From the NCBI RefSeq assembly GCF_009931435.1, contig NZ_CP043414.1: a stretch of 64,000 nt of DNA; one strand, given 5' to 3'. The number at the start of each line of letters is the position of its first letter. Within the stretch, counting starts at the first letter, position 1. Below the pieces are notes generated by a model. The model ran no database searches. It was given only the letters and a program-made list of their open reading frames with translations, and was not told the origin of the DNA. This document shows positions 1 to 64,000 of this stretch, piece by piece. The stretch comes from Escherichia coli. Its GTDB lineage: Bacteria; Pseudomonadota; Gammaproteobacteria; Enterobacterales; Enterobacteriaceae. The position numbers were made by a program, and so were the translations under genes.

Positions 1-53
1 CGGTGAGGCGCAATGTTGCGGGGGCTTAATCCCTGGTGGCATTGGTTGCTGGA

Positions 54-121
54 GAGAGAAAACCCCCGCACGTTGCAGATATTCACCTGACAACATCACG
101 GGGGCTAATCTTGAACCTAGA
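54..121 (-). ncRNA. rdl: Candidate Rdl antisense sRNA, unit 1 (position approximate)
   Basis: Nested hairpin (cccccg...caggt/acctg...cggggg) preceded on the + strand by gagagagaaaa, which reads as hairpin plus U-run on the - strand, about 50 nt upstream of the ldr ATG. Rdl is known to be encoded antisense to the ldr leader. Confidence 0.3.
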
Positions 122-170
122 CCACTCAAGAATAGCCGCGAAACGTTGTCATTACAACACAGGCGGCTAT

Positions 171-278
171 ATGACGCTCGCAGAACTGGGCATGGCCTTC
201 TGGCATGATTTAGCGGCTCCGGTCATTGCTGGCATTCTTGCCAGCATGATCGTGAACTGGCTGAATAAGCGGAAGTAA
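171..278 (+). CDS. ldr: Ldr type I toxin peptide, copy 1 (35 aa, MTLAELGMAFWHDLAAPVIAGILASMIVNWLNKRK)
   Basis: 35-codon ORF closely matching the K-12 LdrD peptide as recalled; followed by a stem-loop terminator. Confidence 0.85.
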   Translation: MTLAELGMAFWHDLAAPVIAGILASMIVNWLNKRK

Positions 279-328
279 CGTGTCAGACGGGCGTCAGGCT
301 GCCGTAATGGCAATTTGCGCCCGGACCA

Positions 329-362
329 GGCCGCAGAGATAAAACTCTGCGGCCTTTTTCGT
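329..362 (+). terminator. Intrinsic terminator after ldr copy 1
   Basis: GGCCGCAG...CTGCGGCC stem-loop followed by TTTTT. Confidence 0.6.
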
Positions 363-536
363 AAGAAAAATGCAACGGTTGCAAGCGGATAATATTCTGC
401 GGAATGCGCAGCACAGAGTGAAGAAGTGATGGATTCTGGAACAGAAAAACAGTCGTAGAATCAGCAGCAAGCCGGAAGGGTTCCGGTGAGGCGCAATGTT
501 GCGGGGGCTTTATCCCTGGTGGCATTGGTTGCTGGA

Positions 537-604
537 GAGAGAAAACCCCCGCACGTTGCAGGTATGCACCTGACAACATCACGGGGGCCATTCTTGCATC
601 CAAA
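537..604 (-). ncRNA. rdl: Candidate Rdl antisense sRNA, unit 2 (approximate)
   Basis: Same hairpin plus U-run structure at the equivalent position in unit 2. Confidence 0.3.
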
Positions 605-653
605 CAATACAAGAATAGCCGCGAAACGTTGTCATTACAACAGAGGCGGCTAT

Positions 654-761
654 ATGACGCTCGCAGAACTGGGCATGGCCTTCTGGCATGATTTAGCGGC
701 TCCGGTCATTGCTGGCATTCTTGCCAGTCTGATCGTGAACTGGCTGAACAAGCGGAAGTAA
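654..761 (+). CDS. ldr: Ldr type I toxin peptide, copy 2 (35 aa, ...ASLIVNWLNKRK)
   Basis: Same 35-codon ORF in repeat unit 2; M26L relative to copy 1. Confidence 0.85.
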   Translation: MTLAELGMAFWHDLAAPVIAGILASLIVNWLNKRK

Positions 762-811
762 CGTGTCAGACGGGCGTCAGGCTGCCGTAATGGCAATTTG
801 CGCCCGGACCA

Positions 812-845
812 GGCCGCAGGGATAAAACTCTGCGGCCTTTTTCGT
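812..845 (+). terminator. Intrinsic terminator after ldr copy 2
   Basis: Same GC stem-loop plus T-run. Confidence 0.6.
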
Positions 846-1020
846 AAGAAAAATGCAACGGTTGCAAGCGGATAATATTCTGCGGAATGCGCAGCACAGA
901 GTGAAGAAGTGATGGATTTCGACGAACAAAAATGGCCGTAGAATCAGCGGCAAGCCGGAAGGGTTCCGGTGAGGCGCAATGTTGCGGGGGGCTTTATCCC
1001 TGGTGGCATTGGTTGCTGGA

Positions 1021-1088
1021 GAGAGAAAACCCCCGCACGTTGCAGGTATGCACCTGACAACACCACGGGGGCCATTCTTGCATCTAGA
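1021..1088 (-). ncRNA. rdl: Candidate Rdl antisense sRNA, unit 3 (approximate)
   Basis: Same structure at the equivalent position in unit 3. Confidence 0.3.
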
Positions 1089-1137
1089 CCATTCAAGAAT
1101 AGCCGCGAAACGTTGTCATTACAACACTGGCGGCTAT

Positions 1138-1245
1138 ATGACGCTCGCAGAGCTGGGCATGGCCTTCTGGCACGATTTAGCGGCTCCGGTCATTGCTGGC
1201 ATTCTTGCCAGTCTGATCGTGAACTGGCTGAACAAGCGGAAGTAA
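1138..1245 (+). CDS. ldr: Ldr type I toxin peptide, copy 3
   Basis: Same ORF in repeat unit 3; peptide identical to copy 2. Confidence 0.85.
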   Translation: MTLAELGMAFWHDLAAPVIAGILASLIVNWLNKRK

Positions 1246-1295
1246 CGTGTCGGACGAGCGTCAGGCTGCCGTAATGGCAATTTGCGCCCGGACCA

Positions 1296-1328
1296 GGCCG
1301 CAGGGATAAAACTCTGCGGCCTTTTTCG
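1296..1328 (+). terminator. Intrinsic terminator after ldr copy 3
   Basis: Same GC stem-loop plus T-run. Confidence 0.6.
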
Positions 1329-1504
1329 TAAGAAAAATGCAACGGTTGCAAGCGGATAATATTCTGCGGAATGCGCAGCACAGAGTGAAGAAGTGATGGA
1401 TTTCGACGAACAAAAATGGCCGTAGAATCAGCGGCAAGCCGGAAGGGTTCCGGTGAGGCGCAATGTTGCGGGGGGCTTTATCCCTGGTGGCATTGGTTGC
1501 TGGA

Positions 1505-1572
1505 GAGAGAAAACCCCCGCACGTTGCAGGTATGCACCTGACAACACCACGGGGGCCATTCTTGCATCTAGA
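1505..1572 (-). ncRNA. rdl: Candidate Rdl antisense sRNA, unit 4 (approximate)
   Basis: Same structure at the equivalent position in unit 4. Confidence 0.3.
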
Positions 1573-1621
1573 CCATTCAAGAATAGCCGCGAAACGTTGT
1601 CATTACAACACTGGCGGCTAT

Positions 1622-1729
1622 ATGACGCTCGCAGAGCTGGGCATGGCCTTCTGGCACGATTTAGCGGCTCCGGTCATTGCTGGCATTCTTGCCAGTCTGA
1701 TCGTGAACTGGCTGAACAAGCGGAAGTAA
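1622..1729 (+). CDS. ldr: Ldr type I toxin peptide, copy 4
   Basis: Same ORF in repeat unit 4; unit appears identical to unit 3. Confidence 0.85.
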   Translation: MTLAELGMAFWHDLAAPVIAGILASLIVNWLNKRK

Positions 1730-1779
1730 CGTGTCGGACGAGCGTCAGGCTGCCGTAATGGCAATTTGCGCCCGGACCA

Positions 1780-1812
1780 GGCCGCAGGGATAAAACTCTG
1801 CGGCCTTTTTCG
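1780..1812 (+). terminator. Intrinsic terminator after ldr copy 4
   Basis: Same GC stem-loop plus T-run. Confidence 0.6.
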
Positions 1813-1987
1813 TAAGAAAAATGCAACGGTTGCAAGCGGATAATATTCTGCGGAATGTGCAGCACAGAGTGAAGAAGTGATGGATTCCGGAACAGAAAAA
1901 CAGTCGTAGAATCAGCGGCAAGCCGGAAGGGTTCCGGTGAGGCGCAATGTTGCGGGGGCTTAATCCCTGGTGGCATTGGTTGCTGGA

Positions 1988-2055
1988 GAGAGAAAACCCC
2001 CGCACGTTGCAGGTATGCACCTGACAACATCACGGGGGCTAATCTTGAACCCAAA
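1988..2055 (-). ncRNA. rdl: Candidate Rdl antisense sRNA, unit 5 (approximate)
   Basis: Same structure at the equivalent position in unit 5. Confidence 0.3.
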
Positions 2056-2104
2056 CAACTCAAGAATAGCCGCGAAACGTTGTCATTACAACAGAGGCGG
2101 CTAT

Positions 2105-2212
2105 ATGACGCTCGCAGAACTGGGCATGGCCTTCTGGCATGATTTAGCGGCTCCGGTCATTGCTGGCATTCTTGCCAGTCTGATCGTGAACTCGCTGAAT
2201 AAGCGGAAGTAA
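2105..2212 (+). CDS. ldr: Ldr type I toxin peptide, copy 5, variant (...ASLIVNSLNKRK, Trp30 to Ser)
   Basis: Same ORF frame in repeat unit 5; tgg to tcg change read directly in the sequence. Confidence 0.8.
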   Translation: MTLAELGMAFWHDLAAPVIAGILASLIVNSLNKRK

Positions 2213-2262
2213 CGTGTCATGCGGGCGTCAGGCTGCCGTAATGGCAATTTGCGCCCGGATCA

Positions 2263-2295
2263 GGCCGCAGGGGTGAAACTCTGCGGCCTTTTTCG
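2263..2295 (+). terminator. Intrinsic terminator after ldr copy 5, convergent with the bcsG 3' end
   Basis: Same GC stem-loop plus T-run, ending 4 nt before the bcsG stop. Confidence 0.6.
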
Positions 2296-2298
2296 TTC

Positions 2299-3978
2299 TT
2301 ATTGCGGGTAAGGCACCCAGTCGCCGCCGTTCAGGCGAACGTACGGTTTATCCTGGTATTGAATAACCACTGCATTTGAGTTCTCGGAGACCGGTGCTGT
2401 TTGTGGCAACCCACTGGTGAGTTTTTTCCAGTCAACATTGTCTTCGGTGAAAATCTTACCATCAAGAACGCGAACCACCAGATCGGAGATAGCCAGGAAG
2501 CTGCTCGGTTGGTCGATGACAATCGGTGCCCCCTGATGTGGTGCCTTCATGCCGAAGAATTTCACCCCAACGGGGACGTCTGTGATAGACGGGCTAGGGA
2601 TATCACGTAGGCCAGATACCTGCATTCTGTCGCCCTTCAGCGCGCCACCGTGTTCCGGCACCACTACCACCATCACTTTACGACCCGATTTCTCCAGTTC
2701 AGTAAAGAAGGCGTCCAGCTCATCAAAGAATTTCTGCGCTCGCGCTTTGTAATCCGCTGTTTTGCTGACGCCCGGATAATGGTTGCCGTCATGCAGTGGA
2801 AGCGTGTTGTAGAACGTGGCACTACGGCTGTTTTTATCTTTTTCGGTAACGTCCAGCCAGCGGTTAAGCACGGCGGTATCGTCATAAACCGGCGAACCAT
2901 CAAAGCCCAGCAAAATAACCGGCAGATTTGTTTGATCCATCAATTCGGTCTGCATGCCGCCATTTTCGCGAACTTCTTTCAAAAAACCGCCGAACTGGCC
3001 GTTATGTCCCATCATCAGGTGCTGGGTAAAGCCCAGTTTCGACAGGTTATCAAACAGATAGCAGTCGTTATTTGCCGGTTGATACAGATTAGTGTGCGAA
3101 GTCTGCCCGCAGCTGGCGCGCAGTAAACGGATCGCCGCCGGGCCACTGTAGGAGGTGGCGGAGTTAAAGTTCTTGAACTCAATATCGAAATGCGACCACA
3201 GCGGATGCGACATCAACCCGGCGGCTTCAATATCCGACCAGGAAAGCGAACAGATATTAATCACCAGTAGTTCAAATGGCTGAGCATCAGCGGGCAGCGA
3301 AGACGGGAAGGTCGATTTACGTTTCGCCTCCGCGTTATAGAAATTATTCAACCAGGCGTTAAGGTTCGCCGTTGTTGGCGGTGCAGTTTGTGCGGGCATA
3401 TCACCCACTACCGGTGCGCCACCCGTCGCCGCAACGGTTGCCGCTGCGTTACCACCCGTCGTTGTTACAGTGGTCGTCGGTTGACCGGCAGGCCACAAGG
3501 AGAAACTTGGTCCCGCCAGGGTAAGTACGTTCAGCCATAGCAGAATGGCAACCACAAAAACGGTAATGCGAATCCATTGTGACAGGAATAACCAGGCCAC
3601 TAATAAAACAAAAATGGCCCCAATCATCTGCCAGTTAATAAAGCGTGTGACAAGGTCGATTAAATAATCGGTACTGAACCCCGCCACCTGCGAACCCTGG
3701 CTCATTATGCTTTCCGGGCCCGGCAACCAGGTGTCATGCCAGAACAAAGCAAAGCCGATCGGCAGGGCAATCCAGTGGCGTAAGCGATGCAGGCTGTAGC
3801 GCGGAATGGGCATCAGCAGAAACGCGGCAAACACCAGATTGAGGAGCGGATGGAAGTTAAGATATCCCGCCCACAACAGGCCGAACTTAACCAGAAAATA
3901 GAAGTTCCAGCCGGAAAGGCCGCGCCAGTATTGCCAGAGGGAAGAAGGCATGGCGGTATTTTGCGTAAATTGAGTCAT
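2299..3978 (-). CDS. bcsG: Cellulose biosynthesis protein BcsG (phosphoethanolamine transferase)
   Basis: 559-aa ORF with N-terminal membrane segments and alkaline-phosphatase-like C-terminal domain; matches E. coli BcsG in sequence and position. Confidence 0.95.
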
Positions 3979-4166
3979 TTTTTGGTTGCCCTGGCTTTTT
4001 CCGTGCGGCGTAACGTCCCGGCCGGTTTAACATAACGAGGTTTAGCAAAGAACAAACGTAAGGTGTCGCGAATGCGTCGCAAAGAGTGCCGCGCCAGATA
4101 GCCCAGCGGGAAAAATATCAGTGCGCAAACGACAATAATTTCAATGATATCGCTGATGGTCATCAT
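3975..4166 (-). CDS. bcsF: Cellulose biosynthesis small membrane protein BcsF
   Basis: 63-aa ORF, 4-nt overlap with bcsG; matches BcsF. Confidence 0.9.
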
Positions 4167-5734
4167 GATGAGCGCTCCACAGTATCATCTAACAGTCGCA
4201 TTGGTTCTGGTATTCTTCGCCAGTGGCGACCATCGTGCTCGGCATTGATGACCGGTTTAGAACTTTGCGTTAAAGGCAGCGGCATGCCCCATTGTTCTGG
4301 AGCAAGCAGGCGCATCTGCACCAGCTCGGCACTGATTTGATCATCTTCAAACCAGACCATACGGTTTGAGAAAATGTCGCCAGTCGGCAATGGGAAAATA
4401 TGATTCAACGCGGTATCCAGATCGTTAATCCGACAGAATGAGAGAAACAGCACCAGCCGATTACCGCCAATGGTCATGATATCGCCGGTACGGTTAGGGC
4501 GACACAGCGTCAGGGCTTGCTCAACGCGGATACCCGGTACCGGACGTAGGGCAACCAGAACGCCTTTACCATGTGCAGGCAAGAGAGGGTTATTCATCAT
4601 GTTGTTAACGGCATTACAGAACACATCCCACTTCTGGAAACCACGTAGTTTGAGCGGCTGGGTCATTGACAGCAAGGTAGTGATATCTTCCGGCACATAG
4701 CGACTAAACTTCTGCCCTTGCACGCTTTCGATCATCGTCAGACAGCGGGAGAGTGGCGCATTCCACGGGATAACCATATTTGCACCGCAGGCCAATAACA
4801 AACGTTCATCGGTGGCGCGCAGGCTTGCGGTATTTTCCCGTACGAGGATTTTCATCGCACTACCGCGCTGGCGACGCAGAGTATGAATGCTGCGGGCCAG
4901 TGGCTCGATTTGCGCATTTTGCTGTAAAGAAAAGACCACCGTCGCCGCCTGAGCGGTACGGGCTTCATTGAACAGAACTTCGTTATTGTTGAACAGTTGC
5001 CAGTGTTCCGATAGCGGCGGCGCACCTTCCAGTACAGCAACATTACTCAGAATGCGTTTTTCGTCGCTGCGTGGTTGGATCTCTGCCTCTTCGCTTTGAA
5101 CTAATGTCCAGATACCTTTTTGTTGCTGAACGCTAAGCTGCTGACGGGCGCTGACCCCTTTTTCGTTGCACCAGAAGGCAATATCCAGCAAATGTTGGTC
5201 GCCCTGAAAACGCAAACTGGCAAGACCAAAAAGTGAACGGTATTCCTCAAGCAACAATGAAAATTGTTTATCGTTATTATTTCCGGGATTAATTACCAAA
5301 AGCGAACAATGGTTTAACCTGCTCCATTTATTCATTTTATCCAACCATGAGCGAAGCCGTTCGGCAGGAATGTTTTGCCATGCGTTATTTGCGCAAACAA
5401 GAATAAAAAGGTAATTATTGGGATCAATAGAACACTGCAAATCACGGGCCAAATAGTATAGACCTTTTTCATGATTTAGCATTGAAAATAATTTTATTTT
5501 TTCCGGCCCTTGAGAATCATCTAATTGAAAGATTTTCGCCGGATCGCTGTCCATGCTAATGACCGCGACGTGTGCGGTTTCAGCCTGGGATGCAATTGTT
5601 TGATTCGCCAGACTGATAGCATCTTCATGGCGATCGACGTTAAACCACCAGACGCCGCCTGCTGGCATATGTCGCAGCTCATCCCATAATGATGAGATAC
5701 CGATAGAGAATACAGGGTCCACAATGTCCCTCAT
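4163..5734 (-). CDS. bcsE: Cellulose biosynthesis c-di-GMP-binding protein BcsE
   Basis: 523-aa ORF, 4-nt overlap with bcsF; matches BcsE. Confidence 0.95.
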
Positions 5735-6005
5735 GTCATCATTTTGTCTGATTATCAGTTTACTAGCGAAAGCTAAGAAATAAACCTACCATTGAAATTA
5801 AAACTTATCAGATTTAGCATGTGAATCAATTTAGCAGGTCACAAGACGTGTGATTTTAGTCTTTTCGTTTTTAACTTTTTTTGTTGCGTAACGGAAAGTC
5901 AAAAAGTGAGCAAATTCCCGTCTCGCCGTAAACAATAAACCGGCGAAATGCTCACGGTTAGAATTGTCTCATGAACGGTACGGTTATTTCATAGGGATCA
6001 AGCAA

Positions 6006-6194
6006 ATGAATAACAATGAACCAGATACTCTGCCTGATCCCGCGATAGGCTATATCTTCCAGAATGATATTTTGGCGTTAAAGCAGGCGTTTTCACTGCC
6101 TGATATTGATTATGCCGATATTTCCCAACGCGAACAGTTGGCCGCGGCATTAAAACGCTGGCCGTTGCTGGCAGAGTTTGCGCAACAAAAGTAG
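6006..6194 (+). CDS. bcsR: Cellulose biosynthesis protein BcsR (62 aa)
   Basis: Starts MNNNEPDTLPDPAIGYIF...; matches BcsR (YhjR). The track ORF begins 14 codons upstream at 5964. Confidence 0.85.
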   Translation: MNNNEPDTLPDPAIGYIFQNDILALKQAFSLPDIDYADISQREQLAAALKRWPLLAEFAQQK

Positions 6195-6205
6195 GGGATT
6201 GGTGA

Positions 6206-6958
6206 ATGGCCGTACTGGGATTGCAGGGGGTGCGGGGAGGCGTGGGAACAACAACCATCACTGCCGCATTAGCCTGGTCATTACAAATGTTGGGAGAAGA
6301 TGTCCTGGTGGTCGATGCCTGCCCGGACAACTTGTTGCGCCTGTCATTTAACGTCGATTTTACCCACCGTCAGGGCTGGGCCAGAGCCATGCTGGACGGT
6401 CAGGACTGGCGTGACGCCGGGTTGCGCTATACCTCGCAACTCGATTTGCTGCCTTTTGGTCAGTTATCCATTGAAGAACAAGAAAATCCACAGCACTGGC
6501 AAACCCGGCTGAGCGATATTTGCTCCGGCTTACAGCAACTAAAAGCCAGCGGGCGTTACCAGTGGATTTTAATCGACTTACCGCGTGATGCCTCGCAGAT
6601 AACCCACCAGCTGCTGAGTTTGTGCGATCACTCGCTGGCAATCGTCAATGTGGATGCCAACTGCCATATCCGGCTGCATCAGCAGGCGCTGCCGGATGGC
6701 GCGCATATTTTGATTAATGACTTCCGTATCGGCAGTCAGGTTCAGGACGATATTTACCAGCTTTGGTTGCAAAGCCAGCGCCGATTACTGCCAATGCTCA
6801 TTCATCGTGATGAAGCGATGGCTCAATGCCTGGCGGCTAAGCAACCAGTCGGTGAATACCGCAGTGATGCGCTGGCGGCTGAAGAGATACTGACGCTGGC
6901 TAACTGGTGCCTGTTGAACTATTCCGGGCTGAAAACACCAGTCGGGAGTGCATCATGA
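6206..6958 (+). CDS. bcsQ: Cellulose biosynthesis protein BcsQ (ParA/MinD-like ATPase), intact
   Basis: 250-aa uninterrupted ORF; codon 6 is TTG (Leu), where K-12 is recalled to have a TAG stop. Confidence 0.95.
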   Translation: MAVLGLQGVRGGVGTTTITAALAWSLQMLGEDVLVVDACPDNLLRLSFNVDFTHRQGWARAMLDGQDWRDAGLRYTSQLDLLPFGQLSIEEQENPQHWQTRLSDICSGLQQLKASGRYQWILIDLPRDASQITHQLLSLCDHSLAIVNVDANCHIRLHQQALPDGAHILINDFRIGSQVQDDIYQLWLQSQRRLLPMLIHRDEAMAQCLAAKQPVGEYRSDALAAEEILTLANWCLLNYSGLKTPVGSAS

Positions 6959-9573
6959 GTATCCTGACCCGGTGGTTGCTTCTCCCGCCGGTCAACGCGC
7001 GGCTTATCGGGCGTTATCGCGATTATCGTCGTCACGGCGCGTCGGCTTTCAGCGCGACGCTCGGTTGTTTTTGGTTGATCCTTGCCTGGATTTTTATCCC
7101 GCTGGAGCACCCGCGCTGGCAGCGTATTCGCGCAGAACATAAAAACCTGTATCCGCATATCAACGCCTCGCGTCCGCGTCCGCTGGACCCGGTCCGTTAT
7201 CTCATTCAAACATGCTGGTTACTGATCGGTACATCGCGCAAAGAAACGCCGAAACCGCGCAGGCGGACATTTTCAGGTCTGCAGAATATTCGTGGACGTT
7301 ACCATCAATGGATGAACGAGCTGCCTGAGCGCGTTAGCCATAAAACACAGCATCTCGATGAGAAAAAAGAACTCGGCCATTTGAGCGCCGGGGCGCGGCG
7401 GTTGATCCTCGGTATCATCGTCACCTTCTCGCTGATTCTGGCGTTAATCTGCGTTACCCAGCCGTTTAACCCGCTGGCGCAGTTTATCTTCCTGATGCTG
7501 CTGTGGGGTGTAGCGCTGATCGTACGGCGGATGCCGGGGCGCTTCTCGGCGCTAATGTTGATTGTGCTGTCGCTGACCGTTTCTTGCCGTTATATCTGGT
7601 GGCGCTACACCTCTACGCTGAACTGGGACGATCCGGTCAGTCTGGTGTGCGGGCTTATTCTGCTGTTCGCTGAAACGTACGCGTGGATTGTGCTGGTGCT
7701 CGGCTACTTCCAGGTGGTATGGCCGCTGAATCGTCAGCCGGTGCCATTGCCGAAAGATATGTCGCTGTGGCCGTCGGTGGATATCTTTGTCCCGACTTAC
7801 AACGAAGATCTCAACGTGGTGAAAAATACGATTTACGCCTCGCTGGGTATCGACTGGCCGAAAGACAAGCTGAACATCTGGATCCTCGATGACGGCGGCA
7901 GGGAAGAGTTTCGCCAGTTTGCACAAAACGTGGGGGTGAAATATATCGCCCGTACCACTCATGAACATGCGAAAGCAGGCAACATCAACAATGCGCTGAA
8001 ATATGCCAAAGGCGAGTTCGTGTCGATTTTCGACTGCGACCACGTGCCGACGCGCTCATTCCTGCAAATGACCATGGGCTGGTTCCTGAAAGAAAAACAG
8101 TTGGCGATGATGCAGACGCCGCACCACTTCTTCTCACCGGACCCGTTTGAACGCAACCTCGGGCGTTTTCGTAAAACGCCAAACGAAGGCACGCTGTTTT
8201 ATGGTCTGGTGCAGGACGGCAATGATATGTGGGATGCCACTTTCTTCTGCGGTTCCTGTGCGGTGATTCGTCGTAAGCCGCTGGATGAGATTGGCGGCAT
8301 TGCTGTCGAAACGGTAACCGAAGATGCGCATACTTCTCTGCGTTTGCACCGTCGTGGCTACACCTCTGCATATATGCGTATTCCACAGGCGGCGGGGCTG
8401 GCGACCGAAAGTCTGTCGGCGCATATCGGTCAGCGTATTCGCTGGGCGCGCGGGATGGTGCAAATCTTCCGTCTCGATAACCCGCTCACCGGTAAAGGGC
8501 TGAAGTTTGCTCAGCGGCTGTGCTACGTCAACGCCATGTTCCATTTCTTGTCGGGCATTCCACGACTGATCTTCCTGACTGCGCCGCTGGCGTTCCTGCT
8601 GCTGCATGCCTACATCATCTACGCGCCAGCGTTAATGATCGCTCTGTTTGTGCTGCCGCATATGATTCACGCCAGCCTGACCAACTCGAAGATTCAGGGT
8701 AAATATCGCCACTCTTTCTGGAGCGAAATCTACGAAACGGTACTGGCGTGGTATATCGCACCACCGACGCTGGTGGCGCTGATTAACCCGCACAAAGGCA
8801 AATTTAACGTCACCGCCAAAGGTGGACTGGTGGAAGAAGAGTACGTCGACTGGGTGATCTCACGGCCCTACATTTTCCTGGTATTGCTCAACCTGGTCGG
8901 TATTGCGGTCGGTATCTGGCGTTACTTCTACGGCCCGCCAACCGAGATGCTCACTGTCATCGTCAGTATGGTGTGGGTGTTCTACAACCTGATTATTCTC
9001 GGTGGTGCGGTAGCGGTATCGGTAGAAAGCAAACAGGTTCGCCGATCGCACCGCGTGGAGATGACGATGCCCGCGGCAATTGCCCGCGAAGATGGTCACC
9101 TCTTCTCGTGTACCGTTCAGGATTTCTCCGACGGTGGTTTGGGGATCAAGATCAACGGTCAGGCACAGATTCTGGAAGGGCAGAAAGTGAATCTGTTGCT
9201 TAAACGCGGTCAGCAAGAATACGTCTTCCCGGCCCAGGTGGCGCGCGTGATGGGTAATGAAGTTGGGCTGAAATTAATGCCGCTCACCACCCAGCAACAT
9301 ATCGATTTTGTGCAGTGTACGTTTGCCCGTGCGGATACATGGGCGCTCTGGCAGGACAGCTATCCGGAAGATAAGCCGCTGGAAAGTCTGCTGGATATTC
9401 TGAAGCTCGGCTTCCGTGGCTACCGCCATCTGGCGGAGTTTGCGCCTTCTTCGGTGAAGGGCATATTCCGTGTGCTGACTTCTCTGGTTTCCTGGGTTGT
9501 ATCGTTTATTCCGCGCCGCACGGAGCGGAGCGAAACGGCACAACCATCGGATCAGGCTTTGGCTCAACAATGA
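6955..9573 (+). CDS. bcsA: Cellulose synthase catalytic subunit BcsA (872 aa)
   Basis: Start MSILTRWLL... overlaps the bcsQ stop (ATGA); glycosyltransferase motifs (DCDH, QRIRWA) and a C-terminal PilZ region are present. Confidence 0.95.
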   Translation: MSILTRWLLLPPVNARLIGRYRDYRRHGASAFSATLGCFWLILAWIFIPLEHPRWQRIRAEHKNLYPHINASRPRPLDPVRYLIQTCWLLIGTSRKETPKPRRRTFSGLQNIRGRYHQWMNELPERVSHKTQHLDEKKELGHLSAGARRLILGIIVTFSLILALICVTQPFNPLAQFIFLMLLWGVALIVRRMPGRFSALMLIVLSLTVSCRYIWWRYTSTLNWDDPVSLVCGLILLFAETYAWIVLVLGYFQVVWPLNRQPVPLPKDMSLWPSVDIFVPTYNEDLNVVKNTIYASLGIDWPKDKLNIWILDDGGREEFRQFAQNVGVKYIARTTHEHAKAGNINNALKYAKGEFVSIFDCDHVPTRSFLQMTMGWFLKEKQLAMMQTPHHFFSPDPFERNLGRFRKTPNEGTLFYGLVQDGNDMWDATFFCGSCAVIRRKPLDEIGGIAVETVTEDAHTSLRLHRRGYTSAYMRIPQAAGLATESLSAHIGQRIRWARGMVQIFRLDNPLTGKGLKFAQRLCYVNAMFHFLSGIPRLIFLTAPLAFLLLHAYIIYAPALMIALFVLPHMIHASLTNSKIQGKYRHSFWSEIYETVLAWYIAPPTLVALINPHKGKFNVTAKGGLVEEEYVDWVISRPYIFLVLLNLVGIAVGIWRYFYGPPTEMLTVIVSMVWVFYNLIILGGAVAVSVESKQVRRSHRVEMTMPAAIAREDGHLFSCTVQDFSDGGLGIKINGQAQILEGQKVNLLLKRGQQEYVFPAQVARVMGNEVGLKLMPLTTQQHIDFVQCTFARADTWALWQDSYPEDKPLESLLDILKLGFRGYRHLAEFAPSSVKGIFRVLTSLVSWVVSFIPRRTERSETAQPSDQALAQQ

Positions 9574-9583
9574 TGATAACGCG

Positions 9584-11923
9584 ATGAAAAGAAAACTATT
9601 CTGGATTTGTGCAGTGGCTATGGGGATGAGTGCGTTCCCCTCTTTCATGACGCAGGCGACGCCAGCAACGCAACCACTGATCAATGCTGAGCCAGCTGTA
9701 GCCGCCCAGACGGAACAAAATCCGCAGGTGGGGCAAGTGATGCCGGGCGTGCAGGGCGCTGATGCCCCCATCGTGGCGCAGAACGGTCCTTCGCGTGATG
9801 TGAAGCTGACCTTTGCGCAAATTGCGCCACCGCCGGGCAGCATGGTGCTACGTGGCATTAACCCGAACGGCAGCATTGAGTTTGGTATGCGCAGCGATGA
9901 AGTGGTGACGAAGGCGATGCTCAACCTCGAATACACGCCATCGCCATCGTTACTGCCTGTCCAGTCGCAGTTAAAGGTTTATCTCAATGATGAACTGATG
10001 GGCGTGCTGCCAGTGACCAAAGAACAGTTGGGTAAAAAAACGCTGGCACAAATGCCAATTAACCCACTGTTTATTACCGACTTCAACCGTGTGCGGCTGG
10101 AGTTTGTCGGTCATTATCAGGACGTGTGCGAAAATCCGGCCAGCACCACGCTTTGGCTGGATGTTGGGCGGAGCAGTGGACTGGATCTGACCTATCAGAC
10201 CCTGAATGTGAAGAATGATCTGTCACACTTCCCGGTACCATTCTTTGACCCGCGTGATAACCGCACCAACACCTTGCCGATGGTCTTTGCGGGTGCGCCG
10301 GATGTTGGGCTGCAACAAGCATCTGCCATTGTCGCCTCGTGGTTTGGTTCGCGTTCTGGCTGGCGTGGGCAGAACTTCCCGGTGCTCTATAACCAACTGC
10401 CGGATCGCAATGCCATCGTTTTTGCCACTAATGACAAACGCCCGGACTTCCTGCGCGATCATCCGGCGGTAAAAGCCCCGGTGATTGAGATGATCAACCA
10501 TCCACAGAATCCTTACGTCAAACTGCTGGTGGTCTTTGGTCGTGACGACAAAGACCTGTTGCAGGCAGCGAAAGGTATCGCTCAGGGTAACATTCTGTTC
10601 CGTGGTGAAAGCGTGGTAGTGAATGAAGTGAAACCGCTGCTACCGCGTAAGCCGTACGATGCGCCGAACTGGGTGCGTACCGATCGCCCGGTCACCTTTG
10701 GTGAACTAAAAACCTATGAAGAACAGTTACAATCCAGCGGTCTTGAGCCAGCAGCGATTAACGTTTCGCTAAACCTGCCGCCGGATCTCTACCTGATGCG
10801 CAGTACCGGCATTGATATGGATATCAACTATCGCTACACCATGCCGCCGGTGAAAGACAGTTCGCGGATGGATATCAGCCTGAATAACCAGTTCCTGCAA
10901 TCCTTCAACCTGAGCAGTAAACAGGAGGCGAACCGCCTGCTGCTGCGTATTCCGGTATTACAAGGTTTGCTGGATGGCAAAACGGATGTCTCTATTCCGG
11001 CGCTGAAACTGGGCGCGACCAACCAGTTGCGGTTCGACTTTGAGTATATGAACCCGATGCCGGGCGGTTCGGTGGATAACTGTATTACCTTCCAGCCGGT
11101 GCAGAATCATGTGGTGATTGGTGACGACTCCACCATCGACTTCTCGAAGTATTACCACTTCATCCCGATGCCGGATCTACGCGCCTTTGCTAACGCGGGC
11201 TTCCCGTTCAGCCGGATGGCGGATCTGTCACAAACCATCACCGTGATGCCGAAAGCGCCTAACGAAGCACAGATGGAAACCTTGCTGAATACCGTTGGCT
11301 TTATCGGTGCGCAGACGGGCTTCCCGGCGATTAACCTGACGGTGACCGATGATGGCAGCACCATTCAGGGCAAAGATGCCGACATCATGATCATCGGTGG
11401 TATCCCGGACAAACTGAAAGACGACAAGCAGATCGACCTGTTGGTGCAGGCGACCGAAAGCTGGGTGAAAACGCCGATGCGCCAGACCCCGTTCCCCGGC
11501 ATTGTGCCGGACGAGAGCGATCGCGCGGCAGAAACTCAATCAACGCTGACCTCTTCCGGTGCGATGGCAGCGGTGATTGGCTTCCAGTCGCCGTATAACG
11601 ACCAGCGTAGCGTGATTGCGCTGCTGGCAGATAGCCCACGCGGTTATGAAATGCTTAACGATGCGGTGAACGATAGCGGCAAACGCGCCACCATGTTCGG
11701 CTCGGTCGCGGTGATCCGCGAGTCCGGTATCAATAGCCTGCGTGTTGGCGACGTCTATTACGTTGGCCATCTGCCGTGGTTCGAACGCTTATGGTATGCG
11801 CTGGCAAACCATCCGATTCTGCTGGCGGTGCTGGCGGCAATCAGCGTCGTGCTGCTGGCCTGGGTACTGTGGCGTTTGCTGCGTATTATCAGCCGTCGTC
11901 GTCTTAACCCGGATAACGAGTAA
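9584..11923 (+). CDS. bcsB: Cellulose synthase periplasmic subunit BcsB (779 aa)
   Basis: Starts MKRKLFWICAVAMG... with signal peptide and C-terminal membrane anchor; matches BcsB. Confidence 0.95.
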   Translation: MKRKLFWICAVAMGMSAFPSFMTQATPATQPLINAEPAVAAQTEQNPQVGQVMPGVQGADAPIVAQNGPSRDVKLTFAQIAPPPGSMVLRGINPNGSIEFGMRSDEVVTKAMLNLEYTPSPSLLPVQSQLKVYLNDELMGVLPVTKEQLGKKTLAQMPINPLFITDFNRVRLEFVGHYQDVCENPASTTLWLDVGRSSGLDLTYQTLNVKNDLSHFPVPFFDPRDNRTNTLPMVFAGAPDVGLQQASAIVASWFGSRSGWRGQNFPVLYNQLPDRNAIVFATNDKRPDFLRDHPAVKAPVIEMINHPQNPYVKLLVVFGRDDKDLLQAAKGIAQGNILFRGESVVVNEVKPLLPRKPYDAPNWVRTDRPVTFGELKTYEEQLQSSGLEPAAINVSLNLPPDLYLMRSTGIDMDINYRYTMPPVKDSSRMDISLNNQFLQSFNLSSKQEANRLLLRIPVLQGLLDGKTDVSIPALKLGATNQLRFDFEYMNPMPGGSVDNCITFQPVQNHVVIGDDSTIDFSKYYHFIPMPDLRAFANAGFPFSRMADLSQTITVMPKAPNEAQMETLLNTVGFIGAQTGFPAINLTVTDDGSTIQGKDADIMIIGGIPDKLKDDKQIDLLVQATESWVKTPMRQTPFPGIVPDESDRAAETQSTLTSSGAMAAVIGFQSPYNDQRSVIALLADSPRGYEMLNDAVNDSGKRATMFGSVAVIRESGINSLRVGDVYYVGHLPWFERLWYALANHPILLAVLAAISVVLLAWVLWRLLRIISRRRLNPDNE

Positions 11924-11929
11924 TTGAAG

Positions 11930-13036
11930 ATGAATGTGTTGCGTAGTGGACTCGTGACGATGCTGCTGCTGGCTGCCTTTAGTGTTCAGGCAGCCTGCAA
12001 CTGGCCTGCCTGGGAGCAGTTCAAAAAGGATTACATCAGTCAGGAAGGGCGCGTCATCGACCCCAGCGACGCGCGCAAAATCACCACCTCCGAAGGGCAA
12101 AGTTACGGCATGTTCTTTGCCCTGGCGGCTAACGACCGTGCAGCTTTCGATAATATTCTCGACTGGACGCAGAACAATCTCGCTCAGGGTTCTTTAAAAG
12201 AACATTTGCCCGCCTGGCTGTGGGGCAAGAAAGAGAACAGTAAGTGGGAAGTGCTGGACAGCAATTCGGCCTCTGATGGTGATGTCTGGATGGCCTGGTC
12301 GTTGCTGGAGGCGGGGCGTTTGTGGAAAGAGCAGCGTTATACCGACATCGGCAGCGCGTTGTTAAAACGTATTGCGCGGGAGGAAGTGGTGACGGTGCCT
12401 GGGCTGGGTTCCATGTTGTTACCGGGCAAAGTGGGATTTGCTGAGGATAACAGCTGGCGTTTTAACCCCAGCTACCTGCCGCCGACGCTGGCGCAGTATT
12501 TCACCCGCTTTGGCGCGCCGTGGACTACGCTGCGCGAAACCAATCAACGTTTATTGCTGGAAACCGCCCCGAAAGGCTTTTCACCAGACTGGGTGCGCTA
12601 TGAGAAAGACAAAGGCTGGCAGCTAAAAGCCGAAAAAACATTGATCAGCAGCTACGACGCTATCCGTGTTTACATGTGGGTAGGCATGATGCCTGACAGC
12701 GATCCGCAAAAAGCGCGGATGCTCAACCGGTTTAAACCGATGGCGACATTCACCGAGAAAAACGGCTATCCGCCGGAAAAAGTCGATGTGGCTACGGGGA
12801 AAGCGCAGGGTAAAGGACCGGTCGGTTTTTCTGCCGCCATGCTGCCCTTTTTACAAAACCGCGATGCACAGGCCGTTCAGCGCCAGCGCGTGGCCGATAA
12901 CTTTCCCGGCAGCGATGCCTATTACAACTATGTGCTGACCCTGTTTGGACAAGGCTGGGATCAACACCGTTTCCGCTTCTCGACAAAAGGTGAGTTATTA
13001 CCTGACTGGGGCCAGGAATGCGCAAATTCACACTAA
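11930..13036 (+). CDS. bcsZ: Endo-1,4-beta-glucanase BcsZ (GH8 family)
   Basis: 368-aa ORF with signal peptide, starting MNVLRSG...; matches BcsZ. Confidence 0.95.
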
Positions 13037-16000
13037 ACATATTCACGCTTTCCCTCGGTCTGGCCGTCATGCCGATGGTCGAGGCAGCACCAACCGCTCA
13101 GCAACAGTTGCTGGAGCAAGTTCGGTTAGGCGAAGCGACCCATCGTGAAGACCTGGTGCAACAGTCGTTGTATCGGCTGGAACTTATTGATCCAAATAAC
13201 CCGGACGTCGTTGCCGCCCGTTTCCGTTCTCTGTTACGTCAGGGCGATATTGATGGCGCGCAAAAACAGCTCGATCGGCTGTCGCAGTTAGCGCCGAGTT
13301 CAAATGCGTATAAATCGTCGCGGACCACAATGTTACTTTCTACGCCGGATGGTCGTCAGGCACTGCAACAGGCAAGATTGCAGGCGACTACCGGTCATGC
13401 AGAAGAAGCTGTGGCGAGTTACAACAAGCTGTTCAACGGTGCGCCGCCGGAAGGTGACATTGCCGTCGAGTACTGGAGTACGGTGGCGAAAATTCCGGCT
13501 CGCCGTGGCGAAGCGATTAATCAGCTAAAACGCATTAATGCGGATACGCCAGGCAATACGGGCCTGCAAAACAATCTGGCGCTATTGCTGTTTAGTAGCG
13601 ATCGCCGTGATGAAGGTTTTGCTGTACTGGAGCAGATGGCGAAATCGAACGCCGGGCGCGAGGGAGCCTCTAAAATCTGGTACGGGCAGATTAAAGACAT
13701 GCCTGTCAGCGATGCCAGCGTGCAGGCGCTGAAAAAATATCTCTCTATCTTTAGCGATGGCGACAGCGTAGCTGCTGCGCAATCGCAACTGGCAGAACAG
13801 CAAAAACAACTGGCCGATCCTGCTTTCCGCGCACGTGTGCAAGGTTTAGCGGCGGTGGACTCTGGCATGGCGGGTAAAGCCATTCCCGAACTACAACAGG
13901 CAGTGCGGGCGAACCCGAAAGACAGTGAGGCACTGGGGGCGCTGGGCCAGGCGTATTCTCAGAAAGGCGATCGCGTCAATGCGGTGGCGAATCTGGAAAA
14001 AGCCCTCGCACTGGACCCGCACAGCAGCAACAACGACAAATGGAACAGTCTGCTGAAAGTAAACCGCTACTGGCTGGCGATCCAGCAGGGTGATGCCGCG
14101 CTGAAAGCCAATAATCCTGACCGGGCAGAACGCCTGTTCCAGCAGGCGCGCAGTGTCGATAACACCGACAGCTATGCGGTGTTGGGGCTGGGCGATGTGG
14201 CGATGGCGCGAAAAGATTATTCCGCCGCCGAACGCTATTACCAGCAGACGCTGCGCATGGACAGCGGCAATACCAACGCCGTGCGCGGGCTGGCGAATAT
14301 TTACCGCCAGCAATCGCCAGAAAAAGCAGAAGCGTTTATCGCCTCGCTCTCTGCCAGCCAGCGGCGCAGCATTGATGATATCGAACGTAGCCTGCAAAAC
14401 GATCATCTGGCACAGCAGGCAGAGGCACTGGAAAACCAGGGCAAATGGGCGCAGGCAGCAGCACTTCAGCGGCAACGACTGGCACTGGACCCCGGCAGTG
14501 TATGGATTACTTACCGACTTTCGCAGGATCTCTGGCAGGCCGGACAACGCAGCCAGGCCGATACGTTAATGCGCAATCTCGCGCAGCAGAAGCCGAACGA
14601 CCCGGAGCAGGTTTACGCTTACGGGCTGTACCTCTCAGGTCACGACCAGGACAGAGCGGCACTGGCGCATATCAACAGCCTGCCGCGCGCGCAGTGGAAC
14701 AGCAATATTCAGGAGCTGGTTAATCGGCTGCAAAGCGACCAGGTGCTGGAAACCGCTAATCGCCTGCGAGAAAACGGTAAAGAGGCAGAAGCAGAAGCGA
14801 TGCTGCGCCAGCAACCGCCTTCCTCGCGTATTGATCTGACGCTGGCTGACTGGGCGCAACAACGACGTGATTACGCTGCTGCCCGTGCTGCATATCAGAA
14901 TGTCCTGACGCGGGAGCCAACTAACGCTGATGCCATTCTTGGCCTGACGGAAGTGGATATCGCTGCCGGTGACAAAGCGGCGGCACGTAGCCAACTGGCG
15001 AAACTGCCTGCCACCGATAACGCCTCCCTGAACACACAGCGGCGCGTGGCGCTGGCGCAGGCGCAGCTTGGCGATACCGCAGCGGCGCAGCAGACATTTA
15101 ACAAGCTGATCCCGCAGGCAAAATCTCAGCCACCGTCGATGGAAAGCGCGATGGTACTGCGCGACGGTGCGAAGTTTGAAGCGCAGGCGGGCGATCCAAC
15201 GCAGGCGCTGGAAACCTACAAAGACGCGATGGTCGCATCCGGTGTGACCACGACGCGTCCGCAGGATAACGACACCTTTACCCGGCTGACTCGTAACGAC
15301 GAGAAAGATGACTGGCTGAAACGCGGCGTGCGCAGCGATGCGGCAGATCTCTACCGCCAGCAGGATCTTAACGTCACCCTTGAGCATGATTATTGGGGAT
15401 CGAGCGGCACCGGTGGTTATTCCGATCTGAAAGCGCACACCACTATGTTGCAGGTGGACGCACCGTATTCTGACGGGCGGATGTTCTTTCGCAGTGATTT
15501 CGTCAATATGAACGTCGGCAGTTTCTCCACGAATGCCGATGGCAAATGGGATGACAACTGGGGCACCTGTACATTACAGGACTGTAGCGGCAACCGCAGC
15601 CAGTCGGATTCCGGTGCCAGCGTGGCGGTCGGCTGGCGAAATGACGTCTGGAGCTGGGATATCGGCACCACGCCGATGGGCTTCAACGTGGTGGATGTGG
15701 TCGGCGGCATCAGTTACAGCGATGATATCGGGCCGCTGGGTTACACAGTTAACGCCCATCGTCGGCCCATCTCCAGTTCTTTGCTGGCCTTTGGCGGGCA
15801 AAAAGACTCCCCGAGCAATACCGGGAAAAAATGGGGCGGCGTGCGTGCCGACGGCGTGGGGCTAAGCCTGAGCTACGATAAAGGTGAAGCAAACGGCGTC
15901 TGGGCATCGCTTAGCGGTGACCAGTTAACCGGTAAAAATGTCGAAGATAACTGGCGCGTGCGCTGGATGACGGGCTATTACTATAAGGTCATCAACCAGA

Positions 16001-16491
16001 ATAATCGCCGTGTGACCATTGGCCTGAACAATATGATCTGGCATTACGACAAAGACCTGAGTGGGTACTCACTCGGTCAGGGCGGTTACTACAGCCCGCA
16101 GGAATACCTGTCGTTTGCCATTCCGGTGATGTGGCGTGAACGGACAGAAAACTGGTCGTGGGAGCTGGGGGCGTCTGGTTCGTGGTCGCATTCGCGCACC
16201 AAAACCATGCCGCGGTATCCGCTGATGAATCTGATCCCGACTGACTGGCAGGAAGAAGCTGCGCGGCAATCCAACGATGGCGGCAGCAGTCAGGGCTTTG
16301 GCTATACGGCGCGGGCATTACTTGAGCGTCGCGTCACATCCAACTGGTTTGTCGGTACGGCAATTGATATCCAGCAAGCGAAGGATTACGCGCCCAGCCA
16401 TTTCCTGCTCTACGTACGTTATTCCGCCGCCGGATGGCAGGGTGACATGGATTTACCGCCGCAGCCGCTGATACCTTACGCCGACTGGTAA
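13018..16491 (+). CDS. bcsC: Cellulose synthase outer-membrane subunit BcsC (TPR repeats plus C-terminal beta-barrel)
   Basis: 1157-aa ORF overlapping the bcsZ 3' end by 19 nt; matches BcsC. Confidence 0.95.
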
Positions 16492-16572
16492 GTTTTCAGA
16501 TAGCGCCTCTCTTAATGCCGCTGCGATCGGGTATACTCGGGCGGCAATCTGGGATTTCCGGGGGGAGACAAT

Positions 16573-18561
16573 TTGCGCGTAAGTCGCTCGTTAACAATCA
16601 AGCAGATGGCAATGGTGGCAGCCGTTGTCCTGGTGTTCGTTTTTATTTTTTGCACCGTTTTGCTGTTCCATCTGGTCCAGCAGAATCGCTATAACACGGC
16701 TACGCAACTGGAAAGCATTGCTCGCTCTGTCCGCGAACCCTTATCTTCTGCCATTTTGAAAGGCGATATTCCCGAAGCGGAAGCTATTCTTGCCAGCATT
16801 AAACCGGCAGGCGTGGTCAGCCGTGCCGATGTGGTGCTGCCTAACCAGTTCCAGGCGCTGCGTAAAAGTTTTATTCCAGAGCGTCCGGTGCCGGTAATGG
16901 TTACTCGCATGTTTGAGCTACCGGTGCAAATCTCGCTGGGCGTTTACTCGCTGGAACGTCCGGCAAACCCGCAGCCAATTGCCTATCTGGTGCTACAGGC
17001 GGATTCCTTCCGCATGTATAAGTTCGTGATGAGCACCCTCTCGACGTTAGTGACCATTTACTTACTTTTGTCGTTAATATTGACGGTGGCGATTAGCTGG
17101 TGCATTAACCGCCTGATTTTGCATCCGTTACGCAATATTGCTCGTGAACTTAACGCCATCCCAGCCCAGGAGCTTGTTGGTCACCAACTGGCATTACCAC
17201 GTCTGCATCAGGACGATGAAATCGGTATGCTGGTGCGCAGTTACAACCTCAACCAGCAATTGCTGCAGCGCCATTATGAAGAACAGAACGAAAATGCGAT
17301 GCGCTTCCCGGTGTCGGATTTGCCGAACAAAGCCTTGCTGATGGAGATGCTGGAGCAGGTTGTCGCGCGTAAACAAACCACCGCGCTGATGATTATCACC
17401 TGTGAAACCCTGCGTGATACTGCGGGCGTGCTGAAAGAGGCGCAACGAGAAATTCTGCTGCTGACGCTGGTGGAAAAACTCAAATCGGTACTGTCGCCAC
17501 GTATGATCCTCGCGCAGATTAGTGGTTATGACTTTGCTGTCATTGCCAACGGTGTACAGGAGCCGTGGCATGCTATTACTTTAGGTCAGCAAGTGCTCAC
17601 TATCATGAGCGAGCGCCTGCCGATTGAACGTATTCAACTCCGTCCGCACTGTAGCATTGGCGTGGCGATGTTCTACGGCGATCTCACCGCCGAACAGCTT
17701 TACAGTCGCGCTATTTCTGCGGCATTTACCGCTCGCCATAAAGGTAAGAATCAGATTCAGTTCTTTGATCCGCAGCAGATGGAAGCCGCCCAACAGCGGT
17801 TGACGGAAGAGAGCGATATCCTTAATGCACTGGAAAATCATCAGTTTGCGATTTGGTTACAGCCACAGGTCGAGATGACCAGCGGTAAACTGGTCAGTGC
17901 GGAAGTGTTACTGCGTATCCAGCAACCGGATGGCAGTTGGGATCTGCCGGATGGCTTAATCGATCGCATTGAGTGCTGTGGGCTGATGGTTACCGTCGGT
18001 CACTGGGTGCTGGAAGAGTCCTGTCGACTGCTGGCTGCCTGGCAAGAGCGCGGCATTATGTTGCCCTTGTCGGTAAACCTCTCAGCGCTGCAACTGATGC
18101 ACCCGAATATGGTAGCGGATATGCTGGAACTGTTAACCCGCTATCGCATTCAGCCGGGAACACTGATTCTGGAAGTGACAGAAAGCCGACGTATTGACGA
18201 CCCTCATGCAGCGGTGGCAATCCTCCGCCCGTTGCGTAATGCCGGCGTTCGGGTGGCGCTGGATGATTTCGGCATGGGCTACGCAGGGCTGCGTCAGCTG
18301 CAGCATATGAAATCGTTGCCAATCGACGTGTTAAAAATCGACAAAATGTTTGTTGAAGGCTTGCCGGAAGATAGCAGCATGATTGCTGCAATTATCATGT
18401 TGGCGCAAAGCCTGAACTTACAAATGATTGCCGAAGGCGTGGAGACTGAAGCACAACGCGACTGGCTGGCAAAAGCGGGCGTTGGTATTGCCCAGGGCTT
18501 CCTTTTTGCTCGCCCACTCCCTATTGAAATCTTCGAAGAGAGTTACCTGGAAGAAAAGTAG
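16573..18561 (+). CDS. pdeK: c-di-GMP phosphodiesterase PdeK (YhjK), membrane GGDEF-EAL protein
   Basis: 662-aa ORF with N-terminal TM segment and EAL region. The track start at 16573 is TTG; the nearest in-frame ATG is at about 16606. Confidence 0.9.
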
Positions 18562-18707
18562 CTACCCCAAACTGATTACAAAACTTTAAAAAGTGCTGGT
18601 TTGTGCGAGCCAGCTCAAACTTTTTAACCTTTTTGTTTCAATTATGATCCAGGTACATTTCTGTGATGTTGTCTGGGTGTTATTTTAAGGCCGCAGGTAC
18701 CCCATAA

Positions 18708-20030
<1,323 letters not shown>

Positions 20031-20043
20031 TCTCACCACTTAT

Positions 20044-20124
20044 GCCCGCACTCCCTTCCCCGAATGCGGGTGTTTGCGCATAATTGACCCCTGTGCCTGA
20101 ACTTACCACCTGGGTGAGTTCAGG
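20044..20124 (+). terminator. Two tandem stem-loops downstream of dctA
   Basis: cccgcactcccttccccgaatgcggg followed by tgttt, then cctgaact...agttcagg followed by tttattt. Confidence 0.45.
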
Positions 20125-20249
20125 TTTATTTCACTTCTTCCGTGACATTTTCATGTTCTTGCGGTCTAACACGAAGTGTTTTTAACGTCATTTAGACTGA
20201 CCGACAACGGGCAGTTTTTTATTACCAGGATAGTTGATCAGGGGTTCAC

Positions 20250-21746
20250 ATGCAGGGCACAAAAATTCGACTTTTAGCGGGCGGTTTGCTGATGATGGCC
20301 ACTGCTGGCTATGTGCAGGCAGATGCGCTCCAGCCTGATCCAGCATGGCAACAGGGGACGCTTTCCAACGGTTTACAGTGGCAAGTGCTGACCACGCCCC
20401 AGCGTCCCAGCGATCGCGTTGAAATTCGCCTGCTGGTTAATACCGGTTCGCTCGCCGAAAGTACACAACAGAGCGGTTACAGTCACGCCATCCCTCGTAT
20501 TGCGTTAACGCAAAGCGGTGGCCTTGAAGCAGCACAGGCGCGTTCATTGTGGCAGCAGGGGATCGACCCTAAACGCCCGATGCCGCCGGTAATTGTCTCT
20601 TATGACACCACGCTGTTTAATCTGAGTTTGCCCAATAACCGTAACGACTTGCTGAAAGAAGCGCTCTCTTATCTGGCAAATGCCACTGGCAAACTGACTA
20701 TCACGCCAGAAACCATCAACCACGCGCTGCAAAGTCAGGACATGGTGGCAACCTGGCCTGCCGATACTAAAGAGGGCTGGTGGCGCTATCGTCTGAAAGG
20801 ATCAACCTTGTTAGGTCACGATCCTGCCGATCCGCTGAAACAACCCGTTGAAGCGGAAAAGATTAAAGATTTCTATCAGAAATGGTACACCCCGGATGCA
20901 ATGACGCTGCTGGTGGTGGGAAACGTGGATGCGCGCTCGGTTGTCGACCAAATCAACAAAACGTTTGGCGAACTGAAAGGCAAACGTGAAACACCGGCTC
21001 CGGTGCCGACGCTTTCTCCGCTGCGTCCTGAAGCGGTGAGTATTATGACCGATGCGGTACGTCAGGACCGGTTATCTATCATGTGGGATACGCCGTGGCA
21101 GCCAATTCGTGAATCAGCCGCACTGCTGCGCTACTGGCGTGCGGACCTGGCCCGTGAGGCGCTGTTCTGGCACGTTCAGCAAGCGTTAAGCACCAGTAAC
21201 AGCAAAGACATCGGTCTTGGATTTGACTGCCGTGTGCTGTATCTGCGTGCGCAGTGTGCCATCAACATCGAATCACCAAACGACAAGCTGAACAGCAACC
21301 TTAATTTGGTAGCGCGTGAGCTGGCAAAGGTTCGCGATAAAGGTCTGCCGGAAGAAGAGTTCAATGCGTTAGTGGCGCAAAAGAAACTGGAGCTGCAGAA
21401 ACTGTTTGCCGCCTATGCGCGAGCTGATACCGATATTTTGATGGGTCAGCGGATGCGTTCGTTGCAAAATCAGGTCGTTGATATCGCGCCGGAGCAATAT
21501 CAGAAACTGCGCCAGGACTTCCTTAACAGCCTGACGGTGGAGATGTTAAATCAGGATCTGCGTCAGCAGTTGTCGAACGATATGGCGTTAATTCTTCTGC
21601 AGCCGAAAGGCGAGCCAGAATTTAACATGAAAGCGTTGCAGGCGGCCTGGGATCAAATCATGGCCCCATCTACTACTGCTGCCACAACCTCAGTTGCCAC
21701 GGATGACGTACATCCTGAAGTGACGGATATTCCACCCGCACAGTAA
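20250..21746 (+). CDS. yhjJ: Periplasmic M16 peptidase-like protein YhjJ
   Basis: 498-aa ORF with signal peptide; matches YhjJ. Confidence 0.9.
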   Translation: MQGTKIRLLAGGLLMMATAGYVQADALQPDPAWQQGTLSNGLQWQVLTTPQRPSDRVEIRLLVNTGSLAESTQQSGYSHAIPRIALTQSGGLEAAQARSLWQQGIDPKRPMPPVIVSYDTTLFNLSLPNNRNDLLKEALSYLANATGKLTITPETINHALQSQDMVATWPADTKEGWWRYRLKGSTLLGHDPADPLKQPVEAEKIKDFYQKWYTPDAMTLLVVGNVDARSVVDQINKTFGELKGKRETPAPVPTLSPLRPEAVSIMTDAVRQDRLSIMWDTPWQPIRESAALLRYWRADLAREALFWHVQQALSTSNSKDIGLGFDCRVLYLRAQCAINIESPNDKLNSNLNLVARELAKVRDKGLPEEEFNALVAQKKLELQKLFAAYARADTDILMGQRMRSLQNQVVDIAPEQYQKLRQDFLNSLTVEMLNQDLRQQLSNDMALILLQPKGEPEFNMKALQAAWDQIMAPSTTAATTSVATDDVHPEVTDIPPAQ

Positions 21747-21841
21747 TGCCTGATGGTGATGAGTTAGCACAACCATCAGGTATTTATGGATGAGCTGGAT
21801 AGAGGGGTAACACTTTATCCAGCCTTTTGCATATGCTGCTT

Positions 21842-22771
21842 TTACGCAGGCATCGCTTCACGCGGGATAATCGCGCCGCGATACTGAATAACGGTACTTG
21901 CGGTCAGGTGCCCGCGTTTCGCCGCATTTTCCGCACTGCCGCCCGTCAAACGTACCGCCAGATAACCAGCACTGAAAGAGTCGCCAGCTGCGGTGGTATC
22001 GATCACTTTTTCTTTCGGCAGTTTCACCGCCGGGACATCCACTAACCCTTCGCCAGCAATGGACACCAGGCAAGAATCCGCCCCGCGTTTCACCACCACT
22101 TCTTTCACGCCCGCGTTATGGGTGCGCGCAATGACGTCTTCCACCGGTTGTTGACCCCACAGCGCGTCTTCGTCGTCCAGCGTCAGGAAGGCGATATCCG
22201 TGCATTCCAGCATTTGCTGGTACATCTGCTGTGTCTCTTCTTTGCTGGCCCACAAGCGCGGACGGTAGTTATTGTCGAAAATTACTTTTCCGCCGTTGGC
22301 GCGGCATTCGCGCAGCAGGGAAAGCAGCTTTTCGCGGCTGGTCGGGCTTAAGATTGCCAGGCTAATCCCGCTCAGGTAGAGATAATCAAAATTCGCCAGC
22401 TCTGCACAAATCGCTGCGGATTGCTCACTCTCCAGCCAAAATTTGGCGGCGGCTTCGTTACGCCAGTAGTAGAACGTACGTTCGCCAGTGCTGTCGGTTT
22501 CAATGTAGTAAAGACCCGGCAGACGATTTTCCATCCGCTGGGTCAGGGAAGTATCAACGTTCTCGCCTTGCCAGGCGTCCAGCATCTGCTGACTAAAACT
22601 GTCCGTTCCCAGCGCCGTCACGTAATGAACGGTTAATGCCGCAGGATCGACCTGACGGGCGATATAGACGGAAGTGTTCAGGGTATCGCCGCCGAAACCG
22701 CGCTTAACGTCCGCGCCTTTCTCGGAAAGCTCAATCATGCATTCGCCAATCACGGCAATCTTTTTGGACAT
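21842..22771 (-). CDS. kdgK: 2-dehydro-3-deoxygluconokinase KdgK (309 aa)
   Basis: Starts MSKKIAVIGECMIEL...; the 425-aa track ORF is an upstream extension. Confidence 0.95.
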   Translation of the reverse strand: MSKKIAVIGECMIELSEKGADVKRGFGGDTLNTSVYIARQVDPAALTVHYVTALGTDSFSQQMLDAWQGENVDTSLTQRMENRLPGLYYIETDSTGERTFYYWRNEAAAKFWLESEQSAAICAELANFDYLYLSGISLAILSPTSREKLLSLLRECRANGGKVIFDNNYRPRLWASKEETQQMYQQMLECTDIAFLTLDDEDALWGQQPVEDVIARTHNAGVKEVVVKRGADSCLVSIAGEGLVDVPAVKLPKEKVIDTTAAGDSFSAGYLAVRLTGGSAENAAKRGHLTASTVIQYRGAIIPREAMPA

Positions 22772-23002
22772 AGTCGTGAACCTGATCTGTAAAAAATTAG
22801 CGTTAGTTTGCGCTGTGGTGGTTTGCTGGTCAACCATATTAAAACAGTGTTCCATTATTTTTTTGAGCCAGAACGTATTCCTGAAAGATTCCGTAGTGGA
22901 GTGGGGAAATTTAACCCGGTCAGGCGGTAAAGTTCTGCTCTTGCGCGCCGATAATCTTTGTCGAGTCCGGGCAGCATCACTTTTAAACACAGGACATCTT
23001 TG

Positions 23003-23770
23003 ATGATAAGGCAGGTTATCCAGCGAATAAGCAACCCTGAAGCAAGCATCGAGAGCTTGCAGGAGCGGCGTTTTTGGTTGCAGTGTGAGCGTGCTTACAC
23101 CTGGCAGCCGATCTATCAAACCTGCGGACGGTTAATGGCCGTGGAGCTATTAACGGTGGTCACGCATCCCTCGAACCCTTTACAACGTCTGCCGCCGGAT
23201 CGCTATTTTACTGAAATCACCGTCAGCCATCGGATGGAGGTTGTGAAAGAGCAGATTGATTTGCTGGCGCAAAATGCCGACTTCTTTGTCGAGCACGGCC
23301 TGCTGGCATCGGTCAATATTGATGGTCCTACGCTCATCGCCCTGCGTCAGCAACCAAAAATCCTGCGCCAGATTGAGCATCTTCCCTGGCTGCGTTTCGA
23401 ACTGGTGGAACACATCCGTCTGCCGAAAGATTCAACCTTTGCCTCGATGTGTGAATTTGGCCCGCTGTGGCTGGATGATTTTGGCACCGGGATGGCAAAT
23501 TTCTCTGCGCTAAGTGAAGTGCGTTATGACTACATCAAAATCGCGCGAGAGCTGTTTGTGATGCTGCGTCAGTCGCCGGAAGGACGCACACTCTTTTCTC
23601 AGCTTTTACATCTCATGAATCGCTATTGTCGCGGGGTGATCGTCGAGGGCGTAGAAACGCCGGAAGAGTGGCGCGATGTACAGAACTCGCCCGCATTCGC
23701 CGCACAAGGCTGGTTTCTTTCACGCCCGGCACCGATAGAAACGCTGAATACGGCGGTTCTGGCGCTATAA
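23003..23770 (+). CDS. pdeH: c-di-GMP phosphodiesterase PdeH (YhjH), EAL domain
   Basis: 255-aa ORF starting MIRQVIQRISNPEAS...; matches PdeH. Confidence 0.95.
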   Translation: MIRQVIQRISNPEASIESLQERRFWLQCERAYTWQPIYQTCGRLMAVELLTVVTHPSNPLQRLPPDRYFTEITVSHRMEVVKEQIDLLAQNADFFVEHGLLASVNIDGPTLIALRQQPKILRQIEHLPWLRFELVEHIRLPKDSTFASMCEFGPLWLDDFGTGMANFSALSEVRYDYIKIARELFVMLRQSPEGRTLFSQLLHLMNRYCRGVIVEGVETPEEWRDVQNSPAFAAQGWFLSRPAPIETLNTAVLAL

Positions 23771-23839
23771 GCTGCCTCATTTTCCGCCTGGCTGGACTAT
23801 CTTTAGGACTGGCACAGGAAGAATATGAGGAAGCGAACG

Positions 23840-25900
23840 ATGAGCAAGGCAGGCAAAATAACCGCTGCTATTTCAGGGACTTTCTTGTTGTTGATTGTCG
23901 TGGCGATCATTTTGATTGCAACATTTGACTGGAATCGACTCAAACCGACCATCAACCAGAAAGTCTCTGCGGAGTTGAATCGTCCATTCGCTATCCGTGG
24001 CGATCTGGGCGTGGTGTGGGAGCGGCAAAAACAAGAAACCGGCTGGCGCAGCTGGGTGCCGTGGCCTCATGTGCATGCAGAAGACATCATTCTTGGCAAT
24101 CCGCCGGATATTCCCGAAGTAACAATGGTGCATTTGCCGCGGGTAGAAGCGACGCTGGCCCCGCTGGCGTTGCTGACCAAAACGGTCTGGCTACCGTGGA
24201 TAAAACTGGAGAAGCCCGACGCGCGTCTGATTCGTCTCTCTGAAAAGAACAATAACTGGACCTTTAATCTCGCCAATGATGACAACAAAGACATGAATGC
24301 AAAGCCGTCTGCGTGGTCGTTTCGACTGGATAATATTCTGTTCGATCAAGGGCGGATCGCTATTGATGACAAAGTAAGCAAAGCGGATCTGGAAATTTTT
24401 GTCGATCCGTTAGGCAAGCCGCTGCCGTTCAGTGAAGTTACCGGATCGAAAGGTAAAGCGGACAAAGAAAAGGTGGGCGATTACGTTTTTGGTCTGAAGG
24501 CGCAGGGACGTTATAACGGTGAACCGCTCACGGGCAAAGGTAAAATCGGCGGTATGCTGGCACTACGCGGCGAAGGTACACCGTTTCCGGTACAGGCTGA
24601 TTTCCGCTCCGGGAATACTCGCGTCGCTTTTGATGGCGTCGTGAATGACCCAATGAAGATGGGCGGTGTCGATTTACGGCTTAAATTTTCTGGCGATTCG
24701 CTGGGTGATCTCTATGAACTGACGGGCGTTCTGCTGCCCGATACCCCGCCGTTTGAAACCGATGGTCGGCTGGTCGCGAAAATCGACACTGAAAAATCGT
24801 CGGTATTTGATTATCGAGGCTTTAATGGGCGCATTGGCGATAGTGATATTCACGGTTCTCTGATCTACACCACCGGCAAGCCACGGCCAAAACTGGAAGG
24901 TGATGTCGAATCGCGGCAATTGCGGCTGGCAGATTTAGGGCCATTGATTGGCGTTGATTCTGGAAAAGGTGCAGAAAAGTCGAAACGGTCTGAGCAGAAG
25001 AAAGGCGAAAAAAGCGTTCAGCCTGCGGGCAAAGTGCTGCCTTATGACCGCTTCGAAACCGATAAATGGGACGTCATGGATGCCGATGTCCGCTTCAAAG
25101 GTCGGCGCATTGAACATGGTAGTAGCTTGCCGATTAGCGATCTCTCTACCCATATCATCCTCAAAAATGCTGACCTGCGCCTGCAACCGCTGAAATTTGG
25201 CATGGCAGGCGGCAGCATTGCGGCGAATATTCATCTGGAAGGTGATAAAAAACCGATGCAGGGGCGGGCTGATATTCAGGCGCGTCGGCTGAAACTGAAA
25301 GAACTGATGCCCGATGTAGAACTGATGCAGAAGACGCTGGGGGAAATGAACGGTGACGCGGAACTACGCGGTAGCGGTAACTCGGTGGCGGCGCTTTTAG
25401 GCAACAGTAACGGCAACCTGAAACTGTTGATGAATGACGGGCTGGTGAGCCGCAACCTGATGGAGATTGTCGGCCTGAATGTCGGCAACTACATTGTCGG
25501 TGCGATATTTGGTGATGATGAGGTGCGGGTGAACTGCGCGGCGGCGAATCTGGATATTGCCAACGGTGTGGCGCGTCCGCAGATTTTTGCTTTTGATACT
25601 GAGAATGCGTTGATCAATGTTACCGGCACGGCAAGTTTTGCTTCGGAACAGCTGGATTTAACTATCGATCCAGAAAGTAAAGGGATTCGCATTATCACAC
25701 TGCGTTCGCCGCTGTATGTGCGTGGGACATTTAAAAATCCGCAGGCTGGGGTGAAAGCCGGGCCGTTGATTGCCCGTGGTGCTGTTGCGGCGGCACTGGC
25801 AACGCTGGTAACACCGGCGGCGGCGTTACTGGCGCTGATCTCTCCTTCCGAAGGGGAGGCTAATCAGTGTCGGACGATTTTGTCGCAGATGAAGAAGTGA
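23840..25900 (+). CDS. yhjG: AsmA-family inner-membrane-anchored protein YhjG
   Basis: 686-aa ORF starting MSKAGKITAAISGTFLLL...; matches YhjG. Confidence 0.9.
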   Translation: MSKAGKITAAISGTFLLLIVVAIILIATFDWNRLKPTINQKVSAELNRPFAIRGDLGVVWERQKQETGWRSWVPWPHVHAEDIILGNPPDIPEVTMVHLPRVEATLAPLALLTKTVWLPWIKLEKPDARLIRLSEKNNNWTFNLANDDNKDMNAKPSAWSFRLDNILFDQGRIAIDDKVSKADLEIFVDPLGKPLPFSEVTGSKGKADKEKVGDYVFGLKAQGRYNGEPLTGKGKIGGMLALRGEGTPFPVQADFRSGNTRVAFDGVVNDPMKMGGVDLRLKFSGDSLGDLYELTGVLLPDTPPFETDGRLVAKIDTEKSSVFDYRGFNGRIGDSDIHGSLIYTTGKPRPKLEGDVESRQLRLADLGPLIGVDSGKGAEKSKRSEQKKGEKSVQPAGKVLPYDRFETDKWDVMDADVRFKGRRIEHGSSLPISDLSTHIILKNADLRLQPLKFGMAGGSIAANIHLEGDKKPMQGRADIQARRLKLKELMPDVELMQKTLGEMNGDAELRGSGNSVAALLGNSNGNLKLLMNDGLVSRNLMEIVGLNVGNYIVGAIFGDDEVRVNCAAANLDIANGVARPQIFAFDTENALINVTGTASFASEQLDLTIDPESKGIRIITLRSPLYVRGTFKNPQAGVKAGPLIARGAVAAALATLVTPAAALLALISPSEGEANQCRTILSQMKK

Positions 25901-25907
25901 TGGAAAC

Positions 25908-26005
25908 TGCCGGATGCGGCGTGAACGCCTTATCCGGCCTACAAATCCTTGCGAATTCAATATATTTTATGGAAGTTCAGGCCTGATAAGCGTAGCGCAT
26001 CAGGC
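25908..26005. repeat. REP/BIME elements between convergent yhjG and yhjE
   Basis: gccggatgcggcgtgaacgccttatccggcctac and gcctgataagcgtagcgcatcaggc are classic REP palindromes. Confidence 0.75.
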
Positions 26006-26019
26006 AATTTTCAACCTTA

Positions 26020-27342
26020 TTACAACGACTGATGTCGCGTCTCATGGGTCAGCAGCAGGGCGATTAACGTCAAGCCAGCCATCGCCGCCAGATATAACCC
26101 CACCGCACCTAACCCGTAGTTAGTCTGCAACCAGGCTGCGATATATGGTGCAACGGAAGCCCCGAGAATCGACGCTACGTTGTAAGAGAACGATGCTCCG
26201 GTGTAACGCACTTCTGTCGGGAACAGCTCTGGTAACAGCGCGCCCATCGGCCCGAAGGTCAGTCCCATCAGACTTAACCCCAGCAGCAGGAAGGCAAAAA
26301 CCAGAATCGGGTTGCCAGAACCGAGCAGCGGGTTAAAGGCGAACAGCGCGAACAGGATGATCAGCGTGGTGATGATTACCATGCTTTTACGGCGACCAAA
26401 GGCATCAGCCAGTAATCCGGCGACTGGCACCATCACGCCAAAACCAATCACTGCCATCATCAGCATCCACAATACTTCGTTACGCGGCAGGCCAAGCCCA
26501 ACTGGCGCGGCGGCGGTACTGAAGGTCATTGAGTAGACCGTCATGATGTAAAACAGCGTATAGGTTGCCAGCATAATGAACGTACCCAGTACGGTTACGC
26601 GAACATGTTTGGTCAGCAGCGTACCCAGCGGGATCTTCACCTGTTTTTTCGCTTTAGCGACTTTCTCAAACACCGGCGACTCATGCAGCGATACGCGAAC
26701 ATACAGGCCGATAATGACCAGCACCGCCGAGAAGATAAATGGCACCCGCCAGCCCCAGCTCATAAACTGCTCGTCGGTCAGTAGCCAGGAAAGCAGTAAG
26801 AAAGTGCCGTTGGCAAAGAAGAAGCCAATCGGTGCGCCCAGTTGCGGGAAGGAGCCATACAGTGCACGTTTGCGCGGTGGTGCGTTCTCGGTTGCCAGCA
26901 GCGCCGCTCCGCCCCATTCGCCGCCTAAGCCCAGACCCTGACCAAATCGAGCCAGTGCCAGCAGCAGCGGGGCGAAAATACCAATCGTGGCATAGCCCGG
27001 CAGCAGACCAATCACCACGGTCGAAATCCCCATCGTTAGCAACGAGGCGACCAGCGTCGCTTTACGCCCAACGCGATCGCCAAAATGACCAAAGACGGCA
27101 GAGCCAATAGGGCGCGCGACGAAGGCGATGGCGAAGGTGGCAAGCGACTGTAGCGTTGCTGCCGTAGGATCGCCCTGCGGGAAGAAGATATGCGGAAACA
27201 CAATAACGGCCGCAGTGGCGTAAATATAAAAGTCGAAGAACTCAATGGCCGTGCCAATGAGAGAGGCGACAAGGACTTTATTACGCGAGTTGATCGGCGT
27301 GTATTCTTGCTCGTGGTCGAGTGTTGTGGCTGTTGCTTGCAT
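26020..27342 (-). CDS. yhjE: MFS metabolite:H+ symporter YhjE
   Basis: 440-aa polytopic membrane ORF; matches YhjE. Confidence 0.9.
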   Translation of the reverse strand: MQATATTLDHEQEYTPINSRNKVLVASLIGTAIEFFDFYIYATAAVIVFPHIFFPQGDPTAATLQSLATFAIAFVARPIGSAVFGHFGDRVGRKATLVASLLTMGISTVVIGLLPGYATIGIFAPLLLALARFGQGLGLGGEWGGAALLATENAPPRKRALYGSFPQLGAPIGFFFANGTFLLLSWLLTDEQFMSWGWRVPFIFSAVLVIIGLYVRVSLHESPVFEKVAKAKKQVKIPLGTLLTKHVRVTVLGTFIMLATYTLFYIMTVYSMTFSTAAAPVGLGLPRNEVLWMLMMAVIGFGVMVPVAGLLADAFGRRKSMVIITTLIILFALFAFNPLLGSGNPILVFAFLLLGLSLMGLTFGPMGALLPELFPTEVRYTGASFSYNVASILGASVAPYIAAWLQTNYGLGAVGLYLAAMAGLTLIALLLTHETRHQSL

Positions 27343-27651
27343 AATCTTTTCTTATTTTTTGGCTAACGAATAGCCATATTACGCACAGCAAAAGTGATAT
27401 TTCAATGTGTAACAAATCGCGGAGTTGGTCGAAAATCAGCCAAAAAGGGAATAATGTTTAAGCTGGTGATTTTTCTTCTATGAAATGCTTCACATAATTT
27501 CATAAATGGTGGATAAAACTGGTTTTAGGTTAAATAAAAGTTACCAACTGGATTTATATGCTGGAGTAATGAGTTGGAATGAAATTGTTTGCTCCTAAGA
27601 GATGACAGAAAAGGCTCTGGGGAAGAGTTTAAGTGGTTATGTGCGCATGAT

Positions 27652-27735
27652 AGCCGGATGCGATGCTGGCGCATTTTATCCGGCCTACGGGGAGCCAGGC
27701 CGAATAAATTCGTAGGCCGGATAAGGCGTTACGCT
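27652..27735. repeat. Inverted pair of REP elements (BIME) downstream of yhjD
   Basis: gccggatgcgatgctggcgcattttatccggcctac and gtaggccggataaggcgttacgctgcatccggc. Confidence 0.75.
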
Positions 27736-27749
27736 GCATCCGGCATATT

Positions 27750-28763
27750 TTAAGACTGCGTTTTCCCCGGCATTCTCGGGTCGTCTTTGTATTCGGCGGT
27801 GGCAATCCACGCCGCGCAAAACAGCGTCAGACGAGCGAAGAAGTAGAAAAACGCCATCAGTCCCAGCACGGAGCCAAATGCTGCGCCAGACGGAGATTTC
27901 ATCAGCGATGGCAGTGTGTAGGTCATCACGATTTTAATCACTTCAAAACCTATAGCAGCAAGAAATGTTCCGCGAATTAGCGCTTTTTTGCGCGGACGGT
28001 GGCGCGGCAATCGCCAAAAGATCCAGAAGAAAAGCAGATAGTTGGCGAAGATGGAAATCGCAAGACCAATCAACCGCCACGTTGGTTTCAGCCACTCAAT
28101 GCTGTTCAGGTGCAGGGCGCTAATAATCATTTGCTGCGCCGAACCGGCAACCGAGGTGATCGAAAGCGTCACAATGAGCGCAATCAACAAACCAATCAGC
28201 GAAATAAAATCACGCAGATATTTAACCCAAAATTTTTCCTGATCCTGTGGCGAACGTTCCCAGACATCGCGCGATTGAGCGCGAATCGCTTCACGCAGGT
28301 TACCCATCCAGTTGATGCCGGAATAAAGCGCCACCGCCAGGCCGACAAGCCCTACCGTCGTACGCTGTTGAACGGCGGTATTGATGGTGTTTTTCAATGT
28401 AGCTGCCAGCGTCGGATCGCTAATATTTTGCAGAATTTTGTCGAAGATATCCTGCAGCAGCATCGGATGGGAGGCCAGAACGAAACCAGCGGCGGCAAAC
28501 GACACCATCAAAATCGGAATCATCGACAAAAATGAGAAATAGGTGATAGCCGCACCAAACTGATTCCCCAGCCGATCGTTAAAGCGTTCAGTCGCGCGAA
28601 TCAGGTGCGCAATAATCGGTTGGCGTTGGACTTTTTCGGCAGTAGTGGTGACGGTTTCCAGCGCCTGGCTAACTTTGCCGCCTTTCTCGCTATTATCCAG
28701 CGGTTTAATCGGCTCGAGCTCCAGATCCTGGGTGGGACGTTTAATCTCGTTTTCCTGCGTCAT
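27750..28763 (-). CDS. yhjD: YihY/BrkB-family inner membrane protein YhjD
   Basis: 337-aa membrane ORF; matches YhjD. Confidence 0.9.
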   Translation of the reverse strand: MTQENEIKRPTQDLELEPIKPLDNSEKGGKVSQALETVTTTAEKVQRQPIIAHLIRATERFNDRLGNQFGAAITYFSFLSMIPILMVSFAAAGFVLASHPMLLQDIFDKILQNISDPTLAATLKNTINTAVQQRTTVGLVGLAVALYSGINWMGNLREAIRAQSRDVWERSPQDQEKFWVKYLRDFISLIGLLIALIVTLSITSVAGSAQQMIISALHLNSIEWLKPTWRLIGLAISIFANYLLFFWIFWRLPRHRPRKKALIRGTFLAAIGFEVIKIVMTYTLPSLMKSPSGAAFGSVLGLMAFFYFFARLTLFCAAWIATAEYKDDPRMPGKTQS

Positions 28764-28811
28764 CCGCTCTTTTATCCTTCTGTCTTGATCATTCTTAAAA
28801 AGTATAGTCGG

Positions 28812-29711
28812 TCAGTCCAGGTACTCTTTCATTACGCCAGCCAGCCACTGCATAAACAGGTTTACACGCCGGGAAAGCTCCCGACGCTGCGGATAAACCA
28901 GCGAAAGGGAGAGCGGCTCGGCACGGTAGCCAGGTAATACTTCAATAAGCCGCCCGGCACGCAGGGCTTCGCGCACGGCAATGCGCGGGATCTGAATAAT
29001 CCCCAGACCGGCAAGACCGGCGGCGAGATAGTTTTCGCTACTGTTTACCGTCAACATGCCGCCAGACTTAAACCACTGGACACCATTAACGCTGGCAACC
29101 TCAAAACCTAACGGATGTACGCCCAGGTGCGGTGTGTAACGCACTATTGCGTGTGAAGTCAGATCATCGGGGCTTTGCGGATAACCAAAGCGCGTCAGAT
29201 AGTGCGGACTGGCACAGTTGACCATGGTCAGTTTGCCGAGGGGACAGGCGATAACACCATCTTCCGATAACGCGCCAGTGCGTATCACGCAATCAAAACC
29301 ATCATGAAGAATATCTACCGGACGGTCATGGCTACTCAGTTCCAGCTCAATTCCCGGATGCTGATAGAGAAATTCCGACAGGCGCGGCAGTAACAGGCTT
29401 TTCGCGATTCCTGGTGGGATGTCGATGCGTAATTTACCGCTGATACTGGTGGCATCCTGTTGAAACAGACCGTCCAGTTCGTTGAGATTACTCAACACAT
29501 CTTTTGCCCGTTGATAATAGGTCATGCCTTCTGGCGTGAGTTTGACCCGTCGCGTGGTGCGCTGGAGAAGCTGGGTGCCAAGTTGATGTTCCAGTGCCTG
29601 TATCTGGCGCGAAACACTTCCCTTTGGCAAAGCAAAGAAATCCGCTGCGCGGGAAAAACTTTCCAGCTCCGCGACTTTGATGAACAACTGCATTGCGTGA
29701 ATTTTATCCAT
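28812..29711 (-). CDS. yhjC: LysR-family transcriptional regulator YhjC
   Basis: 299-aa ORF with N-terminal HTH; matches YhjC. Confidence 0.9.
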   Translation of the reverse strand: MDKIHAMQLFIKVAELESFSRAADFFALPKGSVSRQIQALEHQLGTQLLQRTTRRVKLTPEGMTYYQRAKDVLSNLNELDGLFQQDATSISGKLRIDIPPGIAKSLLLPRLSEFLYQHPGIELELSSHDRPVDILHDGFDCVIRTGALSEDGVIACPLGKLTMVNCASPHYLTRFGYPQSPDDLTSHAIVRYTPHLGVHPLGFEVASVNGVQWFKSGGMLTVNSSENYLAAGLAGLGIIQIPRIAVREALRAGRLIEVLPGYRAEPLSLSLVYPQRRELSRRVNLFMQWLAGVMKEYLD

Positions 29712-30229
29712 TTCTTTGACCGATTGTTGTTCACAGCGAAACAGTAACGCGCATATCGCATTGTTTATTGTTTTTCTAACATCTAATGCCGGGTTTCACA
29801 ATGTTGTCATGACGAATGTGGCGATTTCTCAGTAGGAAAAGGGGAGAATAGCTTTATGAGAACGGTGAATCCCCTTAAACAGAGCGTATTTTTCAGCGAT
29901 TCCCTTTAAAGTGAACAGAGGACGTATTGGCTATTTGTGCTTATTTTTGTCTCATTGCCGTTTGTTATTTTGGCTTGTGGTCGCGGAATTTCATTTTTAA
30001 TTGCATGCGTACTAGCCATCAATATAAGGAAATCCTCAAAATTGTTTTAAATAATGCCCTCGACATGTAATTTCAGGCGTTTAGCTGTAACTATTTATAT
30101 CGGTAACTATTTTCTACGCGTCATCTCTGTAGAATGGCCACCGCCAAATGGCGAATTCTTATTTTTTCTCGCGGGTAATACCCTTCCACTACTTAAGTCT
30201 TTTTAACGTATTCAGGTGGAGATTCAGTT

Positions 30230-30832
30230 ATGCAAATAGTCATGTTTGACAGGCAGTCAATATTTATTCATGGAATGAAAATCAGTTTACAGCATCGTAT
30301 TCCAGGAGTGAGTATTCAGGGGGCCAGTCAGGCAGACGAGTTATGGCAAAAGCTGGAAAGTTACCCTGAAGCCTTAGTGATGCTCGATGGCGATCAGGAT
30401 GGTGAGTTTTGCTACTGGTTGCTGCAAAAAACCGTGGTGCAATTTCCTGAGGTTAAGGTGTTAATTACGGCGACGGATTGCAACAAACGGTGGTTACAGG
30501 AAGTTATTCATTTTAATGTGCTGGCCATTGTGCCTCGTGATTCAACCGTCGAGACATTTGCGTTGGCGGTCAATAGTGCGGCGATGGGGATGATGTTTCT
30601 GCCGGGAGACTGGCGAACGACGCCGGAAAAGGACATTAAAGATCTCAAATCGTTAAGCGCCCGCCAGCGGGAGATTTTAACCATGTTAGCGGCGGGCGAA
30701 TCAAATAAAGAGATCGGCAGGGCGCTGAATATCAGTACCGGAACGGTAAAAGCGCATCTGGAATCCCTGTATCGCCGTCTGGAAGTGAAAAATCGCACCC
30801 AGGCGGCAATGATGTTAAATATCTCCTCCTGA
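30230..30832 (+). CDS. yhjB: LuxR/FixJ-type regulator YhjB
   Basis: 200-aa ORF with C-terminal LuxR HTH; matches YhjB. Confidence 0.9.
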   Translation: MQIVMFDRQSIFIHGMKISLQHRIPGVSIQGASQADELWQKLESYPEALVMLDGDQDGEFCYWLLQKTVVQFPEVKVLITATDCNKRWLQEVIHFNVLAIVPRDSTVETFALAVNSAAMGMMFLPGDWRTTPEKDIKDLKSLSARQREILTMLAAGESNKEIGRALNISTGTVKAHLESLYRRLEVKNRTQAAMMLNISS

Positions 30833-30882
30833 AGAGGATAATTTTACAGCCAGCAGGACGTTAGCGGCTGGCTGTAAAAATA

Positions 30883-32562
<1,680 letters not shown>

Positions 32563-32936
32563 TTATCGGGCTTTTCTTTAAGGGTAGTCATTCGCTCCGC
32601 CTGGTGGGCGACAAAGCGTGCGGTGGATCACGTTTATTAACTTGTCAAAAAATATAACGCACTAATATCAATAGAATTTATAAAAATACGGATTCCGTGT
32701 TGTTTTTCATTTTCAGAACATTCAATCCTGCTCTCGCCGCAATCATGATATGCCATTCCTGCTCTGTATAATAGGTACAGACTATCTTATTGATAGTTTA
32801 TATTCATGTAATTGATTGATTCCTATCAAAAAGCGTATTTCCCTGTTTTTTATGATGGCTTTGTCTCGCAGAGACGTTTGCAGCATTCTGGAAAATTTTC
32901 TGGGTCACAATAACTCACCACCGTGAGGGAAGAATA

Positions 32937-34334
32937 ATGAAAATGGTCTCACGTATTACCGCGATCGGCCTGGCTGGCGTCGCGATTTGCTATTTAGGGT
33001 TATCTGGTTATGTGTGGTACCACGATAATAAACGCAGTAAACAGGCCGATGTTCAGGCATCTGCTGTCAGTGAAAATAATCAGGTTTTAGGTTTTCTTCG
33101 CGAAAAAGGATGCGACTATTGTCATACGCCTTCGGCAGAATTACCCGCCTATTATTATATTCCTGGCGCGAAACAGTTGATGGATTACGACATTAAGCTT
33201 GGATATAAATCTTTTAACCTCGAGGCCGTGCGTGCGGCTCTGTTGGCAGATAAACCCGTTTCGCAAAGCGATCTGAATAAGATTGAATGGGTGATGCAGT
33301 ATGAAACTATGCCGCCAACGCGTTACACCGCGCTACACTGGGCGGGTAAGGTGAGTGATGAAGAGCGGGCGGAAATACTTGCCTGGATTGCAAAACAGCG
33401 CGCGGAATATTACGCCAGTAATGATACTGCTCCGGAGCATCGCAATGAACCGGTGCAGCCTATTCCGCAAAAACTGCCTACCGATGCGCAAAAAGTGGCG
33501 TTGGGTTTTACGCTGTATCATGATCCCCGTTTATCGGCTGATAGCACCATTTCATGTGCACATTGCCATGCGTTAAATGCGGGTGGCGTTGATGGCAGAA
33601 AAACGTCGATTGGTGTTGGTGGTGCCGTTGGACCGATTAACGCACCGACGGTATTTAACTCAGTATTTAACGTTGAGCAGTTCTGGGATGGTCGTGCGGC
33701 AACATTGCAGGATCAGGCGGGTGGACCGCCGTTGAACCCGATTGAAATGGCGTCGAAATCCTGGGACGAAATTATTGCTAAGCTGGAAAAAGATCCGCAG
33801 CTTAAAGCGCAGTTCCTCGAAGTCTATCCGCAAGGTTTCAGTGGCGAAAATATTACTGATGCTATTGCTGAATTTGAGAAAACATTAATTACGCCGGATT
33901 CCCCATTTGATAAATGGTTGCGTGGAGATGAGAATGCGCTGACGGCGCAACAGAAAAAAGGCTATCAATTATTTAAAGATAATAAATGTGCAACTTGTCA
34001 TGGTGGTATTATTCTCGGCGGACGTTCTTTCGAGCCGTTGGGGCTGAAAAAAGACTTTAACTTTGGGGAAATTACGGCGGCGGATATTGGTCGTATGAAT
34101 GTTACTAAAGAAGAGCGTGATAAATTGCGTCAGAAAGTACCCGGTTTACGTAACGTTGCTTTAACGGCACCGTACTTCCATCGCGGTGACGTGCCGACGC
34201 TGGACGGGGCGGTAAAACTGATGCTGCGCTATCAGGTAGGCAAAGAGCTGCCGCAGGAAGATGTGGATGATATCGTAGCTTTCCTGCACAGTCTGAACGG
34301 GGTATATACGCCGTATATGCAGGATAAACAATAA
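32937..34334 (+). CDS. yhjA: Di-heme cytochrome c peroxidase YhjA
   Basis: 465-aa ORF with CxxCH motifs (CDYCH, CAHCH, CATCH). Confidence 0.9.
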   Translation: MKMVSRITAIGLAGVAICYLGLSGYVWYHDNKRSKQADVQASAVSENNQVLGFLREKGCDYCHTPSAELPAYYYIPGAKQLMDYDIKLGYKSFNLEAVRAALLADKPVSQSDLNKIEWVMQYETMPPTRYTALHWAGKVSDEERAEILAWIAKQRAEYYASNDTAPEHRNEPVQPIPQKLPTDAQKVALGFTLYHDPRLSADSTISCAHCHALNAGGVDGRKTSIGVGGAVGPINAPTVFNSVFNVEQFWDGRAATLQDQAGGPPLNPIEMASKSWDEIIAKLEKDPQLKAQFLEVYPQGFSGENITDAIAEFEKTLITPDSPFDKWLRGDENALTAQQKKGYQLFKDNKCATCHGGIILGGRSFEPLGLKKDFNFGEITAADIGRMNVTKEERDKLRQKVPGLRNVALTAPYFHRGDVPTLDGAVKLMLRYQVGKELPQEDVDDIVAFLHSLNGVYTPYMQDKQ

Positions 34335-34445
34335 TTAATTTGATCGCCCGAACAGGAATGTTTGGGCGATTTTTATTACGACAATAAAGTCTGTTTTTAA
34401 TATTATCATGTTAAACGTTTATATTATAAAAAGTCCTTTTTCTGC

Positions 34446-34465
34446 TTAGGATTTTGTTATTTAAA
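34446..34465 (+). promoter_or_regulatory. GAD box upstream of gadA (GadE/GadX/GadW binding site)
   Basis: Exact TTAGGATTTTGTTATTTAAA about 80 bp upstream of the gadA ATG. Confidence 0.8.
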
Positions 34466-34544
34466 TTAAGCCGGTAATGCCTTGCTTCCATTGCGGATAA
34501 ATCCTACTTTTTTATTGCCTTCAAATAAATTTAAGGAGTTCGAA

Positions 34545-35945
34545 ATGGACCAGAAGCTGTTAACGGATTTCCGCTCAGAACTACTCGATTCACGTTTTGG
34601 CGCAAAGGCCATTTCTACTATCGCGGAGTCAAAACGATTTCCGCTGCACGAAATGCGCGATGATGTCGCATTCCAGATTATCAATGATGAATTATATCTT
34701 GATGGCAACGCTCGTCAGAACCTGGCCACTTTCTGCCAGACCTGGGACGACGAAAACGTCCATAAATTGATGGATTTGTCGATCAACAAAAACTGGATCG
34801 ACAAAGAAGAATATCCGCAATCTGCAGCTATCGACCTGCGTTGCGTAAACATGGTTGCTGACCTGTGGCATGCGCCTGCGCCGAAAAATGGTCAGGCCGT
34901 TGGCACCAACACCATTGGCTCTTCCGAGGCCTGTATGCTCGGCGGGATGGCGATGAAATGGCGTTGGCGCAAGCGTATGGAAGCCGCAGGCAAGCCAACG
35001 GATAAACCTAATCTGGTGTGCGGCCCGGTACAAATCTGCTGGCATAAATTTGCCCGTTACTGGGATGTGGAGCTGCGTGAAATCCCTATGCGCCCCGGTC
35101 AGTTGTTTATGGATCCGAAACGCATGATTGAAGCCTGCGACGAAAACACCATCGGCGTGGTGCCGACTTTCGGCGTGACCTACACCGGTAACTATGAATT
35201 CCCGCAACCGCTGCATGATGCACTGGATAAATTCCAGGCCGACACCGGTATCGACATCGACATGCACATCGACGCCGCCAGCGGTGGCTTCCTGGCACCG
35301 TTCGTCGCCCCGGATATCGTCTGGGACTTCCGCCTGCCGCGTGTGAAATCGATCAGTGCTTCAGGCCATAAATTCGGTCTGGCTCCGCTGGGCTGCGGCT
35401 GGGTTATCTGGCGTGATGAAGAAGCGCTGCCGCAGGAACTGGTGTTCAACGTTGACTATCTCGGTGGTCAGATTGGGACTTTCGCCATCAACTTCTCCCG
35501 CCCGGCGGGTCAGGTGATTGCACAGTATTATGAATTCCTGCGCCTCGGTCGTGAAGGCTATACCAAAGTACAGAACGCTTCCTACCAGGTTGCCGCTTAT
35601 CTGGCGGATGAAATCGCCAAACTGGGGCCGTATGAGTTCATCTGTACCGGTCGCCCGGACGAAGGCATCCCGGCGGTTTGCTTCAAACTGAAAGATGGTG
35701 AAGACCCGGGATACACCCTCTACGACCTCTCTGAACGTCTGCGCCTGCGCGGCTGGCAGGTTCCGGCCTTCACTCTCGGCGGTGAAGCCACTGACATCGT
35801 GGTGATGCGCATTATGTGCCGTCGTGGCTTCGAAATGGACTTTGCTGAACTGTTACTGGAAGACTACAAAGCCTCCCTGAAATACCTCAGCGATCACCCG
35901 AAACTGCAGGGTATAGCCCAGCAGAACAGCTTTAAACACACCTGA
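34545..35945 (+). CDS. gadA: Glutamate decarboxylase GadA (466 aa)
   Basis: Starts [19 protein letters not shown]...; called gadA and not gadB because gadX follows. Confidence 0.95.
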
Positions 35946-35964
35946 TAACATAATTTTGTAAAAA

Positions 35965-36010
35965 CCGAATGCCCCGACCTTAAAAAACAGGTGGGGCATT
36001 CGGTTACTTA
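35965..36010 (+). terminator. Stem-loop downstream of gadA
   Basis: ccgaatgcccc...ggggcattcgg palindrome; weak U-tail. Confidence 0.4.
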
Positions 36011-36313
36011 TTCATGCAATAATATATTGGCTGTTTATTCATCGTGTTGATAAGATATATGTTATATGAATGTTATTAAGGGTGGCGAGACCGTTTAATA
36101 TCACAATAAGGGATTATTTGCTTACTAATAATTTCCCTGCGTTTTTAACGCCTTTTTTTGTATTATAAATCCAGTTATCCAGCCCGACTATCATCACACA
36201 TCATCATCCTGTTTTCCCGCTTCGTTTAAATTTATTTATCAATCAATTTGACTTAAGAGGGCGGCGTGCTACATTAATAAACAGTAATATGTTTATGTAA
36301 TATTAAGCCGACT

Positions 36314-37138
36314 ATGCAATCACTACATGGTAATTGTCTAATTGCGTACGCAAGACATAAATATATTCTCACCATGGTTAATGGTGAATATCGCTATTTT
36401 AATGGCGGTGAACTGGTTTTTGCGGATGCAAGTCAAATTCAAGTGGATAAGTGTGTCGAGAATTTTGTATTAGTTTCAAGGGACACGCTTTCATTATTTC
36501 TCCCGATGCTCAAGGAGGAGGCATTAAATCTTCATGCACATAAAAAAGTTCCTTCGTTACTCGTTCATCACTGTACCAGAGATATTCCTGTTTTTCAGGA
36601 GGTTGCGCAACTATCGCAGAATAAGAATCTGCGCTATGCAGAAATGCTCCGTAAAAGAGCATTAATCTTTGCGTTGTTATCTGTTTTCCTGGAGGACGAG
36701 CAGTTTATACCGCTGCTTCTGAACGTTTTGCAACCGAACATGCGAACACGAGTTTGTACGGTCATCAATAATAATATCGCCCATGAGTGGACATTAGCCC
36801 AAATCGCCAGCGAGCTGTTGATGAGTTCAAGCCTGTTAAAGAAAAAATTGCGCGAAGAAGGTACGTCATATTCACAGTTGCTTACTGAGTGTAGAATGCA
36901 ACGTGCTTTACAACTTATTGTTATACATGGGTTTTCAATTAAAAGAGTCGCAGTGTCCTGTGGTTATCACAGCGTGTCGTATTTCATTTACGTTTTTCGA
37001 AATTATTATGGGATGACGCCCACAGAGTATCAGGAGCGATCGGCACAAGAATTGCCGAACCGTGACTCGGTGGCAAGTATTGTTGCACAAGGGAATTTTT
37101 ACGGCACTGACCGTTCTGCGGAAGGAATAAGATTATAG
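36314..37138 (+). CDS. gadX: AraC-family acid resistance regulator GadX
   Basis: 274-aa ORF matching GadX. Confidence 0.95.
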   Translation: MQSLHGNCLIAYARHKYILTMVNGEYRYFNGGELVFADASQIQVDKCVENFVLVSRDTLSLFLPMLKEEALNLHAHKKVPSLLVHHCTRDIPVFQEVAQLSQNKNLRYAEMLRKRALIFALLSVFLEDEQFIPLLLNVLQPNMRTRVCTVINNNIAHEWTLAQIASELLMSSSLLKKKLREEGTSYSQLLTECRMQRALQLIVIHGFSIKRVAVSCGYHSVSYFIYVFRNYYGMTPTEYQERSAQELPNRDSVASIVAQGNFYGTDRSAEGIRL

Positions 37139-37154
37139 AGTTTTACTCAGACAT

Positions 37155-37260
37155 AAAAAAAACCCGGCATAGGGGACCGGGAAGAGGATAGTCTGCCGTC
37201 TCCAGACTAATAAACCGTTATAACACTCCCTGTTGGCACGGGAAACTTTGTGCTCTCAGT
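37155..37260 (-). ncRNA. gadY: GadY small RNA, antisense to the gadX 3' UTR
   Basis: Reverse complement begins ACTGAGAGCACAAAGTTTCCCGTGCCAACAGGG... and ends in CCCGGTCCCCTATGCCGGGTTTTTTTT, matching GadY as recalled. Confidence 0.8.
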
Positions 37261-37506
37261 AAGTTAAATATAACTTTTACTGGAAATAAGATCAGCCATT
37301 TTTTTATAAACATAAGCTATACGCTGTGTGAAAATATATTGGTGTTGCATTTACTTATTATCAATTAACTGTTATGCAAAACTACTTTGTGGATAAATTT
37401 TGGTCCTACCAAATATGGCAGTTTTTGCACTAAGAAACAGTCTGGCGTCATTTCATTAGTATACTGAAATTGAAATAATCGCAGTAATGAAATATAAGGG
37501 ATAGTC

Positions 37507-38235
37507 ATGACTCATGTCTGCTCGGTGATCCTCGTTCGTCGTTCATTGGATATTCATCATGAACAGCAAAAAATATCGTTGCACAACGAAAGTATTCTAC
37601 TGCTGGATAAAAATTTGGCAGATGATTTTGCGTTTTGTTCACCGGATACGCGACGGCTGGATATCGATGAGCTGACAATTTGCCATTACTTACAAAATAT
37701 TCGTCAGCTACCACGCAATTTAGGGTTACATAGCAAAGACCGTTTGTTAATTAACCAGTCCCCCCCCATGCCTCTGGTGACGGCGATTTTTGATAGTTTC
37801 AATGAATCCGGGGTAAATTCGCCGATAATGAGCAAGATGCTTTACCTTTCCTGTTTATCAATGTTTTCTCATAAGAAAGAACTTATCCCCTTACTTTTCA
37901 ATAGTATCAGTACTGTTTCAGGAAAAGTTGAACGCCTTATTAGCTTTGATATCGCTAAACGTTGGTATCTACGCGATATCGCGGAAAGAATGTATACCAG
38001 CGAGAGTCTCATCAAAAAAAAGTTGCAGGATGAAAATACCTGTTTCAGTAAAATATTACTCGCCTCCAGGATGTCGATGGCCAGACGATTACTCGAGTTA
38101 CGTCAAATTCCTCTACATACTATTGCAGAAAAATGTGGGTATAGCAGTACGTCGTACTTTATAAACACATTTCGACAATATTATGGTGTAACGCCACATC
38201 AGTTTGCGCAACATTCTCCGGGTACCTTCTCCTGA
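37507..38235 (+). CDS. gadW: AraC-family acid resistance regulator GadW
   Basis: 242-aa ORF matching GadW. Confidence 0.95.
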   Translation: MTHVCSVILVRRSLDIHHEQQKISLHNESILLLDKNLADDFAFCSPDTRRLDIDELTICHYLQNIRQLPRNLGLHSKDRLLINQSPPMPLVTAIFDSFNESGVNSPIMSKMLYLSCLSMFSHKKELIPLLFNSISTVSGKVERLISFDIAKRWYLRDIAERMYTSESLIKKKLQDENTCFSKILLASRMSMARRLLELRQIPLHTIAEKCGYSSTSYFINTFRQYYGVTPHQFAQHSPGTFS

Positions 38236-38597
38236 CCTATTTCGTATTTGAATATTGGTCAGGATCTCGCACCTGCTTCATGTGAAACTCTTTCCTGATG
38301 ATCTCTTCCGGGCTACCGGCAAGATCTCTTTCGTAGTTAGCCAGGCGGTATAGGTATTTTCAGGAGGAAAAGACTCGGCATGTTTGGGATTATTAAGCTG
38401 ACAATTCATACGATTACGGGAATGTGGGTCAGTATTGTGCTGTTCAAATTGATGACGAATGGCTGGAGTGGCTTCTACTTTCAGTGCTGTGTACTAAGCC
38501 TGGTATTCCTGACGGTCAGCTGGTTGTTGAGTGGTGAATGGTTAGCAGGAAAGAGTAAGGCTGAACCCTCACGTTCAACCTTACTCTCATTTACACG

Positions 38598-41500
38598 TTA
38601 CGCTTTTTTAAAGCGGGCAAAGAGATGTTCCACTACAACGAAAAAGACTGGAACGAAGTAAATGGCCAGCACTGTTGCGGCAAACATCCCGCCCATCACG
38701 CCGGTACCTACCGCGTTTTGCGCGCCGGAACCGGCACCATGACTGATTACCAGCGGCAGCACGCCGAGAATAAAGGCCAGAGAGGTCATCAGGATTGGGC
38801 GTAAACGCATTCGCGCCGCTTCGATGATCGCCTCTATCGGCGTTTTCCCTTCTTTCTGCATCATCTCAACGGCAAATTCGACGATCAGGATGGCGTTCTT
38901 GGCGGAAAGCCCGATGGTAGTCAGCAAACCAACCTGGAAGTAGACGTCATTACTTAAGCCGCGCAGATCGGTGGCCAGTAATGCGCCAACGACGCCTAAC
39001 GGTACAACCAACATCACCGAGAACGGAATTGACCAGCTCTCATAAAGTGCGGCAAGGGCGAGGAACACCACGACCAGTGAAATGGCATACAGCGCGGGAG
39101 CCTGGTTTGAGGATAACGCTTCCTGATAAGACAGTCCGGTCCATGAGTAGCCGACGCCTGCCGGAAGTTTAGCGACCAGGTCTGCCATAAATTTCATGGC
39201 GTCACCGGTACTTTTCCCGGCCGCCGCTTCTCCTAAAATCTCCATTGACGGGATACCGTTGTAGCGTTCCAGTCGCGGCGAACCATAGGTCCATTCGGTA
39301 GACGAATAGGCAGAAAGCGGTGCCATCGTGCCAGAGGCGTTGCGTACATACCACTGGTTGATGTTATCCGGCAACATACGGAACGGCGTGCCTGCCTGGA
39401 CATACACTTTTTTCACCCGTCCCTGGTTGAGGAAGTCGTTCACGTAGCTGCTGCCGAAGGCGGTGGAAATTGTCTGGTTGATATCGGACAGCGCCACGCC
39501 CATTGCCTCGGCTTTCGCGGCATTGACGTTAACTTTGAACATTGGCGTATCTTCCAGGCCGTTCGGGCGTACCCCGGTAACCTGGTTCGGCGATTGCGCA
39601 GCCAGTGATAACAGCTCGTTTCGCGCCTGGGTCAGTTTTTCGTGCCCCAGGTTACCGTTGTCCAGCAGTTCCATATCAAAACCTGATGCGGTACCCAGTT
39701 CAGCCACCGCGGGTAAGTTGAACGGGAAGACGACGGCTTTATTGATACTGCTTAGCGCAATCATTGCCCGCTGAATGATCGCGGTAACTGAGTTTTCCTC
39801 GCCGACACGTTCAGACCACGGCTTGAGGCTGATAAACGCCAGACCGTTGTTTTGCCCCTGGCCACTGAAGCCAAAGCCGCCAACGGTAAACACCGACTGA
39901 ACATTATCTTTCTCTTTTGTCAGATAATAATCAGTCACCTGTTGCAGCACTTTCGTGGTGTTAACCATGGTTGCACCGGAAGGTAACTGCGCGGTGGTCA
40001 TAAATACCCCCTGATCCTCTTCTGGTAAGAAAGAGGTCGGCGTACGCAGGAACAGCACCGCCATCCCGGCGCAAATCAGCAGGTAGACCACCATGTAGCG
40101 ACCGGTACAACGCAACAGTGAGCGGGTGCTATCGGTATAGTGCTGAGTTGATTTTTCAAACAGCGTGTTGAAGCGTGCGAACAGGGCGTTAGGTTTGTGA
40201 CCGCCTTCCGGCGCGGCTTTCAGAATGGTGGCGCACAGGGCAGGGGTCAGGCTCATTGCGACAAATACTGAAAGCAGCATCGAGGAGATCAGCGTGATGG
40301 AGAACTGTCGGTAGATCTCCCCGGTTGCACCGCTCATAAAGGCCATCGGCATAAACACTGCGGAAAGCACAACGGCAATCCCGACCAGCGCACGTTGGAT
40401 CTGCCCCATGGATTTATGCGTTGCTTCCTTCGGCGGTAGCTTATCTTCCGCAATGACACGCTCGACGTTCTCCACCACCACGATGGCGTCATCCACCAAC
40501 AACCCTATCGCCAGCACCATCCCGAACATGGTGAGGGTGTTGATGGTGAAACCGACCGCCGACAAGATCGCAAACGTCCCGAGAATAACCACCGGTACGG
40601 CAATCGTCGGGATGATTGTGGCTCGGAAATTCTGCAAAAACAGATACATGACCAGGAAGACGAGGATGATAGCCTCAACCAGCGTTTTGAAAACTTCCTG
40701 AATAGAAATTTTGATAAACGGTGTGGTGTCGTAAGGATAAACCGTCTTCAGGCTTGCGGGGAAATAAGCCGATAAACGGTTCAGCTCCTCTTTCACCGCT
40801 CGCGAGGTATCCAGGGCGTTTGCTCCGGTAGCCAGTTTGATGGCGATACCGGCAGCAGGTTTGCCGTTATAGCGCGCCACGGTGGAATAATCTTCCGCCC
40901 CAAGTTCGACGCGGGCGACATCACGCAGCAGCACTTGCGAGCCATCTTGCTGAACTTTCAACAGGATTTTGCCAAATTCTTCCGGCGTTTGCAGACGCGT
41001 CTGCACAATGATCGAGGCGTTCAGTTGCTGGTCTGCCGCCTGTGGCATGCCACCCAGTTGACCACCAGAAATCTGGTTGTTTTGCACCTTAATCTGGGAA
41101 ATAACATCGGAAGGTACCAGGTTGTATTTATTGAGTTTTTGCGGGTCCAGCCAGATACGCATGGCATACTCGGAACCAAAGAGTTGTACGCTACCAACGC
41201 CCGCGGTACGGCTTAGCGGGTCTTTGATATTAGACGCTACATAGTCCGCGATATCGTACTGGTTGAGACTGCCGTTATCAGAAATGAACGCCGCTACCAT
41301 CAGGATATTACTGCTCGACTTATCGACGCTAATACCCTGCTGCTGCACCGCTTCAGGTAATGAAGGCATAGCGAGTTGCAGTTTATTTTGCACCTGAACC
41401 TGCGCGATATCAGGCGATGTCCCCGTCTCAAAGGTCAGAGTGATGGAGGCATTACCCGCCGCATCGCTGGTTGAAGACATGTACATCAGGCCATCAAGCC

Positions 41501-41711
41501 CATTCATATTTTGCTCAATCACCTGAGTGACCGAGTCTTCTACCGTTTGCGCATCGGCACCCGGATAGGTTGCGCTGACGGTAATGGTTGGTGGCGCAAT
41601 CTGCGGATATTGCGCAACCGGTAAGTTCATGATCGCCAGACCACCTGCAAGCATCATAATAATGGCAAGTACCCAGGCAAAAACCGGGCGATCAATAAAA
41701 TAGTTAGCCAT
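38598..41711 (-). CDS. mdtF: RND multidrug efflux transporter MdtF
   Basis: 1037-aa ORF matching MdtF (AcrB family). Confidence 0.95.
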
Positions 41712-41735
41712 GAAAGTCCCCTTAAGCCTGCAACG

Positions 41736-42893
41736 TTATTGTTTCGATTCGGTGCTGGCGTTTTCCTGGCTGGAGGAAATTGCACGTGCTTTGATACCCG
41801 GATGAATACGTTGCAAACCGGAAACGATCACCCGATCGCCAGCCTGCAAGCCAGAGGTGACAACCCACTGGTCGCCGATGGCTTTGCTGGCTTCAATTTC
41901 GCGTAGCTGCACAACATCGTCTTTATCCAGAATGAGCGCCGTTGCTTTACCCTGGGCGTTGTGGGTGACGCCTTCCTGCGGCACCAGTAATACATTCTGG
42001 CGGCTACCTTCATCCACTAATGCCGTGACATACATACCTGGCAGCAAGTCACCATTTGGGTTGGGGAAAATCGCCCGTAACGTCACGGAGCCCGTGGTTT
42101 CATCCACCGTCGGGTCGGAGAATTTCAGCGTGCCGGTCTGGCTGTAACGTTTACCATTTTCCAGATTGAGCTGTACTGGCGTACTGCCCTGAACCTGTTT
42201 GATTTGTCCACTGGCGACCTCTTCTTTCATGCGCAAAAAATCCTGCACCGACTGCGTGAGATCGACATAAATCGGGTCCAGACGTTGCACGGTAACCAGT
42301 GAATCGGCTTGATTAGCGGTAACGAGTGCGCCGACGGTCACCGACGATTTCCCGCTGACGCCCGTAATCGGCGAGGTGACATTCGCGTATTGCAGATTGA
42401 TCGTCGCCTGTTCAACAGCCGCTTTGGCGACGGTGACATTGGCTTCTGCTTCATTCAGCTGGGTGCGCGCGGTGTCGTAATCCTGACGGCTAACGTAGTT
42501 GGTCTTCAGCAATGATGCCTGGCGGTTAAAGGTGATGCGGGCATTGCTGGCGGTTGAGAGTGCTTTCGCCAACGAGCCTTTGGCGGAGTTTAGATCGGCC
42601 TGTAAAGGCGCAGGATCAATCTGATACAGCGAATCGCCCTGGTTCACTTTATCGCCTTCGATAAAGTTGCGTTTAATGATAATACCGCCCACCTGAGGGC
42701 GTATCTCGGCAACTTCATAAGGAACGGTTCTACCAGGCAATTCGCTCAACACATTGACCGAACCGGGGGAGAGTGTGACGACACCGACCTCAGGCGTCAT
42801 GGCGGCGGCGTTTTCCGTCGATTTGTCATCGCAGGCGGTGAGCATCGCGCCGCAGAATAACAACGGTATTAACAGTTTTCTTCTTCTGTTCAT
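41736..42893 (-). CDS. mdtE: RND efflux membrane fusion protein MdtE
   Basis: 385-aa lipoprotein-type ORF matching MdtE. Confidence 0.95.
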   Translation of the reverse strand: MNRRRKLLIPLLFCGAMLTACDDKSTENAAAMTPEVGVVTLSPGSVNVLSELPGRTVPYEVAEIRPQVGGIIIKRNFIEGDKVNQGDSLYQIDPAPLQADLNSAKGSLAKALSTASNARITFNRQASLLKTNYVSRQDYDTARTQLNEAEANVTVAKAAVEQATINLQYANVTSPITGVSGKSSVTVGALVTANQADSLVTVQRLDPIYVDLTQSVQDFLRMKEEVASGQIKQVQGSTPVQLNLENGKRYSQTGTLKFSDPTVDETTGSVTLRAIFPNPNGDLLPGMYVTALVDEGSRQNVLLVPQEGVTHNAQGKATALILDKDDVVQLREIEASKAIGDQWVVTSGLQAGDRVIVSGLQRIHPGIKARAISSSQENASTESKQ

Positions 42894-43231
42894 TTTAGTC
42901 CCTGAAAATTCTTGAGATATAACGGTTCTTTAAATTGCGCGCGAGGAGAGGTATGAGGGATTTACAGACCAGCGGCATAGTGGGGTTGTCAGCCAGTAAG
43001 ATGGGATGCAAGCACAGTGATCGACATGGTGAGGTCAACGACAAAAAAAATGTTGCCGTTCTGCCAACAGTTCCTGCCAGCATTCGGGCAACGAAGGGTT
43101 CTACTGGTGGATACACATACCAGGGGAATAAAGTCGTTTTCGCCTCTCCTTTAGTCATCACCGGGGATAATGAAATCAGCATCTGCATCCCTCTTCATGC
43201 CTGCCATCATTTTCAGTTAATTATGTCCTGA

Positions 43232-43759
43232 CTAAAAATAAGATGTGATACCCAGGGTGACGATGTCGCTCATACGTCTTAGTTTCAGCTTGTACATAAT
43301 GTTGAATTTCTGAATCTTTAATGTTTGTTGCGAAATATTGAGCGTTGACGTGATATTGCTTTCGTTTTTGTTTTTCAGAATCAGCTGCATAATTTTGAAC
43401 TGATTATGTGAAAAACATAATTGTGAATTCTTATGGGGCAAGTGTTTACCATAAGTAATCTCAAGAAGATTTTTGATACTTTCTTTGCGGCTGACAAAAT
43501 AAATAGGCGCTTTAGCTTTTAGTTTACTGATGTGATAAGGTGCCAAAACAATAATTCTCTCGGCGTCTAATTTCTCCAGAAATTTAATCGCTTCTTCATC
43601 AAGGATATGGTTGTGATAGGTATCAATGATAACCTTGAAGGGTTTATTACCTACTTTTTTGATCTCTGACAGGGAATTGATTTTTATCATTTCGTGATTA
43701 TCTTTCAACTGCCAAAAGCCCTGTAAAAGAAAAGAATCTTTCGTCATGAGAAAAATCAT
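43232..43759 (-). CDS. gadE: LuxR-family acid resistance activator GadE (175 aa)
   Basis: Starts MIFLMTKDSFLLQGFWQ...; the 201-aa track ORF is an upstream extension. Confidence 0.9.
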   Translation of the reverse strand: MIFLMTKDSFLLQGFWQLKDNHEMIKINSLSEIKKVGNKPFKVIIDTYHNHILDEEAIKFLEKLDAERIIVLAPYHISKLKAKAPIYFVSRKESIKNLLEITYGKHLPHKNSQLCFSHNQFKIMQLILKNKNESNITSTLNISQQTLKIQKFNIMYKLKLRRMSDIVTLGITSYF

Positions 43760-44557
43760 AACTTGCTCCTTAGCCGTTATCGTTTCGAACATGTCATCCT
43801 TTTCATTATTTACATCCCTGTCCGAATCGTTGTTCAATATAGTAAACGCCTATAAGAACCTTGCCCTTCGTGAACTAATACGTCTATTAACACTAATCAA
43901 TACTTCAGATTTATCCATCACGCACTCCATATATTGATCCTAAGTAAAATTCCTGGTTGTTATCAGATTGTAAACTGCAAACAAAAAATTAACGTTTGCG
44001 GATTACTGCCCAAGAATAAGTTATCAATAACCAGTTTGTGATCTCTGAAGAATATTACTAAAGTTAAAATGTAATCCGATTTAAATATCGAGTCTCCTTG
44101 TTTCGACTTAAGCTGGCAATTGGATTGCCAGCTTTCTTTTAACGCATTGAAATTACCTGAGTAAATAACTCATTCATGTCTTCAGGTTTTTATATAGCGT
44201 CTGGAGACACGGATATTTATGCAATGTAATCAACGCCAGTTGCAAAAAAATGAACCCGGATTACTTATTTAACCGCCCATAGCATCAACGTTTACGGAAC
44301 TCTTTGTTCACTTTCCCACAGCACTTTTAAAACATTAAACCTGACTACGGAAAATATCAGCCATGATAATGTTTGAAATGGCTAATTTGCCATGCAATGA
44401 AAAAAATCAGATAAAATTCAGTAGGTTGAAATACTCATCAGCAGGTAATTATTTCAATGATAGCGCGCAATTGATCTAAAATGCTGTGTAGCGGAGAGAG
44501 TATTAATTGGATCATAGTCACATCAAGTGACTATGATCCAGGTGGCAATAGGGATAA

Positions 44558-45130
44558 TTATTGCTTTTTAACAAACAAACTGGCGAAGCTGAACAGGCTA
44601 GCGGCGCTAAATATCAGTTCAATTCCCACTAGTGTGGAAACCAGCGTTACAGAAACCATCGGCGTAGCACCAAGGAATATCCAGGCAATGACGATATCCA
44701 GCACACCAATAACGAGCTGTAGCCAACTGCCTTTCATTGAACGCTGACGATACCAACTCATCAGGCGAATAACCCCTGCCACACAGAACAAACCGGCAAT
44801 AAATGCCGCAATGGCAAAAATGCCCAGCTCTGGTGCGCGGATGAAGAAATAGCCGATCAATAAATAGGCGACTGCGACGAGGAAACCGGATAATACCGGC
44901 CAGAAATTATGACTGCGGTTGCTGAATAACCCGACAATAAGCGCAATACCCGAGCAGATTAATAATGCACCCACTACTGTGCTTAAAATATCGCCAGAGA
45001 CGAACGGAAAACTGATACACAGCAACCCGACGATAAACAGCAGCACGGCAATAAACTGGATTGCTCTGCGATGTTTTTTAAGCATCTCCAGATCAAACTT
45101 CAAAATTGTTGCCTTATCTATATATAACAT
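44558..45130 (-). CDS. hdeD: Acid resistance membrane protein HdeD
   Basis: 190-aa membrane ORF matching HdeD. Confidence 0.95.
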   Translation of the reverse strand: MLYIDKATILKFDLEMLKKHRRAIQFIAVLLFIVGLLCISFPFVSGDILSTVVGALLICSGIALIVGLFSNRSHNFWPVLSGFLVAVAYLLIGYFFIRAPELGIFAIAAFIAGLFCVAGVIRLMSWYRQRSMKGSWLQLVIGVLDIVIAWIFLGATPMVSVTLVSTLVGIELIFSAASLFSFASLFVKKQ

Positions 45131-45384
45131 AGAACCACCCTATAAAATTAAGAAGAAAATCCCCTGCTATCAATCTATGCCAAAAACGCGTCTAAGAATG
45201 CAGTCGATTTAATAAAAATTTCCTAATTACAGTATCAGATGCATCTGTAACTCATTGTATTAAAATAAAAATATCTGATTTTGATATTTTCCATCAACAT
45301 GACATATACAGAAAACCAGGTTATAACCTCAGTGTCGAAATTAATTCGTGACGGCTCTTTCACTTTATAGTTGAGGATATTACG

Positions 45385-45717
45385 ATGAAAAAAGTATTAG
45401 GCGTTATTCTTGGTGGTCTGCTTCTTCTGCCAGTGGTGAGCAATGCAGCGGATGCACAAAAAGCAGCTGATAACAAAAAACCGGTCAACACCTGGACCTG
45501 TGAAGATTTTCTGGCTGTGGACGAATCCTTCCAGCCAACTGCAGTTGGTTTTGCTGAAGCACTGAACAATAAAGATAAACCAGAAGATGCGGTTTTAGAT
45601 GTTCAGGGTATTGCAACCGTAACCCCAGCGATCGTTCAGGCTTGTACTCAGGATAAACAAGCCAACTTTAAAGATAAAGTTAAAAGCGAATGGGACAAAG
45701 TTAAGAAAGATATGTAA
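45385..45717 (+). CDS. hdeA: Periplasmic acid stress chaperone HdeA
   Basis: 110-aa ORF with signal peptide matching HdeA. Confidence 0.95.
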   Translation: MKKVLGVILGGLLLLPVVSNAADAQKAADNKKPVNTWTCEDFLAVDESFQPTAVGFAEALNNKDKPEDAVLDVQGIATVTPAIVQACTQDKQANFKDKVKSEWDKVKKDM

Positions 45718-45832
45718 TTCCGGGAATACGTTACATCGTACTTCCTTGCATATTGAACAGGTAGGAATACCTTCTTCAAAAGCAGCTATTCCTTCTGTTC
45801 ATATTTAATCTCTATATTGAATGGGTTACAAA

Positions 45833-46159
45833 ATGAATATTTCATCTCTCCGTAAAGCGTTTATTTTTATGGGCGCTGTAGCGGCTTTGTCACTGGTGAA
45901 CGCACAATCTGCGCTGGCAGCCAATGAATCCGCTAAAGATATGACTTGCCAGGAATTTATTGATCTGAATCCAAAAGCAATGACACCGGTTGCGTGGTGG
46001 ATGCTGCATGAAGAAACAGTTTATAAAGGTGGTGATACTGTTACTTTAAATGAAACCGATCTTACTCAAATTCCTAAAGTGATCGAATACTGCAAAAAAA
46101 ATCCGCAGAAAAATTTGTATACTTTCAAAAATCAAGCATCTAATGACTTGCCGAATTAA
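45833..46159 (+). CDS. hdeB: Periplasmic acid stress chaperone HdeB (108 aa)
   Basis: Starts MNISSLRKAFIFMGAVAALSL...; matches HdeB. Confidence 0.95.
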   Translation: MNISSLRKAFIFMGAVAALSLVNAQSALAANESAKDMTCQEFIDLNPKAMTPVAWWMLHEETVYKGGDTVTLNETDLTQIPKVIEYCKKNPQKNLYTFKNQASNDLPN

Positions 46160-46222
46160 TGGGGCACAAGTAAAAAGGAGTAGCAAGTTGAGCCATCTTG
46201 CTGCTCCTTTTTGCATTTTTAT

Positions 46223-46870
46223 ATGACAGCAGAATTTATTATACGTCTTATACTCGCAGCAATTGCCTGTGGCGCTATTGGCATGGAAAGGCAAATGCGC
46301 GGCAAAGGAGCAGGGTTACGCACACATGTATTAATTGGCATGGGAAGCGCCCTGTTTATGATTGTTTCGAAATATGGTTTTGCTGACGTGCTGTCTTTAG
46401 ATCACGTCGGACTGGACCCCAGCCGTATTGCTGCTCAGGTGGTGACGGGCGTCGGGTTTATCGGTGCAGGTAACATTCTCGTTCGTAACCAAAATATTGT
46501 AGGTCTGACGACGGCAGCGGATATCTGGGTGACCGCCGCCATTGGTATGGTTATTGGTAGCGGTATGTACGAACTGGGCATTTATGGTTCAGTGATGACC
46601 TTACTGGTGCTGGAAGTCTTCCATCAATTAACCTTCCGCCTGATGAATAAAAATTACCATTTACAGCTGACATTAGTGAACGGTAATACGGTATCAATGC
46701 TCGACTGGTTTAAGCAGCAAAAAATAAAAACGGATTTAGTTTCGTTGCAGGAAAATGAAGATCATGAAGTGGTCGCCATTGATATCCAGCTTCATGCCAC
46801 GACGTCGATAGAAGATCTGTTGCGATTATTAAAAGGTATGGCAGGGGTGAAAGGCGTTTCAATTAGCTAA
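46223..46870 (+). CDS. yhiD: MgtC-family inner membrane protein YhiD
   Basis: 215-aa ORF starting MTAEFIIRLILAAIACG...; matches YhiD. Confidence 0.9.
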   Translation: MTAEFIIRLILAAIACGAIGMERQMRGKGAGLRTHVLIGMGSALFMIVSKYGFADVLSLDHVGLDPSRIAAQVVTGVGFIGAGNILVRNQNIVGLTTAADIWVTAAIGMVIGSGMYELGIYGSVMTLLVLEVFHQLTFRLMNKNYHLQLTLVNGNTVSMLDWFKQQKIKTDLVSLQENEDHEVVAIDIQLHATTSIEDLLRLLKGMAGVKGVSIS

Positions 46871-46890
46871 TCTATATAGTTATTTATTCG

Positions 46891-46924
46891 CAGGAGTACC
46901 AGAGCGGTACTCCTGTTGGTTTTA
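46891..46924 (+). terminator. Intrinsic terminator of yhiD, overlapping the chuV stop
   Basis: caggagtaccagagcggtactcctg stem-loop followed by ttggtttt. Confidence 0.6.
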
Positions 46925-47692
46925 ATGATCGAGGACGATCAGTGGTGAATGGTTGGCAGGATCTTTAAGTACGGTAATATCCGCGCCGTAGAGCATTGTC
47001 AGCGCCTGCTGTGTCAATACGTCCTGCGGTTTACCATTTGCGATAACCTTTCCTTTTTGCATTAATACAACACGGTCTGCATAACGCGCGGCAAGATTTA
47101 GATCGTGCAATACGCAGCAAACATTGAACTGCCGTTCGTGAACTAGCTGGCGTAATAAACGAAACAAGTGCTGCTGATGGTGAATATCCAGCGCCGAAGT
47201 TGGTTCATCAAGAAATAACCATTTCGGTGAGGGAGTTGGTTCCCAGAGTTGCACCAGCAGGCGCGCTAATTGCACGCGCTGTTGTTCACCACCGGATAAT
47301 TGCCGATAGTCGCGGTTTGCTAACGCCTGACAGTCACATAACGCCATTATTTGTGCTGTTTCATTATCCTGATTACCAGTACGATGCGGATGCCGCCCCA
47401 TCTGGATAACTTCTTGTACGCTGAATGGAAACGCCATGTGGCTATTTTGACGCATCACGGCCCGGTGTTTCGCCAGTTCAGTAATCGACCATTCATTTAA
47501 TGGCTTATTAAACAACCGACATTCGCCGCTATCAGGTTGAAGATAGCCGGTTAACTGGCGAAGCAGCGTAGATTTTCCCGCACCATTAGGGCCGAGAATG
47601 GCAACAATTTCCCCACCGGGAAAAGTCAGCGAGACATTATCAGTCAGACGCCGCCCCTGAAGGCTATAAACCAGATTCTGGGCGCTGATCAT
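46922..47692 (-). CDS. chuV: Heme ABC transporter ATP-binding protein ChuV
   Basis: 256-aa ORF starting [11 protein letters not shown]... with Walker [10 protein letters not shown] and ABC signature LSGGEQQR; 4-nt overlap with chuU. Confidence 0.9.

Positions 47693-64000: not shown

What the first reader, a model, noticed from the sequence alone, without database searches (positions are those of the whole stretch)
1..2295. Five-copy tandem Ldr/Rdl type I toxin-antitoxin array next to bcsG
Five consecutive 484-bp units each carry an intact 35-aa Ldr ORF and its own terminator. K-12 is recalled to have a single ldrD/rdlD unit at this position. Units 3 and 4 look identical, suggesting recent duplication, while units 1 and 5 share a different segment upstream of the ORF (ctaatcttgaacc versus cattcttgcatc) and a different inter-unit spacer, so the array is mosaic.
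Basis: partly seen in the sequence, partly recalled or inferred. Interest (0 to 1): 0.55.

Follow-up and report, generated by a model that had tools for sequence, protein, structure and literature searches.

The report
Five-copy Ldr/Rdl toxin-antitoxin repeat array
This is a genuine tandem array of five small toxin/antisense-RNA modules (Ldr/Rdl) beside the cellulose gene bcsG, but it is ordinary: the number of modules at this site varies from one to five among E. coli strains and five-copy arrays are already annotated in public genomes.

Summary
Window 1-2296 contains five head-to-tail LDR units of 483-484 bp. Each has an intact 35-aa Ldr ORF (Pfam PF13940), an Rfam rdlD antisense RNA gene on the opposite strand over the 5' UTR, and terminators on both strands. 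The array abuts bcsG and touches the window's left edge.

Units 3 and 4 are identical for only 407 nt and their spacers differ. More exactly, 774-1373 equals 1258-1857, the footprint of a recent one-unit duplication. Unit 5 has no downstream spacer; the unusual spacer follows units 1 and 4.

The array is not novel:
- In 5,426 complete E. coli genomes the yhjV-bcsG site carries 1-5 units. A systematic sample of 59 gave about 39% with one, 12% two, 32% three, 15% four and 2% five.
- At least 39 genomes have five copies, including SMS-3-5 and 042.
- Genomes with the closest flanks have 1, 2, 2 and 3 copies.
- BL21(DE3) was published with three pairs at this site.

The best explanation is unequal crossing-over and gene conversion among self-contained type I toxin-antitoxin modules.

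Minor extras: variation concentrates in the Rdl 5' tail and the putative ldr promoter, and the bcsG-proximal Ldr lacks the signature tryptophan (W29S), a widespread allele. Interest is low.

The parts
1..483 (+). LDR unit 1. Its 5' end is cut by the window edge and its promoter lies outside the window. It carries the first-unit type Rdl tail.
484..967 (+). LDR unit 2
968..1451 (+). LDR unit 3 (has the +1 G in the G-run at 986-991)
1452..1934 (+). LDR unit 4. It is identical to unit 3 for 407 nt and is followed by a type A spacer.
1935..2296 (+). LDR unit 5, the bcsG-proximal terminal unit. It has no downstream spacer.
171..278 (+). ldr ORF 1, MTLAELGMAFWHDLAAPVIAGILASMIVNWLNKRK (same sequence as the RefSeq protein WP_001295224.1 annotated in related genomes)
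654..761 (+). ldr ORF 2, ...ASLIVNWLNKRK (same sequence as WP_000170738.1)
1138..1245 (+). ldr ORF 3, same peptide as ORF 2
1622..1729 (+). ldr ORF 4, same peptide as ORF 2
2105..2212 (+). ldr ORF 5, W29S variant ...ASLIVNSLNKRK (same sequence as WP_000170736.1). Pfam Ldr_toxin E=1.2e-23; 32/35 identical to the solved LdrD structure 5LBJ.
57..122 (-). rdl antisense RNA gene 1 (66 nt; 16-nt single-stranded 5' tail followed by a terminator stem-loop)
   Evidence: 85.5 bits
540..605 (-). rdl gene 2
   Evidence: 82.9 bits
1024..1089 (-). rdl gene 3
   Evidence: 81.8 bits
1508..1573 (-). rdl gene 4 (identical to rdl gene 3)
1991..2056 (-). rdl gene 5
   Evidence: 90.4 bits
328..360 (+). ldr intrinsic terminator of unit 1. 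Equivalent sites lie at 811-838, 1295-1322, 1779-1806 and 2262-2289.
456..461 (+). Putative ldr -10 hexamer TAGAAT for unit 2. Equivalents lie at 939-944, 1423-1428 and 1907-1912. The ~28 nt upstream of it is one of the two hypervariable spots. Inferred from the sequence, not mapped.
   Evidence: the consensus scan found no canonical promoter
129..157 (-). Putative rdl promoter of unit 1: -35 TTGTAA (157-152), 17-nt spacer, -10 TATTCT (134-129), with the transcription start 7 nt downstream at 122. It is repeated in each unit (AGAATAGCC at 129, 612, 1096, 1580, 2063). Inferred.
774..1857 (+). Perfectly 484-periodic stretch (774-1373 = 1258-1857), the footprint of a recent single-unit duplication
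2299..3978 (-). bcsG (559 aa), the right-hand boundary gene of the LDR-D locus

Best explanation
Window 1-2296 is the LDR-D locus of E. coli, the intergenic region between yhjV and bcsG, in an expanded allele of five tandem Ldr/Rdl type I toxin-antitoxin modules.

Each ~484-bp unit is a self-contained cassette:
- a + strand mRNA of roughly 375 nt with a long 5' UTR, a 35-aa membrane toxin ORF (Ldr) and its own intrinsic terminator;
- on the opposite strand, a 66-nt Rdl RNA with its own promoter-like hexamers and terminator, complementary to the ldr 5' UTR upstream of the start codon.

By analogy with K-12 ldrD/rdlD, Rdl pairs with the 5' UTR and blocks toxin translation. The published proposal is that it does so through a leader ORF, as in hok/mok/sok, and the duplex is cut by RNase III.

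The array itself is a product of homologous recombination between repeats. Unequal crossing-over adds and removes whole units, and gene conversion shuffles short segments between them. This yields a mosaic array with stable terminal units and variable inner units. In this genome the last event was a precise one-unit (484-bp) duplication.

Shown here: the anatomy, family membership, population polymorphism, the duplication footprint and purifying selection on the peptide. Inferred: transcription start sites, expression of every unit, toxicity, Rdl repression and the recombination mechanism.
For: Anatomy and family:
- Period-484 array.
- Five intact ORFs matching Pfam Ldr_toxin at E=1.2e-23 and 32/35 identical to the solved LdrD structure 5LBJ.
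- Five full-length Rfam rdlD hits on the minus strand, each folding into a 5' tail plus stem-loop with z-scores of -3.9 to -5.0.
- Terminators on both strands of every unit.

Synteny:
- yhjV-[Ldr xN]-bcsG in 20 reference genomes.

Polymorphism:
- A systematic sample of 59 loci gave x1 23, x2 7, x3 19, x4 9 and x5 1.
- 39 five-copy genomes appear among the top 60 hits. Eight were checked and all have exactly five units bounded by yhjV and bcsG.
- The genomes with the closest bcs flank (99.2-99.5% identity) carry 2, 1, 3 and 2 units.

Recombination:
- A 600-nt exact repeat lies at offset 484.
- Against the best-matching genome the array is more diverged (44 differences in 2296 nt) than the flank (8 in about 2700 nt).
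- Only 8 Rdl-tail haplotypes, built from a few shared modules, occur among 74 units. The terminal units are conserved by position.

Selection on the peptide:
- 8 distinct synonymous against 7 distinct nonsynonymous changes across 74 ORFs.

Literature:
- ldr/rdl mechanism and the ldrX proposal (PMC4147584; PMC8167048).
- RNase III-dependent dsRNA in the rdlD/ldrD overlap (PMC7373196).
- Three pairs between bcsG and yhjV in BL21(DE3), where RdlD antisense RNAs were located from transcriptome data (PMC5435950).
- Lineage-specific Ldr duplications (PMC2887945).
Against: - No expression data exist for this genome.
- The simple sigma-70 consensus scan found no promoter in the array. The promoters I name match only 8 of 12 positions (rdl) or have a good -10 without a recognisable -35 (ldr).
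- Unit 1's promoter lies outside the window.
- Unit 5's toxin lacks the signature Trp and may be attenuated.
- Units 3 and 4 carry a +1 G that changes the upstream reading frames, with unknown effect.
- The left boundary was not seen, so the count of five is a minimum.
- The 1,084-bp perfectly periodic stretch means the count depends on how the assembly was made.
Confidence: 0.9

Rival explanations
1. Assembly artefact. The true array has fewer (or more) units, and the assembler traversed the perfectly repeated 484-bp block the wrong number of times.
For: Window 774-1857 is perfectly 484-periodic. Reads shorter than about 600 nt cannot distinguish 4, 5 or 6 copies. No genome in the 5,426-genome set matches the array better than 98.3%, so the count cannot be cross-checked against an identical strain.
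Against: Five-copy arrays bounded by yhjV and bcsG exist in at least 8 independently assembled complete genomes, including SMS-3-5 and 042. Even if the periodic block were collapsed, four distinct units would remain. Recent perfect duplications are expected at a locus whose copy number differs among close relatives.
Confidence: 0.1
2. Adaptive diversification. The array encodes several regulatory specificities. The hypervariable Rdl 5' tail acts as a target-recognition domain, so that each Rdl represses mainly its own ldr mRNA, as in Sib/Ibs. The variable region upstream of the ldr -10 gives the units different expression, and selection maintains the expansion.
For: - Polymorphic columns are enriched in the Rdl tail and transcription-start region: 11 of 24 columns against 39 of 338 elsewhere, Fisher p=7.6e-5. 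A second hot spot lies just upstream of the ldr -10.
- The tail is single-stranded in the Rfam consensus and in all five folds.
- Non-cognate pairs in this array have 2-6 mismatches in the 17-nt tail.
- Sib target-recognition domains sit in the hypervariable regions of that paralogous cis-antisense family (PMC2943612).
- The first and last units keep their identity by position across genomes.
Against: - Units within one array often share the same tail: units 3 and 4 here, and three of the five units in SCU-172.
- Because Rdl is cis-encoded, any change in the tail stays complementary to its own target, so relaxed constraint alone predicts higher variability there.
- Predicted folds of the ldr 5' UTR are inconsistent between units, and no conserved target loop could be established.
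- No phenotype has been reported for deleting any Fst/Ldr system (PMC7472228).
Confidence: 0.15
3. Decaying, non-functional repeats. Some or all units are silent relics that persist only because unequal recombination keeps regenerating them.
For: Unit 5 lacks the signature tryptophan. No canonical promoters were found by the scan. No deletion phenotype is known for the family.
Against: - All 74 ORFs examined in 21 arrays are intact and 35 codons long. The ratio of 8 distinct synonymous to 7 distinct nonsynonymous changes is far more synonymous than random mutation would give.
- rdl genes score 82-90 bits over the full model, and the terminators are preserved.
- The W29S allele is the only copy at this site in strain RMDEC465 and is conserved across many genomes.
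- The prototype Fst has Val at the Trp position and is toxic (PMC7472228).
- In BL21(DE3), RdlD antisense RNAs were located at the three-pair array from transcriptome data.
Confidence: 0.05

Closest known systems
ldrD/rdlD (LDR-D) of E. coli K-12, between yhjV and bcsG
   Same: Same locus and orientation next to bcsG. The peptide is 32-34/35 identical. The 66-nt Rdl lies antisense to the 5' UTR. Terminators and promoter-like hexamers are the same.
   Different: K-12 has one unit and this window has five. The K-12 peptide has F3 where all units here have L3. The K-12 Rdl tail haplotype (GTCTAGAGTCAAGATTAG) is absent from this array.
Five-copy yhjV-bcsG Ldr arrays annotated in E. coli SMS-3-5, 042, Z0117EC0005 and at least 36 other complete genomes
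   Same: Same site, same unit length, exactly five units, the same first-unit type and the same W29S last unit. Z0117EC0005 has the same order of peptide variants for units 1-4.
   Different: Sequence identity over the array is at most 98.3%. The order of inner-unit haplotypes differs. The perfect unit-3/unit-4 duplication is specific to this window.
Three ldrD/rdlD pairs between bcsG and yhjV in E. coli BL21(DE3) (PMC5435950)
   Same: Published example of expansion at this exact site, with RdlD antisense RNAs located from transcriptome data. A B-strain array of three units was confirmed here.
   Different: Three units rather than five. The last unit is the K-12-type LdrD, not the W29S allele.
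ldrA-ldrB-ldrC / rdlABC tandem array of K-12
   Same: Tandem organisation of LDR units, each with its own toxin and antisense RNA (PMC4147584).
   Different: It is a different chromosomal locus and a different Ldr subgroup. LdrA is 57% identical to LdrD, and the LdrB and LdrD groups are separate. It was not examined here because it lies outside the window.
Ibs/Sib and Zor/Orz duplicated type I toxin-antitoxin loci
   Same: Tandemly duplicated small-toxin/antisense modules with strain-to-strain copy-number variation. In Sib, hypervariable regions of the antisense RNA determine cognate specificity.
   Different: The toxin families are unrelated. Sib overlaps the whole ibs ORF, and Orz is not perfectly complementary. 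Discrimination has been tested for Sib but not for Rdl.

Membership tests
Ldr/Rdl (LDR) type I toxin-antitoxin family | 35-aa hydrophobic peptide matching the Ldr toxin profile | tested here: met
   Pfam PF13940 Ldr_toxin, E=1.2e-23, residues 1-35 of 35. 32/35 identical to LdrD in PDB 5LBJ. All five ORFs are intact. NCBIfam gave no hit, so that library did not contribute.
Ldr/Rdl (LDR) type I toxin-antitoxin family | Cis-encoded ~60-66-nt antisense RNA (Rdl) on the opposite strand, overlapping the ldr 5' UTR but not the start codon | tested here: met
   Five full-length RF01813 hits at 81.8-90.4 bits (gathering score 50) on the minus strand. Each ends 48 nt upstream of the ldr ATG. Stable folds, z-scores -3.9 to -5.0.
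Ldr/Rdl (LDR) type I toxin-antitoxin family | Embedded in a long direct repeat of about 0.5 kb | tested here: met
   TRF period 484, 4.7 copies, 95% matches. Pairwise unit identity 93-98%.
Fst/Ldr superfamily | Signature tryptophan between the transmembrane helix and the charged C-terminus (PMC2887945; PMC7472228) | tested here: not met
   Met in units 1-4 (W29) but not in unit 5 (S29). The S29 allele is widespread at the bcsG-proximal position, in 16 of 21 arrays. The Fst prototype has Val here and is toxic, so this does not exclude function.
Fst/Ldr superfamily | PXXXG motif in the transmembrane segment and a basic C-terminus | tested here: met
   P17-V-I-A-G21 and C-terminal NKRK are present in all five peptides. 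The motif is described in PMC7472228.
LDR-D locus | Position between yhjV and bcsG | tested here: inconclusive
   bcsG lies 3 nt beyond the array end, at 2299-3978 on the minus strand. The yhjV side is outside the window. In all 20 reference genomes yhjV lies about 305 bp left of the position matching window base 1 or its equivalent.
Type I toxin-antitoxin system (functional definition) | The peptide is toxic when expressed and the antisense RNA represses its translation | not testable with these tools
   Shown for K-12 LdrD/RdlD in the literature. Not tested for these alleles.
Type I toxin-antitoxin system (functional definition) | Both RNAs are transcribed from each unit | not testable with these tools
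   Only promoter-like hexamers and terminators are visible. For BL21(DE3), PMC5435950 reports locating RdlD antisense RNAs at the three-pair array from transcriptome data.

The most novel reading that the evidence does not exclude
The two hypervariable spots may be under diversifying or balancing selection. These are the single-stranded 5' tail of Rdl (with the matching stretch of the ldr 5' UTR) and the ~28 nt upstream of the ldr -10. On this reading a multi-copy array encodes several partly insulated toxin-antitoxin pairs with different expression set-points, and the position-specific first unit and the W29S last unit are kept for distinct roles. The LDR-D locus would then be a natural, rapidly evolving panel of antisense specificities, comparable to Sib/Ibs.
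Probability: 0.15. Interest if true: 0.4.

Novelty: already known. Interest (0 to 1): 0.15.

Why it matters
It matters little as a discovery. The family, the locus, tandem expansion at this locus and the five-copy state are all already in public annotation or papers.

It has some practical value:
- The locus is a fast-changing copy-number polymorphism. Close relatives carry 1, 2, 3 or 5 units, so K-12's single ldrD is not representative of the species.
- The perfectly periodic 1.1-kb stretch is a place where short-read assemblies will miscount.
- The concentration of variation in the Rdl 5' tail and the ldr upstream region gives a cheap, testable lead on what determines Rdl target recognition. 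The mechanism of Rdl repression is still described as unresolved in reviews.

Tried and rejected
- NCBIfam scan of the three peptide variants gave no family. Pfam and PDB were used instead.
- The sigma-70 consensus scan found no promoter in 1-2400. The promoters reported are hand-identified, weaker matches and are marked as inferred.
- Folding the ldr 5' UTR of each unit, to look for a conserved loop presenting the Rdl-tail target (a possible UCUUG...CAAGA hairpin), gave minimum-free-energy structures that differ between units. The candidate stem is invariant, so covariation cannot test it. This line was dropped.
- Strict insulation between paralogues, on the Sib/Ibs model, was considered and downgraded because units within one array often share the same Rdl tail.
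- I tried to find the source strain or an identical array. The best array identity is 98.3% and the best flank identity 99.5%, so no identical genome exists among the 5,426 complete RefSeq genomes and the copy number cannot be cross-checked.
- I could not establish whether arrays of more than five units exist. The search output caps the visible match at the query's five units. The eight five-copy genomes inspected all have exactly five. The maximum of 14 'places' per genome, and one record that reached the 40-piece limit, were not resolved.
- Kawano et al. 2002 (DNA Res; PubMed 11939563), a comparative LDR study, is not in the paper library.
- The exact position of the proposed leader ORF ldrX could not be determined from the papers available.
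Full report
**What is in the sequence**

Window 1-2296 is a single tandem array: period 484, 4.7 copies, 95% matches. Anchoring on the toxin start codons gives five units: 1-483, 484-967, 968-1451, 1452-1934 and 1935-2296.

Each unit contains four elements:
- An intact 35-codon ORF, at 171-278, 654-761, 1138-1245, 1622-1729 and 2105-2212.
- A full-length match to Rfam rdlD (RF01813) on the minus strand. The hits lie at 57-122, 540-605, 1024-1089, 1508-1573 and 1991-2056 and score 82-90 bits against a gathering score of 50.
- A strong + strand terminator after the ORF.
- A minus-strand terminator that forms the 3' end of Rdl. In total, ten terminator-like sites were found against 2.5 expected from shuffles.

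The peptide matches Pfam Ldr_toxin over its full length (E=1.2e-23). It is 32/35 identical to the solved LdrD structure 5LBJ. The ORF at 2299-3978 on the minus strand, immediately to the right, is bcsG by synteny with annotated genomes.

The array starts at window base 1. Its left boundary and the promoter of unit 1 were therefore not seen.

Pairwise identity between units is 93.1-97.7%. Units 3 and 4 are identical over the first 407 columns, which cover the 5' UTR, rdl, the ORF and the terminator. They differ at 11 positions in the spacer that follows.

The exact statement is that 774-1373 equals 1258-1857, a 600-nt repeat at offset 484. The stretch 774-1857 is therefore perfectly 484-periodic. 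This is the footprint of a precise, recent one-unit duplication in what was a four-unit array.

Units 1 and 5 do share CTAATCTTGAACC where units 2-4 have CCATTCTTGCATC. Unit 5, however, has no downstream spacer. The distinct 'type A' spacer follows units 1 and 4, and 'type B' follows units 2 and 3.

All five ORFs are intact. The peptides are not identical: unit 1 has M26, units 2-4 have L26, and unit 5 has L26 plus W29S.

**How common it is**

All but one of the 5,426 complete RefSeq E. coli genomes match the region. An evenly spaced sample down the ranking, 59 loci adjacent to bcsG, gave these annotated Ldr gene counts at the site:

| Units | Loci | Share |
|---|---|---|
| 1 | 23 | 39% |
| 2 | 7 | 12% |
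| 3 | 19 | 32% |
| 4 | 9 | 15% |
| 5 | 1 | 2% |

The 60 best hits include 39 genomes with five. I inspected eight of them: Z0117EC0005, MFDS1022581, SMS-3-5, 042, SCU-172, MSB1_4I, M172-1 and AF3. All have exactly five Ldr genes bounded by yhjV and bcsG. K-12 and O157:H7 have one, and a B strain has three.

The four genomes whose bcs flank is closest to the window (99.2-99.5% over 8 kb) carry 2, 1, 3 and 2 units. Other members of the same flank cluster carry five. Copy number therefore changes quickly relative to flanking divergence.

The five-copy state is rare, about 1%. It is the upper end of a common polymorphism, and K-12's single copy is not the norm.

No genome matches this array better than 98.3%. 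Against the best-matching genome the array has 44 differences in 2296 nt, whereas the adjacent bcs genes have 8 in about 2700 nt. That is what gene conversion and unit reshuffling would produce.

**What is already published**

- Four LDR repeats in K-12, three of them in tandem, each with ldr and rdl; LdrD toxicity and rescue by RdlD (PMC4147584; PMC8309996).
- The Ldr/Fst superfamily and the conclusion that these loci evolve by lineage-specific duplication. Ldr/Fst counts of 2-10 are given for the listed Escherichia, Shigella and Salmonella genomes (PMC2887945).
- The explicit statement that BL21(DE3) has three ldrD/rdlD pairs between bcsG and yhjV where K-12 has one. In that paper RdlD antisense RNAs were located from transcriptome data (PMC5435950).

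NCBI's PGAP pipeline already annotates all five toxins in the five-copy genomes. I found no paper that surveys copy number at this particular site across the species. The phenomenon itself is not new.

**How it most likely works**

Each unit looks like an autonomous cassette. Rdl is a 66-nt RNA with a 16-nt single-stranded 5' tail followed by a long terminator hairpin. It is complementary to the ldr 5' UTR, 49-114 nt upstream of the ATG.

On the minus strand a -35 TTGTAA, a 17-nt spacer and a -10 TATTCT sit exactly 7 nt upstream of the Rfam-defined Rdl 5' end in every unit.

On the + strand a conserved TAGAAT lies in each spacer, at 456, 939, 1423 and 1907. A start about 7 nt downstream would give a transcript of about 375 nt ending at the terminator. 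I recall that this agrees with the published size of the ldrD mRNA. That size comes from memory, and the start sites are inferred.

From the literature, Rdl represses translation rather than covering the ribosome-binding site. A leader ORF (ldrX) coupled to ldr has been proposed but not proven. RNase III-dependent ~21-nt dsRNA forms in the rdlD/ldrD overlap.

The peptide is under purifying selection. Across 74 ORFs from 21 arrays there are 8 distinct synonymous and 7 distinct nonsynonymous changes, and no ORF is disrupted.

The array architecture is best explained by unequal homologous recombination between the ~484-bp repeats together with gene conversion. The evidence is the perfect one-unit duplication, the mosaic sharing of short segments, the excess divergence of the array over its flanks and the different copy numbers in close relatives.

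**Population structure of the units**

Among 74 units there are only eight Rdl 5'-tail haplotypes, built from a few recurring modules.
- The yhjV-proximal unit almost always has GTCTAGGTTCAAGATTAG. The window's unit 1 has it too, which argues that unit 1 is the true first unit and the array has five.
- The bcsG-proximal unit almost always has GTTTGGGTTCAAGATTAG together with the W29S peptide, in 16 of 21 arrays.

The terminal units are thus stable, and the inner units come and go.

Variation along the unit is concentrated in two places:
- The Rdl 5' tail and the few bases upstream of its start: 11 of 24 columns are polymorphic, against 39 of 338 elsewhere (Fisher p=7.6e-5).
- The ~28 nt upstream of the ldr -10 hexamer.

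In this window, non-cognate Rdl/ldr pairs have 3-8 mismatches over the 66-nt overlap, 2-6 of them in the tail. Units 3 and 4 are identical.

This resembles the Sib/Ibs family, where target-recognition domains lie in the hypervariable regions and confer cognate specificity (PMC2943612). Two points count against the same conclusion here:
- Units within one array often share a tail.
- A cis-encoded antisense RNA stays complementary to its own target whatever mutates, so relaxed constraint is a sufficient explanation.

I keep specificity as a minority hypothesis (about 0.15).

**Caveats**

- The count of five rests on the assembly. The 1,084-bp perfectly periodic block cannot be resolved by short reads. 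I give the artefact explanation about 0.1, and even then four distinct units remain.
- The left end is outside the window.
- No expression or toxicity data exist for these alleles.
- W29S removes the superfamily's signature tryptophan. It is, however, a widespread allele and the only copy at this site in one genome. The Fst prototype lacks the tryptophan and is toxic.

**Verdict**

The feature is real and correctly identified. Several details needed correcting, and the 'five versus one' contrast with K-12 overstates its unusualness. It is an already known kind of locus in an already annotated state. Interest is 0.15.

Noticed in passing
window 986-991 and 1470-1475 (G-run); ORFs 979-1245 and 1463-1729 (+): Units 3 and 4 have one extra G in the G-run of the ldr 5' UTR. 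In units 1, 2 and 5 an upstream ATG (13, 496, 1947) opens a 25-aa ORF, MLRGL[NY]PWWHWLLERENPRTLQ.., that ends inside the Rdl-complementary region. With the extra G the same ATG is in frame with ldr and gives an 88-aa ORF running to the Ldr stop. The G6 form occurs in 17 of 74 units from 21 arrays. I could not determine whether either ORF is translated or relates to the proposed leader ldrX.
   Followed up: partly
window 2105-2212 (unit 5 ORF): The bcsG-proximal Ldr carries W29S and so lacks the Fst/Ldr signature tryptophan. This allele (same sequence as WP_000170736.1) sits at the last position in 13 of 21 arrays examined, 16 counting close variants. It is the only Ldr at this site in strain RMDEC465.
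   Followed up: yes
related loci L017-L020 versus L001-L002: Genomes sharing nearly the same bcs flank haplotype (99.2-99.5% to the window) carry 1, 2, 2, 3 or 5 LDR units. The two-unit arrays consist of just the window's unit-1 type and unit-5 type.
   Followed up: yes
window 61495-61577 and 61728-61812 (-): Two Rfam AgrB hits of about 90 bits. AgrB is the antisense RNA of the dinQ/agrB type I toxin-antitoxin locus. This is a second duplicated antisense-RNA locus in the same window.
   Followed up: no
window 37150-37263 (-), 43043-43114 (-), 52786-52817 (+): Rfam hits to GadY sRNA (150 bits), ES205 sRNA (105 bits) and the shuA/chuA 5' UTR thermoregulator (60 bits against a gathering score of 58). 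The last implies a chuA haem-uptake locus, which is absent from K-12-like strains.
   Followed up: no
E. coli genome search output: About 30 LDR-like matches lie on plasmids rather than chromosomes. One record reached the 40-piece limit, and some genomes show up to 14 matching 'places'. Arrays larger than five, or extra LDR loci, may therefore exist. I did not identify them.
   Followed up: no
hit H99 (NZ_CM129890.1) and H100 (NZ_CP053736.1): In one genome the yhjV-bcsG LDR region has an integrase-core (insertion sequence) gene under the match. Another hit shows an IS150 next to two Ldr genes at 81% identity, probably the other (ldrABC-type) locus. Insertion sequences therefore also remodel these arrays.
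   Followed up: no

What the first reader, a model, noticed from the sequence alone, without database searches (positions are those of the whole stretch)
537..604. Candidate Rdl antisense terminator structure inside each ldr leader
Each unit has a nested hairpin (cccccg-cacgttg-caggt-atgc-acctg-...-cggggg) preceded on the + strand by gagagagaaaa. On the - strand this is a hairpin followed by a U-run, placing a putative Rdl 3' end about 115 nt upstream of the ldr ATG. This fits the known antisense arrangement but the ends are my estimate.
Basis: partly seen in the sequence, partly recalled or inferred. Interest (0 to 1): 0.3.

Follow-up and report, generated by a model that had tools for sequence, protein, structure and literature searches.

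The report
Rdl antitoxin RNA genes, five copies
The hairpin is the already-known small antisense RNA Rdl, which keeps the 35-amino-acid Ldr toxin of E. coli switched off; it is present once in each of five tandem repeats, so the finding is correct but ordinary.

Summary
Confirmed, and already known. Window 1-2296 is a tandem array of five ~484-bp LDR units between yhjV and bcsG. K-12 has a single unit (ldrD/rdlD) at this locus.

The interval 537-604 is not just a terminator. It is essentially the whole Rdl gene of unit 2, on the minus strand, from the 5' end at 605 to the 3' end at 540/539.
- Rfam rdlD (RF01813) matches full length in all five units at 82-90 bits, against a gathering score of 50.
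- The RNA has a 16-nt single-stranded 5' tail, one long imperfect hairpin (544-589) and a UUUUCU tail. The hairpin is both the body of the antitoxin and its intrinsic terminator.
- In 30 Ldr loci from six genera, Rdl sits at almost the same distance from the ldr ATG (within 3 nt).
- G·U pairs (104 cells, against 1 A·C) show the hairpin is kept on the Rdl strand, not the mRNA strand.

Expression in this strain, and how Rdl blocks Ldr synthesis, remain unshown. I infer that the 5' tail nucleates on an accessible loop of the ldr leader.

Side observations: variable sites cluster in the Rdl 5' tail, and there are sub-threshold covariance-model cross-hits between ldr/rdl and hok/sok.

The parts
540..605 (-). 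Rdl antitoxin sRNA gene of LDR unit 2 (5' end G at 605, 3' end 540 or 539); this is the finding
   Evidence: Rfam RF01813 matches 1-66/66 at 82.9 bits against a gathering score of 50. It aligns with the annotated K-12 rdlD. K-12 Term-seq 3' ends 3700201/2 were carried over by alignment.
544..589 (-). Long imperfect hairpin of Rdl (nt 17-62): a GC-rich base GCCCCCG/CGGGGGU, a middle stem UGUUG/CAACG, and an apical stem CAGGU/ACCUG with loop GCAU. It is both the body of the RNA and the terminator stem.
   Evidence: RNA fold gives dG -32.3 kcal/mol, z = -4.4. The Rfam consensus structure agrees. Over 37 distinct Rdl sequences, 97% of cells are paired, against 43-56% with slid partners. There are 104 G·U cells against 1 A·C cell, so the pairing is kept on this strand.
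540..543 (-). U-tract (UUUU, then CU) after the hairpin; site of the Rdl 3' end
   Evidence: Sequence. The Term-seq 3' end in K-12 falls at the identical sequence GGGGGUUUUCU|C.
590..605 (-). Single-stranded 5' tail of Rdl (nt 1-16). It is the most variable part of the unit and the proposed nucleation segment.
   Evidence: Unpaired in the fold and in the Rfam structure. Five of 16 positions vary among the five units, against 43 of 485 overall.
612..617 (-). Putative -10 hexamer of the Rdl promoter (TATTCT), 6 nt upstream of the 5' end
   Evidence: Conserved as TATyCT in all 40 aligned loci from six genera. The match to consensus is only 4/6, so the promoter scan missed it. Function is inferred.
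635..640 (-). Putative -35 hexamer of the Rdl promoter (TTGTAA), with a 17-nt spacer
   Evidence: Conserved as TTGyAA (TTGTCA in two loci) with fixed spacing. Function is inferred.
586..620 (+). Stem-loop of the ldr mRNA leader. Its 13-nt loop (597-609) holds the complement of Rdl nt 1-9.
   Evidence: Predicted in the full-mRNA fold, with unpaired probability 0.89-0.90 for 597-605. Over 28 distinct leader sequences 85% of cells are paired, against 25-48% with slid partners. Three pairs show compensatory changes (9 cells), and 0 of 500 shuffles reach the observed score.
654..761 (+). ldr toxin gene of unit 2 (35 aa plus stop)
   Evidence: Translation. Pfam PF13940 Ldr_toxin matches at 90.7 bits against a cut-off of 27. 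The protein is 94% identical to K-12 LdrD.
811..838 (+). Intrinsic terminator of the ldr mRNA of unit 2
   Evidence: Terminator scan: 11-bp stem with 8 GC pairs, followed by TTTTTCG.
57..122 (-). Rdl gene of unit 1
   Evidence: RF01813 at 85.5 bits, full length.
1024..1089 (-). Rdl gene of unit 3
   Evidence: RF01813 at 81.8 bits, full length.
1508..1573 (-). Rdl gene of unit 4 (identical to the unit 3 copy)
   Evidence: RF01813 at 81.8 bits. Identity to unit 3 shown.
1991..2056 (-). Rdl gene of unit 5
   Evidence: RF01813 at 90.4 bits, full length.
1..2296 (.). Tandem array of five LDR units (ldr ATGs at 171, 654, 1138, 1622, 2105); the window starts inside unit 1
   Evidence: Tandem-repeat finder: period 484, 4.7 copies. 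ATG positions. The closest RefSeq relative has exactly five Ldr genes between yhjV and bcsG.

Best explanation
Interval 537-604 is the Rdl gene of LDR unit 2. Rdl is the cis-encoded antisense RNA antitoxin of an Ldr/Rdl type I toxin-antitoxin module, and four more copies sit in the neighbouring units.

Proposed sequence of events:
1. Rdl is transcribed on the minus strand from a weak but conserved promoter (TTGTAA, 17 nt, TATTCT). Transcription starts at G605.
2. It stops at 540/539, at an intrinsic terminator made of the long hairpin 544-589 plus UUUUCU. The product is a 66-67-nt RNA with a 16-nt free 5' tail and one hairpin.
3. Rdl is perfectly complementary to nt 540-605 of its own unit's ldr mRNA leader. 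That stretch ends 49 nt upstream of the ldr ATG, clear of the ribosome-binding site.
4. I infer that pairing begins between the first ~9 nt of the Rdl tail and an exposed loop (597-605) of a leader stem-loop.
5. Pairing then spreads to a 66-bp duplex, which RNase III cuts and which prevents Ldr synthesis.

Shown: the identity, the position and the K-12 ends.
Taken from K-12 literature: duplex formation, RNase III cleavage and repression of toxicity.
Inferred: the promoter, the nucleation site and expression in this strain.
Unknown: how a duplex 49 nt upstream of the ATG blocks translation.
For: Identity and position
- Rfam rdlD gives full-length hits in all five units at 82-90 bits, against a gathering score of 50.
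- The units align with annotated K-12 rdlA-D.
- The locus is yhjV-[ldr]-bcsG, the K-12 LDR-D locus.
- The adjacent 35-aa ORFs match Pfam Ldr_toxin.

3' end
- Term-seq 'primary' RdlD ends lie at 3700201/3700202 in K-12, within an identical sequence context (PMC7815308 supplement 1).

Structure
- Folds give z = -3.9 to -5.0.
- 97% of cells are paired over 37 distinct sequences from six genera.
- There are 104 G·U cells against 1 A·C cell, so the helix is maintained on the Rdl strand.

Fixed geometry
- In 30 Ldr loci, Rdl sits at 584-588..649-654 relative to the ldr ATG at 701.

Promoter
- The hexamers and their spacing are conserved in every locus.

Nucleation
- The target loop is 0.89-0.90 unpaired in full-mRNA folds.
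- Its stem shows compensatory changes.

Duplex and function in K-12
- A p19-captured RNase III dsRNA peak lies inside the rdlD/ldrD overlap (PMC7373196).
- RdlD co-expression blocks LdrD toxicity and translation, according to reviews citing Kawano 2002 (PMC4147584; PMC8309996).
Against: - There are no expression data for this strain. The ends are carried over from K-12 by homology.
- Covariation in the Rdl hairpin is minimal: one compensatory pair in one metagenome-assembled genome. Structural support therefore rests on conservation, G·U asymmetry and energy.
- The promoter matches consensus at only 8 of 12 positions and is not called by the scan.
- For K-12 rdlA/B/C, Term-seq lists only 'internal' 3' ends in the apical loop. 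Not every Rdl copy therefore has a mapped terminator end.
- The step from duplex to translational block is unexplained. The proposed leader ORF (ldrX) is not conserved in start, frame or end over 34 leaders.
Confidence: 0.9

Rival explanations
1. The hairpin matters mainly as a structure of the sense ldr mRNA leader, for example as a cis element controlling mRNA stability or translation. On this view the minus-strand terminator reading is secondary.
For: The plus strand of 537-604 also folds well (dG -26.2 kcal/mol, z = -3.7). The upper part (555-577) persists in folds of the whole mRNA. The whole ldr mRNA is unusually structured (z = -7.7).
Against: The same 17 pairs are 97% paired on the Rdl strand but only 81% on the sense strand. 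There are 104 G·U cells on the Rdl strand against 1 A·C cell. In full-mRNA folds the lower stem is replaced by pairing of 546-551 with 502-507. The Rfam model and the K-12 annotation both place a gene on the minus strand.
Confidence: 0.1
2. Some or all of the extra copies (units 1-4 relative to the single K-12 copy) are silent relics. The sequence is Rdl-like but it is no longer transcribed or no longer acts as an antitoxin.
For: No expression data exist for this strain. RefSeq annotations of related strains list no rdl genes. Unit 5's Ldr carries W30S at the family-signature tryptophan, so at least one module may be drifting.
Against: All five copies score 82-90 bits over the full model. All keep both promoter hexamers with the 17-nt spacer. 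Each faces an intact 35-aa ldr ORF with its own terminator. An intact toxin gene without its antitoxin would be counter-selected (inference).
Confidence: 0.1
3. The element is only a transcription terminator for minus-strand read-through, for example from bcsG or from neighbouring units. It is not a gene of its own.
For: bcsEFG is transcribed on the minus strand towards the array. The hairpin plus U-tract would stop any minus-strand transcript.
Against: A conserved promoter-like pair of hexamers sits at a fixed distance upstream in every locus of six genera. K-12 annotates a discrete 64-nt RNA starting at the homologous G. The 16 nt upstream of the hairpin form part of the Rfam model.
Confidence: 0.03

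Closest known systems
RdlD of E. coli K-12 (rdlD, b4454; Rfam RF01813), antitoxin of the ldrD/rdlD type I toxin-antitoxin pair
   Same: Same chromosomal locus (yhjV-bcsG). Same strand arrangement. Same distances to the ldr ATG (5' end 49 nt, 3' end 112-115 nt upstream). Same hairpin and the same UUUUCU end. Unit 3/4 Rdl differs from K-12 RdlD at 5 positions within the 64 nt compared, and unit 2 at 8.
   Different: There are five tandem copies here instead of one. The copies differ from one another at 0-8 positions, mostly in the 5' tail. The unit length is 483-484 bp. No experimental data exist for these copies.
Sok RNA of hok/sok (for example SokC of K-12; the Rfam RF01794 model covers the hok leader)
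   Same: Both are cis-antisense RNAs to the leader rather than the ribosome-binding site of a small membrane-toxin mRNA. Both have a free 5' tail, one hairpin and a 3' end of ...GGGG(C/G)UUUUCU. In both, the antisense 5' end lies 49 nt upstream of the toxin AUG. The hok-leader model aligns collinearly with the ldr leader at 27-47 bits, and the Rdl model hits SokC at its annotated start at 20 bits.
   Different: The toxins belong to different protein families (Hok versus Ldr/Fst). All cross-hits fall below the gathering score (59). SokB is not hit (4.8 bits). A sequence-only profile finds nothing. Reviews call the two systems not homologous (PMC3874152). The Rdl hairpin is about 10 nt longer.
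Sib RNAs of the ibs/sib loci (tandemly repeated type I modules of E. coli)
   Same: Both are tandem copies of a toxin-antisense pair in one intergenic region. The literature shows that Sib copies discriminate their cognate mRNAs through short variable regions (PMC2943612 abstract). The clustering of variable sites in the Rdl 5' tail would fit the same logic.
   Different: From my own knowledge, not checked here: Sib RNAs are about twice as long and cover the whole ibs ORF. Copy-specific recognition has not been tested for Rdl.

Membership tests
Rfam RF01813 rdlD antitoxin RNA | Covariance-model score at or above the curated gathering score (50 bits) over the full model | tested here: met
   82.9 bits at 540-605 on the minus strand, model positions 1-66/66. 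The other four units score 81.8-90.4 bits.
Ldr/Rdl type I toxin-antitoxin module | The sRNA is encoded antisense to the 5' untranslated leader of an ldr gene and does not cover the ribosome-binding site or start codon | tested here: met
   Rdl covers 540-605. The GAGG Shine-Dalgarno-like motif lies at 642-645 and the ATG at 654. The same geometry holds in 30 loci. This matches the literature description (PMC4147584).
Ldr/Rdl type I toxin-antitoxin module | Partner gene encodes a 35-aa Ldr-family peptide | tested here: met
   Pfam PF13940 Ldr_toxin matches at 90.7 and 83.4 bits against a cut-off of 27. The proteins are 94-97% identical to K-12 LdrD.
Ldr/Rdl type I toxin-antitoxin module | A discrete ~60-67-nt minus-strand transcript with defined 5' and 3' ends | not testable with these tools
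   Only K-12 data are available: the annotation gives 64 nt and Term-seq gives ends at 3700201/2. Carrying these over to this strain is by homology.
Ldr/Rdl type I toxin-antitoxin module | The RNA represses toxin synthesis or toxicity | not testable with these tools
   Reported for K-12 RdlD/LdrD in reviews citing Kawano 2002. The original paper is not held in the library.
Intrinsic (Rho-independent) terminator | GC-rich stem-loop immediately followed by a U-tract on the transcribed strand | tested here: met
   The stem base is GCCCCCG/CGGGGGU and is followed by UUUUCU. The scan reports a minus-strand site in each unit. The K-12 3' end maps 6-7 nt after the last G-C pair. The U-tract is short, at 4 U.
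hok/sok regulatory RNA (Rfam RF01794) | Score at or above the gathering score (59 bits) | tested here: not met
   The window's ldr leaders score 26.7-30.2 bits. The best score elsewhere is 47.1 bits. True hok leaders score 110-118 bits. This is a resemblance, not membership.

The most novel reading that the evidence does not exclude
The Rdl RNA and the whole ldr leader may share ancestry with Sok and the hok leader. On this reading a single RNA control cassette became attached to two unrelated toxin families. The cassette would comprise the leader folds, the antisense promoter inside a target stem-loop, an antisense start 49 nt upstream of the toxin AUG, and the GGGGnUUUUCU terminator. The evidence is reciprocal but sub-threshold covariance-model hits and identical spacing. 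A sequence-only search fails, so convergence is not excluded.
Probability: 0.25. Interest if true: 0.4.

Novelty: already known. Interest (0 to 1): 0.1.

Why it matters
For the scan, this settles the finding as a correct recognition of a textbook type I antitoxin RNA, so little follows from it.

Two practical points remain.
- RefSeq annotations of strains with this five-unit array list only the Ldr toxin genes and omit the five rdl genes. Rfam-based annotation would add them.
- The way RdlD blocks LdrD translation is still described as unknown in a 2021 review. The features mapped here give concrete mutational targets: the accessible target loop, the variable 5' tail, the alternative pairing of 546-551 with 502-507, and the absence of a conserved leader ORF.

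Tried and rejected
- **Promoter scan.** The sigma-70 consensus scan found no promoter in 1-2400. The Rdl promoter was instead inferred from conservation.
- **Covariation in the Rdl hairpin.** Only one compensatory pair appears among 37 distinct sequences, and the shuffle controls are unimpressive. I relied on G·U strand asymmetry instead.
- **ldrX leader ORF.** I looked for a leader ORF starting inside the Rdl target and spanning the ldr ATG. None is conserved in start, frame and end over 34 leaders. A TTG about 60 nt upstream is common, but it is in frame with ldr in some types and ends at the AUGA overlap in others. The result is inconclusive.
- **Alternative pairing 502-507 with 546-551.** I tested it by looking for length or base covariation across genera. 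The changes are compatible with the pairing but not consistent, so it remains a prediction only.
- **Sequence-only homology to hok.** An nhmmer profile of ldr mRNAs against the hokC and hokB loci found nothing significant.
- **Literature that could not be read.** Kawano 2002 (Mol Microbiol), Kawano 2012 (RNA Biol), Fozo 2008 (MMBR) and Thomason 2015 (dRNA-seq) are not held. The mapped 5' end therefore rests on the K-12 annotation.
- **Source strain.** It is not in the E. coli collection at 100% identity. The best match over 5 kb is 99.0%.

Full report
**What is at the coordinates**

- gagagagaaaa occupies 535-545.
- The nested inverted repeat is cccccg 546-551, cacgttg 552-558, caggt 559-563, atgc 564-567, acctg 568-572 and cggggg 582-587.

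Read on the minus strand, 537-604 folds into a single long hairpin followed by UUUUCU. The fold has dG -32.7 kcal/mol and z = -4.7 against dinucleotide shuffles, and none of 200 shuffles folds as well. The four sister copies give z = -3.9 to -5.0.

The surrounding 1-2296 is a tandem array with a period of 484, 4.7 copies and 95% matches. A pattern scan reports five plus-strand and five minus-strand terminator-like sites, against 2.5 +/- 1.7 expected. The minus-strand calls pick a short sub-hairpin, because the scan cannot handle the long bulged stem.

**What it is**

Rfam's rdlD model (RF01813) matches the minus strand at 57-122, 540-605, 1024-1089, 1508-1573 and 1991-2056. Each hit covers the full model (1-66/66) and scores 81.8-90.4 bits, against a gathering score of 50.

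Each hit lies upstream of a 35-codon plus-strand ORF. The ATGs are at 171, 654, 1138, 1622 and 2105. These ORFs match Pfam Ldr_toxin at 83-91 bits against a cut-off of 27. They are 94-97% identical to K-12 LdrD.

The flanking genes are yhjV and bcsG. This is the K-12 LDR-D locus, where K-12 has one ldrD/rdlD pair. The closest RefSeq relative (99.0% identity over 5 kb) has exactly five Ldr genes there, and the window begins inside the first unit.

The K-12 annotation of rdlD (64 nt, 3700136-3700199) aligns to window 605->542. The interval 537-604 is therefore not a terminator appended to something longer. It is essentially the complete Rdl gene of unit 2. The hairpin (544-589, Rdl nt 17-62) is both the body of the RNA and its terminator stem. 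It is preceded by a 16-nt free 5' tail (590-605) and followed by the U-tract (540-543).

**Are the ends right?**

Published Term-seq of K-12 (Adams et al. 2021, PMC7815308, supplementary file 1) lists 'primary' RdlD 3' ends at 3700201 and 3700202 on the plus strand. I checked how the sequence column is laid out using sgrS: the 3' end is the 51st of 61 letters. The RdlD ends therefore read ...GGGGGUUUUCU and ...UUUUCUC, giving a 66-67-nt RNA.

The sequence from the hairpin base through the tail is identical in the window. The homologous ends are 540 and 539, which is 114-115 nt upstream of ATG 654. The 5' end (G605, 49 nt upstream of the ATG) rests on the K-12 annotation and the Rfam model, because I could not obtain the primary mapping papers.

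[quoted passage not shown] Its coordinates are in U00096.2. By my conversion (+1977, approximate) they correspond to RdlD nt 8-41. A minus-strand transcript that pairs with the ldr leader is thus documented in K-12, though not in this strain.

**Comparative evidence**

A search of one genome per species with an Ldr alignment returned 30 loci. They come from Escherichia, Citrobacter, the Klebsiella oxytoca group, Kluyvera, Pseudocitrobacter and Salmonella arizonae/diarizonae. One further hit, a 503-bp contig labelled Bacillus, looks like contamination.

With the ldr ATG at 701 in each locus, the rdlD model hits 584-588..649-654 on the minus strand in 28 of the 30 loci. The exceptions are the truncated L007 and the partial L034. 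The antisense gene therefore keeps almost the same distance to the toxin start, within 3 nt, across genera.

In 37 distinct Rdl sequences, the 17 pairs I tested are 97.1% paired, against 43-56% when partners are slid. True covariation is nearly absent: one C-G to U-A change, in a Klebsiella metagenome-assembled genome. This is because the stem is almost invariant.

A more telling test is strand asymmetry. There are 104 G·U cells on the Rdl strand but only one A·C cell. The same helix read on the mRNA strand is only 80.8% paired. In unit 1 the apical stem has a G·U pair in Rdl that is an A·C mismatch in the mRNA. The hairpin is therefore maintained for the minus-strand RNA.

**Promoter**

Upstream of G605 on the minus strand lie TTGTAA (640..635), a 17-nt spacer, TATTCT (617..612) and then 6 nt. 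This is conserved as TTGyAA (TTGTCA in two loci), 17 nt, TATyCT in all aligned loci. It matches consensus at only 8 of 12 positions, which is why the scan found nothing. Its function is inferred.

**The sense strand**

The ldr mRNA probably starts near 468, 7 nt after a TAGAAT at 456-461. This is my inference. It ends at the terminator 811-838.

Folding 466-470..846 gives dG -175 kcal/mol, and folding 478-846 gives z = -7.7. In these folds:
- CCCCCG 546-551 pairs with 502-507 upstream, not with 582-587.
- A 5'-3' long-range helix closes the molecule.
- The start region is partly paired with the 3' UTR.

These are predictions. Changes across genera are compatible with them but do not prove them.

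A stem-loop at 586-620 exposes a 13-nt loop whose first nine bases (597-605) are the complement of Rdl nt 1-9. Their predicted unpaired probability is 0.89-0.90. The stem has three pairs with compensatory changes (9 cells), is 85% paired against 25-48% when slid, and no shuffle of 500 reaches the observed score.

**How it most likely works**

Shown or documented in K-12:
- Rdl is a discrete short antisense RNA.
- It forms a duplex with the ldr leader, which RNase III cleaves.
- It counteracts LdrD toxicity and translation.

Inferred here:
- Pairing nucleates between the free Rdl 5' tail and the exposed leader loop, then zips through both hairpin arms.

Unknown:
- How a duplex ending 49 nt upstream of the ATG stops translation. 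A 2021 review calls the mechanism unknown.

The published hypothesis is a coupled leader ORF, ldrX. It finds no clear comparative support. No ORF starting in the Rdl target and spanning the ldr ATG is conserved in start, frame and end over 34 leaders. A TTG about 60 nt upstream is frequent, but it is fused in frame to ldr in some types and ends at the AUGA overlap in others.

**Comparison with known systems**

Membership in rdlD and in the Ldr/Rdl system is met on every feature testable from sequence. Expression and antitoxin activity cannot be tested here.

The nearest other system is hok/sok. The Rfam model named 'sok' (RF01794) is in fact the hok mRNA leader, on the sense strand, ending at the hok AUG. 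The cross-comparisons give the following results.
- RF01794 aligns full length and collinearly with the ldr leader. It scores 27-30 bits in the window (E = 2e-4 to 2e-3) and up to 47 bits in Klebsiella (E about 1e-7 in a 28-kb search). All of these are below the gathering score of 59.
- Reciprocally, a covariance model I built from the 37 Rdl sequences hits K-12 SokC exactly at its annotated start. The score is 20.1 bits, with E = 0.004 in 66 kb. It does not hit SokB.
- The SokC 5' end is 49 nt upstream of the hokC AUG, the same distance as for Rdl.
- Both RNAs end in GGGG(C/G)UUUUCU.
- A sequence-only profile finds nothing.
- Reviews call the systems non-homologous but strikingly similar in organisation.

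I record this as a resemblance whose origin, descent or convergence, is open.

**Other observations**

The five Rdl copies differ at 0-8 positions. Units 3 and 4 are identical. Differences fall at nt 3, 5, 7, 9, 15 and 17 of the tail, nt 27 of the internal loop, and nt 40 and 44 of the apex.

Among the units, 9 of the 21 positions at 589-609 vary, against 43 of 485 overall. This could reflect copy-specific recognition, as shown for Sib/Ibs, or simply weak constraint in a loop.

**Verdict**

The finding is a correct identification of a known gene: the RdlD-type antitoxin RNA, present in five tandem copies. Novelty: already known. Interest: low.

Noticed in passing
window 503-656 (+), and the same stretch in the other four units; L017 1020-1180; L036 553-607: There are sub-threshold but reciprocal covariance-model cross-hits between ldr/rdl and hok/sok. 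Rfam RF01794, which is really the hok leader on the sense strand, aligns full length with every ldr leader at 27-47 bits against a gathering score of 59. An Rdl model hits SokC at its annotated start (20 bits, E = 0.004). Both antisense RNAs start 49 nt upstream of their toxin's AUG and end in UUUUCU. A sequence-only search fails.
   Followed up: partly
window 589-609, compared across the five units: Variable sites among the five units cluster here: 9 of 21 positions, against 43 of 485 over the whole unit. This stretch is the Rdl 5' tail and the predicted target loop of the ldr leader. A second cluster lies at 919-936, upstream of the next unit's ldr promoter.
   Followed up: partly
window 2105-2212 (+): The Ldr peptide of unit 5 reads ...IVNSLNKRK. 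It has serine in place of the tryptophan that the literature calls the Ldr/Fst family signature, so this toxin copy may be weakened.
   Followed up: no
window 1-2296; L004 and L035: There are five tandem LDR units at the locus where K-12 has one. E. coli genomes carry 1-12 matching places, with a median of 4. RefSeq annotation of related strains lists the five Ldr genes but no rdl RNA genes.
   Followed up: partly
A 5'-3' long-range helix also closes the mRNA. This layout resembles the fold-back design of hok mRNA. It is a prediction only.
   Followed up: partly
K-12 rdlA/B/C (L003); PMC7815308 supplementary file 1: Term-seq lists only 'internal' 3' ends for rdlA, rdlB and rdlC, at ...CAGGU in the apical loop (1269360, 1269895, 1270430). 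No end is listed at the U-tract. The cause could be loop cleavage or reads that cannot be mapped uniquely.
   Followed up: no
window 37150-37263 (-), 43043-43114 (-), 52786-52817 (+), 61495-61577 (-) and 61728-61812 (-): Other Rfam hits above the gathering score are GadY, ES205, the shuA/chuA 5' UTR thermoregulator, and two AgrB antisense RNAs of the dinQ region. The chuA element indicates a non-K-12 lineage.
   Followed up: no
L008 (NZ_JABWSY010000055.1, 503-bp contig labelled Bacillus sp.): This contig carries an Ldr gene and an Rdl identical to unit 5 of the window. It has very low coverage, so it is most likely Escherichia contamination of a Bacillus assembly.
   Followed up: no

Follow-up and report, generated by a model that had tools for sequence, protein, structure and literature searches.

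A Trp30-to-Ser variant of the bcsG-proximal ldrD toxin gene in Escherichia coli is an inherited and widespread allele

The ldrD/rdlD array and its terminal copy

The DNA analysed here, a stretch of 64,000 nucleotides of Escherichia coli referred to as the window, begins with a tandem array of small toxin genes in which the last copy alone has serine instead of tryptophan at residue 30. The question raised by this locus is whether the substitution marks a toxin gene in decay or a working allele. The initial annotation, made from the sequence of the window, had described the substitution and proposed that the copy might be attenuated or an early pseudogene in a redundant array.

Window positions 1-2298 consist of at least five head-to-tail ldrD/rdlD type I toxin-antitoxin units, adjoining bcsG; five is a minimum, since the start of the window falls within unit 1. 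Alignment of the five units gave a period of approximately 484 nt and a mean column identity of 92%, the organisation of a long direct repeat. Each unit carries a 108-nt ORF on the + strand, an rdlD RNA upstream on the - strand and a terminator-like hairpin 3' of the ORF. The array is the ldrD/rdlD type I toxin-antitoxin locus of E. coli, and its features are as follows.

57-122, - strand: rdlD of unit 1 (RF01813, 85.5 bits)
171-278, + strand: ldr copy 1, Met26 and Trp30 (WP_001295224.1); peptide MTLAELGMAFWHDLAAPVIAGILASMIVNWLNKRK, from ORF translation
540-605, - strand: rdlD of unit 2 (RF01813, 82.9 bits)
654-761, + strand: ldr copy 2, Leu26 and Trp30 (WP_000170738.1), from ORF translation
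1024-1089, - strand: rdlD of unit 3 (RF01813, 81.8 bits)
1138-1245, + strand: ldr copy 3, Leu26 and Trp30, from ORF translation
1508-1573, - strand: rdlD of unit 4 (RF01813, 81.8 bits)
1622-1729, + strand: ldr copy 4, Leu26 and Trp30, from ORF translation
1907-1912, + strand: TAGAAT, -10-like hexamer, putative ldrD promoter element from sequence comparison
1991-2056, - strand: rdlD of unit 5 (RF01813, 90.4 bits, full length 1-66), antisense to the ldrD 5' UTR
2105-2212, + strand: ldrD copy 5, 35 aa, MTLAELGMAFWHDLAAPVIAGILASLIVNSLNKRK, identical to WP_000170736.1
2192-2194, + strand: codon 30 of copy 5, TCG (Ser); TGG (Trp) in the other four copies
2262-2294, + strand: terminator-like hairpin and T run at the end of the copy 5 transcript (11-bp stem with 8 GC pairs, then TTTTT)
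2299-3978, - strand: bcsG, 559-aa ORF, annotated as bcsG at all homologous loci

Translation and alignment bore out the substitution: codon 30 of copy 5 differs from that of copies 1-4 by a single base, G>C at position 2193, so that its peptide reads ...ASLIVNSLNKRK (ending in IVNSLNKRK) and those of copies 2-4 read ...ASLIVNWLNKRK. The separate difference that had been reported for copy 1 (...ASMIVNWLNKRK) was also found, codons 25-26 being AGC ATG (Met26) in this copy and AGT CTG (Leu26) in the others; Met26 is the state in K-12 LdrD.

Copy 5 is the terminal unit, anchored by bcsG, which forms the unique right-hand flank of the array. Its 3' UTR shows 2 mismatches in 82 nt to that of K-12 ldrD, against 5-7 for copies 1-4, and it abuts bcsG as K-12 ldrD does, which makes it the positional ortholog of that gene. 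Copy 5 is thus the canonical ldrD of the chromosome and copies 1-4 are the extra ones. In K-12 the position adjacent to bcsG holds a single ldrD unit (LdrD/RdlD, b4453/b4454; NMR structure PDB 5LBJ), whereas the window has at least five. The two loci share the bcsG side, a 35-aa peptide, the rdlD RNA and the 3' UTR; the peptides share 32 of 35 residues, K-12 LdrD having Phe3, Met26 and Trp30 where copy 5 has Leu3, Leu26 and Ser30.

An ORF, an antitoxin and a terminator-like hairpin are present in copy 5. The ORF is an intact one of 35 codons with an ATG start and a TAA stop, unlike that of a pseudogene, and copy 5 has kept its antitoxin, its -10-like box and its terminator-like hairpin, which spans 2262-2289. 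All five rdlD copies are full-length matches to the Rfam family (RF01813, gathering score 50) with scores between 81.8 and 90.4 bits, and the highest is that of unit 5, where the antisense Rdl RNA is encoded in cis opposite the toxin 5' UTR. The peptide matches the Pfam family Ldr_toxin (PF13940, curated cut-off 27 bits) with 83.4 bits over positions 1-35 of 35; with Trp30 in place of Ser30 the score is 90.7 bits, a drop of 7.3 bits for the variant. Both the transmembrane motif of the superfamily, P17-V-I-A-G21 (PxxxG), and the charged C-terminal cluster NKRK are found in copy 5. The tryptophan that stands between the two in the Fst/Ldr signature is absent, its place being taken by Ser30.

The TAGAAT hexamer is conserved upstream of each unit of the window and of K-12 ldrD. 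A strict two-hexamer scan for sigma-70 promoters detected no site in window positions 1-2400, so the putative ldrD promoter was assigned from the conservation of TAGAAT.

Distribution of the Ser30 allele in Escherichia coli

A single base difference among five units that differ at about 8% of their columns is not improbable and, by itself, unremarkable. What is non-random is which allele is present: an identical C, with identical flanks, recurs in 337 independent complete genomes. This was established with a 51-mer containing the Ser30 base (positions 2166-2216), placed so that each 28-nt megablast seed must cover base 2193. Of 5,426 complete E. coli genomes, 337 contained the 51-mer, each at exactly one place, and in 316 the match was exact. 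Carriers include 042, which we take to belong to phylogroup D, and IAI39, SMS-3-5, CE10 and an ST648 isolate, presumably all of phylogroup F. In these five genomes and in RMDEC465, WP_000170736.1 is annotated at the bcsG-proximal position.

The exact Ser30 peptide occurred on at least 1000 contigs, and a derived form with both A9S and Ser30 on 455. Among the other one-step replacements of TGG, exact peptide look-up found Cys30 on 11 contigs; Leu30, Arg30 and Gly30 on the same Leu26 backbone were absent from the contigs searched in this way. The outgroups E. albertii and Escherichia sp. E1V33 have Trp, which identifies Ser30 as the derived state. W30S is an inherited, long-established and already catalogued allele, neither private to the window nor an error, and the idea of a nascent pseudogene is not supported.

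The gene with Ser30 was the bcsG-proximal copy in all 12 of the other Ser30 genomes inspected, whose arrays comprised one to five units, and its ORF was undisrupted in 13 of 13 genes when the window is included. It is the only ldrD in the ST648 isolate and in RMDEC465, and in both it adjoins an rdlD match that exceeds the Rfam gathering score. In CE10, a distal Trp30 ldrD copy (locus L008, approximately 2956-3063) is frameshifted by a 1-nt deletion (GCAGACTGGGC), and no more than a 28-aa remnant of it is annotated; the Ser30 copy adjoining bcsG is intact.

With one place per genome for the 51-mer, no inner unit was seen to carry the Ser30 base, the arrays having at most five units. The inner ldrD units are mosaics that vary among strains. 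In tandem arrays the edge unit is generally largely exempt from homogenisation. Plausibly, then, we infer, unequal crossing-over homogenises the inner units and rarely reaches the edge unit, which would confine Ser30 to the terminal position.

Selection on the locus was considered at three levels. The Ser30 ORF is identical over 108 of 108 nt in the window, 042, IAI39, SMS-3-5, CE10 and RMDEC465, and the adjacent 914 nt of bcsG differ at 1-11 positions among the same six genomes (about 1% or less). Since only about one change would be expected in 108 nt at this flank divergence, the identity does not discriminate between purifying selection and recent neutrality, and the conservation of the Ser30 ORF was rejected as a test of purifying selection, the ORF being too short. 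For 15 distinct LdrD-type ORFs from 13 genomes, 6 synonymous changes in 23.7 sites and 5 nonsynonymous changes in 81.3 sites were counted (ratio approximately 0.24). This excess of synonymous change over expectation shows constraint on the peptide class, not on Ser30 specifically. Units of the LdrA/B/C type were present in 5,425 of the 5,426 complete genomes; redundancy at the level of the family is thus universal, and relaxed selection on Ser30 is possible.

Some features of the flanks were also recorded. In RMDEC465, whose sole ldrD is the Ser30 copy, the -10-like TAGAAT reads TAAAAG, with changes at the positions equivalent to window 1909 and 1912, which may be promoter-down. In IAI39 and CE10 bcsG is interrupted by an IS4 element; it is intact in the window. 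The ldr-bcsG end of the window is 99.9% identical to RMDEC465, and window positions 30000-42000 (gadA/gadX/mdtF/treF) have a best identity of 98.9% among the 5,426 complete E. coli genomes. Therefore, either the source lineage is poorly represented or the gadA/gadX/mdtF/treF region is recombinant.

The signature tryptophan in the Ldr family

The expectation that residue 30 matters for function agrees with published work on the superfamily. In published descriptions of the Fst/Ldr signature (Fozo 2010, PMC2887945; Weaver 2020, PMC7472228), a highly conserved Trp follows the transmembrane helix and precedes the cluster of charged C-terminal residues; the latter report also describes a P/D/S/TxxxG motif. 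Among 32 distinct Ldr peptides from different species, 24 have Trp30, which indicates that it is under constraint. The position at the junction may bear on a protein partner as well: YajC neutralises LdrA and LdrD, and its recognition of LdrA needs both the transmembrane and the cytoplasmic parts of the peptide (PMC12643268).

Toxicity upon overexpression and repression by Rdl have been published only for K-12 LdrD and LdrA (PMC8309996, PMC12643268, PMC4147584), and a 2021 review stated that mutagenesis of LdrD was still to be done (PMC8309996). Our literature search found no mutagenesis or toxicity measurement for the signature Trp of any Ldr peptide.

A precedent is Fst-pAD1 of Enterococcus faecalis, the prototype of the superfamily, which is toxic although Val takes the place of the signature Trp (PMC7472228; PMC8147318). 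Like copy 5, it is a small single-pass membrane toxin with PxxxG, a charged C-terminus and no signature Trp; unlike copy 5, it is a Gram-positive plasmid toxin with an acidic tail and with an antisense RNA that targets the 3' end. The Val of Fst-pAD1 is hydrophobic and the Ser of copy 5 polar, but their interfacial free energies are almost equal: on the Wimley-White interfacial scale, Trp to Ser costs 1.98 kcal/mol and Trp to Val 1.92. The loss of interfacial anchoring in copy 5 would therefore be about equal to that in a working toxin. Some attenuation from Ser30 is plausible, given that residue 30 is the signature position and that the Pfam score falls with Ser.

Loss of the tryptophan was also found outside E. 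coli. When one genome per species was scanned with the degenerate pattern W-[HD]-D-L-A-A-P-x-x-A-G, 29 loci were returned. From these, 38 Ldr genes were translated, one of them broken by a stop codon, and 29 of these genes have TGG as codon 30. In K. michiganensis this codon is CGG (Arg) in all three tandem copies, and the Arg30 peptide of this species was found on 694 contigs. The three copies of K. spallanzanii have CGG, AGT and AGG (Arg, Ser, Arg), the form of K. huaxiensis is also Arg30, and two of three Ldr genes of Kluyvera genomosp. 3 have AGG (Arg) and CAC (His). Trp30 is retained in two sister species, K. grimontii and K. pasteurii.

Every Trp-less gene found in the pattern scan has beside it an rdlD match that exceeds the Rfam gathering score. 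That toxins lacking the tryptophan retain the antitoxin, in K. michiganensis at every copy, argues, indirectly, for working modules rather than wrecks. The genes of K. michiganensis, K. spallanzanii and K. huaxiensis resemble copy 5 in forming tandem units with an intact 35-codon ORF, an rdl RNA and Arg or Ser in place of Trp30. They differ in belonging to another Ldr subgroup (WDDLAAP...SxMDNRK), in having mostly Arg and, in K. michiganensis, in lacking the Trp in all three copies, where the window lacks it only in the terminal one. The LdrA/B/C peptides of E. coli itself, encoded at the kdsA-chaA locus, belong to the same family and are likewise regulated by Rdl RNA; unlike LdrD they have consecutive W30 and W31, and their identity to LdrD is only about 57% (PMC8309996).

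A 503-nt contig labelled Bacillus sp. EB106-08-02-XG196 carries an ldrD of the E. coli type (MPFAELGMAFWHDLAAPVIAGILASMIVNWLNKRK), which is almost certainly assembly contamination.

Function of the Ser30 allele and competing explanations

Taken together, the sequence comparisons suggest that copy 5 is probably a functional, possibly milder, lineage-specific ldrD allele. Its mode of action would be that described for K-12 ldrD/rdlD. A stable ldrD mRNA, with an estimated length of approximately 380 nt, a long 5' UTR and a Rho-independent terminator, would be held in check by the short cis-antisense RdlD, which would pair with the 5' UTR and block translation, possibly via a leader ORF (the hypothesis of Gerdes and Wagner, cited in PMC4147584). 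If RdlD were lost, the 35-aa peptide would insert into the inner membrane, its cationic C-terminus facing the cytoplasm, a topology known from work on LdrA (summarised in PMC8309996), and growth would be arrested. Copy 5 keeps the P17xxxG21 helix and the cationic NKRK tail and would lack only the presumed interfacial Trp anchor between them, so that the Ser30 peptide should still insert and still be toxic when de-repressed, at a potency that may be somewhat lower.

The alternative that survives best, although we consider it unlikely, is that Ser30 is an attenuated or dead toxin kept by drift, its function being covered by the other Ldr genes, and on its way to becoming a pseudogene. What was lost is the signature residue of the superfamily, at a cost of 7.3 bits in the Pfam score; LdrA-type units exist in essentially all genomes; a second nonsynonymous change, A9S, has arisen on the Ser30 background; and the sole Ser30 copy of RMDEC465 has TAAAAG in place of TAGAAT. 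On the other hand, the ORF is intact in each of the 13 Ser30 genes inspected, and the copy that did decay, in CE10, is a Trp30 one. The antitoxin and the terminator are fully kept, Fst-pAD1 is toxic with no Trp, and K. michiganensis has retained its antitoxins although every copy is Trp-less. This is the idea of the initial annotation, whose early pseudogene in a redundant array is not supported: the allele is inherited and widespread, being shared by 337 of 5,426 complete genomes, the ST648 isolate and RMDEC465 have no other ldrD and CE10 no other intact one, and copy 5 is the bcsG-proximal ortholog of K-12 ldrD with a full-scoring rdlD and a terminator.

A second alternative, which we regard as improbable, holds that position 30 is naturally tuned, replacement of the Trp having been selected repeatedly for lower basal toxicity or for altered recognition of a partner such as YajC. 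The tryptophan has been replaced in at least three lineages (by TCG in E. coli, by CGG, AGG or AGT in the Klebsiella oxytoca complex and by AGG or CAC in Kluyvera), K. spallanzanii has three different non-Trp codons within one array, and residue 30 lies at the junction of the two LdrA domains that YajC needs (PMC12643268). Most of the replacements (Arg, Ser) are one mutational step from TGG, however, as neutral change would give, and the sample is too small for a test of selection. The broader proposal that the signature Trp acts as a recurrent 'potency dial', with lineage-fixed Trp-less alleles (S30 in the canonical ldrD of E. coli, R30 or S30 in the Klebsiella oxytoca complex, R30 or H30 in Kluyvera) selected several times independently for altered strength or altered recognition by YajC, is likewise improbable. 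If it were true, these alleles would be ready-made natural mutants for the function of the signature Trp.

It is also conceivable, but very improbable, that the substitution matters at the level of the RNA, C2193 pairing with G2149 and so lengthening a hairpin in the coding region of the ldrD mRNA. RNAfold predicted for positions 1918-2295, with an assumed 5' end, a minimum free energy of -184.8 kcal/mol with C and -182.6 kcal/mol with G, i.e. 2.2 lower for the Ser30 allele, and a probability that site 2193 is unpaired of 0.02 with C and 0.64 with G. This effect exists in silico only: the predicted accessibility of the Shine-Dalgarno/AUG region is 0.502 for both alleles, the partner shows no compensatory change and the Klebsiella replacements use other bases. 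A sequencing or assembly error in the window, the caveat attached to the initial annotation, can be dismissed, the identical base and flanks being present in 337 independent complete genomes and the protein having its own RefSeq accession.

W30S is an ordinary, catalogued variant of a well-known type I toxin gene and leaves the understanding of the system unchanged. Its modest value is that of a natural experiment, since it replaces the single conserved Trp by which the Fst/Ldr superfamily is defined, and some globally spread lineages, such as ST648, have Ser30 as their only LdrD. The natural variants with W30, S30, R30 and H30 suit a structure-function question, namely the role of the Trp in anchoring, toxicity and neutralisation by YajC.

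The leader regions of the units vary. A G run in the 5' UTR has 6 G in units 3 and 4 (986-991 and 1470-1475) and 5 G in units 1, 2 and 5 (20-24, 503-507 and 1954-1958). With 5 G, an upstream ATG opens a 25-aa ORF (MLRGL[N/Y]PWWHWLLERENPRTLQ[V/I][C/F]T); with 6 G, the upstream ATG (979 and 1463) is in frame with ldr, so that an 88-aa ORF results. Other strains show this variation between 5 and 6 G as well, among them IAI39, SMS-3-5 and CE10 in their Ser30 unit, and it may be relevant to the leader-ORF mechanism proposed for the control of ldr translation. At window positions 78-83, unit 1 reads GATATT, against GGTATG at the equivalent positions of units 2-5, which removes an ATG in frame with ldr within the region complementary to RdlD, which corresponds to the loop in the Rfam model of rdlD.

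Opposite each ldr ORF lies an overlapping antisense ORF of 48 aa (for copy 5, positions 2101-2247, - strand), and the W30S base turns ...FSQFTI... into ...FSEFTI... in that of copy 5; this ORF is probably a by-product of the hairpin-rich sequence.

What the first reader, a model, noticed from the sequence alone, without database searches (positions are those of the whole stretch)
6206..6958. bcsQ is intact, so the cellulose machinery appears complete
K-12 is known to carry a premature stop in bcsQ that abolishes cellulose production. Here codon 6 is TTG and the 250-aa ORF is uninterrupted; all other bcs genes are full length with the usual translational coupling (bcsQ/bcsA ATGA overlap, bcsZ/bcsC 19-nt overlap, bcsE/F/G 4-nt overlaps). 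The c-di-GMP enzymes pdeK and pdeH sit just downstream.
Basis: partly seen in the sequence, partly recalled or inferred. Interest (0 to 1): 0.3.

Follow-up and report, generated by a model that had tools for sequence, protein, structure and literature searches.

The report
Ordinary intact E. coli cellulose locus
This is the normal, undamaged cellulose-secretion gene cluster of a wild Escherichia coli; only the laboratory K-12 lineage carries the stop codon that this strain lacks, so the finding is correct but ordinary.

Summary
bcsQ (6206-6958, +) is an uninterrupted 250-codon ORF with TTG at codon 6, where K-12 MG1655 has TAG. All nine bcs genes (bcsRQABZC and the divergent bcsEFG) align to K-12 with no gaps and no internal stops. 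They show the stated overlaps, full-length family matches, intact catalytic and c-di-GMP-binding motifs, and dN/dS of about 0.03. pdeK lies 81 nt and pdeH 6.5 kb downstream of bcsC; both are intact.

This is the wild-type state, not a special feature. Among 5,426 complete E. coli genomes, at least 4,869 carry the TTG allele and 349 carry TAG. All 60 TAG genomes sampled look like K-12 laboratory derivatives by name or size. The exact BcsQ protein is on record on 584 contigs, and a public E. coli draft assembly is 99.98% identical across the locus.

The K-12 defect and its repair (strain AR3110) are published. An intact locus is necessary for phosphoethanolamine-cellulose production but not sufficient. 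The CsgD/DgcC inputs lie outside the window, and published strains with no nonsense mutation in bcs are calcofluor-negative.

Verdict: already known, low interest. Seen in passing: a five-copy ldr/rdl toxin-antitoxin array and a chu haem-uptake insertion.

The parts
6206..6958 (+). bcsQ, intact 250-aa MinD/ParA-like (SIMIBI) ATPase of the cellulose secretion system; codon 6 = TTG
   Evidence: P-loop GVRGGVGTT at residues 8-16
6006..6194 (+). bcsR (yhjR), 62 aa, partner of BcsQ
   Evidence: PF10945 E=2.8e-17
6955..9573 (+). bcsA, 872-aa catalytic cellulose synthase with a C-terminal PilZ domain; ATGA overlap with bcsQ
   Evidence: motifs DCD360, TED455, QRIRW493, and RRSHR696...DFSDGG
9584..11923 (+). 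bcsB, 779-aa periplasmic co-catalytic subunit
   Evidence: PF03170 E=4e-224
11930..13036 (+). bcsZ, 368-aa GH8 endoglucanase; 19-nt overlap with bcsC
   Evidence: E55 and D243 present
13018..16491 (+). bcsC, 1157-aa TPR protein with outer-membrane barrel (export channel)
   Evidence: PF05420 E=4e-120 plus TPR families
4163..5734 (-). bcsE, 523-aa c-di-GMP-binding regulator (GIL domain, RTGD at 415)
3975..4166 (-). bcsF, 63-aa membrane protein; DNA sequence identical to K-12
2299..3978 (-). bcsG, 559-aa phosphoethanolamine transferase (C243, S278, E442, H443 present)
5735..6005 (.). divergent bcsE / bcsR intergenic (promoter) region; 3 SNPs and a 1-nt shorter A-run compared with K-12
   Evidence: the promoter-consensus scan was not above chance
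16573..18561 (+). pdeK (yhjK/hmsP), 662-aa GAPES3-HAMP-GGDEF(degenerate)-EAL phosphodiesterase, the local c-di-GMP sink at cellulose synthase
   Evidence: EVL444, DDFG564, EGVE621; role from PMC7397504
23003..23770 (+). pdeH (yhjH), 255-aa EAL phosphodiesterase
   Evidence: ELL48, DDFG158, EGVE215

Best explanation
The window carries the wild-type E. coli-type (type II) bacterial cellulose synthesis locus, with two divergent operons, bcsRQABZC and bcsEFG.

**How the system works (from published work on the E. coli system).**
- BcsA and BcsB polymerise UDP-glucose and move the glucan across the inner membrane once c-di-GMP binds the BcsA PilZ domain.
- BcsR and BcsQ are needed for assembly and stability of the synthase complex.
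- BcsE and BcsF recruit and regulate BcsG, which adds phosphoethanolamine in the periplasm.
- BcsZ trims the glucan and BcsC exports it.
- PdeK acts as a local c-di-GMP sink.

**Shown here.** Every gene is intact, conserved and under purifying selection. The single K-12 lesion, TAG at bcsQ codon 6, is absent because that lesion is a private mutation of the K-12 lineage.

**Inferred, not shown.** That the strain actually makes phosphoethanolamine-cellulose when CsgD and DgcC are expressed.
For: - The window is gapless and collinear with K-12 from bcsG to rcdB, and only K-12 bcsQ has an internal stop.
- All nine Bcs proteins and PdeK give full-length Pfam matches. BcsQ matches the NCBIfam equivalog model at 539 bits against a cut-off of 399.
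- BcsQ is 246/250 identical to the crystallised BcsQ, and BcsA aligns over 1-872 to the cryo-EM BcsA chains.
- Catalytic and ligand-binding motifs are present.
- dN/dS is 0.025-0.07 for bcsA, B, C, E, G, Q and Z.
- Allele census: TTG in 4,869 and TAG in 349 of 5,426 complete genomes. The TAG carriers sampled are K-12 laboratory derivatives.
- The exact proteins are already in public databases: BcsQ on 584 contigs, BcsA on 16 and BcsC on 15. An independent assembly, GCA_030511265.1, is 99.98% identical over 17.8 kb.
- Published work reports the K-12 stop and its repair (PMC7397504, PMC5944007).
Against: - There is no phenotype, and no expression data.
- The activating inputs (dgcC, csgD, mlrA, rpoS) are not in the window.
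- PMC5944007 found strains with no nonsense mutation in bcs that were calcofluor-negative on LB.
- BcsQ D32 and Q207 are absent from the ten other full-length cluster members sampled. Their effect is untested, although this exact allele is widespread.
Confidence: 0.9

Rival explanations
1. The locus is intact but the strain makes no cellulose under standard conditions, because the upstream regulation (RpoS/MlrA/CsgD/DgcC, or high PdeH/PdeK activity) is off or altered.
For: DgcC is specifically required and is under CsgD control (PMC7397504). BL21 and H10407 have no bcs nonsense mutation yet are calcofluor-negative (PMC5944007). None of the regulators lies in the window.
Against: Nothing in the window points to it. 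pdeK and pdeH differ from K-12 only by 4 and 5 residues outside the catalytic motifs. This rival concerns phenotype and does not contradict 'machinery complete'.
Confidence: 0.25
2. A missense change silently inactivates one subunit, for example BcsQ N32D or E207Q, or one of the 13 BcsC, 9 BcsA or 7 BcsB substitutions relative to K-12.
For: PMC5944007 speculates that amino-acid changes in BcsB, BcsC and BcsQ explain cellulose-negative strains. D32 and Q207 were not seen in ten other full-length BcsQ cluster members.
Against: No substitution falls on a checked catalytic or binding motif. dN/dS is about 0.03. The exact BcsQ sequence occurs on 584 contigs and the BcsA and BcsC sequences on about 15 each, which is not the pattern of a decaying gene.
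Confidence: 0.05
3. The intact reading frames are an assembly or sequencing artefact, with a real frameshift or stop masked.
For: None.
Against: An independent public assembly is 99.98% identical with the same gene calls, and two metagenome contigs are 99.92-99.94% identical. There is not one indel against K-12 in 17 kb of coding sequence.
Confidence: 0.01

Closest known systems
E. coli 1094 / AR3110 bcsRQABZC-bcsEFG (type II, E. coli-like cellulose secretion system; structures 6YBU, 9FNN, 9FMV)
   Same: Same nine genes, order, overlaps and lengths. BcsQ is 246/250 identical to the crystallised protein, and BcsA aligns end to end. Codon 6 of bcsQ is TTG, as in the repaired AR3110.
   Different: Four BcsQ substitutions relative to strain 1094 (N32D, N172D, E207Q, K249A), and a handful of conservative changes in the other subunits.
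E. coli K-12 MG1655 bcs locus
   Same: Gapless collinearity over the whole locus, with 95.2-100% nucleotide identity per gene.
   Different: K-12 has TAG at bcsQ codon 6 and the gene is annotated as a pseudogene. K-12 has one ldrD/rdlD module next to bcsG where the window has five.
Cellulose-loss clones (ST95, ST1193, ST11, Shigella) described in PMC10881479
   Same: The same locus.
   Different: Those lineages carry nonsense or frameshift mutations in bcsA, bcsQ, bcsG and other bcs genes. None is present here.

Membership tests
BcsQ (PF06564 / NCBIfam NF007460, MinD/ParA-like SIMIBI ATPase) | Full-length match to the family model above the curated cut-off | tested here: met
   PF06564 378.6 bits against a cut-off of 21.3, residues 1-236. 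NF007460 539 bits against a cut-off of 399, 1-250/250.
BcsQ (PF06564 / NCBIfam NF007460, MinD/ParA-like SIMIBI ATPase) | N-terminal P-loop (GxxGGxGxT) intact and reading frame uninterrupted | tested here: met
   GVRGGVGTT at residues 8-16 and no internal stop.
BcsQ (PF06564 / NCBIfam NF007460, MinD/ParA-like SIMIBI ATPase) | ATP-dependent dimer in complex with BcsR, and a requirement for cellulose secretion | not testable with these tools
   Inferred only, from 98.4% identity to the crystallised BcsRQ component and an adjacent intact bcsR.
Type II (E. coli-like) bcs cluster | bcsR-Q-A-B-Z-C operon plus a divergent bcsE-F-G operon | tested here: met
   All nine genes are in K-12 order and orientation, each with its own Pfam family.
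BcsA, c-di-GMP-activated processive GT2 cellulose synthase | D, DxD, TED and QxxRW catalytic motifs, plus PilZ RxxxR and DxSxxG | tested here: met
   DCD360, TED455, QRIRW493, RRSHR696...DFSDGG. PilZ domain PF07238 at 694-790.
pEtN-modification module BcsEFG | BcsG catalytic Ser278 and metal ligands C243, E442 and H443; BcsE RxGD c-di-GMP site (residue numbers recalled from the literature, not re-derived here) | tested here: met
   All residues are present at those positions, and RTGD is at 415. The proteins differ from K-12 by 3, 0 and 4 residues.
Cellulose-producing (rdar / calcofluor-positive) E. coli | Production of pEtN-cellulose, which also needs CsgD-dependent DgcC | not testable with these tools
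   This is a phenotype. dgcC and csgD are not in the window.

The most novel reading that the evidence does not exclude
The only mildly novel readings left open are two. One is that the lineage-specific BcsQ allele (D32, Q207) changes BcsRQ ATPase or assembly behaviour. The other is that the five-fold ldr/rdl toxin-antitoxin array abutting the 3' end of bcsG affects bcsEFG transcript termination or stability. Nothing in the data supports either.
Probability: 0.03. Interest if true: 0.3.

Novelty: already known. Interest (0 to 1): 0.05.

Why it matters
It matters little. The result says the source strain is not K-12 and does not belong to one of the lineages that have lost cellulose genes by nonsense or frameshift mutation. 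It is therefore genetically able to make phosphoethanolamine-cellulose. That is the ancestral condition of E. coli, and the K-12 exception was published and repaired years ago. The practical use is as an annotation sanity check.

Tried and rejected
- **Hidden frameshifts or stops.** I looked in every bcs gene and in pdeK and pdeH by gapless alignment to K-12 and by translation. None was found.
- **Substitutions on catalytic or ligand-binding motifs.** None was found.
- **Promoter changes.** The bcsE/bcsR intergenic region has only 3 SNPs and a 1-nt A-run difference. The sigma-70 and terminator consensus scan was at chance level, so I drew nothing from it.
- **Is the TAG allele widespread in nature?** The 40-nt allele-specific searches say it is not.
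- **Identifying the source strain in complete RefSeq genomes.** The best hit is only 98.9% identical over 24 kb. An exact-protein look-up then found a draft assembly at 99.98%.
- **Minus-strand ORFs overlapping bcsQ** (5998-6330, 6360-6641, 6578-6772). These are mechanical ORFs inside a strongly constrained gene, and I did not pursue them.
- **Shigella origin.** PMC10881479 reports that all Shigella sequence types examined carry bcs loss-of-function mutations. That argues against a Shigella origin here.

Full report
**Observation.** The ORF at 6206-6958 (+) starts with ATG, runs 250 codons and ends in TGA. Its first six codons are ATG GCC GTA CTG GGA TTG. I fetched the annotated K-12 MG1655 region, where bcsQ (b3534) is flagged as a pseudogene. 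Aligning every K-12 gene from dppF to rcdB against the window gave these results:
- All nine bcs genes, pdeK, dctA, yhjJ, kdgK, pdeH, yhjG, yhjE, yhjD and rcdB align end to end without a single gap.
- Nucleotide identity for those genes ranges from 93.6% to 100%.
- The only internal stop anywhere is in K-12 bcsQ, at codon 6 (*6L in the window).

**Gene overlaps.**
- bcsQ and bcsA share ATGA at 6955-6958.
- bcsZ (11930-13036) and bcsC (13018-16491) overlap by 19 nt.
- bcsE/bcsF and bcsF/bcsG each overlap by 4 nt.

pdeK begins 81 nt after bcsC. pdeH lies 6.5 kb further on, beyond dctA, yhjJ and kdgK.

**Are the genes functional-looking?**
- Each Bcs protein gives a full-length match to its own Pfam family: BcsR, BcsQ, BcsB, GH8, BCSC_C with TPRs, BcsE, BcsF and BcsG, and GT2 plus PilZ for BcsA. 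PdeK shows GAPES3-HAMP-GGDEF-EAL.
- BcsQ passes the NCBIfam equivalog model, at 539 bits against a cut-off of 399.
- BcsQ is 246/250 identical to the crystallised E. coli BcsQ (6YBU and related entries).
- BcsA aligns over 1-872 with the cryo-EM chains 9FMV, 9FNN and 7LBY.

Motifs I checked directly are all present:

| Protein | Motifs found |
|---|---|
| BcsQ | P-loop GVRGGVGTT |
| BcsA | DCD360, TED455, QRIRW493, PilZ RRSHR696...DFSDGG |
| BcsE | RTGD415 |
| BcsG | C243, S278, E442, H443 |
| BcsZ | E55, D243 |
| PdeK | EVL444, EGVE621-624 |
| PdeH | ELL48, DDFG, EGVE |

The PdeK positions correspond to E431/V432 and E611 in the 649-aa numbering of PMC7397504. The BcsG, BcsZ and BcsE residue numbers come from my recollection of the literature; their presence at those positions is what the sequence shows.

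None of the amino-acid differences from K-12 falls on these positions. Those differences number 3 in BcsQ, 9 in BcsA, 7 in BcsB, 4 in BcsZ, 13 in BcsC, 4 in BcsE, 0 in BcsF, 3 in BcsG and 1 in BcsR.

Nei-Gojobori dN/dS against K-12 is 0.025-0.07 for the seven large bcs genes, with dS of 0.06-0.21. That indicates strong purifying selection. The short intergenic junctions are identical to K-12. The divergent bcsE/bcsR promoter region differs by three SNPs and one base in an A-run.

**How unusual is it?** It is not unusual.
- The 1.2-kb bcsR-bcsQ region is present in 5,303 of 5,426 complete E. coli genomes.
- I designed two 40-nt queries, identical except for the codon-6 base. The base is placed so that every 28-nt megablast seed must cover it.
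- The TAG version hits 349 genomes. All 60 rows sampled evenly across that list are K-12-type laboratory strains by name or size: MG1655, W3110-like, DH5alpha, DH1, BW25113, J53, HB101, MC4100, TG1, XL1-Blue and others, at 4.52-4.70 Mb.
- The TTG version hits 4,869 genomes.
- The exact BcsQ protein of the window is on record on 584 contigs. The exact BcsA and BcsC are on 16 and 15 contigs, all named as E. coli/Escherichia Bcs proteins.
- A contig of the NCBI assembly GCA_030511265.1 is 99.98% identical to the window over 17.8 kb, with the same gene calls.
- The best complete RefSeq genome (strain E500002) is 98.9% identical over 24 kb and is annotated identically.

**What the literature says.**
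[quoted passage not shown] - PMC5944007 describes the same 17T>A SNP as arising in the K-12 common ancestor. It notes that the effect may be loss of BcsQ itself or polarity on downstream genes.
- That paper also found that BL21 and H10407, which have all bcs genes without nonsense mutations, gave no detectable calcofluor signal. An intact locus therefore does not guarantee the phenotype.
- PMC10881479 shows that bcs loss-of-function mutations are recurrent in particular clones. In 14 of 76 common STs, more than 80% of strains are disrupted, and every Shigella ST examined is disrupted.
- An entirely intact nine-gene locus is thus the ancestral state rather than a universal one. It also argues against a Shigella origin.

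**Mechanism.** Shown here: gene content, integrity, motifs and constraint. Taken from the published E. coli system:
- c-di-GMP from DgcC binds the PilZ domain of BcsA.
- BcsA and BcsB polymerise and translocate beta-1,4-glucan.
- BcsR and BcsQ are needed for assembly and stability of the synthase macrocomplex.
- BcsE and BcsF link cytosolic c-di-GMP sensing to BcsG, which adds phosphoethanolamine.
- BcsZ and BcsC handle periplasmic trimming and outer-membrane export.
- PdeK is the local sink, and PdeH helps to degrade c-di-GMP.

Inferred: that this strain makes the polymer. dgcC, csgD, mlrA and rpoS are not in the window.

**Rivals.**
1. The locus is intact but regulation keeps it silent. This is plausible for any natural isolate and cannot be tested here.
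2. A cryptic inactivating missense change. BcsQ D32 and Q207 are absent from ten other full-length cluster members. The allele is widespread, however, and constraint is strong.
3. An assembly artefact. This is excluded in practice by the independent, near-identical assemblies.

**Verdict.** The feature is already known and is the species norm, so interest is very low.

**Seen in passing.**
- The window opens with a 484-bp tandem array. It holds five ldr toxin genes and five rdlD antitoxin RNAs, against one pair in K-12.
- The acid fitness island carries a 9-kb chu haem-uptake insertion between yhiD and dctR, with the chuA RNA thermometer.
- The yhiS position holds an uninterrupted, divergent 410-aa ORF with no family match.

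Noticed in passing
window 1-2296: A tandem array with a 484-bp period holds five type I toxin-antitoxin modules. The ldr toxin ORFs are at 171-278, 654-761, 1138-1245, 1622-1729 and 2105-2212 (+). The rdlD antitoxin RNAs are at 57-122, 540-605, 1024-1089, 1508-1573 and 1991-2056 (-). K-12 has a single ldrD/rdlD here, and the nearest complete genome also has five. Short-read and metagenome assemblies of the same lineage collapse the array to 1-2 copies. The fifth toxin copy carries W30S.
   Followed up: partly
window 46871-55934: A roughly 9-kb chu haem-uptake and utilisation cluster (chuA receptor, chuS, chuT, chuW, chuX, chuY, chuU, and a haem ABC ATPase) sits between yhiD and dctR in the acid fitness island. 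It is absent from K-12. An Rfam shuA/chuA 5'-UTR thermoregulator lies at 52786-52817. The presence of chuA implies a non-A, non-B1 lineage.
   Followed up: partly
window 57432-58664 (-): An uninterrupted 410-aa ORF lies at the yhiS position, where K-12 yhiS is split by IS5. It is only 80% identical at the nucleotide level to K-12 fragment 2, has no blastn match to fragment 1, and has no Pfam or NCBIfam hit.
   Followed up: partly
window 5999-6008: The A-run just upstream of the bcsR start codon is one base shorter than in K-12 (AAGCAA-ATG against AAGCAAA-ATG). This changes the spacing between the Shine-Dalgarno sequence and the start by 1 nt. I did not check how it is distributed among strains.
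   Followed up: no
window 6299-6301 and 6824-6826 (BcsQ residues 32 and 207): BcsQ D32 and Q207 were not seen in ten other full-length members of the 90% cluster, which have N32 and E207. The exact protein is nevertheless on 584 contigs. Functional significance is unknown and probably nil.
   Followed up: partly
window 61495-61812 (-) and 62087-62170 (+): Two AgrB-family antisense RNAs lie next to the dinQ toxin gene, corresponding to the K-12 agrA/agrB-dinQ type I toxin-antitoxin locus. GadY (37150-37263) and ES205 (43043-43114) sRNAs are also detected.
   Followed up: no
window 23840-28763: yhjG (94.1%) and yhjD (93.6%) are markedly more diverged from K-12 than neighbouring genes such as dctA (98.8%) and rcdB (98.8%), with dS near 0.28-0.29. 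This suggests mosaic recombination along the region.
   Followed up: no

What the first reader, a model, noticed from the sequence alone, without database searches (positions are those of the whole stretch)
16573..16608. pdeK start codon is ambiguous (TTG versus downstream ATG)
The longest ORF begins with TTG at 16573 ([15 protein letters not shown]...), and the first ATG is 11 codons in. The choice changes whether the N-terminal positively charged segment precedes the first TM helix.
Basis: seen in the sequence. Interest (0 to 1): 0.15.

Follow-up and report, generated by a model that had tools for sequence, protein, structure and literature searches.

The report
pdeK starts at the TTG
The E. 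coli membrane c-di-GMP phosphodiesterase gene pdeK (yhjK/hmsP) begins at the TTG at 16573, not at the ATG 11 codons downstream, as comparison with about 90 related species shows; this is an ordinary annotation question, and current reference annotation already has it right.

Summary
The longest ORF (16573-18561, +, 662 aa) starts with TTG, and the first in-frame ATG is codon 12 (16606). The ambiguity disappears once other species are compared. In 87 of 88 orthologous loci, from Enterobacteriaceae to Pectobacterium, Pantoea, Sodalis and Baumannia, the homologous codon is TTG. It is preceded by a conserved GGAG(A) Shine-Dalgarno 5-9 nt upstream. The sequence further upstream is unconserved. Codons 2-11 vary almost only at third positions (111 changes against 8), so they are translated. 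In five lineages an in-frame stop lies 5 codons upstream of the TTG with no other start between. SD pairing is -9.4 kcal/mol for the TTG and -0.4 to -2.2 for the downstream candidates. RefSeq/PGAP, the UniRef entry and the curated HmsP model all use the 662-aa form; 651-aa and 649-aa versions persist in older or automatic annotations. No direct experimental N-terminus was found. Two minor points are mildly interesting: TTG never switches to ATG or GTG, and the peptide RSLTIKQM is nearly invariant. Verdict: ordinary, already known, low interest.

The parts
16573..18561 (+). pdeK (yhjK/hmsP) coding sequence, 662 aa plus stop; GAPES3-HAMP-GGDEF-EAL inner-membrane protein
   Evidence: ORF list. 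Pfam: GAPES3 36-155, HAMP 178-231, GGDEF 247-394, EAL 415-648. NCBIfam HmsP equivalog NF008807 scores 780.6 bits against a cutoff of 733. RefSeq CDS has the same coordinates in three E. coli genomes.
16564..16568 (+). Shine-Dalgarno GGAGA, inside the G-run 16560-16568; GGAG ends 5 nt before the TTG
   Evidence: Duplex with the 16S 3' end is -9.4 kcal/mol; the in-ORF background has mean -2.3, sd 2.1 and minimum -6.6. Positions -11 to -7 have 0.1-0.6 bit entropy across 80 species, against about 1.7 bit further upstream. An SD core lies 5-9 nt from the start in 89 of 90 stored loci.
16573..16575 (+). TTG initiation codon (the real start)
   Evidence: TTG at the homologous position in 83/83 Enterobacteriaceae loci and in 6 of 7 distant orthologues. 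Codon periodicity of substitutions begins exactly here.
16576..16605 (+). Codons 2-11, [10 protein letters not shown]: cytoplasmic, positively charged N-terminal segment (R2, R5, K10)
   Evidence: Entropy by codon position is 0.09/0.00/1.18 bit. Parsimony gives 111 third-position changes against 8 at positions 1 and 2. The peptide is conserved in orthologues only about 52% identical overall. The AF2 helix starts at S6 and is continuous with TM1.
16606..16608 (+).
   Evidence: No SD: duplex -0.4 kcal/mol. It is invariant as a residue, but the 11 codons before it are under protein-level constraint.
16612..16617 (+). ATG codon 14 and GTG codon 15: further in-frame candidates; ATG 16612 starts the 649-aa legacy or automatic calls
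   Evidence: Not conserved as start codons: codon 14 is ATG in 74/83 loci and codon 15 is GTG in 30/83. SD duplex is -2.2 kcal/mol, and both lie inside a predicted hairpin. The 649-aa form is present in databases.
16606..16677 (+). TM1 (residues 12-35, [24 protein letters not shown])
   Evidence: Kyte-Doolittle 19-residue windows above 1.6 start at residues 5-20. The segment is helical with pLDDT 86-94.
16532..16537 (+). -10-like hexamer TATACT in the bcsC-pdeK spacer (inferred promoter element, upstream of the TTG)
   Evidence: The block GGGTATACTC is conserved in Escherichia, Citrobacter and Salmonella only. It is not called by the strict promoter scan, so it remains an inference.

Best explanation
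pdeK is translated from the TTG at 16573 by ordinary Shine-Dalgarno-led initiation, giving a 662-residue protein. Met12 (ATG 16606) is an internal residue at the start of the first transmembrane helix. The 11-residue N-terminus ([14 protein letters not shown], charge +3) stays in the cytoplasm. It acts as the positively charged flank that orients TM1 N-in. That places the GAPES3 sensor domain in the periplasm and the HAMP-GGDEF-EAL module in the cytoplasm. Shown here: translation of codons 2-11, conservation of the TTG and its SD, and the absence of an SD for the downstream candidates. Inferred: the topological role of the charged segment, from the positive-inside rule.
For: (1) TTG occupies the homologous position in 83/83 Enterobacteriaceae loci and in Pectobacterium, Sodalis, Pantoea, Baumannia and two unnamed lineages. 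(2) A GGAG(A) SD lies 5-9 nt upstream in 89/90 loci. In the window it pairs at -9.4 kcal/mol, against -0.4, -2.2 and -2.2 for ATG16606, ATG16612 and GTG16615; the background minimum is -6.6. (3) Conservation switches at the TTG from about 1.7 bit per site in all phases upstream of the SD to 0.09/0.00/1.18 bit by codon position in codons 2-11. There are 111 third-position substitutions against 8 at the other positions. This is the signature of a translated, constrained peptide. (4) In L048, L051, L069, L074 and L084 an in-frame stop lies 5 codons upstream of the TTG with no other start codon between, so the TTG is the only way to translate the conserved peptide. (5) In L087 the TTG is lost (TTA) and an ATG 4 codons upstream replaces it, which keeps the peptide and adds K and R. 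(6) Position 1 of the curated HmsP equivalog profile aligns to residue 2. PGAP/RefSeq annotates the TTG in three genomes, and the UniRef PdeK entry is the 662-aa form. (7) Residues 1-11 carry 3 K/R and 0 D/E. The first 15 periplasmic residues after TM1 carry 1 K/R and 1 D/E. The AF2 helix begins at S6. (8) No known RNA family and no conserved leader structure offers a non-coding explanation for the conservation.
Against: No direct experimental evidence for the N-terminus was found. There was no N-terminal peptide, retapamulin/Onc112 start-site peak or toeprint for pdeK/yhjK/STM3615 in the papers and supplements that could be searched. Met12 is itself invariant. The region just upstream of it is A-rich and predicted to be mostly unpaired (P(unpaired) 0.67), so a minor internal initiation event cannot be excluded. 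Several gene callers chose Met12 or Met14.
Confidence: 0.93

Rival explanations
1. Dual initiation: the TTG gives the main 662-aa protein, and ribosomes also start at ATG 16606 (or 16612). This would make a minor isoform without the charged N-terminus, possibly with altered membrane insertion or stability.
For: ATG codon 12 is invariant in 83/83 loci and in all distant orthologues. The 12 nt upstream are A-rich and predicted to be largely unpaired. TTG is a weak start, initiating in the 10-100% of AUG range reported for the canonical trio (bioRxiv 10.1101/063800), which could leave room for downstream initiation.
Against: There is no SD before ATG 16606 (-0.4 kcal/mol, at background). Invariance of the ATG is fully explained by Met having a single codon in a strongly conserved peptide. 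Ribosomes elongating from the TTG, 33 nt upstream, would occlude the site. An isoform starting directly with the hydrophobic helix would lack any cytoplasmic positive charge. ATG 16612 and GTG 16615 are not conserved.
Confidence: 0.05
2. ATG 16606 is the only true start (651-aa protein), and the conserved 33 nt upstream are an untranslated regulatory leader.
For: ATG is the commonest start codon. A 651-aa version exists in public databases, including a K-12 MG1655 entry. Pectobacterium and Brenneria homologues are sometimes called from this Met.
Against: The 33 nt vary only at every third base, in the pdeK frame, with all amino acids preserved. A non-coding element would not show this pattern. 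There is no conserved RNA structure, no Rfam family and no SD for this ATG. The conserved SD is positioned for the TTG.
Confidence: 0.01
3. ATG 16612 (649-aa protein, the legacy or automatic annotation) or GTG 16615 is the start.
For: A 649-aa version is widespread in databases (present on at least 1000 contigs). It was chosen by gene callers for several E. coli, Escherichia and Citrobacter-like sequences (P0001-P0006).
Against: Codon 14 is not ATG in 9/83 loci (GCG, ACG, ATA). It is Thr, Ala, Ile or Leu in distant orthologues. Codon 15 is GTG in only 30/83. SD pairing is at background, and both codons lie in a predicted hairpin with P(unpaired) about 0. This start would remove two residues of TM1 as well as the conserved peptide.
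Confidence: 0.01

Closest known systems
E. coli K-12 PdeK (YhjK, b3529), annotated in RefSeq as 'biofilm formation regulator HmsP' (WP_001266293.1, 662 aa)
   Same: Same gene. The window's start region (-90 to +60) is identical in nucleotide sequence to the K-12-lineage genome. The protein differs at four residues: L113M, K199Q, K408Q and G599E. Flanking genes are the same, bcsC upstream and dctA downstream. The annotated start is the same TTG.
   Different: Nothing relevant to the start. The window is 100% identical over 701 nt to strain Z0117EC0005 (WP_001266333.1) and 97-98% identical to most E. coli.
Yersinia pestis HmsP, the characterised EAL phosphodiesterase that gives the family its RefSeq name
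   Same: Same NCBIfam equivalog family (NF008807). It is an inner-membrane protein that interacts with other Hms proteins (PMC3084805, citing Bobrov et al. 2008 for topology).
   Different: The Yersinia locus was not retrieved here, so its start codon was not checked. The topology paper (PubMed 18279344) is not held and could not be read.
LapD and DgcN/YfiN: periplasmic-sensor, HAMP-containing c-di-GMP signalling proteins
   Same: Same overall plan: TM1, periplasmic domain, TM2, HAMP, then GGDEF with or without EAL. Weak profile matches were found.
   Different: Their profiles align only from residue 12-14 of PdeK. The conserved N-terminal RSLTIKQ peptide is therefore specific to the HmsP/PdeK family. 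Scores are far below their family cutoffs.
Genes with conserved weak or non-AUG start codons, e.g. infC and pcnB with AUU (cited in bioRxiv 10.1101/063800)
   Same: A sub-optimal start codon retained over long evolutionary distance, and a possible means of keeping expression low.
   Different: TTG is a canonical start, used by about 3-4% of E. coli genes. No autoregulatory mechanism such as IF3 discrimination is shown or implied for pdeK. The statistical support for selection on TTG itself is modest (P about 0.02).

Membership tests
HmsP/PdeK (NCBIfam NF008807, PRK11829 equivalog) | Whole-protein score at or above the curated cutoff | tested here: met
   780.6 bits against a cutoff of 733; residues 2-659 align to profile positions 1-663 of 670.
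HmsP/PdeK (NCBIfam NF008807, PRK11829 equivalog) | Domain order TM1 - GAPES3 periplasmic domain - TM2 - HAMP - (degenerate) GGDEF - EAL | tested here: met
   Pfam: GAPES3 36-155, HAMP 178-231, GGDEF 247-394, EAL 415-648. Hydrophobic stretches at residues 12-35 and about 150-184.
HmsP/PdeK (NCBIfam NF008807, PRK11829 equivalog) | Genomic position next to the cellulose (bcs) cluster and dctA in E. coli | tested here: met
   bcsC at 13018-16491 and dctA at 18744-20030; same arrangement in RefSeq genomes.
HmsP/PdeK (NCBIfam NF008807, PRK11829 equivalog) | c-di-GMP phosphodiesterase activity of the EAL domain | not testable with these tools
   Only domain homology is available (EAL E = 3.8e-60).
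Canonical SD-led bacterial initiation at a TTG codon | Start codon is one of ATG/GTG/TTG and is conserved at the homologous position | tested here: met
   TTG in 87/88 distinct orthologous sequences.
Canonical SD-led bacterial initiation at a TTG codon | Anti-SD-complementary sequence 5-9 nt upstream | tested here: met
   -9.4 kcal/mol, GGAG ending 5 nt upstream in the window; spacing 5-9 nt in 89/90 loci.
Canonical SD-led bacterial initiation at a TTG codon | Coding-type (third-position) substitution pattern begins at the proposed start | tested here: met
Canonical SD-led bacterial initiation at a TTG codon | Experimentally observed N-terminus or initiating-ribosome footprint | not testable with these tools
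   No entry for pdeK/yhjK/STM3615 in the searchable supplements.
N-in signal-anchor TM1 (positive-inside rule) | Net positive cytoplasmic flank before a hydrophobic helix, and a less positive trans side | tested here: met
   Residues 1-11: 3 K/R, 0 D/E. Residues 36-50: 1 K/R, 1 D/E.
N-in signal-anchor TM1 (positive-inside rule) | Experimentally determined topology | not testable with these tools
   The Yersinia HmsP topology study (Bobrov et al. 2008) is cited in PMC3084805 but is not held.

The most novel reading that the evidence does not exclude
The weak TTG start and the nearly invariant cytoplasmic peptide [11 protein letters not shown] may both be functional features and not incidental ones. 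On this reading TTG is kept by selection, never upgraded to ATG or GTG across at least four families of Enterobacterales, to hold PdeK synthesis low or make it responsive to initiation fidelity. The peptide would be a specific interaction or regulatory motif, for example contacting the HAMP/TM2 junction or a partner in the cellulose or Hms machinery, beyond simply supplying positive charges.
Probability: 0.3. Interest if true: 0.3.

Novelty: already known. Interest (0 to 1): 0.08.

Why it matters
It matters little beyond annotation hygiene. Using the correct 662-aa form matters to anyone who builds pdeK constructs, N-terminal fusions, topology reporters or deletion alleles. Starting a construct at Met12 or Met14 would remove a conserved, positively charged cytoplasmic segment and probably compromise membrane insertion. 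It is also a reminder that 651- and 649-aa versions still circulate in databases. The conserved TTG and the invariant N-terminal peptide are small leads for people studying how c-di-GMP enzymes are kept at low abundance.

Tried and rejected
(1) A search for direct experimental evidence found nothing. Full-text searches for yhjK/pdeK with start-codon, ribosome-profiling or N-terminomics terms returned nothing relevant. Supplements of TRAINSPOTTER, Giess et al. 2017, the mBio 2024 riboproteogenomics paper and INRI-seq do not mention the gene or its peptide. The REPARATION and retapamulin papers have no supplements held as text. (2) The Salmonella STM3615 paper's 'start codon' mention was not among the passages shown, and the shown passages say nothing about the start. 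The Yersinia RovM paper reports hmsP primer extension only in supplementary figures. (3) The Bobrov 2008 topology paper is not held. (4) The promoter/terminator scan of 16300-16800 found nothing at its thresholds, so the TATACT element remains an inference from conservation. (5) A conserved leader structure or SD-sequestering hairpin was rejected: the consensus energy is -1.5 kcal/mol with almost no covariation, and the UUUCC/GGAGA pairing predicted in E. coli is lineage-specific. (6) No Rfam family matches in 16350-16800. (7) No solved structure exists for the N-terminal module. (8) The minus-strand ORF 16512-16655 and the +2-frame ORF 16515-16694 were treated as chance ORFs, because the conservation pattern fits only the pdeK frame.

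Full report
WHAT IS THERE. The window carries the E. coli bcsC - pdeK (yhjK/hmsP) - dctA region. The ORF 16573-18561 (+) is 662 codons and begins with TTG. The nearest in-frame stop is 20 codons upstream of the TTG, with no other start codon in between. The product has GAPES3 (36-155), HAMP (178-231), GGDEF (247-394) and EAL (415-648) domains. It scores above the curated cutoff of the HmsP equivalog model NF008807: 780.6 bits against 733. A 701-nt stretch around the start is present in 5,424 of 5,426 complete E. coli genomes. The start region from -90 to +60 is identical to that of a K-12-lineage genome.

IS THE START REALLY AMBIGUOUS? It is in the databases. The K-12 protein exists as a 662-aa form (RefSeq HmsP, UniRef PdeK), a 651-aa form from Met12 and a 649-aa form from Met14. 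Automatic gene callers chose all three starts for different orthologues. PGAP/RefSeq places the CDS start at the TTG in all three genomes inspected.

COMPARATIVE TEST. An alignment of orthologue N-terminal modules was used to fetch 80 loci, one per species, from Enterobacteriaceae genomes. Seven more distant loci were added: Pectobacterium, Sodalis, Pantoea, Baumannia and three unnamed.

1. The codon homologous to 16573 is TTG in 83/83 Enterobacteriaceae loci, counting three E. coli RefSeq loci, and in 6 of the 7 distant ones.

2. Positions -11 to -7 form a conserved GGAGA (0.1-0.6 bit entropy), while -60 to -13 is essentially unconstrained at about 1.7 bit in all three phases. An SD core sits 5-9 nt from the start codon in 89/90 loci.

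3. From the TTG onward the substitution pattern becomes codon-periodic. Codons 2-11 have entropies of 0.09, 0.00 and 1.18 bit at positions 1, 2 and 3. On a neighbour-joining tree built from codons 16-120 only, they show 111 third-position changes against 8 at first and second positions. These 33 nt are therefore translated in the pdeK frame and are under strong purifying selection.

4. In five lineages (L048, L051, L069, L074, L084) an in-frame stop lies only 5 codons upstream of the TTG with no alternative start between. There the TTG is the only way to make the conserved peptide.

5. In the single exception, L087, the codon is TTA and an ATG four codons upstream gives [16 protein letters not shown]. 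When the TTG is lost, the replacement start lies upstream, not at Met12.

6. Codon 14 is ATG in 74/83 loci and codon 15 is GTG in 30/83, so neither is a conserved start.

SIGNALS IN THE WINDOW ITSELF. The 20 nt upstream of the TTG pair with the 16S rRNA 3' end at -9.4 kcal/mol. The values for ATG 16606, ATG 16612 and GTG 16615 are -0.4, -2.2 and -2.2. These sit within the in-ORF background, which has mean -2.3, sd 2.1 and minimum -6.6. ATG 16612 and GTG 16615 lie in a predicted hairpin. No Rfam family matches the region. An alignment fold of 32 diverse leaders gives -1.5 kcal/mol with negligible covariation. No RNA element therefore competes with the coding explanation. A -10-like TATACT (16532-16537) is conserved in Escherichia, Citrobacter and Salmonella. 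If it is a real promoter element, transcription would start upstream of the TTG. The strict promoter scan did not call it.

HOW IT MOST LIKELY WORKS. Translation starts at the TTG through ordinary SD-led initiation. The N-terminus [14 protein letters not shown] has three K/R and no acidic residues. It is followed directly by the hydrophobic stretch 12-35. The first 15 residues on the far side of that helix have one K/R and one D/E. By the positive-inside rule (established knowledge; an inference here) the segment stays cytoplasmic and orients TM1 N-in. That places GAPES3 in the periplasm and HAMP-GGDEF-EAL in the cytoplasm after TM2 (residues about 150-184). An AlphaFold2 model of residues 1-240 has mean pLDDT 84.8. 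Residues 1-5 are disordered, and a single helix runs from S6 through TM1 to residue 62. A protein starting at Met12 or Met14 would begin directly with the membrane helix and would lack this flank.

WHAT IS NOT SHOWN. I found no direct experimental N-terminus or initiating-ribosome footprint for this gene in the searchable literature and supplements. A minor internal initiation at Met12 cannot be formally excluded. The ATG is invariant and the sequence before it is A-rich and predicted to be open. Even so, it has no SD, and its invariance is explained by Met having a single codon within an invariant peptide.

COMPARISON WITH WHAT IS KNOWN. This is pdeK/yhjK of E. coli, in the HmsP family, and the TTG start is already the reference annotation. 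Position 1 of the curated family profile aligns to residue 2. LapD and YfiN profiles match only from residues 12-14, so the N-terminal peptide is specific to the HmsP family. Nothing here is new in kind.

SMALL THINGS WORTH NOTING. TTG is never replaced by ATG or GTG. There are zero transversion events at its first base, against a mean of 8.4 (range 1-16, nine sites) at nearby four-fold degenerate sites. Belinky et al. (PMC5622118) find that UUG starts switch to AUG or GUG at about half the four-fold-site rate. Scaling by that ratio, about 4 events are expected, giving P(0) of about 0.02. This is suggestive of selection for a weak start but not compelling. TTG starts about 3-4% of E. coli genes and initiates within the 10-100% of AUG range reported for the three canonical codons (bioRxiv 10.1101/063800). 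The peptide RSLTIKQM is invariant or nearly so in orthologues whose sensor half is only about 50% identical. That is more conservation than a merely charged flank would need.

VERDICT. The claimed ambiguity is resolved in favour of the TTG with high confidence (0.93). The finding is ordinary and already reflected in current reference annotation, and its interest is low.

Noticed in passing
window 16573-16575 and homologous codon in L004-L090: The TTG start is never exchanged for ATG or GTG in 87/88 lineages spanning Enterobacteriaceae, Pectobacteriaceae, Erwiniaceae and Sodalis/Baumannia. There are 0 transversions, against a mean of 8.4 at neighbouring four-fold sites. After scaling by published UUG switch rates, about 4 events are expected (P about 0.02). 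This may reflect selection for a weak start.
   Followed up: partly
window 16576-16608 (residues 2-12): The cytoplasmic peptide [11 protein letters not shown] is the most conserved stretch of the N-terminal half; S6-K10 and M12 are invariant in orthologues about 50% identical overall. LapD and YfiN profiles do not cover it. Its function beyond supplying charge is unknown.
   Followed up: partly
L087:401-460: One metagenomic orthologue has TTA in place of the TTG and P in place of R2. It has a new ATG four codons upstream ([16 protein letters not shown]) with no obvious SD. This is a natural start-codon relocation that preserves the peptide.
   Followed up: partly
L084 (Pectobacterium sp. A5351, CP116477.1 88708-90692) and P0066-P0120: Pectobacterium and Brenneria homologues are only about 383-396 aa (GAPES3, HAMP, faint GGDEF) and lack the EAL domain entirely. 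In L084 the gene lies between bcsG and an SDF-family (dctA-like) transporter gene. They cannot be phosphodiesterases.
   Followed up: no
L085 (Sodalis) 401-1901; L089 (Baumannia) 401-1126: In these insect endosymbionts the gene is truncated or split: 366 aa, then 67 aa, then an EAL fragment in Sodalis, and 241 aa in Baumannia. This is consistent with pseudogenisation, yet TTG, SD and the N-terminal peptide are still intact.
   Followed up: no
window 16523-16545: The block GATCGGGTATACTCGGGCGGCA, containing a -10-like TATACT at 16532-16537, is conserved in Escherichia, Citrobacter and Salmonella but absent in other genera. Those genera instead show a hairpin plus T-run, terminator-like, after bcsC. 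The pdeK promoter arrangement therefore appears to differ between clades.
   Followed up: partly
window 16609-16631: A predicted 9-bp hairpin (GGCAAUGGU / GCCGUUGUC) covers ATG 16612 and GTG 16615. A weaker UUUCC/GGAGA pairing could partly mask the SD in E. coli. Neither is conserved across genera.
   Followed up: partly
window 16300-17000: This segment is 100% identical to E. coli strain Z0117EC0005 (dog, South Korea). Only 19 of 5,550 records are at least 99% identical, and most E. coli are 97-98% identical. PdeK differs from the K-12-lineage protein at L113M, K199Q, K408Q and G599E.
   Followed up: no
E. coli genome hit H25 (NZ_CP063488.1, 172-kb record, positions 1-158): 127 matches to this chromosomal bcsC/pdeK region fall on records labelled as plasmids. 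The example seen is a bcsC fragment at the very start of a 172-kb record, which may be a mis-assigned or chimeric replicon.
   Followed up: no

What the first reader, a model, noticed from the sequence alone, without database searches (positions are those of the whole stretch)
34446..34465. Perfect GAD box upstream of gadA
The 20-bp consensus TTAGGATTTTGTTATTTAAA occurs exactly, supporting an intact GadE/GadX/GadW-dependent promoter in a strain that also carries the chu island.
Basis: partly seen in the sequence, partly recalled or inferred. Interest (0 to 1): 0.15.

Follow-up and report, generated by a model that had tools for sequence, protein, structure and literature searches.

The report
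Standard GAD box in gadA promoter
The 20-base sequence is the well-known GadE/RcsB activator site of the E. coli gadA acid-resistance promoter; it sits in its textbook position here, is present in nearly every E. coli genome, and is therefore ordinary.

Summary
TTAGGATTTTGTTATTTAAA occurs exactly once, at 34446-34465 (+), 79 bp upstream of the gadA start codon (34545). About 1e-7 exact matches would be expected by chance.

It is the published GAD box. By homology to K-12 it lies at -72 to -53 of the gadA promoter, 16 bp upstream of the -35 element, as described in the literature. The rest of the promoter is also conserved: -35, -10, the RcsB box and an upstream GadX/GadW-like motif. gadA, gadX, gadW and gadE are full length, and GadA and GadE are 100% identical to the K-12 proteins. 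A complete eight-gene chu island lies at 46925-55871, between yhiD and dctR.

GadX and GadW act mainly through a separate upstream site and through gadE.

None of this is unusual. At least 19 of the 20 box bases are exact at gadA in 5397 of 5426 complete E. coli genomes. The same box precedes gadB and occurs in E. albertii, E. whittamii and a further Escherichia species. About 39% of complete genomes carry the same island-plus-chu arrangement.

Verdict: already known, low interest.

The parts
34446..34465 (+). GAD box, the 20-bp GadE-RcsB activator site, at -72 to -53 of the gadA promoter
   Evidence: Exact and unique match. Identical to the K-12 gadA and gadB boxes. Position derived. Function taken from PMC2887963.
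34482..34487 (+). -35 element TTGCTT of the gadA promoter (inferred by homology)
   Evidence: It lies 16 bp downstream of the box, as stated in PMC2887963, and is identical to K-12. TTGC is invariant in 11 gadA/gadB promoters. The simple sigma-70 scan did not pick it up because it is a weak hexamer.
34495..34508 (+). RcsB box (GGATAAATCC...) abutting or overlapping the -10 element; a low-affinity repressor site. Boundaries are approximate.
   Evidence: PMC2887963 places it just upstream of -10 and says gadB has a C for the G at its left end. That difference is visible in alignments A2 and A3. The sequence is identical to K-12.
34505..34510 (+). -10 element TACTTT (inferred by homology); 17-bp spacer from the -35 element
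   Evidence: Identical to K-12 and invariant in 11 promoters. Lies at -13 to -8 relative to the inferred start.
34518..34518 (+). Inferred gadA transcription start (+1); 27-nt leader before the ATG at 34545
   Evidence: Primers named gadA-176 and gadA+77 in PMC3050690 map to 34342 and 34594, and both give +1 = 34518. This puts the box centre at -62.5, matching the published 'centered 63 bp upstream'.
34387..34406 (+). GadX/GadW-type motif AAGTCTGTTTTTAATATTAT, at -131 to -112
   Evidence: 17 of 20 bases match the published GadX/W motif, with 0 matches expected by chance (motif from PMC4918353). Identical to K-12.
34342..34379 (+). ccp (yhjA) intrinsic terminator: hairpin followed by a T-run
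   Evidence: Terminator scan found a 13-pair stem and a T-run. It lies directly after the ccp stop codon (32937-34334).
34545..35945 (+). gadA, glutamate decarboxylase A (466 aa)
   Evidence: 100% amino-acid identity to K-12 GadA. TIGR01788 scores 693 bits.
36314..37138 (+). gadX, AraC-type activator (274 aa)
   Evidence: 95.6% identical to K-12 GadX over the full length. The NF007432 GadX equivalog scores 594 bits against a cutoff of 500.
37150..37263 (-). GadY small RNA
   Evidence: Rfam RF00122, 150 bits, full length.
37507..38235 (+). gadW, AraC-type regulator (242 aa)
   Evidence: 97.1% identical to K-12 GadW over the full length.
43235..43762 (-). gadE, the LuxR-type activator that acts at the GAD box (175 aa)
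   Evidence: 100% amino-acid identity to K-12 GadE.
46925..55871 (.). chu heme-uptake island (chuVUYXWT on the - strand, chuAS on the + strand), inserted between yhiD and dctR
   Evidence: All eight proteins are full length and 99.4-100% identical to those of strain E200086. The shuA/chuA thermoregulator lies at 52786-52817.

Best explanation
The 20-mer is the GAD box of the gadA promoter, an upstream activator site at -72 to -53. When GadE accumulates (stationary phase, acid, or the EvgA-YdeO and GadX/W inputs to gadE), a GadE-RcsB heterodimer binds the box. It then activates RNA polymerase at the weak TTGCTT-17-TACTTT promoter 16 bp downstream and drives gadA(-gadX) transcription for glutamate-dependent acid resistance. 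The left half (TTAGGA) resembles an RcsB half-site. [quoted passage not shown] Shown here: sequence identity, position, conservation, and intact gadA, gadE, gadX and gadW. Inferred from K-12 experiments in the literature: binding and activation.
For: The match is exact and unique, with 1.2e-7 expected by chance. The ccp-gadA intergenic region aligns with K-12 at 98% identity; there are 5 substitutions (-162, -136, -102, -82, -45), and none falls in the box, the -35, the -10 or the RcsB box. The positions agree with the literature: centre at -62.5, 16 bp from the -35, and inside the -50 to -76 GadE+RcsB DNase I footprint (PMC2887963; primer-based +1 mapping). Between the window's gadA promoter and K-12's paralogous gadB promoter the box is 20/20 identical. 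The 16 bp to its right are 2/16 identical and the 20 bp to its left 5/20, so the box is an isolated island of identity under selection. At least box positions 1-19 are exact at gadA in 5397 of 5426 complete E. coli genomes. This follows because any megablast hit to the 36-mer needs an exact 28-mer, which always spans query positions 9-28; 5220 of these hits are 100% identical over the aligned part. The exact box sits 79-80 bp upstream of gadA or gadB in E. albertii, E. whittamii and Escherichia sp. E1V33 although the flanks have diverged. GadE is 100% identical to K-12 GadE.
Against: No binding or expression data exist for this strain. rcsB lies outside the window, so the co-activator could not be checked. 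The transcription start is transferred from K-12 by homology, not measured. The cross-species loci were retrieved by exact match to the box, so they cannot reveal species in which the box has changed. Older literature, as summarised in PMC6128205, also has GadX and GadW binding around the box.
Confidence: 0.93

Rival explanations
1. The 20-mer is chiefly a GadX/GadW (AraC-type) binding site. Through it these regulators would activate gadA directly, or repress it competitively.
For: PMC6128205 summarises older work stating that GadW and GadX can act as repressors by competitively binding the gad box sequences. From memory (paper not held), Ma et al. 2002 reported MBP-GadX and MBP-GadW shifting DNA around the box.
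Against: The published GadX/W motif (AtGtcTGATtTttatattat) differs from the GAD box. Its best copy lies at 34387-34406, upstream of the box. PMC2887963 draws separate GadXW and GAD boxes and shows that the -50 to -76 footprint requires GadE and RcsB together. From memory, Tramonti et al. 2006 centre the shared 44-bp GadX/W site at -110.5 of gadA, which corresponds to about 34386-34429 here.
Confidence: 0.05
2. The identity of the box between gadA and gadB, and across strains, is a by-product of gene conversion between the two nearly identical paralogues. It would not reflect selection on a protein-binding site.
For: gadA and gadB coding regions and their proximal promoters (-35 to ATG) are very similar: 53/66 between the window's gadA and K-12 gadB. 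That is compatible with conversion tracts reaching into the promoter.
Against: The box is separated from the similar proximal promoter by a 16-bp spacer that is only 2/16 identical. It is flanked upstream by unrelated sequence, 5/20 identical. A conversion tract would not leave an isolated 20/20 block. The M1 point mutation in the box abolishes binding and GadE activation in K-12 (PMC2887963).
Confidence: 0.01
3. The sequence is a chance A+T-rich match with no specific role, or merely part of the H-NS-bound A+T-rich upstream region.
For: The intergenic region is 30% G+C. [quoted passage not shown] Three exact copies occur by chance in unrelated metagenome-assembled genomes among 298 Gb.
Against: Only 1.2e-7 exact matches are expected per window. 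The register relative to the promoter is fixed in every Escherichia copy. The box is nearly invariant in 5397 of 5426 genomes. Published mutational and footprint evidence supports a specific site.
Confidence: 0.01

Closest known systems
GAD box of the E. coli K-12 gadA promoter (Castanie-Cornet & Foster 2001; Ma et al. 2003; Castanie-Cornet et al. 2010, PMC2887963)
   Same: The 20-bp sequence is identical, as are the distance to the -35, -10 and ATG, the flanking genes (ccp upstream, gadA-gadX-gadW downstream) and the GadE protein.
   Different: There are only five substitutions elsewhere in the 210-bp intergenic region (-162, -136, -102, -82, -45). This strain also carries the chu island within the acid fitness island, which K-12 lacks.
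GAD box of the gadBC promoter (K-12)
   Same: Same 20-mer (20/20), same spacing to the -35, and a similar core promoter and leader.
   Different: It is a paralogous locus elsewhere on the chromosome. Its flanks are unrelated (2/16 and 5/20 identity next to the box). From memory of Tramonti et al. 2006, its GadX/W site lies much further upstream (-220.5).
RcsB / RcsAB box (consensus TaAGaatatTCctA)
   Same: The left half of the GAD box (TTAGGAT) resembles an RcsB half-site, and RcsB is an obligatory partner at the box (PMC2887963).
   Different: The GAD box is asymmetric and needs GadE as the partner. The true RcsB-homodimer box of this promoter is a separate element at about 34495-34508 next to the -10.
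GadX/GadW binding site (42-44 bp; core AtGtcTGATtTttatattat)
   Same: It belongs to the same promoter and the same regulon. A 17/20 copy is present at 34387-34406, and another at 45271-45290 in the hdeA-hdeD intergenic region.
   Different: It is a different sequence, bound by different (AraC-type) proteins, and lies 40 bp upstream of the GAD box.

Membership tests
GAD box (GadE-RcsB site of gadA/gadBC promoters) | 20-bp sequence matching TTAGGAttTTgTTATTTAAa, including the conserved G whose mutation (M1) abolishes binding | tested here: met
   20/20 exact at 34446-34465. The consensus is quoted in PMC4918353 and the M1 mutation is described in PMC2887963.
GAD box (GadE-RcsB site of gadA/gadBC promoters) | Centred about 63 bp upstream of the transcription start and 16 bp upstream of the -35 element | tested here: met
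   The box lies at -72 to -53 (centre -62.5) with exactly 16 bp to TTGCTT. The +1 position is transferred from K-12 through primer names in PMC3050690; it was not measured in this strain.
GAD box (GadE-RcsB site of gadA/gadBC promoters) | Located upstream of a glutamate decarboxylase gene (gadA or gadBC) | tested here: met
   The gadA ATG is at 34545. GadA is 100% identical to the K-12 protein, TIGR01788 scores 693 bits, and the synteny ccp-gadA-gadX-gadW holds.
GAD box (GadE-RcsB site of gadA/gadBC promoters) | The cognate activator GadE is encoded and intact | tested here: met
   gadE at 43235-43762 (-) encodes 175 aa, 100% identical to K-12 GadE.
GAD box (GadE-RcsB site of gadA/gadBC promoters) | The co-activator RcsB is present | not testable with these tools
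   rcsB lies elsewhere on the chromosome, outside the 64-kb window.
GAD box (GadE-RcsB site of gadA/gadBC promoters) | GadE-RcsB heterodimer binding, and GadE-dependent activation at acid pH or in stationary phase | not testable with these tools
   This needs EMSA, footprinting or a reporter assay. It is known for the identical K-12 sequence (PMC2887963).
GadX/GadW binding site | Match to the GadX/W motif AtGtcTGATtTttatattat | tested here: not met
   The 34446-34465 sequence is not among the matches with up to 3 mismatches. The matches are at 34387-34406 and 45271-45290. The GAD box is therefore not filed as a GadX/W site, although a GadX/W-type site exists upstream in the same promoter.

The most novel reading that the evidence does not exclude
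The lineage-specific substitutions around the invariant box could subtly retune gadA expression in this poorly represented lineage. They lie at -45 (T>G, between the box and the -35), at -82, and at -102 and -136 (-102 inside the likely GadX/W and H-NS region, -136 at its upstream edge). They might, for example, shift the balance between H-NS silencing and GadX/W anti-silencing while the GadE-RcsB site itself is kept.
Probability: 0.05. Interest if true: 0.15.

Novelty: already known. Interest (0 to 1): 0.04.

Why it matters
It matters little beyond annotation. The result confirms that this strain has the standard, apparently intact regulatory and structural parts of glutamate-dependent acid resistance: the GAD box, core promoter, gadA, gadE, gadX, gadW and GadY. 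It also has a complete chu heme-uptake island inserted in the acid fitness island, a combination shared by roughly four in ten complete E. coli genomes. The near-invariance of the 20-mer across 5,397 genomes, across two paralogous promoters and across several Escherichia species illustrates purifying selection on a transcription-factor site. It adds no new biology.

Tried and rejected
1. I searched the window with the ChIP-exo GadE motif TTARGAWWWWAAATA (PMC4918353), allowing up to 1 mismatch. It gave 0 matches, not even at the canonical box, so this motif is not useful for finding further GadE sites here.

2. The simple sigma-70 scan did not detect the real gadA promoter. It reported three A+T-rich consensus matches upstream at 34378-34430. 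I rejected these as promoters because the published architecture and the conservation point to TTGCTT-17-TACTTT.

3. I tried to read the primary GadX/GadW papers (PMC1698215, PMC135476, PMC135039). None is held, and a search for the '44-bp' site found nothing. The -110.5 position of the GadX/W site therefore rests on my memory of Tramonti et al. 2006.

4. The GTDB species scan returned three exact 20-mers in Lentisphaeria and Bacteroidales metagenome-assembled genomes. None has a gad homologue in the fetched locus, and I rejected them as chance matches. About 0.5 are expected for uniform composition in 2 x 298 Gb, and more in A+T-rich genomes.

5. I considered whether the gene was gadB rather than gadA. 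Synteny and 100% identity to GadA rule this out.

6. The minus-strand ORF 34466-34708 (80 aa, TTG start) overlaps the promoter and the gadA 5' end. It has no annotation in related genomes and I treated it as spurious.

Full report
**Observation**

The window reads TTAGGATTTTGTTATTTAAA at 34446-34465 on the + strand. This is the only match in the 64 kb on either strand, even with three mismatches allowed; dinucleotide-preserving shuffles gave a mean of 0.01 matches. From the window's base composition, 1.2e-7 exact matches are expected. The string is the published asymmetric GadE site, quoted as TTAGGAttTTgTTATTTAAa in PMC4918353.

**Which gene and which locus**

- The first ATG downstream is at 34545. 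The 466-aa product is 100% identical to K-12 GadA and passes the glutamate decarboxylase equivalog TIGR01788 at 693 bits against a cutoff of 380.
- The window aligns with K-12 in a single collinear piece from yhjB to yhiD: window 30124-46873, 96.8% identity.
- The gene order is that of the acid fitness island: ccp (32937-34334), gadA, gadX (36314-37138), GadY (37150-37263, -), gadW (37507-38235), mdtF and mdtE (-), gadE (43235-43762, -), hdeD, hdeAB, yhiD.
- All these proteins are full length. GadE is 100% identical to K-12, GadX 95.6% and GadW 97.1%.
- Between yhiD and dctR lies a complete eight-gene chu island (chuVUYXWT, chuAS, 46925-55871). Each protein is 99.4-100% identical to that of another E. 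coli strain, and the chuA thermoregulator is present.

**Promoter anatomy**

The 210-bp ccp-gadA intergenic region is 98% identical to K-12. It has five substitutions, and none lies in a known element.

PMC3050690 uses primers named gadA-176 and gadA+77 after Tramonti et al.. They map to 34342 and 34594 in the window, and both place +1 at 34518. The positions that follow are:

| Element | Window coordinates | Position relative to +1 |
|---|---|---|
| GAD box | 34446-34465 | -72 to -53 (centre -62.5) |
| -35 TTGCTT | 34482-34487 | -36 to -31; 16 bp after the box |
| -10 TACTTT | 34505-34510 | -13 to -8; 17-bp spacer |
| ATG of gadA | 34545 | +28 (27-nt leader) |

This matches PMC2887963 in three respects. 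That paper describes a 20-bp box 'centered 63 bp upstream', '16 bp upstream of the -35 element', and a GadE+RcsB DNase I footprint from -50 to -76.

The RcsB repressor box that the paper places just upstream of the -10 is present at about 34495-34508 (GGATAAATCC...). The stated G/C difference at its left end between gadA and gadB is visible in the alignments.

A 17/20 match to the published GadX/GadW motif lies at 34387-34406, which is -131 to -112. A second lies at 45271-45290 in the hdeA-hdeD intergenic region. None is expected by chance. From memory of Tramonti et al. 2006 (paper not held), the shared 44-bp GadX/W site of gadA is centred at -110.5, which would be about 34386-34429 here and includes this motif.

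The ccp terminator hairpin is at 34342-34371.

The simple sigma-70 scan missed the real promoter because its -35 hexamer is weak. That fits an activator-dependent promoter.

**How it most likely works**

According to PMC2887963, GadE alone does not bind the box. A GadE-RcsB heterodimer binds it with an apparent constant of about 10 nM and activates gadA transcription in vitro. A single G-to-C change in the box abolishes both binding and GadE activation in vivo. High RcsB levels repress through the box next to the -10.

The window's box and core promoter are base-for-base identical to K-12, and GadE is identical too. The same mechanism is therefore inferred here with high confidence. This step is inferred, not shown: no binding or expression data exist for this strain, and rcsB is outside the window.

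The 20-mer itself is the GadE/RcsB element. GadX and GadW have their own motif upstream and also act through gadE. PMC6128205 does summarise older claims that GadX and GadW can compete at the box.

**Selection on the box**

- Between the window's gadA promoter and K-12's paralogous gadB promoter the box is 20/20 identical. The 16-bp spacer to its right is 2/16 identical and the 20 bp to its left 5/20. An isolated island of identity like this argues against gene conversion as the cause and for selection on the site.
- Within E. coli, a 36-mer centred on the box hits 5397 of 5426 complete genomes. Megablast needs an exact 28-mer, and every 28-mer within a 36-mer spans query positions 9-28. Each hit therefore implies that box positions 1-19 are exact. 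Of these hits, 5220 are 100% identical over the aligned part.
- The intergenic region as a whole is found in 5412 genomes.
- In one genome per species (GTDB, 298 Gb), the exact 20-mer occurs 11 times.
  - Eight are in Escherichia: two E. coli-labelled representatives, E. albertii, E. whittamii and Escherichia sp. E1V33. All lie 79-80 bp upstream of a gadA or gadB start codon although the flanks have diverged.
  - Three are in unrelated metagenome-assembled genomes with no gad gene nearby. That number is roughly what chance predicts.
- Caveat: these loci were retrieved by exact match, so species whose box has changed are invisible to this scan.

**Comparison with what is known, and novelty**

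This is the GAD box of gadA itself, not a relative of it. All sequence-level defining features were tested and met: sequence, position, target gene and cognate regulator. Binding and regulation cannot be tested with these tools.

Co-occurrence with chu is common. 2118 of 5426 complete genomes cover at least 80% of the same 24-kb stretch including chu. From memory, this is the arrangement known from O157:H7 (O-island 140).

The only mildly unusual point is that the window is never more than 99.3% identical to any complete RefSeq E. coli genome over the segments tested, and typically 97.7-98.8%. Its lineage is therefore poorly represented, or it is a Shigella, which that collection excludes. That does not affect the finding.

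**Verdict**

- The feature is already known, and interest is about 0.04.
- The most novel reading not excluded is that the five lineage-specific substitutions around the box retune regulation. I put its probability at about 0.05 and its interest, if true, as modest.

Noticed in passing
window 1-2296: A 484-bp unit is repeated 4.7 times in tandem (95% matches). It carries five full-length Rfam rdlD antitoxin matches at 57-122, 540-605, 1024-1089, 1508-1573 and 1991-2056, all on the - strand. This is a tandem array of ldr/rdl type I toxin-antitoxin modules next to the bcs cellulose operon. From memory, K-12 has a single ldrD/rdlD copy here. Other complete E. coli genomes align across the array in one piece, so it is not unique.
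   Followed up: partly
window 57435-58664 (-): A 410-aa ORF between slp and arsC has no NCBIfam family. It is only 63.5% identical to the hypothetical protein at the same position in strain E200086. It sits where K-12 has the IS5-disrupted pseudogene yhiS. This is a fast-diverging gene of unknown function at the edge of the acid fitness island.
   Followed up: partly
whole window: No complete RefSeq E. coli genome (5426 searched) exceeds 99.3% identity to the segments tested. Typical best values are 98.8% for 1-16500 and 97.7% for 40000-64000. Only one genome (strain 2013C-4282) has an identical ccp-gadA intergenic region. The source is a poorly represented E. coli lineage, or a Shigella, which that collection excludes.
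   Followed up: partly
L010:2530-4786 and L013:2-2312: In Escherichia sp. E1V33 and E. whittamii, gadA with its exact GAD box lies directly next to treF. No ccp homologue lies between them, unlike in E. coli and E. albertii.
   Followed up: no
L011:143-162, L012:6379-6398, L014:4178-4197: Exact copies of the 20-mer occur in a Lentisphaeria and two Bacteroidales metagenome-assembled genomes. None has a gad homologue in the fetched locus. That number is roughly what chance predicts for 298 Gb.
   Followed up: partly
window 43043-43114 (-), 52786-52817 (+), 61495-61577 and 61728-61812 (-): Other Rfam matches at gathering score: the ES205 sRNA just downstream of gadE (the position of gadF in the K-12 annotation), the shuA/chuA 5' UTR thermoregulator in front of chuA, and two AgrB antisense RNAs beside dinQ.
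   Followed up: no
window 45271-45290 (+): A second 17/20 match to the GadX/GadW motif lies in the hdeA-hdeD divergent intergenic region. This is consistent with that region being a known GadX/W target.
   Followed up: no

Follow-up and report, generated by a model that had tools for sequence, protein, structure and literature searches.

Between gadW and mdtF, the open reading frame (ORF) proves to be a genuine and conserved gene of Escherichia coli, and it is already known. It is rcpA, also described as sORF15, and very probably encodes an inner-membrane protein with two transmembrane (TM) helices that links the induction of acid resistance to the shut-off of csgD. In the window, a 64,000-nucleotide stretch of E. 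coli DNA (contig NZ_CP043414.1), the ATG-started ORF of 93 codons, its quoted protein sequence and the AGGAGG motif were all present as described in the initial annotation, the A of the start codon lying 13 nt past the last G of the motif (Table 1).

The gene rcpA ("repressor of curli production", MS7163_03831) was described by Nhu et al. (2018, mBio; PMC6106082) as a CDS of 282 bp and 93 aa downstream of gadW. The ORF was identified with rcpA because the published primers map inside it and because it has the same size and the same position downstream of gadW: the three rcpA primers for qRT-PCR and checking (AATTGATGACGAATGGCTG, CAGCCTTACTCTTTCCTGC and ACCCACATTCCCGTAATC) gave one match each, all within 38412–38563. 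At the level of the locus no difference was found between the published RcpA and the window ORF, and the predicted topology is the same. The protein published as sORF15 (Schumacher et al. 2023, mSystems; PMC10746267), placed by its authors in the gadW 3' UTR, is identical in sequence to the K-12 ortholog (NC_000913.3:3663464-3663745, minus strand), and only one residue (R65C) separates that ortholog from the window protein. PMC10746267 presents sORF15 as new and makes no mention of rcpA, curli or csgD. The protein allele of the window was the commonest one, present in 25 of the 40 metagenome copies. The ORF had been noted as unannotated, and this was the case for RefSeq K-12, for the closest strain in RefSeq and for each of 40 RefSeq genomes drawn evenly along the match list.

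Table 1. Features of the gadW–mdtF region, with positions in the window.
Feature	Position	Strand	Basis
gadW, upstream gene, same transcription unit as rcpA	37507..38235	+	ORF list, annotation
Fast-evolving non-coding spacer (gadW 3' UTR), gadW stop to rcpA Shine-Dalgarno	38236..38361	+	divergence, indels
Shine-Dalgarno AGGAGG of rcpA, 12-nt spacer to ATG	38362..38367	+	direct sequence reading
rcpA / sORF15 CDS, 93 aa plus stop	38380..38661	+	ORF list, primer mapping, K-12 ortholog
Predicted TM helix 1, aa 7-26	38398..38457	+	hydropathy peak; TMHMM boundaries (PMC6106082); AF2 helix 2-27
Turn motif T26-N-G-W-S-G-F-Y-F34 between helices	38455..38481	+	invariant columns, 9-lineage protein alignment
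Predicted TM helix 2, aa 31-50	38470..38529	+	hydropathy; TMHMM boundaries (PMC6106082); AF2 helix 29-58
16-bp stem-loop, candidate mdtF terminator, within rcpA codons 58-70	38551..38588	-	folding, terminator scan
rcpA 3' end / mdtF antisense overlap, 64 nt	38598..38661	.	ORF coordinates
mdtF, convergent with rcpA	38598..41711	-	ORF list

The spacing between the Shine-Dalgarno and the start codon is long and suboptimal, yet inside the working range. Over the 19 nt from the Shine-Dalgarno to the ATG most lineages had 0–1 differences, the spacer upstream of this segment being 24–29% diverged, and AGGAGG followed by ATGTT was found in 40/40 complete metagenome copies of rcpA. The promoter scan of the plus strand at 38000–38900 gave no sigma-70-like promoter, RpoS-type promoters being outside the scan. 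The Rfam scan of 35500–39500 (E ≤ 1) gave no RNA family over the ORF; the only matches in this region were GadY (37150–37263) and a sub-threshold ES205. A homolog of K-12 sORF14 sits in the spacer downstream of gadW, and its frame is not conserved. ORFs equally long as rcpA are found also antisense within mdtF (103 aa at 39463–39774 and 97 aa at 40408–40701), and the length of the rcpA ORF is by itself not beyond chance. It rises above chance through the way it is conserved and through experiments already in print.

Conservation of the frame had been proposed as a check on the ORF, and the comparison showed purifying selection across the genus. The frame was open over 93 codons and without indels in nine divergent Escherichia lineages, with variable sites distributed 20:9:34 over the three codon positions. 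The dN/dS ratios were 0.05–0.21 over codons 1–56, which include the two-helix part, and 0.07–0.29 over codons 1–72. When substitutions were placed at random (5,000 simulations for each of four lineage pairs), non-synonymous changes as few as those observed were obtained in 0–1.9% of the simulations. The five other frames each had 3–7 stops, and in four of them the ratios were clearly higher (0.4–10); in the antisense frame sharing the wobble positions, which has three stops, they ranged from as low as in the ORF frame to 0.5. The adjacent non-coding spacer served as the control for divergence: between K-12 and the cryptic-clade lineages it was 24–29% diverged and included indels, while rcpA codons 1–56 were 12–18% diverged with no indels. 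Polymorphism of rcpA within E. coli consisted of nine synonymous and three non-synonymous changes, and the gene was intact in 37 of the 40 metagenome contigs. The two-helix core of RcpA is thus under purifying selection.

Some apparently broken copies were rejected as evidence against the frame. Frameshifted or truncated variants of 76, 54 and 141 aa in the large protein collection were not accepted as natural pseudogenes; three assemblies are error-rich, since also the neighbouring gadW and mdtF are fragmented in them. The 1-nt deletion allele of L011–L013 was not matched exactly in any of 5,403 complete genomes, and one metagenome contig with a seemingly disrupted rcpA (L055) was really an assembly chimera.

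The initial annotation had counted the overlap with the end of mdtF and the hairpin inside the ORF against the ORF. Both features are present, the overlap comprising 64 nt and the hairpin being stable on the mdtF-sense strand (−27.3 kcal/mol, z = −4.5 vs shuffles). As an argument against the gene they did not hold, but the constraint itself is real: the conservation of the last ~36 codons is explained by the mdtF hairpin and the antisense mdtF. The overlap covers the last 21 mdtF codons and the stop, the third codon positions of both frames coincide in it, and its only variable sites are at ORF nt 255, 258, 261 and 270, all of them third positions. The tail (codons 57–93) had no independent sign of protein-level selection: where its residues vary they fall in the hairpin loop, mdtF fixes the last 21 of its codons, and the ortholog of Escherichia fergusonii is without it. 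The stop codon of rcpA lies 73 nt past the hairpin, and transcripts ending at the hairpin would be without a stop codon.

Across the nine lineages, 97.9% of the cells in the hairpin stem were paired, and the loop was variable. One compensatory change, from U-A to C-G, was found in the stem; this covariation was not significant, as 103 of 500 shuffles reached one compensatory pair. The hairpin is therefore conserved, but not proven by covariation. The terminator scan gave a terminator-like match at the hairpin on the minus strand, just downstream of the mdtF stop. The stem is stable and conserved, but the U-tract is poor (UCUUUCCUGC); judged from sequence, the hairpin is a candidate terminator of mdtF.

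In E. fergusonii a syntenic ortholog of 54 aa was found, holding the two helices only, with the tail absent. It was 49% identical to RcpA (53% at the nucleotide level) and retained the GWSGF and CC residues. The differences were distributed 22:9:38 over the codon positions, with a pN of 0.30 and a saturated pS. The profile search against 1.84 billion representatives gave only variants from Escherichia, the ortholog of E. fergusonii and, in addition, one weak match, a protein of 1524 aa (P0068; E 2.7e-4) aligned to the basic tail only. Relatives of RcpA were found solely under Escherichia or Shigella labels, and the family appears, by these searches, to be restricted to Escherichia. Homologs with >80% identity have been reported from Vibrio, Klebsiella, Salmonella and Enterococcus (PMC10746267); these were not reproduced here as independent lineages, and their likelier source is entries with wrong labels or contamination, or partial matching to the region antisense to the 3' ends of RND-pump genes. 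No match to a curated family (Pfam, NCBIfam) or to a PDB sequence was found at E ≤ 10.

The two hydrophobic segments claimed initially were found also in the hydropathy profile, with 19-residue Kyte-Doolittle peaks around residue 13 (1.68) and residue 41 (1.95). TMHMM predicted the two TM helices and a cytoplasmic C-terminus (PMC6106082), and the C-terminal tail is basic, with 11 K/R and 2 D/E. AF2 produced a further helix at residues 65–87 in addition to the two in Table 1, all at low confidence (mean pLDDT 63.5, pTM 0.28). By prediction RcpA is a small inner-membrane protein with two hydrophobic helices and positive-inside charge. The idea of a small membrane protein gained support from the conserved frame and the published translation.

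Ribosome density had been suggested as the other check, and acid-induced Ribo-seq occupancy as well as a FLAG-tagged product have been published. At pH 4.4 vs 7.6, sORF15 had a Ribo-seq log2FC of 4.21 (padj 1e-38) and an RNA log2FC of 4.03, and a FLAG construct that kept 15 native nt in front of the start codon gave a positive western blot (PMC10746267). Raised expression of rcpA by Tn5 read-through, by the chromosomal PcL promoter or by the plasmid pRcpA abolished in each case CsgA and Congo-red binding, and csgD and csgA transcripts were down by log2 −6.6 to −13.9; the repression of curli holds also in UTI89, and the PcL-rcpA strain loses in competition in the mouse bladder (PMC6106082). The published Tn5 insertions at −23, −25 and −26 map just upstream of the rcpA Shine-Dalgarno. 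The cloned rcpA CDS includes the 64 nt antisense to mdtF.

In the mechanism that we propose, rcpA lies in the long gadW 3' UTR. Transcripts reading through from gadW would carry it, ribosomes would start at its own Shine-Dalgarno, and its level would for that reason increase at low pH along with the acid-resistance regulon of GadX/GadW. The protein would have two TM helices, with a periplasmic turn between them that is very short and invariant (NGWS), and a strongly basic tail in the cytoplasm, giving a predicted N-in/C-in topology in the inner membrane. As the level of RcpA rises, transcription of csgD and csgA would collapse and curli would no longer be made. The two-helix core may, as MgrB or SafA do, bind a larger signalling protein of the membrane that acts upstream of csgD, and this binding would link the induction of acid resistance to the shut-off of the biofilm matrix. 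The scheme supposes that there is such a partner, that the effect on curli comes from the protein and not from the RNA, and that native levels of RcpA would suffice for it. The tail of the E. coli type would be a recent overprinting: an ancestral gene of 54 codons, in the form seen in E. fergusonii, would have been read through across the mdtF terminator into antisense mdtF. That RcpA is in this way a physiological switch from GadX/GadW to curli, acting through a membrane signalling protein and carrying an overprinted tail, is put forward only tentatively.

Several other explanations were weighed. Possibly, although we would not favour it, the loss of curli is an artefact of overexpression in which a small hydrophobic protein, pushed into the membrane, sets off Cpx or Rcs envelope stress, either of which represses csgD, the native role of RcpA lying elsewhere in the acid fitness island. 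All phenotypes in the available text of PMC6106082 stem from raised expression, and a loss-of-function phenotype is reported neither there nor in that of PMC10746267, so the effect on curli could be an indirect result of envelope stress; the same screen recovered yrfF (igaA) and Rcs genes, and also activation of Rcs is curli-negative (PMC6106082). However, the Tn5 read-through raised rcpA only ~3.2-fold while csgD went down ~70-fold (PMC6106082), such a rise falls within the ~16-fold natural induction at pH 4.4 (PMC10746267), and a growth defect is mentioned in the available text of neither paper. A role in a neighbouring transporter, as proposed by the authors of sORF15 (PMC10746267), would make RcpA an accessory subunit or modulator of MdtEF-TolC, comparable to AcrZ with AcrB, or of the glutamate/GABA antiporter GadC. 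The gene adjoins mdtF convergently in every lineage including E. fergusonii, it is induced together with the Gad system (PMC10746267), and its product is a predicted membrane protein. Adjacency is, however, the sole evidence, with no similarity to known families in Pfam, NCBIfam or PDB, and this model alone does not explain the repression of csgD; we consider it unlikely.

It is quite improbable that the active product is an RNA, the gadW 3' UTR/rcpA transcript acting as an antisense or dual-function RNA, for example on the mdtF 3' end or on another mRNA, with translation being secondary. GadY, with its Rfam match upstream, gives a precedent at this very locus, as it acts on gadX-gadW by antisense pairing. 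Also the perfect antisense overlap with mdtF and the conserved hairpin would fit an RNA, and no start-codon or frameshift control for the cloned CDS was seen in the available text of PMC6106082. Against this, the third-position excess, the low dN/dS of the core and the amino-acid conservation with E. fergusonii are signatures of a protein, and the duplex of the rcpA region with the csgD 5' UTR (−78.8 kcal/mol) was no better than the shuffle mean of −82.3 kcal/mol, in a search crude enough for short seed pairing to escape. Hardly credible is a chance ORF whose conservation would reflect nothing beyond the gadW 3' UTR, the terminator of mdtF and the end of its coding region, even if ORFs of similar length are antisense to mdtF, one third of the frame lies on the hairpin and mdtF, and PGAP and RefSeq do not call it. 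Codons 1–56 are truly intergenic, with substitutions of coding type, no indels and a frame kept in E. fergusonii, and Ribo-seq and western blot have been published (PMC10746267); by the selection tests made here and the published translation this reading is refuted.

If RcpA is the physiological switch put forward tentatively above, outward-reading transposon or cassette insertions in gadW would give biofilm phenotypes through rcpA. Insertions in gadW were depleted from mature biofilm and the clean gadW deletion was without phenotype (PMC8743551), a discrepancy that read-through into rcpA would then explain. Taking the two published descriptions together, RcpA, with its ~16-fold induction at pH 4.4 alongside gadXW, may couple stomach-type acid stress to the switching off of curli, which are relevant to colonisation of the urinary tract. 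Because neither RefSeq K-12 nor the PGAP annotations of E. coli genomes include it, rcpA is repeatedly rediscovered, the Ribo-seq paper of 2023 treating it as new five years after its naming. The gene merits a reference annotation, and constructs disturbing gadW need to be checked for effects through rcpA. To both papers the present analysis adds a quantitative test of selection, in which selection is demonstrable for the two-helix core alone, as well as the core-only ortholog of E. fergusonii and a corrected taxonomic spread.

Among known systems, AcrZ (49 aa), the partner of AcrB, resembles RcpA in being a small membrane protein near a pump of the AcrB family, MdtF being a paralog of AcrB (Pfam ACR_tran). 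AcrZ, however, spans the membrane with one TM helix, and its gene lies apart from acrAB; RcpA is without similarity to AcrZ, and its putative tie to MdtF is one of position. Another parallel is offered by MgrB (47 aa) and SafA (65 aa), inner-membrane regulators of the sensor kinase PhoQ: like RcpA, they are small and hydrophobic, are induced within a stress regulon and alter a transcriptional programme. The analogy to MgrB was drawn also by Nhu et al. (PMC6106082). MgrB and SafA have one TM helix each, whereas two are predicted for RcpA, and there is no sequence similarity. The gene safA is co-transcribed with ydeO, encoding an AraC-family regulator of acid resistance, and the safA-ydeO arrangement parallels that of gadW-rcpA.

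The window includes the part of the E. coli acid fitness island where gadX–gadW adjoins mdtF. ORF search recovered the reading frame between gadW and mdtF with the position, sequence and 93 codons given in the initial annotation, and the AGGAGG motif described there was present upstream. The two hydrophobic segments were likewise seen (Kyte–Doolittle 19-residue means 1.68 and 1.95), as were the 64-nt run of the ORF into the mdtF 3' end on the opposite strand and its passage through a hairpin. The stop codon is located 73 nt past the hairpin, and no U-tract follows the hairpin on the + strand. The length of the ORF is unremarkable, since chance ORFs of 97 and 103 codons are also present antisense within mdtF.

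Features of the gadX–mdtF region and of the E. fergusonii ortholog (window positions unless a locus is named)
Feature	Position	Strand	Basis or remark
gadX	36314-37138	+	
GadY sRNA, full-length, between gadX and gadW as expected there	37150-37263	-	Rfam RF00122, 150 bits
gadW	37507-38235	+	ORF and annotation
sORF14 homolog	38282-38353	+	second published gadW 3' UTR candidate (13 aa in K-12)
AGGAGG (Shine–Dalgarno, SD)	38362-38367	+	12 nt before rcpA ATG
rcpA/sORF15, ATG start, 93 codons	38380-38661	+	ORF search
Stem-loop inside rcpA	38551-38588	mdtF-sense	16 consecutive pairs, -27.3 kcal/mol, z = -4.5
mdtF	38598-41711	-	ORF and annotation
RcpA ortholog, two helices only, 54 codons	L061:6001-6165		E. 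fergusonii ATCC 35469, CU928158.2

The reading as a possible small membrane protein was supported: the ORF is a real gene, but one already described. A full-text literature search traced it to Nhu et al. 2018, where MS7163_03831 received the name rcpA; the CDS has 282 bp, encodes 93 aa and lies downstream of gadW (PMC6106082). According to that report, curli-negative colonies arose from three mini-Tn5 insertions, at -23, -25 and -26 relative to the ATG, and the phenotype was reproduced by a chromosomal PcL promoter and by plasmid pRcpA. Raised rcpA lowered csgD and csgA transcripts by log2 6.6-13.9, about 3-fold more rcpA transcript being enough to shut them off; the effect extended to UTI89, and in the mouse bladder the PcL-rcpA strain lost in competition (PMC6106082). 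The published rcpA primers each have one match in the window, at 38447-38465, 38545-38563 and 38412-38429.

The same gene was found independently as sORF15 by Ribo-seq inspection of the gadW 3' UTR (Schumacher et al. 2023, PMC10746267), which supplies the ribosome density named in the initial annotation as a check. The sORF15 coordinates (NC_000913.3:3663464-3663745, minus strand) and protein sequence match the K-12 ortholog of the window ORF, whose product is one residue different from the window protein. At pH 4.4 versus 7.6, sORF15 was reported with a Ribo-seq log2FC of 4.21 (padj 1e-38) and an RNA log2FC of 4.03, with translation efficiency unchanged; GadW (Ribo-seq log2FC 3.03) was induced together with sORF15, itself induced ~16-fold, under severe acid stress. 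A C-terminal 3xFLAG fusion with the native 15 nt before the start codon was western-positive (PMC10746267). The words rcpA, curli, csgD and Nhu are absent from the text of PMC10746267, and the full-text literature search gave only one other paper naming RcpA as a curli repressor. The gene is still missing from RefSeq K-12 and PGAP genomes, and GenBank submitters label its product 'hypothetical protein', while the exact window protein is recorded from at least 1,000 contigs. The present analysis identifies rcpA with sORF15, tests selection formally, separates a selected core from an overprinted tail, and adds the short E. fergusonii ortholog.

A 465-nt region was found in 5,414 of the 5,426 complete E. 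coli genomes, with at least 80% query coverage in 5,407. Nine lineages were compared: the window, K-12, four species representatives from a GTDB genome scan with GadW (L003-L006; GadW identity from 95% down to 78%) and three recovered via protein matches (L007, L009, L010). The start codon is kept in all nine, and in eight the 93 codons run without indels to a common stop codon. The exception is Escherichia sp. E2593 (L009:2501-2791), where one additional T in a T6 run within the mdtF overlap (window 38605-38610) alters the last ~16 codons to give 96 aa. The resulting T7 alters the MdtF C-terminus as well (1043 aa); it could be genuine variation or a sequencing error in the homopolymer.

Selection was tested on codons 1-56, the stretch of rcpA in true intergenic DNA. 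Pairwise Nei–Gojobori dN/dS was 0.05-0.21, and the variable sites were distributed 20:9:34 among the codon positions. When changes were placed at random, keeping the observed numbers of transitions and transversions, non-synonymous changes as few as those observed occurred in 0-1.9% of 5,000 simulations per pair (four lineage pairs). These three results together argue for coding selection, and frame conservation among relatives, the other check named initially, extended across the nine lineages. The other five frames contain 3-7 stop codons; four have clearly higher ratios (0.4-10), and the wobble-sharing antisense frame, with three stops, ranges from values as low as those of the ORF frame to 0.5, as expected. 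In cryptic-clade lineages compared with K-12, the non-coding spacer from the gadW stop to the SD, used as an internal control, is 24-29% diverged with indels, whereas codons 1-56 are 12-18% diverged with no indels; the SD-to-ATG segment is nearly invariant. In evolutionary rate the core is close to the gadW coding sequence, unlike the spacer. Within E. coli, 34 metagenome alleles segregate at 9 synonymous and 3 non-synonymous sites, and 37 of the 40 metagenome contigs spanning the whole region have the intact 93-aa ORF, the others having one in-frame 5-codon deletion, one nonsense codon and one frameshift. Purifying selection acts on the two-helix core across the whole of Escherichia. Large disruptions are rare in complete genomes; SW070912, among the very few with an interrupted region, carries an IS3-family element near codon 41 (L062:2766-4196, NZ_CM129860.1).

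The last third of the ORF has a different character. The hairpin overlies codons 58-70, and its stem is 97.9% paired across lineages, with a single compensatory change, U-A to C-G, synonymous on either side. Hairpin variation falls mostly in the loop, which coincides with the positions where the protein varies (P63, S64, R65). Codons 74-93 are antisense to the final mdtF codons, the third codon positions of both frames coincide, and variable sites there are third positions only. The hairpin and mdtF therefore account for the conservation of this part, and that conservation is no separate evidence that the tail is functional. Judged from these alignments, rcpA appears to consist of a core under selection and a tail that is overprinted.

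Searched with a profile HMM, 1.84 billion representative proteins yielded, besides Escherichia variants and fragments, one divergent relative, as well as a weak match to the basic tail only (P0068). The relative is encoded at the equivalent site in E. fergusonii ATCC 35469. This ortholog is located 19 nt past a gadW ortholog with 61% identity; mdtF follows in convergent orientation and is not overlapped, the ortholog ending at a different, GC-rich terminator hairpin (AAGGCCGG-TTTC-CCGGCCTT) followed by a T-run on the mdtF strand. It shares 49% protein and ~53% DNA identity with E. coli RcpA and retains the GWSGF...CC motif; differences by codon position are 22:9:38, with pN 0.30 and pS saturated. 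The conservation of the core alone indicates that the unit under selection is the two-helix core. Expression of this copy is uncertain, as no SD is visible upstream. Protein P0028, from a Logan assembly, is an RcpA variant with many T/A/S codons changed to I/M/V/F/L, as C-to-T changes along the whole sequence would give; bisulfite-converted or damaged DNA looks a likelier source of this assembly than a natural allele.

Homologs outside Escherichia/Shigella have been claimed in Achromobacter (PMC6106082) and, at >80% identity, in Vibrio, Klebsiella, Salmonella and Enterococcus (PMC10746267). Among 5.8 billion clustered proteins and 1.84 billion representatives, all relatives with a source name bear an Escherichia or Shigella label, and protein collections, Pfam, NCBIfam and PDB sequences gave no RcpA family relatives outside Escherichia. 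UniRef clusters of 100%-identical sequences bear the label 'Enterobacteriaceae' or 'Gammaproteobacteria'. Where nearly identical sequences are filed under another genus, contamination or mislabelling would be the simplest reason, and partial matches may come from conserved 3' ends of RND-pump genes translated in antisense.

Some observations concern the window strain and the adjoining sequence. The K-12 stop TAG of sORF14 is AAG in the window, giving 23 codons; elsewhere the frame has 6, 24 or >39 codons, and its GTG start is GTA in two lineages. Such variation counts against a conserved peptide. The window is collinear over 35236-41700 with the best-matching RefSeq strain (L001, NZ_AP027764.1), with mosaic identity: 0 differences in 38236-39485, an abrupt break at the gadW stop codon, and up to 19 differences in each of the 250-nt blocks flanking that segment on both sides. 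Identity of ≥99% over 38236-38700 is reached by only 2 of 5,415 records. The mosaic suggests recombination within the acid fitness island. The gadW–rcpA spacer (38236-38361) is 8.7% diverged from K-12 and rcpA codons 1-56 differ by 1.8%; a rare spacer allele is paired here with a common protein allele. In TraDIS-Xpress, gadW insertions were depleted in 48-h biofilm, whereas deleting gadW cleanly left biofilm unaffected (PMC8743551); outward transcription from the insertions into rcpA could explain the discrepancy.

TMHMM helices were reported at aa 7-26 and 31-50 (PMC6106082), and the AF2 model has three helices (pLDDT 63.5). The tail contains 11 K/R and 2 D/E. RcpA is thus predicted to sit in the inner membrane as a helical hairpin of N-in/C-in topology whose basic tail is cytoplasmic, the invariant 4-residue turn between the helices being placed in the periplasm by the same prediction.

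Other accounts of the gene and its curli effect differ in probability. An overexpression artefact through Cpx or Rcs is conceivable though doubtful, being weakened by the small fold-change in rcpA that suffices. It is unlikely that RcpA is an accessory to MdtEF or GadC, for which adjacency is the sole support. An action at the RNA level is more improbable still: the codon-level signal counts against it, and no special complementarity of the rcpA region to the csgD 5' UTR was found. That the ORF arose by chance is hardly credible.

By analogy with MgrB or SafA, RcpA would bind a larger signalling protein of the membrane that stands upstream of csgD. SafA is co-transcribed with the AraC-type acid regulator YdeO, and in this association it is a close parallel for RcpA.
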